Shown: positions 1-25,515, numbered from the stretch's first letter. The stretch is 25,515 nucleotides of DNA from Armatimonadota bacterium (GCA_037443365.1 JBBIOM010000029.1:1-25515); one strand, 5' to 3'. The notes: generated from the letters alone by a model not told the origin. Made by a program: numbers and translations.

Positions 1-491
1 TCGTCGGCGATGCCGGCCAGGATGTTCGCGATGCGCTCGGCATCCACCCCAAGGCGCTCAAGAACGGAGCGGGCGATGGGCAGCCCTTCGGGCCCGACGT
101 CGTGCAGAACCGCTGCCGCGCGCACGACCAGGGGGTCGCCGCCCTCGGCGACCAGTATCTGCTCGGCGTAGTCAAGCACCGCCAGGGCATGGCGCACCCG
201 GCTCTGGTCGTCACCGAAGACGGCCCGCATCTCGCGGATGAGGGCGTCTACAAGCGCCTCCCCCGCGTCGCCGACCGGCTGCCCCAGGCACCTGTCGGCG
301 AACTGGCACCACTGGGCGCAGCCGAGGTCAAATCGCGGGTTCGACACAACCCGACCGCAGGAGTGGCAGCGGCGGCGCAGGTCGTCCTTCCAGAACTCAA
401 GGGGCTCGCCGCAGCAGGAGCACGGCAACTCGAAGACGTCGCTCGCCTTCCAGAACCGCCTGTCCTGGCCCGGACACTGGCTCATGGCCAT
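1..491 (-). CDS. HD-domain phosphohydrolase with N-terminal Cys-rich (Zn-ribbon/Fe-S-like) domain; 3' end runs off the window
   Basis: Not in the ORF track; translated by hand from ATG 491 (SD GGGAGG at 503-498): MAMSQCPGQDRRFWKASDVFELPCSCCGEPLEFWKDDLRRRCHSCGRVVSNPRFDLGCAQWCQFADRC...RVRHALAVLDYA...AAVLHDVG. It has an H...HD motif and multiple CxxC motifs. Confidence 0.85.
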   Translation of the reverse strand, partial: MAMSQCPGQDRRFWKASDVFELPCSCCGEPLEFWKDDLRRRCHSCGRVVSNPRFDLGCAQWCQFADRCLGQPVGDAGEALVDALIREMRAVFGDDQSRVRHALAVLDYAEQILVAEGGDPLVVRAAAVLHDVGPEGLPIARSVLERLGVDAERIANILAGIAD

Positions 492-509
492 GGTACGCCT
501 CCCGGTGCG

Positions 510-552
510 ATCGTAGGGCAGGGAAGCGCGAAGGGGCATTGACGGAAGTCAA
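510..552 (-). promoter_or_regulatory. FNR/CRP-family box TTGAC-N4-GTCAA (539-552) with downstream -10 TACGAT (515-510); class II activator geometry
   Basis: Perfect inverted repeat TTGACggaaGTCAA. Its centre (545.5) is about 42 nt upstream of the start predicted from the -10 hexamer (about 503). Confidence 0.6.
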
Positions 553-666
553 GAACGAAGGTTGTTCCCGCTTCCCGTCGTAGTAGATAAGGCGAGGGCT
601 CCAGGCGAAGCGTGATTCATACGCTCGTCCCATAGACCGCTTGCATCACCCGGAGGTGTGCCGTAG

Positions 667-1452
667 ATGTTCACCAACCCGCTCAAGTCGCGCCTGGCGC
701 AGGGCCTGCCCGCCGTGGGCCACTGGATCAGCATCCCGTCGCCGTCGGTCGTTGAGCTGCTGGCTGCATTCGAGATGGACTGGCTGCTGCTGGATATGGA
801 GCATGGCCCGGCCAACACCGAGACAGTAGAAGACCTGCTGCGGGCCATGAAGGGCACGAGCGTCACCCCGCTTGTGCGCGTGGTCGCCAACGATCCGGGG
901 GTCATCAAGCAGGCGCTGGACCGCGGGGCCTACGGGGTGATCGTCCCGCTGGTCAACACGCCCGAGCAGGCGCAGGCGGCCGTGGCCGCGGCCAAGTATC
1001 CGCCGGATGGGATACGCGGGGTAGCGGGCAGCCGGGTCAACCGCTTCGGCGCTGATCTGGCGGACTACTTCGCCCGGTGGAACAGCCAGGTTGTCGTGAT
1101 CTGCCAGGTGGAAACGACCGAGGCGCTGGCAAACGTGGACGAGATCGCCGCGACCCCGGGCGTGGACGTGCTCTTCGTCGGACCCAACGATCTATCCGCG
1201 AATCTCGGCTGCTTCCGCCAGTTCGACAATCCCGAGTTCAAGGCGGCTATCGAGCGCATCCTGGTGGCGGCGCGGCGGCACGGGATCGCGGCGGGCTACA
1301 TGGCGTCGAACGCCGAGGAAACCCTGGAACGCCTGGCCCAGGGCTTCCGGTTCGTGGCGGCCGGGAGCGACACGCGGCTGCTGTCCGGCGCGGCCGCGGC
1401 TACCTACGCGAAGATCAGGGCAGGGCTGGCTGAAAAGGCGAAGGCGCGCTAG
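667..1452 (+). CDS. HpcH/HpaI family class II pyruvate aldolase (GarL/RhmA-like)
   Basis: Motifs DWLLLDMEHGP, LVRV, LDRGAYG, YPPDGIRG, QVET, FVGPNDLS; SD GGAGG upstream. Confidence 0.92.
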   Translation: MFTNPLKSRLAQGLPAVGHWISIPSPSVVELLAAFEMDWLLLDMEHGPANTETVEDLLRAMKGTSVTPLVRVVANDPGVIKQALDRGAYGVIVPLVNTPEQAQAAVAAAKYPPDGIRGVAGSRVNRFGADLADYFARWNSQVVVICQVETTEALANVDEIAATPGVDVLFVGPNDLSANLGCFRQFDNPEFKAAIERILVAARRHGIAAGYMASNAEETLERLAQGFRFVAAGSDTRLLSGAAAATYAKIRAGLAEKAKAR

Positions 1453-2669
1453 ACGATCGTCTCTCCAGGCCGCTCCGGATCCACCAGCGGCAGGCTGGCG
1501 GGCACCAGGTCGGTGTACTTCATCCCGGCGCCGGTCAGCAGAAGCAGCACGCGATCCCGCGGCACCACGGCGCGGCTGTCGATCAGTTTCGGCAGCGCGG
1601 CCAGGGTGGCCGCGGCTTCGGGCGCGGCGAAGACTCCCTCGGCCGAGGCCAGCTCGCGCATGGCAGAGATCATCTCCGCGTCGGTGACCGCGAGCGCGAC
1701 ACCGCCACTGGAGCGCACCGCCTGCAGTATCAGGTAGTCCCCGATCGCAACCGGCACGCGCAGCCCTGAGGCGACCGTCTGCGCGTTCTCGAAGGGCTCG
1801 GCTTTGTCCTTGCCTTCCAGGTAGGCGCGCACGATCGGCGCGCAGCCCGAGGCCTGCACCGCGACCATGCGCGGCCGGCGCTCGTTGATCCAGCCGAGCA
1901 TCTCCATCTCCTCGAGCGCCTTCCAAATGCCCACCAGACCGGTGCCTCCGCCGGCCGGGTAGACGATGACGTCCGGGAGATCCCAGTTCATGGCCTCGGC
2001 GATCTCGTAGCCCATGGTCTTCTTGCCCTCGACCCGGTACGGCTCCCGCAGGGTGGACACATCGAACCATCCCCGCTCGGGCGCCAGGGCGCGGAGCACG
2101 CGTCCGGCGTCGTTGATCAGCCCCCTGATGGCGTAGGCGCGGGCGCCGTAGGCGATGCACTCGGCCTGGTTGATCGCCGGGGTGTCCTGCGGCATAACGG
2201 TGTAGGCGTCCAGACCCCCGCGCGCCGCGTACGCGGCCAGCGCCGATCCGGCGTTCCCGGCCGTGGGTATCGAGACCGCGCGCACGCCCAGCTCGCGCGC
2301 CCGCGAGACCGCGGCACAGAGGCCGCGCGCCTTGAAGGTCCCTGTTGGGTTCTTGCCTTCGTCCTTGAGGAGCAGCGTCCTGAGCCCGTAGCGCCGGGCC
2401 AGGCGCGGTGCATCGAGCAGCGGGGTCATTCCCTCGCCCAGGCTCAGCACGTTGGCGGGATCGCGGACCGGCAGCACCTCGTGGTAGCGCCACATGTCTG
2501 TCCGCCGCCCGCGCAGCGCCTCGCGCGAAAGCGTCGCGGCGGCGGACTCCAGGTCGTACCGGGCGTAGAGCACCTTGCCGCACTGCGGGCAGACGCCCAG
2601 GAGTTGATCGGCATCGAACCTCTGGCCGCAGGCTGTGCACTCGAGGTGCGCAAGCGAACTGAACGTCAC
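1449..2669 (-). CDS. Threonine synthase-like fold-type II PLP enzyme with N-terminal Zn ribbon
   Basis: CxxC...CxxC N-terminus, [24 protein letters not shown] (PLP Lys), [30 protein letters not shown] start with SD GAGGAG. Confidence 0.88.
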
Positions 2670-2691
2670 AGGCGACTCCTCCCCCTCTGCG

Positions 2692-3882
2692 CTACCCCAC
2701 CACGTCGCGGAACACCCGCAGGAAGTTCAGCCCGAGCAGCTTGCGCAGCTCGGCCTCGTCGAATCCCCGCTCCGCCAGCTTCACCGTGATGTTGGGCCAG
2801 TCGCCGAAGTCCCGAAATCCGACAATGCGGTAGCCCGGCGTCAGGCGGTGCTCCTCGTCCCGGAAGCCGCCCCAGTCAAAGGAGTTGGCGCGCCGCTTGG
2901 GCATGGAGGCCGGGTACTCGATCAGCGATTCGGTCCCTGGTCCCGGGCCGGCCTTGTCGGTGCCGACCCCAACGTGGTCTATCCCGCAGACGTCCACCAG
3001 GTGTTCTATGTGGTCGGCGAAGGCGTCCAGCGTCGGCTCCTTCTCGGACGATATGAACCCGGGGATGACCACGACCCCGAAGAACCCGCCCGCGTTGGCC
3101 ACGGAGCGGGCCAGATCATCGGACTTGCCGCGGTCGTGGTGGCAGACGGCCTTGCTGGCGGAGTGCGATATGACGATCGGCGCCTTCGAGATCTTCAACG
3201 CGTCCCAACCCACCTGCTCGCTGCAGTGGCTGACGTCCACGAGTGTCCTGCTCTCGTTCAGGCGGGCGACCACCTCGCGCCCGAAGTACGACAGCCCGCC
3301 CTGGTGGGCCTCGGTGCACCCGTCGCCCACGAGGTTGCGCAGGTTGTAGGTCAACTGCACCATGCGAACGCCCAGGTTGTAGAAGTGCTCGATCCGGCTC
3401 AGGTCGTCGCCGTAGGGCGTGGTGTTCTGGAAGTCGAAGATCACGCCGCGCTTCCCTTCGCGGTAGGCGCGTTCGACGTCGGCGGCGCGGAGCACCGGCA
3501 TCAATTCGCCGCCCAGGGCTTCCATGTAGCCATAGGCCTGCGCTATGCGCCTGCTTGCCAGCTCGAACGCCTCGCTCATCCGGGCGGTCCCGGAGTACGT
3601 GCCGCAGGCCACGGTGACCCCGGACCGCCGCCAGAGGTCCATGTACTGCCTGCGGGCTTCTTCAGAGGTTCTGATTTCACGCGCCGCCATGTCCACAAGC
3701 GGCGGCGCGGCCTCCTCGCGCGACAGGCCCTGGCGGGCGGACTGCTCGAGCGCCGCCTTCATCTTCTCGGTGAACAGGAACCCGGTCGTGACCGGCGGCT
3801 GCTGCGTGTCTATCACCAGCGCGCCCTCGTGGAGCTGCCGGGCTTCCTCTGGGGTAAGGGTGGGCTTCCTGCGCCGTGTCAT
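2692..3882 (-). CDS. Membrane (renal) dipeptidase family M19 amidohydrolase, atypical metal ligands
   Basis: GVRMVQLTYN, GGLSYFGREVV, VDVSH, ISHS, HDRGKSD, GIDHVGVGTD, LGLNFLRVF; SD GGAGG. Confidence 0.88.
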   Translation of the reverse strand: MTRRRKPTLTPEEARQLHEGALVIDTQQPPVTTGFLFTEKMKAALEQSARQGLSREEAAPPLVDMAAREIRTSEEARRQYMDLWRRSGVTVACGTYSGTARMSEAFELASRRIAQAYGYMEALGGELMPVLRAADVERAYREGKRGVIFDFQNTTPYGDDLSRIEHFYNLGVRMVQLTYNLRNLVGDGCTEAHQGGLSYFGREVVARLNESRTLVDVSHCSEQVGWDALKISKAPIVISHSASKAVCHHDRGKSDDLARSVANAGGFFGVVVIPGFISSEKEPTLDAFADHIEHLVDVCGIDHVGVGTDKAGPGPGTESLIEYPASMPKRRANSFDWGGFRDEEHRLTPGYRIVGFRDFGDWPNITVKLAERGFDEAELRKLLGLNFLRVFRDVVG

Positions 3883-3904
3883 CTGAGCCTCCTTCGCGAT
3901 GCGA

Positions 3905-5149
3905 TCAGGATTTCAAGTCGAATGCTTCCGTTGCCAGGTCCGCGATGTGCCGTCCTATTGCCAGCGCGGCCGTGGCCGCCGGCGAGGGCGCGTTCAGCAC
4001 GTGGATGGCGCGCCGCGATCTGATCATGTGGAAGTCGTCCAGGAGCAGCCCCGCCCGGGTCAGCGCCTGCGCGCGCACGCCGGCGCCGTGCCGCACCACG
4101 TCGCCGGGACTGATCTCGGGCACGAGCCGCTGGAGCGCCCAGACGAATGCCCTGGTGCTCAGCGACCGCCAGACCTCGTGGAGGCCGGTGCGCCAGTGAC
4201 GTCCTGCCATCCGCCAGAATCCTGGATAGGCCAGGGTTTCCAGCATCTCGCCCGGGTGCACCCGCCACCGCGTGTACCCTTCACGGGCGTACGCGAAGAC
4301 CGCGTTGGGGCCGGCCTCGACCTCGCCGTGCACGGTGCGCGTCAGGTGGACACCGAGGAATGGGAACGCCGGATCAGGGGTCGGGTAGATCAGGCCGCGC
4401 ACCAGGTGTCGGCGCTCGGGCCTTATCATGCAGTACTCGCCCCGAAACGGCACGATGCGCACCTCGGGCCTCTCCCCGGCCATGCGCGCGACCCTATCCG
4501 AGTAGAGGCCGGCGCAGTTCACCATGGCGGCTGCGCGTACCTCGCCGCGCGTTGTGCGCAGTCGGAGGCCGCGGGGCTCTTCGGTGACCGCGACGACGCG
4601 CGCGCCCGTCGCAATCTCGACTCCGCGGCGCCGGGCCTCGGACGCGATGGCAAGGGACACCTCGCGGAAATCCACGATCGCGGTGACGGGCGAGTGGATG
4701 GCGCGCAATCCCGCTGCGTGCGGTTCGATCTCCCTGATCTCCTCGGGGCCTATCATGCGCAGGCCGGCCACGCCGTTGGCCGTGCCGCGCTCGAACAGAT
4801 CGTCGAGGCGCGCAAGCTCGCGCTCACTGGTGGCGAGGATGACCTTGCCGCAGGTCTCGTAAGGCACGGCGTGCTCGTCGCAGAATGCCTTGAGCATACG
4901 GTGCCCCAGGACGCAGAGACGCGCCTTGTAGGAGCCGGGCTTGTAGTAAATGCCCGAGTGGATCACGCCGCTGTTGTGCCCGGTCTGGTGGGTGGCCAGA
5001 TCGTGCTCCTTCTCGAGCACGATCAGGCGCGCCCGCGCACGGCGGGACGCCAGCGCCAGCGTCGTGGCGAGCCCAACGATGCCGCCGCCGACTACCGCCA
5101 CGTCGTAATGAGCAGCCTCAACGTCTGGGGGGGTGCCGACAGGCATCAT
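3905..5149 (-). CDS. lhgO: L-2-hydroxyglutarate oxidase/dehydrogenase (FAD)
   Basis: VVGGGIVG FAD motif, HQTGHNSGVIHSGIYY, PFRGEY, FPFLGVH, AGVRAQA, NAPSPAAT. Start is 5149 or 5146 (uncertain). Confidence 0.92.
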   Translation of the reverse strand: MMPVGTPPDVEAAHYDVAVVGGGIVGLATTLALASRRARARLIVLEKEHDLATHQTGHNSGVIHSGIYYKPGSYKARLCVLGHRMLKAFCDEHAVPYETCGKVILATSERELARLDDLFERGTANGVAGLRMIGPEEIREIEPHAAGLRAIHSPVTAIVDFREVSLAIASEARRRGVEIATGARVVAVTEEPRGLRLRTTRGEVRAAAMVNCAGLYSDRVARMAGERPEVRIVPFRGEYCMIRPERRHLVRGLIYPTPDPAFPFLGVHLTRTVHGEVEAGPNAVFAYAREGYTRWRVHPGEMLETLAYPGFWRMAGRHWRTGLHEVWRSLSTRAFVWALQRLVPEISPGDVVRHGAGVRAQALTRAGLLLDDFHMIRSRRAIHVLNAPSPAATAALAIGRHIADLATEAFDLKS

Positions 5150-5166
5150 AGGGCTCGACTCGAATC

Positions 5167-5190
5167 TTCTCCGCGGGGAGTTGGCGCCCT
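5167..5190 (-). promoter_or_regulatory. SigH-like promoter motif AGG-N18-GAA upstream of lhgO
   Basis: Minus strand GCAGGgcgccaactccccgcggaGAAG. Confidence 0.45.
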
Positions 5191-5234
5191 GCAAGCCGGC
5201 CTGGTTTGATACAAAGACATGGGAGGGCAGGAAG

Positions 5235-5711
5235 ATGACGCTTCGGGAGTTTCTCCTCGATCACCTTGTCCATACCTTCGAGAAGGAGGCCTGGCAGCCG
5301 CCGCTCGCCGATGCGATCGCGGGGCTGAACGCGGCGCAGGCCGCGTGGAAACCGGCGGAGGAACGGCACTCGATCTGGCAGATCGTGCGCCACGTCACGC
5401 TCTGGAAGCAGGCGGTGCTCGATGCCTTGGACGGGCGCGCGCCCGACTACAAGGCGCTCGAGCGGGCCGACTGGCACGCGGCGGCAGGCGATGAGGCGGC
5501 ATGGGAGCGTGACGTGGCGGCGCTGCACGCCGCCTCGCGGGCGCTGCGGGAACGGGTGGAGGCGTCGGACGACGCCGCGCTCTCAACAACCGCGGAGACC
5601 TACGAGGGCGTGCCGGGGCAGGCCACCGCGATCCGGCTGGCCAGAATGGCGACGCATGACGTCTACCACTCCGGCCAGATCCGGTGCCTGCGGTCCCTGC
5701 AGGGGGTCTAG
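5235..5711 (+). CDS. DinB/YfiT family protein
   Basis: ATG 5235 after GGGAGG; HSIWQIVRH and HDVYHSGQI provide the three-His metal triad. Confidence 0.88.
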   Translation: MTLREFLLDHLVHTFEKEAWQPPLADAIAGLNAAQAAWKPAEERHSIWQIVRHVTLWKQAVLDALDGRAPDYKALERADWHAAAGDEAAWERDVAALHAASRALRERVEASDDAALSTTAETYEGVPGQATAIRLARMATHDVYHSGQIRCLRSLQGV

Positions 5712-5729
5712 CCGAGGGCTAGACGGGTT

Positions 5730-6221
5730 CTACTTGGCGCTCTTGCGGGCCAGGTAGTCCTCGACCTGGAGCAGGCCTGCTTCGCCCGCCAGCCGGACTA
5801 TGCCCAGCAGCGCCTCCATGCTGGAGACTTCCTCGAGCTGCTCCTCGACGAACCACTGCATCGCGTTACGGGTCGTGTGGTCGTTCTCCTTGATCGCCAG
5901 GTCCACTATGGCGTGGATCTGCTTGGTGACCGTGTTCTCCCAGTCCACCGAGAGATTCAGGCACTCCTCGGCGCTCTGGAACTTGCCCTTGGGAGCCGGG
6001 ATGGCGGGGATCGCCACCTTGCCGCCGGCGTCCAGCACGTAGCGCAGGATGCGCATGCCGTGCTCGCGCTCCTCATCCGCCTGGCGGTAGAAGTGCTTCG
6101 CCAGTTCGCGCAGGCCCTGTGAATCGAAGTGTACGGCGATGGCCACATACTGCAGCGATGCCGCGAACTCATGCCCGATCTGCTCGTTGAGAACGCCGTT
6201 CATCTTGTCGCTGAAGAACAT
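5730..6221 (-). CDS. Non-heme ferritin (FtnA/BfrB type)
   Basis: Ferroxidase-centre motifs HEFAASLQY, DEEREH, WENTVT, WFVEEQLEE; SD GAGGAGG. Confidence 0.95.
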   Translation of the reverse strand: MFFSDKMNGVLNEQIGHEFAASLQYVAIAVHFDSQGLRELAKHFYRQADEEREHGMRILRYVLDAGGKVAIPAIPAPKGKFQSAEECLNLSVDWENTVTKQIHAIVDLAIKENDHTTRNAMQWFVEEQLEEVSSMEALLGIVRLAGEAGLLQVEDYLARKSAK

Positions 6222-6273
6222 TGCTGCCTCCTCGTGTCTGCCGCGACGGTGCGCGGCTCCGTTGCTTCTGGCT

Positions 6274-7470
6274 TCATTCGTCCGTTACAACGAAACCGGC
6301 AGGGACCTTCTTCCCCGAGGAGGCACTTCCGCGGACAAGCGCGAACGCGGCGCCCATCGCCGGCAGGATCCCTGCCAGCGCGTACATCTGCCCCAGCCCG
6401 ATGGCGCGCCCGAGAAACCCTCCGCCTATCGCCCCGAGCCCGATGCCTATCTCGTGGAACACGCCCATCGTGCCCATGGCGCTCCCACGCTCGTTAGCCG
6501 GAACCAGGTCGGCGGCCAGCGCGTAGAGAGCGGGGTTGCCCAGGCCCAGGCCCAGCCCGGAGAGCATGGCACCCAGCATCAGCCATCCGCCGGAGAGCAG
6601 CGACGTCGCCCACATCCCGGCCGCGGAAAGGACCAGCGCCGGCCAGATGACGGCCAGGCGTCCGAGGCGGTCGGAGAGGCGGCGGGCCAGCGTCTGCGCC
6701 AGGAAGACACCCAGGGCCTGCGCCACGAACACAAGGCCCGGGTTGGACAGGTCGCGGCGGCTAGCGTGCACGGCCAGCAGGGCGACGTTCGTTCCAAAGG
6801 TCACCGCGAGCGTGACGAGCAGCGATCCCGGCAGGAACACCGCCAGGTTGATCAGCTTGCCGCTGCGGTGCCCGGGCGGGTTGGCTGGGAGCGACCGCAG
6901 CGGGCACGCCAGCACCGCGCCCATCACGCCGGCCCCGATGCACGCCGCGAACAGGGCCGGATAGCCGGCGGCCTGCGCGATCGCCACCCCGGCGGGCGGG
7001 GCCAACCCCTGCCCGAACGTCGCGGCCAGCCCGAAGAGGCTCAGGGCCTCGCCGCGTCGCTGCGGGGGCGCCAGGTTCGCGGCAAGCGCCTGGCTCGCCG
7101 TGACAGAGAACGCCACCGCAAGCCCTGCGGCCGCGCGCAGGGCCAGCAGCGCGGCCACCGAGGGCGCCAACCAGTACCCCAGTGCGCAGAGCGCGTAGAT
7201 GACCGCCCCTACCGTGAGCGGCGCCACGCCGTTGCCGCGATCCACCCACCAGCCAACAAAGGGCCGGGTGAAGAGCGCCACGACCGCGACCATCCCGATC
7301 ATCAGCCCGAGCACGGCGTCATCGGCGCCGAGCCGCACCGCGTACAGGGGCAGGGCGGCCGTGAGAAGCTGGAATCCTGAGAACGTTATCAGGGATACAC
7401 CCCAGAGCAGGCCGAACGCGCGGTTGAAGATGCGCTCTGGACGGGGAGGCGCCGGGAGCCGGGAAGTCAA
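6274..7470 (-). CDS. MFS transporter
   Basis: About 12 hydrophobic segments; motif A variants GWWVDRG and RLSDRLGR, ERGSAMG. Likely TTG start at 7470 overlapping the upstream TGA (TTGA). Confidence 0.88.
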   Translation of the reverse strand: MTSRLPAPPRPERIFNRAFGLLWGVSLITFSGFQLLTAALPLYAVRLGADDAVLGLMIGMVAVVALFTRPFVGWWVDRGNGVAPLTVGAVIYALCALGYWLAPSVAALLALRAAAGLAVAFSVTASQALAANLAPPQRRGEALSLFGLAATFGQGLAPPAGVAIAQAAGYPALFAACIGAGVMGAVLACPLRSLPANPPGHRSGKLINLAVFLPGSLLVTLAVTFGTNVALLAVHASRRDLSNPGLVFVAQALGVFLAQTLARRLSDRLGRLAVIWPALVLSAAGMWATSLLSGGWLMLGAMLSGLGLGLGNPALYALAADLVPANERGSAMGTMGVFHEIGIGLGAIGGGFLGRAIGLGQMYALAGILPAMGAAFALVRGSASSGKKVPAGFVVTDE

Positions 7471-8615
7471 AGGAGGTACCTCCGGATCATGGCGCCCACA
7501 GCGGCGTCGCACGCGCGGAACCCGCTCTCGGGGCCGCAGTTGGTCGCGGCCAGGAAGCCGGCGTCACGCGCCGGCGCGAGCCAGATGACCGCATACCACA
7601 AAGTGTTGGTGCCGGTGTGCATGAGGGCGGTTCCCCCGGCCCAATCCCGCTCCACAACGACCCATCCCAACGCGTAGCCCTGCCGGAACTCGTCCCGGTG
7701 GAGGCGCCGGAAGCTTTCAGGACCGACGAGCAGACCCGGTGCGCCCTGCGCGCCGCGCAGGTGGAGCGCCGCATAGCGCGCCCAGTCACTCATCGAACAG
7801 TTGACCGTGCCGGCAGGTCCGATCACCGACGGGTTGTCGGCATCAGGACCCGGCGCGACAGGACTGCAGCCCGGGGGCGCATGCCCCCAGGGCGCCGCGC
7901 CTCCCGGAGCGCCGAAGCCGGCAGCCGGCATCCCCAGCGGGCCGAACAGCATCTGGCGCATGAGGTCTTCCCAGCTCTGCCCGGTCACCTTCTCGGCGAA
8001 AGCGCCGGCGATGGCGTAGCCGAGGTTCGAGTAGAGGAACTGCGAGCCGGGTGGGGCCGCCGGAGCGCGCGAAAGGACGATCTCTGCCAGCGCCCGCCGC
8101 TGCTCCTGAGTGGGACCGCCCAGGCCGCGGACCAGCGGCCAGATCGCCGGGTCCGGAGCGCGGTCGTCGGGCAGCCCGGACCGGTGGGAGAGAAGCTGGG
8201 TCACGGTGACGCGGTGATAAGCCGAGTGGATCCTGCCCAGCAGATCGGGGAAGATCTCCGCCACCGTCGTTTGCCACGACAGCTTCCCTTGTTCGACCAG
8301 CATGGCTACCAGCGTGGCCGTCATGGACTTGGTGCAAGACCCGATGTGAAACCGGTCGTGCGCCTCCACCCGGTCGGCGGTCCCTGCGCGGCGCACACCG
8401 ACCGCGCCCAGTGCGGCAAGGTCGCGCCCGCGCACGAAGGCGCCGGCCAGCGCGGGCATACCGTGCGCTGCGCGGATGGGCTCGAGCAGCCCGTCCAGGG
8501 ACCCAACAGCCGCCTGGGGATAGGCCGCCCGTTCCCAGATGGCTGCGGGGAAGAGCGCGGCGCCCGCGCCGAGAACTGCGATCTTGAGGAAGGCTCGCCT
8601 GTTGATGTGCGCCAT
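7467..8615 (-). CDS. Tat-exported serine hydrolase, beta-lactamase/AmpC-related family
   Basis: Twin-arginine signal NRRAFLK plus a hydrophobic stretch; SxxK (SCTK), LLSHRSGL, YSN, HTG motifs. The ORF-track extension to 9482 is not part of the gene. Confidence 0.9.
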   Translation of the reverse strand: MAHINRRAFLKIAVLGAGAALFPAAIWERAAYPQAAVGSLDGLLEPIRAAHGMPALAGAFVRGRDLAALGAVGVRRAGTADRVEAHDRFHIGSCTKSMTATLVAMLVEQGKLSWQTTVAEIFPDLLGRIHSAYHRVTVTQLLSHRSGLPDDRAPDPAIWPLVRGLGGPTQEQRRALAEIVLSRAPAAPPGSQFLYSNLGYAIAGAFAEKVTGQSWEDLMRQMLFGPLGMPAAGFGAPGGAAPWGHAPPGCSPVAPGPDADNPSVIGPAGTVNCSMSDWARYAALHLRGAQGAPGLLVGPESFRRLHRDEFRQGYALGWVVVERDWAGGTALMHTGTNTLWYAVIWLAPARDAGFLAATNCGPESGFRACDAAVGAMIRRYLL

Positions 8616-8616
8616 C

Positions 8617-8641
8617 TTCGCCGGAGGCCTGCCTGGCTCCT
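8617..8641 (-). promoter_or_regulatory. SigH-like motif AGG-N19-GAA upstream of the serine hydrolase
   Basis: Minus strand CAGGagccaggcaggcctccggcGAAG. It lies only 1 nt from ATG 8615, which is awkwardly close for a real promoter. Confidence 0.3.
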
Positions 8642-8669
8642 GGGGTGCGTTGCAGCCGCCAGGGCCGCG

Positions 8670-8694
8670 AGGGGAATCTGCCCTGGTACGAGAA
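8670..8694 (+). promoter_or_regulatory. SigH-like motif AGG-N19-GAA upstream of the EndoV homologue
   Basis: GAGGggaatctgccctggtacgaGAAA. Predicted start is about 8703, so the SD-less GTG 8706 would be near-leaderless. Confidence 0.45.
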
Positions 8695-8705
8695 ACGCCT
8701 TCGCT

Positions 8706-9401
8706 GTGGACCGTGCCGCGCCGTCCTGGCCCAAGGAACGCGAAGCGCTGATCGCCGCGCAGGAGATGTTGGCCGCGGCATCGCCCGAGGCGTGGCTGTT
8801 CGCGCGCACGTATGCGCTCTCGGCGGCCGGCTGCTTCGTCTGCTTCCCCCGCGGCGCCTCGGGCACGGGAGCCGCCGGGGATCCCGGGTGGGCCGCGGCG
8901 GCGTGGCTGGCAGAAGGCAGACCGGCTGCGATCTCGGTCGTGCGGGGACAGGCGCAAGCGCCCTACGAGCCCGGCCTGCTGGCGCTGCGCGAAGGGCCGC
9001 TGCTCGAGACCGCGGTGCGCGGCCTGCCCGGGGTTCCCGACGTGCTCATCGTCAACGCCACTGGCAGGGATCACCCGAGGCGCGCCGGCCTGGCGCTGCA
9101 CCTTGGCGCCGTGCTGGCGATCCCGACGGTGGGCGTCACCGCGCGCCCCCTGGTCGCAGCGGGCGACTGGCCGCCTGATGAGCGCGGCGCAGCCAGCCCG
9201 CTTCGGATCGGGGACGAGGTGGTCGGCTTCTGGCTGCGCACAAGGCGCGGCGCGCGGCCGTTGGCCGTGCACGCCGCCTGGCGTACCGATCCCGGAACCG
9301 CCCTGGCCGTCGTTGTCGCGGCAACCGGGAACGCGCGCACTCCCGAGCCGCTGCGGCTGGCGCGGCGCGCGGCCCGGGAGGCGCGGGCGGCGCTTCGGTA
9401 G
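8706..9401 (+). CDS. nfi: Endonuclease V homologue with degenerate active site
   Basis: PYEPGLLALREGP, PDVLIVNATGRDHPRR, GLALHLG, PTVGV, LRTR, TPEPLRLA follow the EndoV motif order. GTG start inferred. Confidence 0.85.
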   Translation: MDRAAPSWPKEREALIAAQEMLAAASPEAWLFARTYALSAAGCFVCFPRGASGTGAAGDPGWAAAAWLAEGRPAAISVVRGQAQAPYEPGLLALREGPLLETAVRGLPGVPDVLIVNATGRDHPRRAGLALHLGAVLAIPTVGVTARPLVAAGDWPPDERGAASPLRIGDEVVGFWLRTRRGARPLAVHAAWRTDPGTALAVVVAATGNARTPEPLRLARRAAREARAALR

Positions 9402-9504
9402 GGGCGTTGCGGCGATGCGGTAGCTGCCGCGGATCTGGGAGGAATTGCGCGGCGGCGTGGCAAACAGCGGCGCCAAGGCCACAACGATTAGGGGGGAGAC
9501 GCAG

Positions 9505-9918
9505 ATGCCTGACGCGATTTGCCTGGTGGACTACTTCTACGTCATGACGCCTGACAGGCCTGGGGAGGGAGCCCGCGTCTTGGGCTACCTCAAGGCTGCC
9601 GGCGTCAACCTGATCGCCTTTCACGCCTTCCCCAGGGGCAGGCGTGCGCAGCTTGTCTTCCTGCCCAGCGACCCGGCGGCGTTCAAGGCCGCGGCGAAGA
9701 AGGCGAAGTGGAAGGTCACGGGGCCAAAGAAGGCCTTCGTCTTCGAGGGCGGCGATCGGGTCGGCGCGCTCGTCGAGCACCACGACAGGCTGGCCGAGGC
9801 CAAGGTCAACGTCACGGCGTCGAGCGCCGTCGCCTCGGGCGCCGGGCGGTTTGGCGCCGTCATGTGGGTGAAGGCCCGCGACGTGAAGCGCGCGGCGAAG
9901 GCCCTGGGGGTGAGCTAG
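9505..9918 (+). CDS. Tandem ACT-domain-like protein
   Basis: Two ACT-like repeats (PDRPGEGARVLGYLKAAGVNL; GDRVGALVEHHDRLAEAKVNV); SD GGGGAG. Confidence 0.75.
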   Translation: MPDAICLVDYFYVMTPDRPGEGARVLGYLKAAGVNLIAFHAFPRGRRAQLVFLPSDPAAFKAAAKKAKWKVTGPKKAFVFEGGDRVGALVEHHDRLAEAKVNVTASSAVASGAGRFGAVMWVKARDVKRAAKALGVS

Positions 9919-9927
9919 GGACCGTCG

Positions 9928-10407
9928 CTACGCGTTGAGCCGCCAGATCGCGAAGTTCAGAAAGGCGGCAAACGTCACCCACACGAGATAGGGCGTCATC
10001 AGCGCGCCGGCCAAGGGAGCAATGCGCCAGAACGCGACGGCGGCAGCCAGGATGGCCCCCCATAGCAAGACTATCCCGACAAACGCCGGACCAGGAGCCT
10101 GGAGGCCGAAGAACAGCCCTGACCAGGCCACATTGAGAACGAGTTGGAGGGCGAACAGCCCAAGGGCTACTGGAGCGCCTGCCCCGTCACGCCGCCACAC
10201 GATCCAGGCGGCGACGGCCATCGCCAGGTAGAGCAGGCTCCAAACCGGGCCAAACACCCAGTTCGGAGGGTTCCACGGCGGCTTGACGAGTTCGGCATAC
10301 CAGCCGTCCACCGACCGCGCGGTGAACAGCGAACCCGCGCCCGCCGCCGCGAAGCACAGCAGAATGAACCCTGCCAGACCGAGCCACACCCGCGCCGAGT
10401 TGCTCAC
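9928..10407 (-). CDS. tspO: TspO/MBR tryptophan-rich sensory protein
   Basis: WYAELVKPPWNPPNWVFGPVWSLLY, QLVLNVAWSGLFF, PYLVWVTFA. Start is GTG 10407 or 10437. Confidence 0.95.
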   Translation of the reverse strand: MSNSARVWLGLAGFILLCFAAAGAGSLFTARSVDGWYAELVKPPWNPPNWVFGPVWSLLYLAMAVAAWIVWRRDGAGAPVALGLFALQLVLNVAWSGLFFGLQAPGPAFVGIVLLWGAILAAAVAFWRIAPLAGALMTPYLVWVTFAAFLNFAIWRLNA

Positions 10408-10446
10408 GCCGCCCCCCTTTGCGAATCGCCCGCGCACTGTGCATAG

Positions 10447-10470
10447 TTCTAGCGTGGACCGCGCGTTCCT
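10447..10470 (-). promoter_or_regulatory. SigH-like motif AGG-N18-GAA upstream of tspO
   Basis: Minus strand CAGGAacgcgcggtccacgctaGAAC. Confidence 0.5.
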
Positions 10471-10483
10471 GGCGGAGGCCGCA

Positions 10484-10507
10484 AGGACAGACCTGAGGCA
10501 TGGAGAA
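10484..10507 (+). promoter_or_regulatory. SigH-like motif AGG-N18-GAA upstream of the DUF305 gene
   Basis: AAGGAcagacctgaggcatggaGAAC, back-to-back with the tspO site. Confidence 0.5.
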
Positions 10508-10544
10508 CAGTAAGAGCAATCAGATCCTGCGCTTGAGGTGAACG

Positions 10545-11132
10545 ATGCGGGTCTTCTTGCGGGTCGTCCTGGCTGCCCTCCTTCTCGTCACGCTATCCGT
10601 CGCGCTCCCGGCCGCGGCTGCGCCCTCATCCACGCCCAAGCCCGCCCCCACCCTCACGCCTAACCCAACGCTCGCGGCCCTGTCGCGCCTGAGCGGGCCT
10701 GCCTTCGACGTGGCCTTCAAGCGGACGATCATCCCCATCCACGAAGAGGCCGTGGAGATCGCAATGGCCGCGACCCTGTACGCCAACCAGCCTGAACTCC
10801 TGCGATGGAACCAGGTGATGATTGACCGCAAGGCGGCTCAGGTCCGGCAGATGCTGGCCTGGCTGGCGGAATCAGGAGCCTCTCCTGGCAGGCGAAACGC
10901 GGGCGTCGCCACCGAGCCGGTGAAGAAGATGCGCGGCCTACGGGGTGCTGCGCTCGAGCGCGCCTACCTGCCGCTGATCGCCGCGCGCCTGGAGGAGAGC
11001 ACGGCCCTGGCCCGGCTCGCCGCGACAAGGGCCGACCGGCCGCAGTTGCGGGAGATGGCTCAACTGATCGCCGCCGTGGAGACCCGGGAGGTCGCCAGGC
11101 TCCGCCTCTGGCTGAGGACCTGGTACCCCTAA
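10545..11132 (+). CDS. Secreted DUF305-like (ferritin-like four-helix) protein
   Basis: Signal peptide, Pro/Thr linker, then two repeats LSGPAFDVAF..IIPIHEEAVEIA and LRGAALERAYL..; SD GAGGTGA. Confidence 0.7.
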   Translation: MRVFLRVVLAALLLVTLSVALPAAAAPSSTPKPAPTLTPNPTLAALSRLSGPAFDVAFKRTIIPIHEEAVEIAMAATLYANQPELLRWNQVMIDRKAAQVRQMLAWLAESGASPGRRNAGVATEPVKKMRGLRGAALERAYLPLIAARLEESTALARLAATRADRPQLREMAQLIAAVETREVARLRLWLRTWYP

Positions 11133-11163
11133 GGCCGCCCGCGCCCCAATTGCCGGAATCCCG

Positions 11164-11192
11164 TTGCACTTGCCGGCAATCCGTGAGAGAAT
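11164..11192 (+). promoter_or_regulatory. Sigma70-type promoter candidate for the csp gene
   Basis: TTGCAC-N17-GAGAAT with extended -10 TG at 11184-11185. Confidence 0.45.
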
Positions 11193-11252
11193 GTGCGGGC
11201 ATCGCAGAACCGGTTCGATCTGTGGTAGCTTGCACGTAAAGGTGGCAACAGT

Positions 11253-11459
11253 ATGGCAACAGGTACAGTCAAGTGGTTCAGCAACGAGAAGGGGTATGGC
11301 TTCATCACTCCAGACGACGGCACGAAGGACCTGTTCGTGCACTTCAGCGGCATCGATGGTGACGGGTACAAATCCCTCACCGAGGGGCAGAAGGTCGAGT
11401 ACACCCAGACCCAGGGTCAGAAGGGCCCGCAGGCGACGGGAGTCCGGCCGATCGGCTAA
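11253..11459 (+). CDS. csp: Cold-shock protein (CspA family)
   Basis: [47 protein letters not shown] (RNP1 and RNP2 motifs). Confidence 0.98.
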
Positions 11460-11507
11460 CACTTCTGACAACGCGCCCGATCTGACGCGGCTTGTCGACA
11501 AGCAGAT

Positions 11508-11546
11508 GCAGGCCCGGGTCACCATTGCCCGGGCCTGCCCACCTTT
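11508..11546 (+). terminator. GC-rich hairpin downstream of csp, probable terminator
   Basis: GCAGGCCCGGG (11508-11518) / CCCGGGCCTGC (11528-11538), 11-bp perfect stem; U-tract weak. Confidence 0.6.
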
Positions 11547-11562
11547 GCGGCTCCACGGGCCG

Positions 11563-11587
11563 AGGACATCAGGCCCGCCTGGACGAA
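11563..11587 (+). promoter_or_regulatory. SigH-like motif AGG-N19-GAA upstream of the Ysc84 gene
   Basis: GAGGAcatcaggcccgcctggacGAAG. Confidence 0.5.
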
Positions 11588-11648
11588 GTTCTCTGTGGAC
11601 CCAGCGGGTCGCCAGTAGGCGACGGTGGGCCGAGGAGGGGTGAGGGAA

Positions 11649-12212
11649 ATGCGAGCGCGCGCATTCGGCAGGAACACCGTGTGGGCTGTTTGCCTCTTCA
11701 TGTTGGTTGGACTGATGACGCCGGGGGCGTCCCAGGCCAGGACGGCAGAGGAGATCGACGCGAGCGTGAACGCGGCGCTGGCACGGTTCACCAAGCAGGT
11801 GCAGGGGGCTACGGAGCTCCTCCAGAAGGCACGCGGCGTCCTCACGTTCGCGGGGGTCATCAAGGCCGGCGCCGGGATCGGGGCCGAGTACGGGGAGGGC
11901 GCGCTGCGCATCGGGGGCAAGAGCGTGGCCTACTACAGCATCGCGTCGGCCTCGATCGGCTTGCAGCTGGGCGCCCAGAAGAAGGACATCATTATCGTGT
12001 TCCTGGAGGATGCGGCCCTGCGGAAGTTCCAGGCCAGCCAGGGCTGGCAGGTGGGCGTTGATGGATCGGTGGTGTTGATTGACGTGGGAGCCAACGCTTC
12101 CATAGACACGACGAAGGTGAACCAGCCGATCGTGGGATTCGTGGTGGGGCAGAAGGGCCTCATGTACAACCTGACCCTGGAAGGATCCAAGATATCGAAG
12201 CTCAAGAAGTAG
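11649..12212 (+). CDS. Ysc84/SYLF-related secreted lipid-binding protein
   Basis: Signal peptide; KARGVLTF, IKAGAGIGAEYGEGAL, SASIGLQLGAQ, GWQVGVDGSV, QKGLMYNLTLEGSKISK. Confidence 0.88.
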   Translation: MRARAFGRNTVWAVCLFMLVGLMTPGASQARTAEEIDASVNAALARFTKQVQGATELLQKARGVLTFAGVIKAGAGIGAEYGEGALRIGGKSVAYYSIASASIGLQLGAQKKDIIIVFLEDAALRKFQASQGWQVGVDGSVVLIDVGANASIDTTKVNQPIVGFVVGQKGLMYNLTLEGSKISKLKK

Positions 12213-12216
12213 ACGC

Positions 12217-13437
12217 TTGACCGCGGAAGTTCAGCACAGACCAGGCAGCCGCTCGCTCGCACCGGTATCGGGCGCGCTGGCCTGGCTGATGGTCGCGCAT
12301 TTCACAAACGACCTGTACAACAACTACCTCCCGGCGCTGCTCCCGCTGCTGGCCGACGCGCACCGCATGAGCCTGAGCCGTGCCGGACTGCTCATCTCGA
12401 TCTCAACTATAACCGGAAGTCTGTTCCAGCCTGTGTTCGGCTACGTCGCCGACGCCACCCGGCTCCGCGTCGTGGCCGCGGTAGGGCTCTCGTGCGCGGC
12501 TGCGGGATCGGCCCTGCTCGGCGTGGCACCGTCGTATCTCTGGCTCGTGCTCGTCACCGTGATGCACGGGTTCGGGACTGCGGCCTTCCACCCGCAATCG
12601 GCGGGGTTCGTCCACCTGCTCTCGGGCAACCGCAAAGGCACGCGCATGGCGATCTACATCATGGCCGGGCAGACCGGCCAGGCCCTGGGCCCCTTGCTTG
12701 CCGCCTTCGTGGCGGTCCAGGCGGGTCTGCCCTGGGTGGCGCTGACAGTGGTCCCGGCGTTGGTGGTGTCCCTGATCCTCGTGCGCGTGGTCCCGTGGCA
12801 CTGGCGCACGGCTCCGCGCCCGGGCTCCTCGGCCGGGCTCAGGCAGGCCCTGCGCCAGAATCTCGGCGGGCTGGCGCGCCTGATGGGCCTCGTCATGTCG
12901 CGTGCGACGCTGCTGCACTGCATGCTGGCCCTGCTGCCGTTCATGTTCCGCGCCCGCGGCGCGCCCGCCACCACCGGGGCCGCGGCCATCACGGCGATGA
13001 TCTTCTGCGGCGCGGTGGGAGGGATGGTCGCGGGGTACCTGTCGGACCGCTACGGCAGGCGCCTGGTTCTGTTCGTCTCGTTCGCGCTGGCCGCCCCGTT
13101 GTTTCTCGCCGCGATCAACTCCAGCGGGCCGGCGACGATCGTCCTCTTGGGGCTGGGAGGGGCTGCGCTGCTGGGCTCCTCCTCTCTCGTGACCGTTGAG
13201 GCTCAGAGCCTCTTGCCCGCGCACACGAGCATGGCCGCGGGTCTGATGCTGGGCGTAGGCATGGGCGTCGGCGGGCTGCTGGTCGGACCGGTCAGCGCGC
13301 TGGCGCAGGCGTACGGCATCATCCCTGTGCTGACCGCGGTGAGCCTCCTGCCGGTGCCAGGGAGCATCCTGACGCTTTCCCTTGCGCGCACCTCCCCAGA
13401 AGCGGCGGCGGATGCCGGTGTGATCGCGGAGGAATAG
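12217..13437 (+). CDS. MFS transporter, Fsr (fosmidomycin resistance)-like family
   Basis: HFTNDLY..LPALLP, QPVFGYVAD, AAFHP, GYLSDRYGRR; about 12 TM segments. Start uncertain. Confidence 0.85.
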   Translation: MTAEVQHRPGSRSLAPVSGALAWLMVAHFTNDLYNNYLPALLPLLADAHRMSLSRAGLLISISTITGSLFQPVFGYVADATRLRVVAAVGLSCAAAGSALLGVAPSYLWLVLVTVMHGFGTAAFHPQSAGFVHLLSGNRKGTRMAIYIMAGQTGQALGPLLAAFVAVQAGLPWVALTVVPALVVSLILVRVVPWHWRTAPRPGSSAGLRQALRQNLGGLARLMGLVMSRATLLHCMLALLPFMFRARGAPATTGAAAITAMIFCGAVGGMVAGYLSDRYGRRLVLFVSFALAAPLFLAAINSSGPATIVLLGLGGAALLGSSSLVTVEAQSLLPAHTSMAAGLMLGVGMGVGGLLVGPVSALAQAYGIIPVLTAVSLLPVPGSILTLSLARTSPEAAADAGVIAEE

Positions 13438-13444
13438 CGCCGCC

Positions 13445-14470
13445 CTAGGCCACCCCGGGCAGCTTCAGCTCGCCGACGCGATGGCAGCCGACGAGGTGGC
13501 CCGGGGATACCTCCTGGAGGGCCGGCGCGTGCGTCCCGCACAGATCAACGGCGTAGGGGCAGCGCGGGTGGAAGTAGCAGCCCGACGGCGGGTTCGCAGG
13601 GCTTGGGACCTCTCCCTTCAGCTCGACGCTGCCGATCTTGTACCGGGGGTCGGGCACAGGCACCGCCGCCATCAGCGCCGAGGTGTAGGGGTGACCGGGC
13701 TTGCTGTACAGTTCCTGCGTGGTCGCGCTCTCGACGATCTTGCCAACGTACATGACAACAACCCGATCACAGATGTGCTTGACCACGCTCAGGTTGTGCG
13801 CGATGAACAGGTACGTGAGGCCCAACTCGCGCTGCAGGTCGAGCAGGAGGTTCAGTATCTGCGCCTGCACCGAGACATCGAGCGCCGAGACCGGCTCATC
13901 GGCGACCACCAGGCGCGGATTGAGCGCGAGCGCGCGGGCAATGCCGATGCGCTGGCGCTGACCGCCGCTGAAGGCGTGCGGGAAGCGCTGCATGTACTCG
14001 GGCCGCAGGCCTACCCGCGCCAACAGCTCGGCCACACGCTCGAGGCGCCTCTGGCGGTCCGTCAGCCCGTTGACCAGCAGCGGCTCGCCCACGGTATCGA
14101 AGATCGTCATGCGCGGGTTGAGGGAGCCGTACGGGTCTTGGAAGATCATCTGAACCTGTGACCGCAGCGGGCGGATCTCCCGCCGCGTCAGCTTGGCCAG
14201 GTCAACGACAGCGCCCTCGGCCGTCTGGAACAGGATCTCGCCGCCGGTGGGCGAGTAGGCCCGCAGGATGCAGCGGGCCGCGGTTGTCTTGCCGCATCCG
14301 CTCTCACCAACCAGGCCCACGGTCTCCCCTGCCCCGACGGTGAAGCTGACATCGTCCACCGCGCGGACGTACCCGACGATGCGCCGCGTGAAGCCCCTCT
14401 GTATAGGGAAGTACATGCGGAGCCCCCTGACATCCAGCAGCGGCCGGGGCTCCTGGGAGAGCGCCTTCAT
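13445..14470 (-). CDS. ABC transporter ATP-binding subunit, OppF/DppF type
   Basis: [23 protein letters not shown]-terminal [13 protein letters not shown] 14470 overlaps the upstream stop (ATGA). Confidence 0.95.
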
Positions 14471-15525
14471 GCCCACCCCTCCGATCGGTCGTCCAGGAAG
14501 CAACTCACCAGGTGCCCGTCCGGGGTAGGCCGCAGGGCTGGGCTCTGCCGATCACATCTCCCGGGCATGAAGTGCATGCAGCGCGGATGGAACGGACATC
14601 CACGAGGACGGTTGAACGGATGCGGAATCGATCCGCTTATCGTCGGAAGGGTGACCCGCGGCGTCGATCGGATGCTCGGGATCGACCTCAGCAGCGCCTG
14701 CGTATAGGGATGCTTGGGCGCGTGGAAGATCCCGTCCACCGGGCCTTGCTCCATCACCAATCCCAGGTACATCACCATGACGTAGTCCGCGGTATTGGCG
14801 ATGACTCCCAGGTCGTGGGTGATGAAGATGATGGCCGAGTCACGCTCCTCCTGGAGCTGACCAAGCAGGCGCAGCACCTGGGCCTGGGTGGTCACATCCA
14901 CGGCGGTGGTGGGCTCGTCGGCGATGAGCAGCCGTGGGTTGCACGAAAGGGCCATGGCGATCATTGCGCGCTGGCGCAGGCCTCCGCTCAACTGCCAGGA
15001 GTAGTTGTCGAGCCGCTGCTCGGGAGCGGGAATGCCAACGTCACGGAACAGCCCCGCGGCAATCCGGCGCGCCTCGGCCTCGCTCACTGCCTGGTGGAGG
15101 ACGATCGCCTCGATGACCTGGTCGCCCACCGTGTGCACCGGGCTGAACGCCGCCATCGGCTCCTGTGGGATGAGGGCGATCTCGCCCCCTCGTATGCTGC
15201 GCATCTCGCTGCCGGTGGAATCCATCTTCGCCAGGTCCAGGACTTGATCGCCGTCCGCGCCGTCGGGGTCTCCGCTCGGCCGGCGAAGCATGATTTCGCC
15301 GGAGACTATGCGCCCCGGAGGATCCACGATCCGCAGGATGGCCTTGACGGCCACCGTCTTGCCGCAGCCGCTCTCGCCGACGATGCCGAAGACCTGGCCA
15401 GGGTAGACATCGAAGGAGATGCCATCCACGGCCCTGACGGTCCCTTCGTCCATGAAGAAGTGGACCTTCAGGTCTCGGACCGAGAGGAGAGGATGATCCC
15501 CGCTCTTGTGGCTTCTAGTGTCCAT
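14467..15525 (-). CDS. ABC transporter ATP-binding subunit, OppD/DppD type
   Basis: [40 protein letters not shown]. Confidence 0.95.
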
Positions 15526-16666
15526 AGGGATCGGCGGCGTCGCGCAGACCGTCTCCCACGAGATTGAACGCCAGCACGGCCAGGATCACGAGCAGGCCGG
15601 GGATCAGCAGCCAGGGAGCGGTCGCGACCGTCTGGATGTTCTGCGCCTCCTGCAGCAGCACTCCCCAGCTTATCGCCGGGGGCCGAATGCCCAGCCCGAG
15701 GTAACTCAGCGAGGTCTCGCTGATGATCATCACGGGGATGGCCAGGGTGCCGGCCGCTATGATGTGGCTGGCCGCGGCCGGGAGCATGTGGCGGGTGATG
15801 ATGCGCAGCCGGCTGCATCCCGCCAGCTCGGCGGCGAGGACGAAATCCTCCTCGCGCAGGGAAAGGAACCGGCCCCGCACCTCCCGCCCAAGGGTGGTCC
15901 AACCGATGAACGCGAGGATGACGGTGATCGCGAAGAACACCTTCTGCGGGGGCCAGTCCTGCGGCAGCGCCGCGGTCATGGCGAGCCAGATGGGAATCGT
16001 GGGCAGGGACTGCAGCAGCTCGATCAGCCGCTGTATGACCATGTCCGGCCACCCACCCAGATAGCCGGATACACCTCCCAGCAGCGCCCCCAGGATCACG
16101 CTCAGCGCGACGGCGATCAGCCCCACGGTCATGGAGGTCCGCGTGCCGTGCATGAGGCGCGACCACTGGTCACGGCCCATCCGGTCGGTTCCAAGCAGAT
16201 GCACCCTGTCCTGGGTGCCTCCAGCGGTTCCCAGGAGGTGGATGCTCGACTCGAAGAGCCCAAACGGTCTGTACGGGTAGCCGCGCGCGAAGAGGCGGAC
16301 GGGCACCCTCCTCGTCTCGTCGATGTGCCACTCCATGCGCAGGGTGATGGGGTTGCGCTTCCCGACAACGGCGGGGGCCGAGATGCCAAGACGCCCGCCT
16401 TCGATGAGGCTGAGACGCTGGGCCGGGATGAAGGCCATGCGCGCATCGGTGGCCTCGGGGTGCTGGGTGCAGAAGAAGTCGGGGAACAAGACCACGAGGT
16501 ACAGGGCAACCAGCACGACGCAGCTGGCGAGCGCCAGGCGGTGCTTCCTGAAGCGCCACCAGATCAACTGCCAGTTGGACGCCAGCGATACCCGCTCCTC
16601 GGCCTCGGAGACGACGGGCCTGGCGAGCTCGATGACGGCTTCTTCGATCTGCGGGTTCCCGGCCAC
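15515..16666 (-). CDS. ABC transporter permease, OppC/DppC type
   Basis: WWRFRKHRLA, LGTDRMGRD, EAA-like loop FVLAAELAG, ETSLSYLGLG, GDGLRDAADP. Confidence 0.95.
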   Translation of the reverse strand: MAGNPQIEEAVIELARPVVSEAEERVSLASNWQLIWWRFRKHRLALASCVVLVALYLVVLFPDFFCTQHPEATDARMAFIPAQRLSLIEGGRLGISAPAVVGKRNPITLRMEWHIDETRRVPVRLFARGYPYRPFGLFESSIHLLGTAGGTQDRVHLLGTDRMGRDQWSRLMHGTRTSMTVGLIAVALSVILGALLGGVSGYLGGWPDMVIQRLIELLQSLPTIPIWLAMTAALPQDWPPQKVFFAITVILAFIGWTTLGREVRGRFLSLREEDFVLAAELAGCSRLRIITRHMLPAAASHIIAAGTLAIPVMIISETSLSYLGLGIRPPAISWGVLLQEAQNIQTVATAPWLLIPGLLVILAVLAFNLVGDGLRDAADPYGH

Positions 16667-16672
16667 CGTGCC

Positions 16673-17659
16673 TCAGCCCTCCATGCGAATCCGCGGGTCA
16701 GCCCAGGCCAGCAGGATGTCAGAGATCAGCGTCCCGACAATGGTGAGGAAGCAGTAGATCAGCAGGATGCTGCCCGCCAGGTACATGTCCTGGCTCACGA
16801 GCGAGCGCAGCAGCAGCGGCCCGATATTGGGGAGGTTCATCACCGTGGCAACGATTAGACTGCCCGAGAAGAGTTGCGGTAGGTACCAGCCGATGGTGCT
16901 CACCAGCGGGTTCAGCGCGATGCGCACCGGGTACTTCAGGACGAGGCGCCACTCCGAGAGCCCCTTGGCGCGCGCGGTGACAACATAGGGCTTGTTGAGT
17001 TCGTCCAAGAGGTTCGCGCGCATGATGCGCGTGAGACGGGCAGTTCCGGCGATGCCCAGGATGATCATCGGCAGCCAGATGTGCCGAAGCAAGTCGGCCA
17101 CGCGCGCCATGCTCCACGGCGCCTGAACGTACTCGGGCGAGAAGAGCCCGGTAATGCTGACGCCGAAGTGGGAGAAGGCAAGCCACATCAGGACCAGCGC
17201 CAGAAGGAAGTTGGGTGTTGCCACGCCGACGTAGTTCAGCACGGCGAGCGCGTAGTCGAGAAACGAGCGCGGGTGCGTCGCCGCGTAGATGCCCGCCGGA
17301 ATCGCGATCACCCAAGTGAAGATGAAGGAAAGCAGCGCGAGCAGGACCGTCAGAAGCAGGAACTCACCTATCAACTCCCGGTTCGGGCGTTGATACTCCA
17401 GCGAGAGACCCAGGTCGCCCTTGAGCAGGCTCTCCATCCAGCGGACGTACTGGATGTGGACGGGCTGGTCGAGGCCGAACTGGTGCTTCAGCGCCTCTAC
17501 CTGCGCCATCTCCACCGAGGAGCCGGACGCCGCCAGCATCGAGATGTAACTGGTCAGGAAGTCGCCCGGCGGCGCCTGCACGAGCAAGAAGACGACAATT
17601 GAGAAGACCAGGAGCAGGATGGGTAGGAGTAGCAGGCGTTGGACAATGACCCGCAGCAC
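16673..17659 (-). CDS. ABC transporter permease, OppB/DppB type
   Basis: PPGD, FGLDQP, GDLGLS, YVVTARAKGL, SDILLAWADPRIR. Confidence 0.95.
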   Translation of the reverse strand: MLRVIVQRLLLLPILLLVFSIVVFLLVQAPPGDFLTSYISMLAASGSSVEMAQVEALKHQFGLDQPVHIQYVRWMESLLKGDLGLSLEYQRPNRELIGEFLLLTVLLALLSFIFTWVIAIPAGIYAATHPRSFLDYALAVLNYVGVATPNFLLALVLMWLAFSHFGVSITGLFSPEYVQAPWSMARVADLLRHIWLPMIILGIAGTARLTRIMRANLLDELNKPYVVTARAKGLSEWRLVLKYPVRIALNPLVSTIGWYLPQLFSGSLIVATVMNLPNIGPLLLRSLVSQDMYLAGSILLIYCFLTIVGTLISDILLAWADPRIRMEG

Positions 17660-17683
17660 CGGCTCTGGACCTCGCTTTCAATC

Positions 17684-17728
17684 CGGCGGCGGGCGGCACC
17701 GGTCTGGTGCCGTTGCCGCCCGCCGCCG
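17684..17728. other. Strong intercistronic stem-loop between the SBP and permease genes
   Basis: CGGCGGCGGGCGGCA (17684-17698) / TGCCGCCCGCCGCCG (17714-17728), perfect 15-bp arms with a 15-nt loop and no U-tract. Confidence 0.75.
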
Positions 17729-17741
17729 CGTACTTCCTCGA

Positions 17742-19718
17742 TCACCTCTTGTAGAAGAACTGCTCGGGGCGTGCGTTCCCCAGGGTGCGCAGAGGCCAGT
17801 CATTGCCGAGCTTGTCCGGGATGTTGCGCATCCGGACGTTGGCCACGACCACTCCCTGGATCATCGGCGTCAGACCGATGAGCCCGATCTCGTACATGTT
17901 GTCCACCCAGATCCTGAAGATCTCCTGGGCGATCCTTACCTGCTCCCTTGTGCCGACCGTCTTGCCCCTGTCGATCAACTCGACGATCCGCTTGGTCTCA
18001 GCAGGGGGCTCGGCGCCTTCCCTTCCGCCCGTATCGTACCACTGCTTCCAGAGCGGCCCCGTGGTGATCGTCCCATACAGGAGAGAACGCGGGTCGTACT
18101 TCGGCACCCCCGTGAACGGGAAGCCAGAGGTGTCCTGATTCCAGATCTCGGCCTGGAGGTCGTTGGCCATACGCATCGTGAAGTGCAGCGCCCGGTCGCG
18201 GACGTGGACGATGGTCCTGATGCCCACCCTCTCCCAGTCCTTGGCGACCAACTGCGCGATGTCGGGCCAGGGACCAAACGCCGGGACCACGGAGAGTTCG
18301 ACCGTGGCGCGCCTGGTCGTCCCGGGCAGGAGGCGGAACCCTTCCGCGTCCTTTCGGTCCAGACCGATCCTGTCCAGCATCCTGTTGGCTTCGTCCATCC
18401 TGTGCTCGGTGTACTTCTTCGCCACCGCATCGCCCGGATAGTACGGGTGCCAGGGGGCGGCCACGGGCTGGCGGGGCACGCCAAGCCCCAGGAACGCGGA
18501 CTCCTTGATCTCGTTGCGGTTGATGGCGAGCGACATGGCGATGCGGAAGTCCCTGTTCTGGAACAGCCGGCCCAGATCAGGATCCCTGGCGAAGGTCTGG
18601 TTGAAGGTGACCGAGGCATCCGTGCCGCCGAAGGTCGGCCACAGGATGATGCGGTACTTGCCCGCCTTCTTCTCCTGCTCCTTGAACACGGGGTAGTTGG
18701 CCAGGCTGATGTGCCGCTCCTGCAGATCCAGTTGTCCGGCGATCGCCGCCATGTTCAGGGAGACGGCGTCGGTGAAGAACTTGAACTGGATGAAGTCTAT
18801 GTAGGGGAGCTGGTTGCCCTCCTTGTCCACGCCCACGAAGTAAGGGTTGCGCCGCAGGATGAACATCTGGTCGCTGATGCGGGTGACAGGCACCCAGGCC
18901 GCCATGGTGGGGCGCATGGGGTTCTCCGGGGGGTGGTTCCTGGCGGCGAAGAGCTCCACCCAGGTCCTGAACTTGGCGTCGGCGACAAGCCGATCCAGCG
19001 TTGCCCTGTCGGTGTACCTGGCGTGGAACTGCTTGAGGTAGTGCGCGGGCAGGAAGACCGCGTAGACCCGGTCGCCGCTATCCTTGTTGGCGAGCTCCAT
19101 CAAGAAGGTGGTGTTCGGCTCCTTGTACACCCAGCGGACCGTGAGGTCGTCCACCTTCTCGACCGTAACGGTCGTGCCGTCCCTGTTCCTCATCCAGGTA
19201 GGGATAGCGGGCGTGAGGTCCTTGTTCAGGAGCACGTCGTTGTACCAGAACATGATGTCGTCAGCGGTAAACGGCGCGCCGTCCGACCACTTGGCACCCT
19301 TGCGCAGCGTCACCGTCCAGGAGGTGAAGTCCTTGGAGGGCTCGGCCTTCGAGGCCAGCTTGGGATCGATCTTCGTCCCGTCCGGCGAGTAGCGAACGAG
19401 CGCATCGTAGACAACGCGATGGTAGTTGTTGAAGTCACCGGGTCCCAGGAACCCTCGGCGCCACATGCCTCCGTACTGGCCGATGCTCTCGAAGGTCTCA
19501 ACCACGAGCGGGTTTTCGGGAAGGCGCTGGCTCACCGGCGGAAGCTTTCCTTCCTTCACGAGCGGGGCGAGCATGGGCGCTTCCTTGTAGGTCTTCGCGG
19601 CCGCCGGGGCGGCAGACGCCGGGGCCAGGGTCAGCGCGGGAACCGGTGCATAGACGCCGAGGCCTAGCGCCAGGACCACGATCGCGACAACCAACGTGCC
19701 GTGCGGACTGCCCTTCAT
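17742..19718 (-). CDS. ABC transporter substrate-binding protein, family 5 (DppA/OppA-like)
   Basis: Sec signal without a lipobox Cys; EAPML..GKLPPVSQRLPENPLVV..IGQYGG, LRKGAKWSDGAPFTADD, RNPYF..D..GNQLPYID, FRIAMSLAINR; SD GGAGAGG before ATG 19718. Confidence 0.93.
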   Translation of the reverse strand: MKGSPHGTLVVAIVVLALGLGVYAPVPALTLAPASAAPAAAKTYKEAPMLAPLVKEGKLPPVSQRLPENPLVVETFESIGQYGGMWRRGFLGPGDFNNYHRVVYDALVRYSPDGTKIDPKLASKAEPSKDFTSWTVTLRKGAKWSDGAPFTADDIMFWYNDVLLNKDLTPAIPTWMRNRDGTTVTVEKVDDLTVRWVYKEPNTTFLMELANKDSGDRVYAVFLPAHYLKQFHARYTDRATLDRLVADAKFRTWVELFAARNHPPENPMRPTMAAWVPVTRISDQMFILRRNPYFVGVDKEGNQLPYIDFIQFKFFTDAVSLNMAAIAGQLDLQERHISLANYPVFKEQEKKAGKYRIILWPTFGGTDASVTFNQTFARDPDLGRLFQNRDFRIAMSLAINRNEIKESAFLGLGVPRQPVAAPWHPYYPGDAVAKKYTEHRMDEANRMLDRIGLDRKDAEGFRLLPGTTRRATVELSVVPAFGPWPDIAQLVAKDWERVGIRTIVHVRDRALHFTMRMANDLQAEIWNQDTSGFPFTGVPKYDPRSLLYGTITTGPLWKQWYDTGGREGAEPPAETKRIVELIDRGKTVGTREQVRIAQEIFRIWVDNMYEIGLIGLTPMIQGVVVANVRMRNIPDKLGNDWPLRTLGNARPEQFFYKR

Positions 19719-19824
19719 GGTGATCCCCCTCTCCTGCCAGCCTGATTTCAGGTCCATTCCATGTTCCGTACCATGCGGTTTCAGCGCCTTCTGTCTCCTC
19801 GCCCACCTCCAGTCGGGCCTGGGC

Positions 19825-20259
19825 CTACCCGCCGACCCTCACCCGATCGAAGTCCCACCCGAACCTCTCACACACAGCCCGAACATGGCTCTCCCAGGTC
19901 GGCTCGCCCTGGGGTCTTCCGCCAAGGAAGGCACCGACGCTCAGGTAGCGCAGCGGCCGCAAGCCCGTGCAGGTGATGCCGTGAGGCGTGCGGGGGGGTA
20001 TGCGAACCAGATCGCCTGGCCTCACCGGATGGCTCTGCTCCGGCTCACCTATCACCAGGTTGCCGGCGCCTTCCAGCACGTAGAAGATCTGCTCCATGTC
20101 GTCGTGGACGTGCCGGGGCGCTGCCCCGCCGGGCTCCACCACAACGATGAACGCCTCGGAGGTCTCCGCCTGGGAGCGGTCCATCACCAGGTCGTTTATG
20201 TGGGTCGGGAATCGGTAGCGGACGGTATCGGCGGTGCTGAACACGTATCGCGTCACCAT
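19825..20259 (-). CDS. Cupin domain protein
   Basis: PRHVHDDMEQIFYVLEG and GDLVRIPPRTPHG metal motifs; ATG 20259 with SD GGGAGG. Confidence 0.9.
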   Translation of the reverse strand: MVTRYVFSTADTVRYRFPTHINDLVMDRSQAETSEAFIVVVEPGGAAPRHVHDDMEQIFYVLEGAGNLVIGEPEQSHPVRPGDLVRIPPRTPHGITCTGLRPLRYLSVGAFLGGRPQGEPTWESHVRAVCERFGWDFDRVRVGG

Positions 20260-20270
20260 CCGGCCTCCCT

Positions 20271-21287
20271 TCACCTGCCGTCCGCCGCCGCGAGCGCGTC
20301 GATCGCCTCGGGCGGGGTTCCAGGGCTGACGCCTCCGCCGGCGGAGAGAATCAGCCCTCTTCCGCCGGTCTTGCGCATGCAGTCGCGCGCCCACGCACGC
20401 ACATCATCGGGGGTGCCGCGCACCATGGTGTCCAGCGGCGGGACGTTGCCCATGAGCGCGACACCCGGCATCTTCGCGCTGACGTCGGCCACGTCCATCA
20501 TGTGGCTGAAGTTGAAGACATCGAAGCCGAGCGTGGCCATGGGCTTGACCAGGTGCGGGCAGGGAGTGTCGTTGTGGAAGATCTTCACGAGCCCGACGAA
20601 CTCGCCAAAGATGCGGGAGAGGCGCGGGCGCGCGAACCGCTCGAAGAGGTCGGGTGAGAGCATGCCGACGATGTCGTCGAGCAGCATGATGCCCTCGGGC
20701 GCGCGAAGCACTTCCAGCTGCGCGCGCAGCCAGGCGATGGCCGTGGCGGTGAGCGTGTCGAGCAGGCGGTGGCTCGCCTCGGGCTCTGTCTTGAGCGCGA
20801 TCAGGAACTCGCTCACTCCCAGCAGCCACGACGCCACCGCGAACGGGCCGCGCGCCGCGACCACCCGCACATTGACGCCCTCGGGCAAGAGCCGGCGCTC
20901 GGCGTCGGCATAGCGTGACAGGACCAGCGGCATCAATCCGTGTCGGGTCGGGTCCGGGGGGTCGATCCCGGCGAGCGAGGCGAGGCCGCCCCTTACGGGC
21001 TCTATGGACGGCGGCTGATCGTCGTGCCAGATGACGCGGGCGCCAAACGCGGATGGCTCAGCGGCCATGCCGTACTCCACCCAGTACCCGGGAATCCAGG
21101 CCACCTCGGGAAACCGCTCGGATAGCCCCAGGTTGACGCGCAGCCACTCGTCGGGTCGCAGGAAGTAGTCCAGCGTGCCAATGCCGGCGTATCCGGGCAG
21201 CCACGGGCTGTCCACGATCAACGCGACGGGCACCCTGTCGGCCTGTCCGCCCCGCGCAACCGCGACGAACCGCTCCCAGGGGGACAT
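20271..21287 (-). CDS. UROD/MtaA-CmuA superfamily protein (non-HemE), paralogue 1
   Basis: MSPWERF..DRVPV, AEPSAFG, RGPFAVA, MLSPDLFERF, IFHND, LMGNVPP, GTPDDV, ILSAGGG..PGTPPE; no HemE MRQAGR motif. Confidence 0.85.
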   Translation of the reverse strand: MSPWERFVAVARGGQADRVPVALIVDSPWLPGYAGIGTLDYFLRPDEWLRVNLGLSERFPEVAWIPGYWVEYGMAAEPSAFGARVIWHDDQPPSIEPVRGGLASLAGIDPPDPTRHGLMPLVLSRYADAERRLLPEGVNVRVVAARGPFAVASWLLGVSEFLIALKTEPEASHRLLDTLTATAIAWLRAQLEVLRAPEGIMLLDDIVGMLSPDLFERFARPRLSRIFGEFVGLVKIFHNDTPCPHLVKPMATLGFDVFNFSHMMDVADVSAKMPGVALMGNVPPLDTMVRGTPDDVRAWARDCMRKTGGRGLILSAGGGVSPGTPPEAIDALAAADGR

Positions 21288-21300
21288 CGTTCCAGACTCC

Positions 21301-22368
21301 CTACGCACCGGAGGTCGGGGCGCTGCCGGAAGGCGCGGGCCCAGTGGACTTGCGCACGGTCAAGGGGCTCTCCATAAGGGTATAGCCCTCGCCCGGAGGC
21401 GGCTGTCCCAGGACCATGCGTCGCAGAAGCTGCATCGCGATGCGCCCCATACGGTACTTGGGTTGGGCGACGGTGGTCAGGGGAGGGTCGGCGTGAGCCG
21501 CCATCGCGATGTCGTCGAAGCCGATCACCGAGATGTCCTCCGGCACCCGCAGGCGGTGCGCCCGCACGGCGTGCAGCACTCCGAAGGCCATGATGTCGTT
21601 GTAGACAACCACGGCCGTCGGGCGGTCCTCCGGCTCCGCCGTCAGGAGCGCGCTCATCGCCAGGAACCCTCCGCTAACGCTCGGCAGGCTGGAAAGACAC
21701 CATTCGGGCCGCAGGGTGAGCGACGCCTCTGTCAGGGCGGCCTCGATTCCGCGCCGCCGGGCCTGCGAGGCCTCGGAGGCGCCCGGCCCTGAGATGTAGG
21801 CAATGCGGGTGTGGTGAAGATCCAGGAGGTGACGCGTCGCGCGGTAGGTGGCGTTCTCGGAGTCAATGGTCACGCAGTGAATCTCAGGATCCTTGATGCA
21901 CCGGTTCAGCACGACCATCGGCAGCCGGTGACGGCTGCGCACGGCGATCAACTGGTCGGTGGGTAGGCGCAGGCCGCAGGCTATCACGCCGCTCGCCGAG
22001 CGCGCGGCCAGGGTCCGCAGTATGTGCTCCTCCCTCTGCGGATCCTCGGTCGTGTCAACGAGCAGGGTGATGGATCCGTGGGTGCCGCCTTCGTCCTGAA
22101 CGCCCCGCGCGATCTCGGCGAAGTACGGGTTCAGGATGTCGGGGACAAGGAGCACGACCGCGTCCTGCAGGGCCGAGGCGTTTGAGCGCGCGGGCAGCGG
22201 CCTATAGCCCAGGGCGTTGATGGAAGCCAGAACGCGCGCCCGGACGCTCTCGCGCACCGGCGCGCTGTTGTTGAGCACGCGCGACACCGTGGCCAATGAG
22301 ACGCCGGCACCGCGCGCCACGTCGGAGAGGTTCGGGCGGGGCCTCCTGACGTTCACACCTGCCCCCAT
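21301..22368 (-). CDS. LacI family transcriptional regulator
   Basis: LSDVARGAGVSLATVSRVLN HTH, NPYF, PTAVVVYND, VPEDISVIGFDD, PPLTTV, RKST. Start is 22368 or GTG 22356. Confidence 0.95.
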   Translation of the reverse strand: MGAGVNVRRPRPNLSDVARGAGVSLATVSRVLNNSAPVRESVRARVLASINALGYRPLPARSNASALQDAVVLLVPDILNPYFAEIARGVQDEGGTHGSITLLVDTTEDPQREEHILRTLAARSASGVIACGLRLPTDQLIAVRSRHRLPMVVLNRCIKDPEIHCVTIDSENATYRATRHLLDLHHTRIAYISGPGASEASQARRRGIEAALTEASLTLRPEWCLSSLPSVSGGFLAMSALLTAEPEDRPTAVVVYNDIMAFGVLHAVRAHRLRVPEDISVIGFDDIAMAAHADPPLTTVAQPKYRMGRIAMQLLRRMVLGQPPPGEGYTLMESPLTVRKSTGPAPSGSAPTSGA

Positions 22369-22383
22369 GGTCCTGACTGATAG

Positions 22384-22432
22384 TGATGGGTCTTTCAGAA
22401 AATACTATGCTATGGCGCGAAAAACATGTCAA
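22384..22432 (-). promoter_or_regulatory. Sigma70 promoter of the lacI-led operon, with a possible operator at +1
   Basis: TTGACA (22432-22427)-N17-CATAGT (22409-22404) in an AT-rich patch; TGAAAGACCCATCA (22397-22384) resembles a LacI-family operator. Confidence 0.65.
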
Positions 22433-22453
22433 GCGTGTCTTGGATTGGGGAGA

Positions 22454-23605
22454 TCAGGCGTACCTTCCGCACTCGCAGACCGCCTCCCACATGGCGACGA
22501 TGTTCTGTGGCGGCACATCAGCCTGGATGTTGTGCACGGCGCTGAAGACATAGCCCCCGCCGGGAGCGAGGGCCTCGAGGTTGCGCTTCACGTCGTCCCT
22601 CACCTGCCCGGGAGTGCCGTGCGGCAGGACCTCCTGGGTGTCCACGCCTCCGCCCCAGAAGGCGATATCGCCCCCGAAGTCGCGCTTGAGGGCGGCGGGC
22701 TCCATGCCGCTCGCACGAAGGTGCACCGGATTCAAGGCGTCCACGCCCAGCTCGATGAAGTCAGGCAGGAGAGGGCGCACGTTGCCGCATGAGTGGAAGA
22801 AGAGGAAGGCGCCGGGAGCGAGCCGCCTGATGTGATCGAACAGGATCTGCAGCCGCGGCTTGAACAGCCTGCGGAACATGCGCGGCGAGATGAGCTGCGA
22901 GGTCTGGGTGCCGTAGTCGTCCGCCTCTGATACCACGTCAATCACGCCGGCGAGGCGCGGCAGGGCCATCCCCCAGAAGGCCAGCTTCAGCTCCAGCATC
23001 TTGTCGAGAATCGCGCACGCGAGCGCCTCGTTCAGCACCAGGTCCGCCAGGAATCTCTCCATGCCGCGCACGCGCTGGGCCATCTCGAAGATCCCGGCCA
23101 GCACGCCCTTCACCACCACGGCCTTGCCCCCTGCGCGGTACGCCGCGGCCTGCTGGCGCAGCCCCTCGATGCGCCCCGGATCACCCGTATCGGGCCATGC
23201 CCGCGCGCGGACGTCGTTGACGCCCGGGTCCTCCTCCAACGGAGAGCGCATGATCGAATAGTACAGGCCATCGGGTTTCGGGCGCCTGTGCACGATCCCC
23301 CACTCATCGGTGTACTCCCAGGCGTCGCCCACGTCCACTTCGCTCACGCCCCAGTTGTGGCTGCATCGAGGGAAGAGCCCGCGCGCGTCAACTCCAAGGC
23401 GCTCGATCAGGTCCTCGTCCGGGAACGCGAGCTGCTGGATCGTGTCGCACAGATGCGGATCCACGCGCGGGAGGCCGATGTGATCACGCAGCCCCTGATA
23501 GGCGAGGGCGTGGATGCCCGTGACCTGCGTGCTGCCAAGATCAAGCGGCACACGGTCGGGCTCGCGGTGTGCTAGCGCGACAAGAAGGCGCTCGCGGGAG
23601 TCCAC
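22454..23605 (-). CDS. UROD/MtaA-CmuA superfamily protein (non-HemE), paralogue 2
   Basis: SRERL..HREPDRVPLDLG, TDEWG, RGMERFLAD, ADDYGTQ..LISP, FFHSCG, WGGGVDTQ..LPHGTP, GGGYVFSAVHNIQ. Start is GTG 23605 (SD AGGTGA) or 23614. Confidence 0.88.
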   Translation of the reverse strand: MDSRERLLVALAHREPDRVPLDLGSTQVTGIHALAYQGLRDHIGLPRVDPHLCDTIQQLAFPDEDLIERLGVDARGLFPRCSHNWGVSEVDVGDAWEYTDEWGIVHRRPKPDGLYYSIMRSPLEEDPGVNDVRARAWPDTGDPGRIEGLRQQAAAYRAGGKAVVVKGVLAGIFEMAQRVRGMERFLADLVLNEALACAILDKMLELKLAFWGMALPRLAGVIDVVSEADDYGTQTSQLISPRMFRRLFKPRLQILFDHIRRLAPGAFLFFHSCGNVRPLLPDFIELGVDALNPVHLRASGMEPAALKRDFGGDIAFWGGGVDTQEVLPHGTPGQVRDDVKRNLEALAPGGGYVFSAVHNIQADVPPQNIVAMWEAVCECGRYA

Positions 23606-23640
23606 GGAAATCACCTGCCAGCAACGCCCCCACGCAAGGG

Positions 23641-23664
23641 TTCACCACGCGGGCACCCATGCCT
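23641..23664 (-). promoter_or_regulatory. SigH-like motif AGG-N18-GAA upstream of UROD paralogue 2
   Basis: Minus strand GCAGGcatgggtgcccgcgtggtGAAC. Confidence 0.5.
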
Positions 23665-23685
23665 GCCATGAGCCGGCGCAGCGGG

Positions 23686-23711
23686 AGGCCAGGGGAAGAG
23701 CTATGGTGAAT
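23686..23711 (+). promoter_or_regulatory. SigH-like motif AGG-N19-GAAT upstream of the corrinoid arm
   Basis: GAGGccaggggaagagctatggtGAAT, back-to-back with the 23641-23664 site. Confidence 0.5.
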
Positions 23712-23760
23712 TCTTGACAGACTGTGCAAGACAACTGTGAGTAGATAACATGAAGGCACC

Positions 23761-24066
23761 ATGACCCCTGGATGACTGCACATGATGGGCGATGATTTCG
23801 CAACGCAGACCGGCCTTCTGGTGAGCCCGCAGAAGTGGAAGCGCTTCCTCAAGCCCGGCATCCGGCAGTACATCGACCTCGCCCACGCGCGCGGCCTCAG
23901 GGTGACGCACCACACGTGCGGCGCTGTAGAACCTCTCATCCCCACGTCCATCGGCACGGCGCACAACCTCCAGGCGGACATTCCCGTGGAGAACATAGTA
24001 GCGCTCCCGAAGGCCTATCATGAGTTTGCCCATACGAGGCGAGGTGGACGGCATGACGGCGCTTGA
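23761..24066 (+). pseudogene. Internally deleted remnant of a third UROD-family gene
   Basis: MTPG* then MMGDDFATQTGLLVSP..HHTCGAVEPLIP joined directly to IGTAHNLQADIPVENIVAL. Compared with paralogue 2, the N-terminal two thirds and about 70 aa between HxCG..P and the HN motif are missing. Confidence 0.8.
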
Positions 24067-24691
24067 GCGGCTCCGCACCGCGATCATCGAGGGCGCAGCG
24101 GAAGAGGCGGCGGCGCGCGTCGCGGAGGCGCTTGATGAGGGGACCGACGCGCAAACGATTCTGAATGGGGCGCTCATTCCGGCGATGGCCGAGGTCGGAC
24201 GGCGGTTTGAGGAGGGTGAGTACTTCGTCCCGGAGATGCTCGTCGCGGCGCGGGCGATGAAGGAAGGCCTGCGACTCCTCAAGCCGCACCTGGCCGCGGC
24301 GGCGGTGAAGCCTGCAGGAAGGGTCGCGCTCGGCACGGTCAGGGGCGACCTGCACGATATCGGAAAGAACCTGGTCGCCATGATGCTGGAGGGCGCCGGG
24401 TTCGAGGTCCTGGATCTCGGCGTGGACGTGCCGCCCGAGCGATTCGCCGACGCGGTTCGGCAAGGCGTGGGCATCATCGGCATGTCCGCGCTGCTCACCA
24501 CGACGATGCCGCTGATGAAAACGACGATCGAGCGTCTCGCACAGATGGGGTTGCGCGATGCCGTCCGCGTGATGGTGGGAGGCGCCCCGGTAACGGAGGC
24601 CTTCGCCAGATCCATCGGCGCCGACCTCTATGCCCCAGACGCAAGCGCGGCGGCGCGCGGAGCCCTGGCGCTTGTCGCCGGGGAAGAGTAG
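24053..24691 (+). CDS. Corrinoid (cobalamin-binding) methyltransferase partner protein, MtaC/MttC-like
   Basis: Cap domain (LIPAMAEVGRRFEEGEYFVPEML) and B12 motif GDLHDIGKNLV..DLGVDV..MSALLTTT..VGGAPV; SD GAGGTGG; ORF intact. Confidence 0.95.
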   Translation: MTALERLRTAIIEGAAEEAAARVAEALDEGTDAQTILNGALIPAMAEVGRRFEEGEYFVPEMLVAARAMKEGLRLLKPHLAAAAVKPAGRVALGTVRGDLHDIGKNLVAMMLEGAGFEVLDLGVDVPPERFADAVRQGVGIIGMSALLTTTMPLMKTTIERLAQMGLRDAVRVMVGGAPVTEAFARSIGADLYAPDASAAARGALALVAGEE

Positions 24692-24697
24692 CACGGC

Positions 24698-25090
24698 ATG
24701 GGCATCGAGGCGCTCGCCGAAGCCCGCCGCATCGAGGCGTACGGCATCGCGTCCAGCGCGCCGATCGCGGTGGACGCCTACTACCGCTTCCTGCGGATCG
24801 GTCTGCCCGTCGCCGTGGTGACCAACTCGCACGTGGAGGCCGTCAGCGCCTCACTGCTCCTGAAGGGGGATGTCGGCCGGAGCGACGGTCATCGCCCTCA
24901 CCTCGTTCCTGCGATCGCCAATCACCAGGGTTGCGCACGTCGCACTGGCCACGGCATCCGCGGAGATGGCGTTTAGGAACGAGGCGCTGGCGTCGCGCAT
25001 CGCTCATCGCCGATGTCCACCCCGGACGCTTCGCGGAGGCCAAGGCCGACCTCGAGGCACTGCGCCTGCTGGACGAGGTCATTGACGAGG
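24698..25090 (+). pseudogene. Fragmented MurR/RpiR-family regulator (SIS domain pieces, no HTH)
   Basis: ARRIEAYGIASSAPIAVDAYYRFLRIG..SH..SASLL.KGDV, frame change at about 24875 to AGATVIALTSFLRSPIT..EALASRIAH, second frame change at about 25007. The ISxSG segment is absent. Confidence 0.75.
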
Positions 25091-25248
25091 AGCTTCCTCA
25101 GGCGCTTGAAGGAGCCGATCTCGCCATCCTCGCCGTCGTATCAGACGTGGCGCTACCGGTGCTCGAGCGCGCGCCCGTTCCTGCCACCGGGAATGCCGCT
25201 CATGGCCCTCCGCGCGAGGCCTGCTTCGCGCCCGTCAGGCGCCCGTGA
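25087..25248 (+). pseudogene. Short Rossmann-fold fragment resembling NAD(P)-dependent glycerol-3-phosphate dehydrogenase (GpsA-like)
   Basis: EELPQALEGADLAILAVVSDVALPVLERA only; there is no start codon and no GxGxxG. Confidence 0.35.
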
Positions 25249-25515
25249 CGGAGTCGTAAGCCAGGCGGGAGGCCTCGGCGATAAGCGTTGAGGCCTCGCC
25301 GCCTGAGAGTCCCTGGCCCAGGGGCGTAGCGAAATCCTTGGTCAGGGCGGCTACGATCAGCGGACCGCGATCCGCAAAGACGACGCCCACGTCGTGGCGG
25401 ACGCCCGGAAGCTCGCCCGTCTTGTGGGCGACGCCCACTCCCTGAGGAAGGAGAAACGGGATCCTGTCGCGCACCTGCTGACGCCGGAGGATCCCGATCG
25501 CCAGATCGCACAGCC
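25235..25515 (-). CDS. Class A beta-lactamase-related serine hydrolase, C-terminal part only
   Basis: LCDLAIGILRRQQVRDRIPFLLP..VAHKTGELPGVRHDVGVV (KTG motif); the 5' end is outside the window. Confidence 0.8.
   Translation of the reverse strand, partial: LCDLAIGILRRQQVRDRIPFLLPQGVGVAHKTGELPGVRHDVGVVFADRGPLIVAALTKDFATPLGQGLSGGEASTLIAEASRLAYDSVTGA

Follow-up and report, generated by a model that had tools for sequence, protein, structure and literature searches.

Corrinoid-dependent O-demethylases of three or four components are found in acetogens, Desulfitobacterium and methoxydotrophic archaea and are composed of a substrate:corrinoid O-methyltransferase (MT1), a corrinoid protein (CP), a second methyltransferase (MT2) and an activating enzyme. 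Their genes are placed in aromatic-compound loci. In the O-methyltransferases of the UroD superfamily, the Cys ligands of the metal site are described as swapped for carboxylates or non-ligands, whereas the S-methyltransferases retain His-Cys-Cys (preprint, PMC10418091). The methylcobamide:CoM methyltransferases MtaA, MtbA and MtsA (4AY7) work with a separate CP. The type 1 mlp clusters of Kountz and Balskus, reported mostly from Firmicutes and widespread in anaerobes, keep His-Cys-Cys and contain several divergent MtaA-like paralogs beside one CP, together with RACE and sulfur/selenium genes; the H4folate methylase is often absent from the cluster (PMC10418091). Marine porphyran degraders treat 6-O-methyl-D-galactose with a cytochrome P450 demethylase, encoded in polysaccharide-degradation loci. 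It takes away the methyl ether that stands in the way of sugar catabolism, in an oxygen-dependent, oxidative reaction that gives formaldehyde (PMC6292453, PMC10033563).

The locus described here lies in a stretch of 25,515 nucleotides from an Armatimonadota bacterium (GCA_037443365.1, JBBIOM010000029.1:1-25515), hereafter the window. With a little more than even confidence, we propose that it contains a LacI-repressed operon with which an oxygen-avoiding bacterium takes up a methylated carbohydrate and demethylates it by means of a corrinoid protein. ORF calling, Pfam and NCBIfam recovered all ten genes where the initial annotation had placed them and bore out its minus-strand order of UROD2, lacI, UROD1, cupin, solute-binding protein (SBP), two permeases and two ATPases; all ten are open frames that keep their family invariants. 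UROD2 (22454..23614; URO-D 77.3 bits) and the LacI-family regulator (21301..22368; LacI HTH and Peripla_BP_1/3) are followed by UROD1 (20271..21287; URO-D 148.4 bits), whose ORF was called as 20271-21308 and probably starts at M8, giving 338 aa as in the database copy. The metal cupin (19825..20262; Cupin_2 66.5 bits), called as 19825-20394, probably has its start codon at 20262 (ATG) and a length of 145 aa. The importer comprises a family-5 SBP of 671 aa (17742..19757; SBP_bac_5 178.5 bits), an OppB-like permease (16673..17659; BPD_transp_1 and BPD_transp_1_N; 84-95% identity in relatives), an OppC-like permease (15515..16666; BPD_transp_1 and OppC_N), a DppD/OppD-like ATPase (14467..15525; ABC_tran and oligo_HPY; 81-88% identity in relatives) and a DppF/OppF-like ATPase (13445..14503; ABC_tran 113.1 bits, oligo_HPY 70.9 bits, and 408.1 bits on the NCBIfam dipeptide ABC ATPase model; 77-83% identity in relatives). 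On the plus strand, an intact MtgC/MtbC-like CP is encoded at 24020..24691 (B12-binding_2 87.5 bits, B12-binding 86.6 bits).

In agreement with the initial annotation, neither UROD protein is HemE. The hemE model gives 51.4 bits for UROD1 (cut-off 302.95) and no match for UROD2, and the true HemE of this genome is encoded on contig C22 (427.1 bits, PF01208). The MtaA/CmuA models score 85-99 bits on UROD1 against 51 for hemE, and the mtaA_cmuA model gives 57.8 bits for UROD2. Both proteins are far under the curated MtaA/CmuA cut-offs (85 against 235 bits for UROD1), which counts against the MT1 reading. The predicted structure of UROD1 (pLDDT 95.1) has MtaA (4AY7) as its top PDB fold match with a TM of 0.83, the HemE folds being close behind at 0.79, and MtaA is also the top sequence match (phmmer E 6.8e-15). 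Model scores and fold match would thus group both proteins with the corrinoid methyltransferases and not with HemE. UROD1 is a candidate MT1 of the MtaA-like (beta/alpha)8 type and UROD2, also MtaA-like, a candidate second MT1. The UROD1 family is large and its sole annotation is "uroporphyrinogen decarboxylase".

The alignment places H-N-D...G of UROD1 and H-S-C...G of UROD2 at the H-x-C...C metal site of MtaA. H238-N239-D240 of UROD1 is invariant in 50/50 sequences. The UROD2 family shows H-S-[C/D], with C in 15 and D in 8 of the 23 sequences, and the third Cys of the MtaA site is missing in all 23. Read from these alignments, the metal motifs of both proteins appear to be of the O-methyl type and not His-Cys-Cys. 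UROD2 is sister in the tree to a UROD encoded next to a CP on contig C39 of the same genome, and a third paralog in Chloroflexota loci, UROD3, has the full H-x-C...C-C pattern.

The CP contains the DxHxxG motif (GDLHDIGKN), retains every invariant column of the corrinoid-protein alignment and matches the MtgC (199.5 bits) and pyl_corrinoid (185.9 bits) models as well as the solved chain 1Y80 (E 2.2e-53). Its predicted complex with UROD1 scored 0.78, the best of three controls reaching 0.01; the score mark is met by 58/80 solved complexes and by 2/110 mismatched pairs. The runs had at least 77% of contacts in common, with partner pLDDT of at least 81. In the predicted interface, the barrel-top loops just past the invariant DD and HND motifs of UROD1 contact CP residues adjoining the DxHxxG loop. 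Part of this score may come from solved complexes of methyltransferases with CPs that the prediction model had memorised.

The SBP is placed by its nearest solved chains in a carbohydrate-binding clade of family 5. The nearest is 5IPW from T. maritima (E 6.6e-110), followed by the pectin-binding SPH1118 (E 1.3e-78) and the alpha-galactoside-binding AgpA (E 2.7e-38). The closest relatives with known ligands are described as taking pectin oligosaccharides and alpha-galactosides (PMC9314435). The cupin, the only candidate sugar-catabolic enzyme of the window, has an HxH..E..H motif and a confident predicted model (pLDDT 90.5); it is possibly a sugar isomerase, its fold matches being generic cupins. 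A cupin is again found next to UROD and CP on contig C39, and in Chloroflexota loci it follows UROD1.

In 15 loci (11 non-redundant, window included), an ortholog of the LacI regulator (57-83% identity) is encoded immediately ahead of UROD1. In 15/15 of these a TTTC(A/T)GAAA palindrome occurs within 65 bp upstream of lacI and nowhere else in the locus. The window's copy, TTTCAGAAA, lies at 22393..22401; TTTCNGAAA is found once in the window against 0.05 expected, at this position. The palindrome overlaps a sigma-70-like promoter of the lacI-UROD1-cupin-ABC operon on the minus strand (22404..22432; TTGACA-17-CATAGT), with 10/12 consensus matches, the sole such site in 19700-24100, and its TTGACA is kept in relatives. 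We infer that the palindrome is a candidate operator paired with this regulator. LacI operators typically have a central CG, and the lack of one in TTTC(A/T)GAAA counts against this assignment.

The linkage between UROD and CP extends beyond this genome. A CP gene lies within 4 kb in 6/6 Armatimonadota genomes with a UROD1 ortholog (G000, G002, G004, G005, G006 and G020), in three arrangements: co-directional (CP>UROD2), between the genes permC and ATPaseD within the ABC operon, or divergent. Outside Armatimonadota, 75 UROD1-family loci from about nine phyla were compared over their fetched flanks. Fifty-seven of them contain at least one of 15 counted transporter, regulator and sugar-catabolic families. 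Among the families, ABC ATPases occur in 38 loci, SBP5 in 25, UxaC in 23, UxaE in 20, LacI in 16, GFO in 14, and AGE and sulfatase in 11 each; the neighbours are mostly genes of sugar transport and sugar/uronate catabolism. A CP was present within these flanks in only 7/75 loci, which counts against the proposed pathway. Complete sets of candidate MT1, CP and MT2 occur in relatives: Pterin_bind directly follows CP in L019, L021 and L072, after UROD1 in the first two, and L019 reads UROD1-CP-Pterin_bind-UxaC-UROD-CE15-UxaE. RACo occurs in L057 and L050. It is also present in 50/50 tested carrier genomes, a co-occurrence of little weight given a base rate of 120/151 in one Chloroflexota class. 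A Bacteroides-labelled MAG contig encodes a 34%-identical UROD1 homolog that keeps H-N-D amid sulfatase, fucosidase and porphyranase-like genes; some 30 kb away, the same region encodes RACo, CP, Pterin_bind, MTHFR and FTHFS.

Domain searches agreed with the initial annotation that RACo and pterin-binding genes are absent from the window; the genome search that it had called for found two of each elsewhere. One RACo/Pterin_bind pair lies within an ACS/CODH-CFeSP-FTHFS (Wood-Ljungdahl) cluster and the second next to a gene for homocysteine methyltransferase. A second module on contig C39 consists of LacI divergent from UROD-CP-cupin-sugar ABC-GFO-TIM-aminotransferase (DegT-type). The search of the source genome found no UxaC or pectinesterase, and tblastn no AGE or CE15, so the uronate context of the Chloroflexota loci need not apply here. 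This, with a window in which the cupin is the only candidate sugar-catabolic enzyme, counts against the proposed pathway.

From the gene content, its linkage, the motifs, the fold and the predicted interface, we infer the following route, including the direction of methyl transfer and the class of substrate. The SBP and the Dpp/Opp-type ABC transporter would import a methylated sugar or a short, probably acidic, oligosaccharide. Then, UROD1 and UROD2, as metal-dependent MT1s of differing specificities, would each activate the methyl-bearing oxygen, with Co(I) in the CP as the acceptor of the methyl group. Subsequently, the methyl-Co(III) CP would pass it to tetrahydrofolate (THF) through a pterin-binding methyltransferase encoded elsewhere (C2 or C16), for the Wood-Ljungdahl pathway or methionine synthesis. 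Oxidised cobalt would be re-reduced by a RACo/RamA-type activator also encoded elsewhere, and the sugar itself would be the substrate of the cupin, possibly an isomerase. Candidates for the methylated compound are a sugar ether, a uronate methyl ester and a glycoside with an aryl methyl ether. Leaving-group chemistry counts against the first, as aliphatic sugar ethers are inferior in this respect to the phenolates of the known O-demethylases of the UROD type. The import and demethylation of a methylated sugar, put forward in the initial annotation, thus stands in outline by comparison; the N-methyl substrates and polyols that it also named, and its reading of the cupin as an isomerase or epimerase, did not gain such support.

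The pathway may be as proposed and this copy decaying and partly non-functional after rearrangement, a fairly unlikely reading that is compatible with the other alternatives. The divergent, intact CP of the initial annotation is a strain-specific replacement and not the ancestral layout: what lay upstream of UROD2, the ancestral CP included, has been replaced in this strain. Directly upstream of the CP, the plus-strand remnant of a third UROD2-like gene (23782..24022), missed in the initial annotation, aligns by blastx with two parts of UROD2, residues 232-287 (at 40% identity and E 1e-9) and residues 361-381; an N-terminal stretch of ~230 residues and ~73 internal ones are gone. After the CP, an RpiR/SIS regulator gene survives only as frameshifted plus-strand pieces (24698..25248) that contain no HTH; one of 92 aa matches RpiR models in their SIS portion alone. 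In G001 the orthologous gene encodes an intact protein of 306 aa (HTH_6 and SIS) and follows a CP of 88% identity. No promoter-like site for UROD2 or the CP was found in the 19700-24100 scan, and this, with the position of the CP between two decayed genes, is why the copy may be impaired. In three other samples, a related strain (95-99% alike) is represented by contigs that match the stretch no farther than ~23536-23607, one passing into unlike sequence at 23607, and a UROD1 ortholog is found in only 4/7 same-genus genomes. Against decay are the ten open frames with their invariants, the intact lacI promoter and palindrome, the third-position G+C of the CP (0.83, fitting the 0.82-0.91 of its neighbours) and a 9-kb contig from the source sample that spans 21000-24357.

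Other alternatives concern the chemistry. A classical aryl-methyl-ether O-demethylase could act on a glycosylated or carbohydrate-linked methoxy-aromatic, such as phenolic or flavonoid glycosides or lignin-carbohydrate fragments, the methyl group coming from the ring and the sugar explaining the transporter and LacI. GFO/IDH/MocA and xylose-isomerase-like TIM pairs, known from oxidative deglycosylation of glycosides, accompany UROD genes (14/75 loci by GFO count, and C39); a CE15 esterase, of the kind that releases lignin-carbohydrate esters, is encoded in L019, quercetinases are among the best sequence and fold matches of the cupin, and the characterised UroD-superfamily O-demethylases OdmB and VdmB are described as phenolic (PMC10418091). 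This reading is nonetheless unlikely, as aromatic-ring catabolic genes were seen in none of the annotated loci, enzymes of uronates and amino sugars dominate the neighbourhoods together with sulfatases, the Bacteroidota homolog lies in a sulfated-glycan region, and the cupin matches are generic. On the other hand, the UROD proteins could be cofactor-independent decarboxylases or other sugar-acid enzymes, with the CPs serving other methyltransferases. The 68/75 loci without a CP in the fetched flanks, the nearly equal HemE folds, the carboxylate nature of uronic acids with UxaC and UxaE as common neighbours, and the decayed foreign module around the window's CP would fit this. It is made very unlikely by the CP linkage in all six Armatimonadota genomes, once within the ABC operon, by the CP-Pterin_bind runs and the UROD-CP pair on C39, by the invariant H-x-D at the MtaA metal site, by the predicted complex and by RACo in every tested carrier. 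The least probable reading is that the substrates are methyl-sulfur, methyl-selenium or N-methyl compounds (methylthio-sugars, N-methyl amino sugars), as in type 1 mlp or methylamine systems. The H-x-C of the window's UROD2, the complete UROD3 site, the DegT-type aminotransferase on C39 and the several UROD paralogs with a CP, as described for mlp clusters (PMC10418091), point that way. UROD1, though, has no Cys ligand, UROD2 varies from C to D and lacks the third Cys throughout its family, and none of the annotated loci showed sulfur or selenium genes. The known N-demethylating MT1s have other folds, which counts against N-methyl substrates.

The favoured pathway, corrinoid demethylation of a carbohydrate, would be a route for sugar demethylation through a vitamin B12 protein for which no description in print was found, and the literature searched gave no precedent for a carbohydrate methyl donor. 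It shares with the corrinoid O-demethylases a UroD-superfamily MT1 candidate, a small B12-binding_2 and B12-binding protein with DxHxxG, metal-site Cys replaced by Asp or a non-ligand, a pterin-binding MT2 and RACo in the genome (adjacent in L019, L021, L072 and the Bacteroides-labelled contig) and the proposed methyl flow to THF and a Wood-Ljungdahl cluster. It differs from them in its LacI-regulated sugar importers and sugar/uronate clusters, in an MT2 and activator unlinked in this genome, in the two to four different UROD paralogs that each locus encodes, in a conserved cupin partner and in the presumed donor, a carbohydrate methyl group. MtaA, MtbA and MtsA have the same barrel, metal ligands at the same strand ends and a separate CP, whereas the proteins described here score far below the family cut-offs, replace His-Cys-Cys with H-N-D...G (UROD1) or H-S-C/D...G (UROD2), and belong to a bacterial host without coenzyme M context. 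With the type 1 mlp clusters the locus has in common the divergent MtaA-like paralogs beside one CP, the missing methylase and a wide spread among anaerobes; it differs in its O-type ligands, the absence of RACE from the cluster and the carbohydrate context. The SBP aligns with SPH1118 and AgpA over nearly its whole length, whereas the closest solved chain, 5IPW, has no known ligand. Compared with the P450 demethylase, which deals with the same kind of obstacle to sugar catabolism, the proposed route would be an oxygen-independent methyl transfer in which the methyl group is kept as methyl-THF.

The window, which is the entire contig C29 of a 2.22 Mb assembly (69 contigs, 97.7% complete), has a G+C content of 63-72%, and the gene set and order described in the initial annotation were recovered in it by an ORF listing with Pfam and NCBIfam models. 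On the minus strand are encoded two ABC ATPases with oligo_HPY tails (13445-14503 and 14467-15525), an OppC-like permease (15515-16666), an OppB-like permease (16673-17659) and a family-5 solute-binding protein of 671 aa (17742-19757). This importer is of the Opp/Dpp type, with one SBP_bac_5 protein, two BPD_transp_1 permeases and two oligo_HPY ATPases (Pfam). The same strand carries a Cupin_2 protein (Pfam; ORF 19825-20394, with a likely start at the ATG at 20262 that gives 145 aa), the URO-D protein UROD1 (Pfam, 148.4 bits; ORF 20271-21308), a LacI regulator (21301-22368; PF00356 59.0 bits, PF13377 136.6 bits, PF00532 116.8 bits) and a second URO-D protein, UROD2 (Pfam, 77.3 bits; 22454-23614). 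In the database, UROD1 is 338 aa long and begins at the eighth codon of the ORF, so that the overlap with lacI disappears. LacI combines the N-terminal helix-turn-helix of its family with a periplasmic-binding-protein-like effector domain (Pfam). On the plus strand lie the corrinoid protein (CP; 24020-24691), with B12-binding_2 (PF02607) and B12-binding (PF02310) domains, and the remnant of a third UROD2-like gene (23782-24022), recognized by alignment to UROD2.

The other genes of the window are unrelated and encode an aldolase, a PLP enzyme, an M19 dipeptidase, a DAO oxidoreductase, DinB, ferritin, two MFS transporters, a beta-lactamase-fold protein, endonuclease V, TspO and DUF305. The two long ORFs that overlap on opposite strands at 7467-9482 are artefacts of high G+C; the two real genes there do not overlap, with the beta-lactamase-fold domain at about 7520-8490 (minus strand) and the endonuclease V domain at about 8910-9360 (plus strand).

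The view that neither URO-D protein is HemE holds: UROD1 scores 51.4 bits on the hemE model (TIGR01464, cut-off 302.95), UROD2 gives no match, and the true HemE of the genome is encoded on contig C22 (427.1 bits on PF01208). Both proteins also fall below the cut-offs of the MtaA/CmuA models TIGR01463 (235.4) and PRK06252 (244), with scores of 85.0 and 98.9 for UROD1 and of 57.8 and 47.9 for UROD2, and the Atlas search returned URO-D family names only. The top solved-structure match of both is the MtaA of Methanosarcina mazei (4AY7; E 6.8e-15 for UROD1 and 5.5e-6 for UROD2). The AlphaFold2 model of UROD1 (pLDDT 95.1, pTM 0.93) is a UROD-type (beta/alpha)8 barrel, whose first match is 4AY7 (TM 0.83, E 1.5e-17), with HemE close (TM 0.79).

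One difference from MtaA lies in the metal site. Aligned to 4AY7, the zinc site H-x-C...C of MtaA is replaced by H-N-D...G in UROD1 and by H-S-C...G in UROD2. Residues H238, N239 and D240 of UROD1 are invariant in 50 of 50 sequences with identities down to 34%; the Cys column of the UROD2 family holds C in 15 and D in 8 of 23 sequences, and its third position is G in all 23. According to the preprint PMC10418091, S-methyltransferases of the UroD superfamily keep His-Cys-Cys, whereas O-methyltransferases exchange one or both Cys for carboxylates or non-ligands. By their aligned ligands, UROD1 and UROD2 fit the O-methyltransferase type of site. UROD3, a third paralog absent from the window, retains H-x-C...C-C and might be an MT2-like (pterin-binding methyltransferase-like) or an S-methyl enzyme.

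A candidate corrinoid partner is CP, which reads GDLHDIGKN and thus contains the DxHxxG motif, with D110, H112 and G115 invariant in alignment A2. Its cap and Rossmann domains (PF02607 and PF02310) are those of corrinoid O-demethylase systems, and its structure matches are the Moorella cobalamin-binding protein 1Y80 (E 2.2e-53), MttC and the Desulfitobacterium O-demethylase CP 4JGI. Structure prediction of a UROD-corrinoid complex, proposed as a check in the initial annotation, gave for UROD1 and CP a score of 0.78 (median of three runs) against 0.01 for the best of three controls. Of 80 solved complexes 58 attain the mark set for this score, as do 2 of 110 mismatched pairs; these counts are approximate, as own alignments were used. 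At least 77% of the contacts are common to the runs, and the pLDDT of the partner is at least 81. The predicted interface comprises residues 158-167, 209-214, 245 and 285-286 of UROD1, which are barrel-top loops directly past the invariant D204-D205 and H238-N239-D240, and residues 66-78, 113-118 (beside the D110-x-H112 loop), 190 and 192 of CP. The prediction supports a putative binding of CP by UROD1; part of the score may stem from the predictor having learnt methyltransferase-CP structures of other folds.

The linkage of UROD and CP is retained in all six Armatimonadota genomes that have a UROD1 ortholog, where CP lies at most 4 kb away in three arrangements. Four relatives (G002, G004, G006 and an Armatimonadota MAG labelled Candidatus Nitrosymbiomonas) show the order CP, UROD2, LacI, UROD1, cupin, SBP, permB, permC, ATPase, ATPase on a single strand; CP is placed between permC and ATPaseD in G020, which belongs to another genus, and about 2.3 kb upstream of UROD1 in G005. 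The CP of the four relatives is 58-59% identical to that of the window, and the remaining proteins are 63-95% identical. In G002 (contig C5, 16368-19588), a UROD paralog of the kind found on contig C39 of the source genome and an AbiEi/AbiEii toxin-antitoxin pair lie just past the CP end of the orthologous locus.

By comparison of these loci, the CP of this strain is a replacement. The remnant at 23782-24022 aligns to UROD2 residues 232-287 (40% identity, E 1e-9) and 361-381, and lacks about 230 N-terminal and about 73 internal residues of a UROD2-like protein. Its position directly upstream of CP shows that CP came in with a UROD-CP(-RpiR) module, which decayed afterwards. The RpiR regulator assigned downstream of CP was not recovered, as only frameshifted SIS pieces occur there; in G001, of the same genus, the gene after an 88%-identical CP encodes an intact regulator of 306 aa with HTH_6 and SIS domains. 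Contigs from four public runs were also aligned to the window. A 9-kb contig from the probable source sample covers 21000-24357, so that the junction is also present in the output of a second assembler. In three other samples, contigs of a related strain that are 95-99% alike reach only to about 23536-23607, one of them entering unlike sequence at 23607, which indicates that the rearrangement is strain-specific. From about 24330 on, the source sample is represented by fragmented contigs at a depth of 45-59 instead of 34, which suggests a repeated or multi-strain stretch.

Candidates for the components of a full methyl transfer route that the window lacks are found elsewhere in the genome, which totals six URO-D, three B12-binding_2, two RACo, two Pterin_bind and one MTTB matches, with no match to MtrH. 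The statement that no activator or pterin-binding gene is present stands for the window, where Pfam found neither; it does not extend to the genome, which holds two RACo and two Pterin_bind genes on contigs C2 and C16. These pairs mean that activator and methyl-THF enzymes exist outside the window. On C2, RACo and an AcsE-like Pterin_bind gene accompany ACS/CODH beta, two CdhD-type CFeSP subunits, a CooC-like ATPase, a FolC-like ligase and FTHFS; by this gene content the cluster is a Wood-Ljungdahl cluster, and the organism probably lives anaerobically and can make use of methyl-THF. The C16 pair lies beside a homocysteine S-methyltransferase domain protein and forms a split MetH-like set. The MT2 is therefore not encoded with the candidate substrate methyltransferase (MT1) and CP, unlike in three loci of other genomes (L019, L021 and L072), where Pterin_bind adjoins CP. 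RACo occurs in 50 of 50 genomes that carry the family, and among the relatives in six of six ortholog carriers against 15 of 35 others; the base rate in one Chloroflexota class is 120 of 151, and because of it this co-occurrence is judged weak support.

Contig C39 holds a second module (6015-16151), in which LacI is divergent from genes for UROD, CP, a cupin, SBP_bac_1/8, two permeases (a CUT1-type sugar ABC importer), GFO, a xylose-isomerase-like TIM barrel, a DegT aminotransferase and a ceramidase-like protein; an amino sugar may be the substrate of this module. In a quick version of a paralog tree, whose deep branches for HemE, C11, C37 and L019b are long and unsure, the UROD of C39 groups with UROD2 (SH-aLRT 95). 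On C37 (10390-16105), an L-fucose isomerase gene is divergent from a LacI gene, which is followed by genes for an ABC-F ATPase and a 435-aa URO-D protein; here too a URO-D gene is associated with sugar genes.

UROD1 orthologs (80-86% identity) were found in four of seven other genomes of the genus and in one of a second genus among forty relatives searched; the tallies over relatives take in G015, a genome flagged as unpublished, on which no specific claim depends. A scan of genome_contigs gave 75 loci, mostly from Chloroflexota MAGs, with identities of 53-72%. A single locus labelled Acidobacteriota reaches 71%, and distant members (34-50%) carry the labels Verrucomicrobiota, Spirochaetota, Caldatribacterium, Actinomycetota, Bacteroidota and Sedimentisphaerales. 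MAGs labelled as about nine phyla contain the family. At least 3753 proteins, out of 8000 candidates scored, match UROD1 at E <= 1e-20, and among the best 120 matches all source names read uroporphyrinogen decarboxylase (family protein).

The ORFs called in the 75 loci gave 1010 proteins, which were clustered and the clusters named by Pfam. The gene-neighbourhood analysis proposed for the UROD proteins gave the following for UROD1: at least one of 15 counted transporter, regulator or sugar-catabolic families occurs in 57 of the 75 loci, and seven of the other 18 loci are shorter than 7 kb. The most frequent neighbours are ABC ATPases (38 loci), permeases (26), family-5 solute-binding proteins (25), UxaC and SDR (23 each), UROD2 (22), UROD3 (21), UxaE (20) and LacI (16), followed by LarA_N-like and GFO/IDH/MocA proteins (14 each), NagB-like proteins (12), AGE, NagA-like proteins and sulfatases (11 each), cupins of the 145-aa (10) and 111-aa (8) types, Zn-ADH (8), AKR (7) and oligogalacturonate-lyase-like proteins (6). 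This gene context points to carbohydrates as the donor class. UROD3 mostly adjoins UROD2 and UROD1 in Chloroflexota (for example at L043:6715-7797, L022:8879-9994 and L057:8902-10005) and its H-x-C...C-C pattern resembles that of thiol methyltransferases; a fourth UROD clade (cluster 26) occurs in five loci.

An HMM of CP found a corrinoid protein in seven of the 75 loci; it is directly followed by a pterin-binding methyltransferase gene in L019, L021 and L072, and RACo is present in L057 and L050. The order in L019 is KduI, SDR, OGL-like, amidohydrolase, ADH, GFO, AKR, UROD1, CP, Pterin_bind, UxaC, UROD, CE15 esterase and UxaE. The uronate context of Chloroflexota may be inapplicable to the source genome, as Pfam models found neither UxaC nor pectinesterase there; tblastn detected neither AGE nor CE15. 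A further, independent context is seen on a contig of a Bacteroides-labelled MAG (G090 C12), where a 34%-identical UROD1 homolog that keeps the family invariants neighbours ROK, porphyranase-like, sulfatase, GH29 fucosidase, GH2 and galactokinase-like genes. At a distance of about 30 kb lie RACo, CP, AraC, FTHFS, Pterin_bind, MTHFR and FAD oxidoreductase genes, with Pterin_bind about 3 kb from CP and 47% identical to that of L019. As annotated, the contig encodes a putative complete route from methyl-CP to formate inside a sulfated-glycan degradation region. Porphyran holds 6-O-methyl-galactose, and the known demethylation of this sugar is by a P450, according to PMC10033563.

The nearest solved relative of the solute-binding protein is 5IPW of T. 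maritima (E 6.6e-110), for which PMC9314435 gives no known ligand. The next matches are the pectin-binding SPH1118 (E 1.3e-78) and the alpha-galactoside-binding AgpA (E 2.7e-38), while alignments to peptide and nickel binders are confined to short stretches. The cupin has the metal motif HxH..E..H (model pLDDT 90.5), and sequence and fold searches for a specific function gave generic metal cupins only, such as quercetinase, oxalate decarboxylase, archaeal phosphomannose isomerase and TM1459. A KdgF-like role was considered and gained no support from these generic matches.

The sole sigma-70-like site within 19700-24100 lies between UROD2 and lacI (TTGACA-17-CATAGT, 22432 to 22404). Just past the -10 element of this lacI promoter, at 22393-22401, is TTTCAGAAA, the only TTTCNGAAA in the window, where 0.05 would be expected. 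Comparison of the stretches upstream of lacI yielded the palindrome TTTC(A/T)GAAA, which was present in 15 of the 15 loci with a LacI of at least 55% identity (11 non-redundant, the window counted), in each at most 65 bp upstream of lacI and at no other place. In Chloroflexota it lies between TTGACA and TATACT, with a second copy ahead of the start codon. Such a palindrome is atypical as an operator for the LacI family, and scans of the intergenic regions for palindromes did not turn up a classical LacI operator with CG at its centre. The conserved position supports the control of the lacI-UROD1-cupin-ABC genes by LacI through TTTC(A/T)GAAA as a candidate operator.

Taken with slightly more doubt than belief, our proposal is that UROD1, UROD2 and further paralogs form a widespread, unrecognised class of corrinoid-dependent carbohydrate demethylases, which would enable anaerobes to demethylate sugars in the absence of oxygen. 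The methyl group could be carried by an ether of a sugar, by an ester of a uronate or by an aryl ether on a glycoside. For carbohydrate demethylation, candidate targets would be 4-O-methyl-glucuronate, 6-O-methyl-galactose, 2-O-methyl-fucose or xylose, or uronate methyl esters, and the methyl group, as methyl-THF, would be fed to the Wood-Ljungdahl pathway or oxidised to formate. Sugar methyl ethers and esters obstruct ordinary glycolytic processing. In the literature searched, no paper covered how anaerobes remove them, none tied corrinoid methyltransferases to sugars and none dealt with the enzymatic demethylation of methylglucuronic acid. The only sugar demethylase found there was the oxygen-dependent P450 acting on 6-O-methyl-galactose.

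If the proposal is true, thousands of genes are mis-annotated, and the family would be to anaerobes what the P450 sugar demethylases are to oxygen users. Methyl groups of plant and algal glycans would gain a new entry to C1 metabolism. Acetogenic-type metabolism would have a new methyl source in subsurface, sludge, sediment and gut habitats, and a new oxygen-free biocatalyst for demethylating carbohydrates would become available. The carbohydrate-demethylase hypothesis is directly testable with three or four recombinant proteins.

The machinery of MT1, CP, MT2 and activator is already known. What would be new is its setting among carbohydrate genes, together with the O-type UROD clades, the cupin partner and the LacI control. 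The type 1 mlp clusters (PMC10418091) unite Mlp2 and Mlp3 with His-Cys-Cys, CP and RACE in one cluster with sulfur/selenium genes. In contrast, the window has O-type ligands, no RACE gene and a carbohydrate context.
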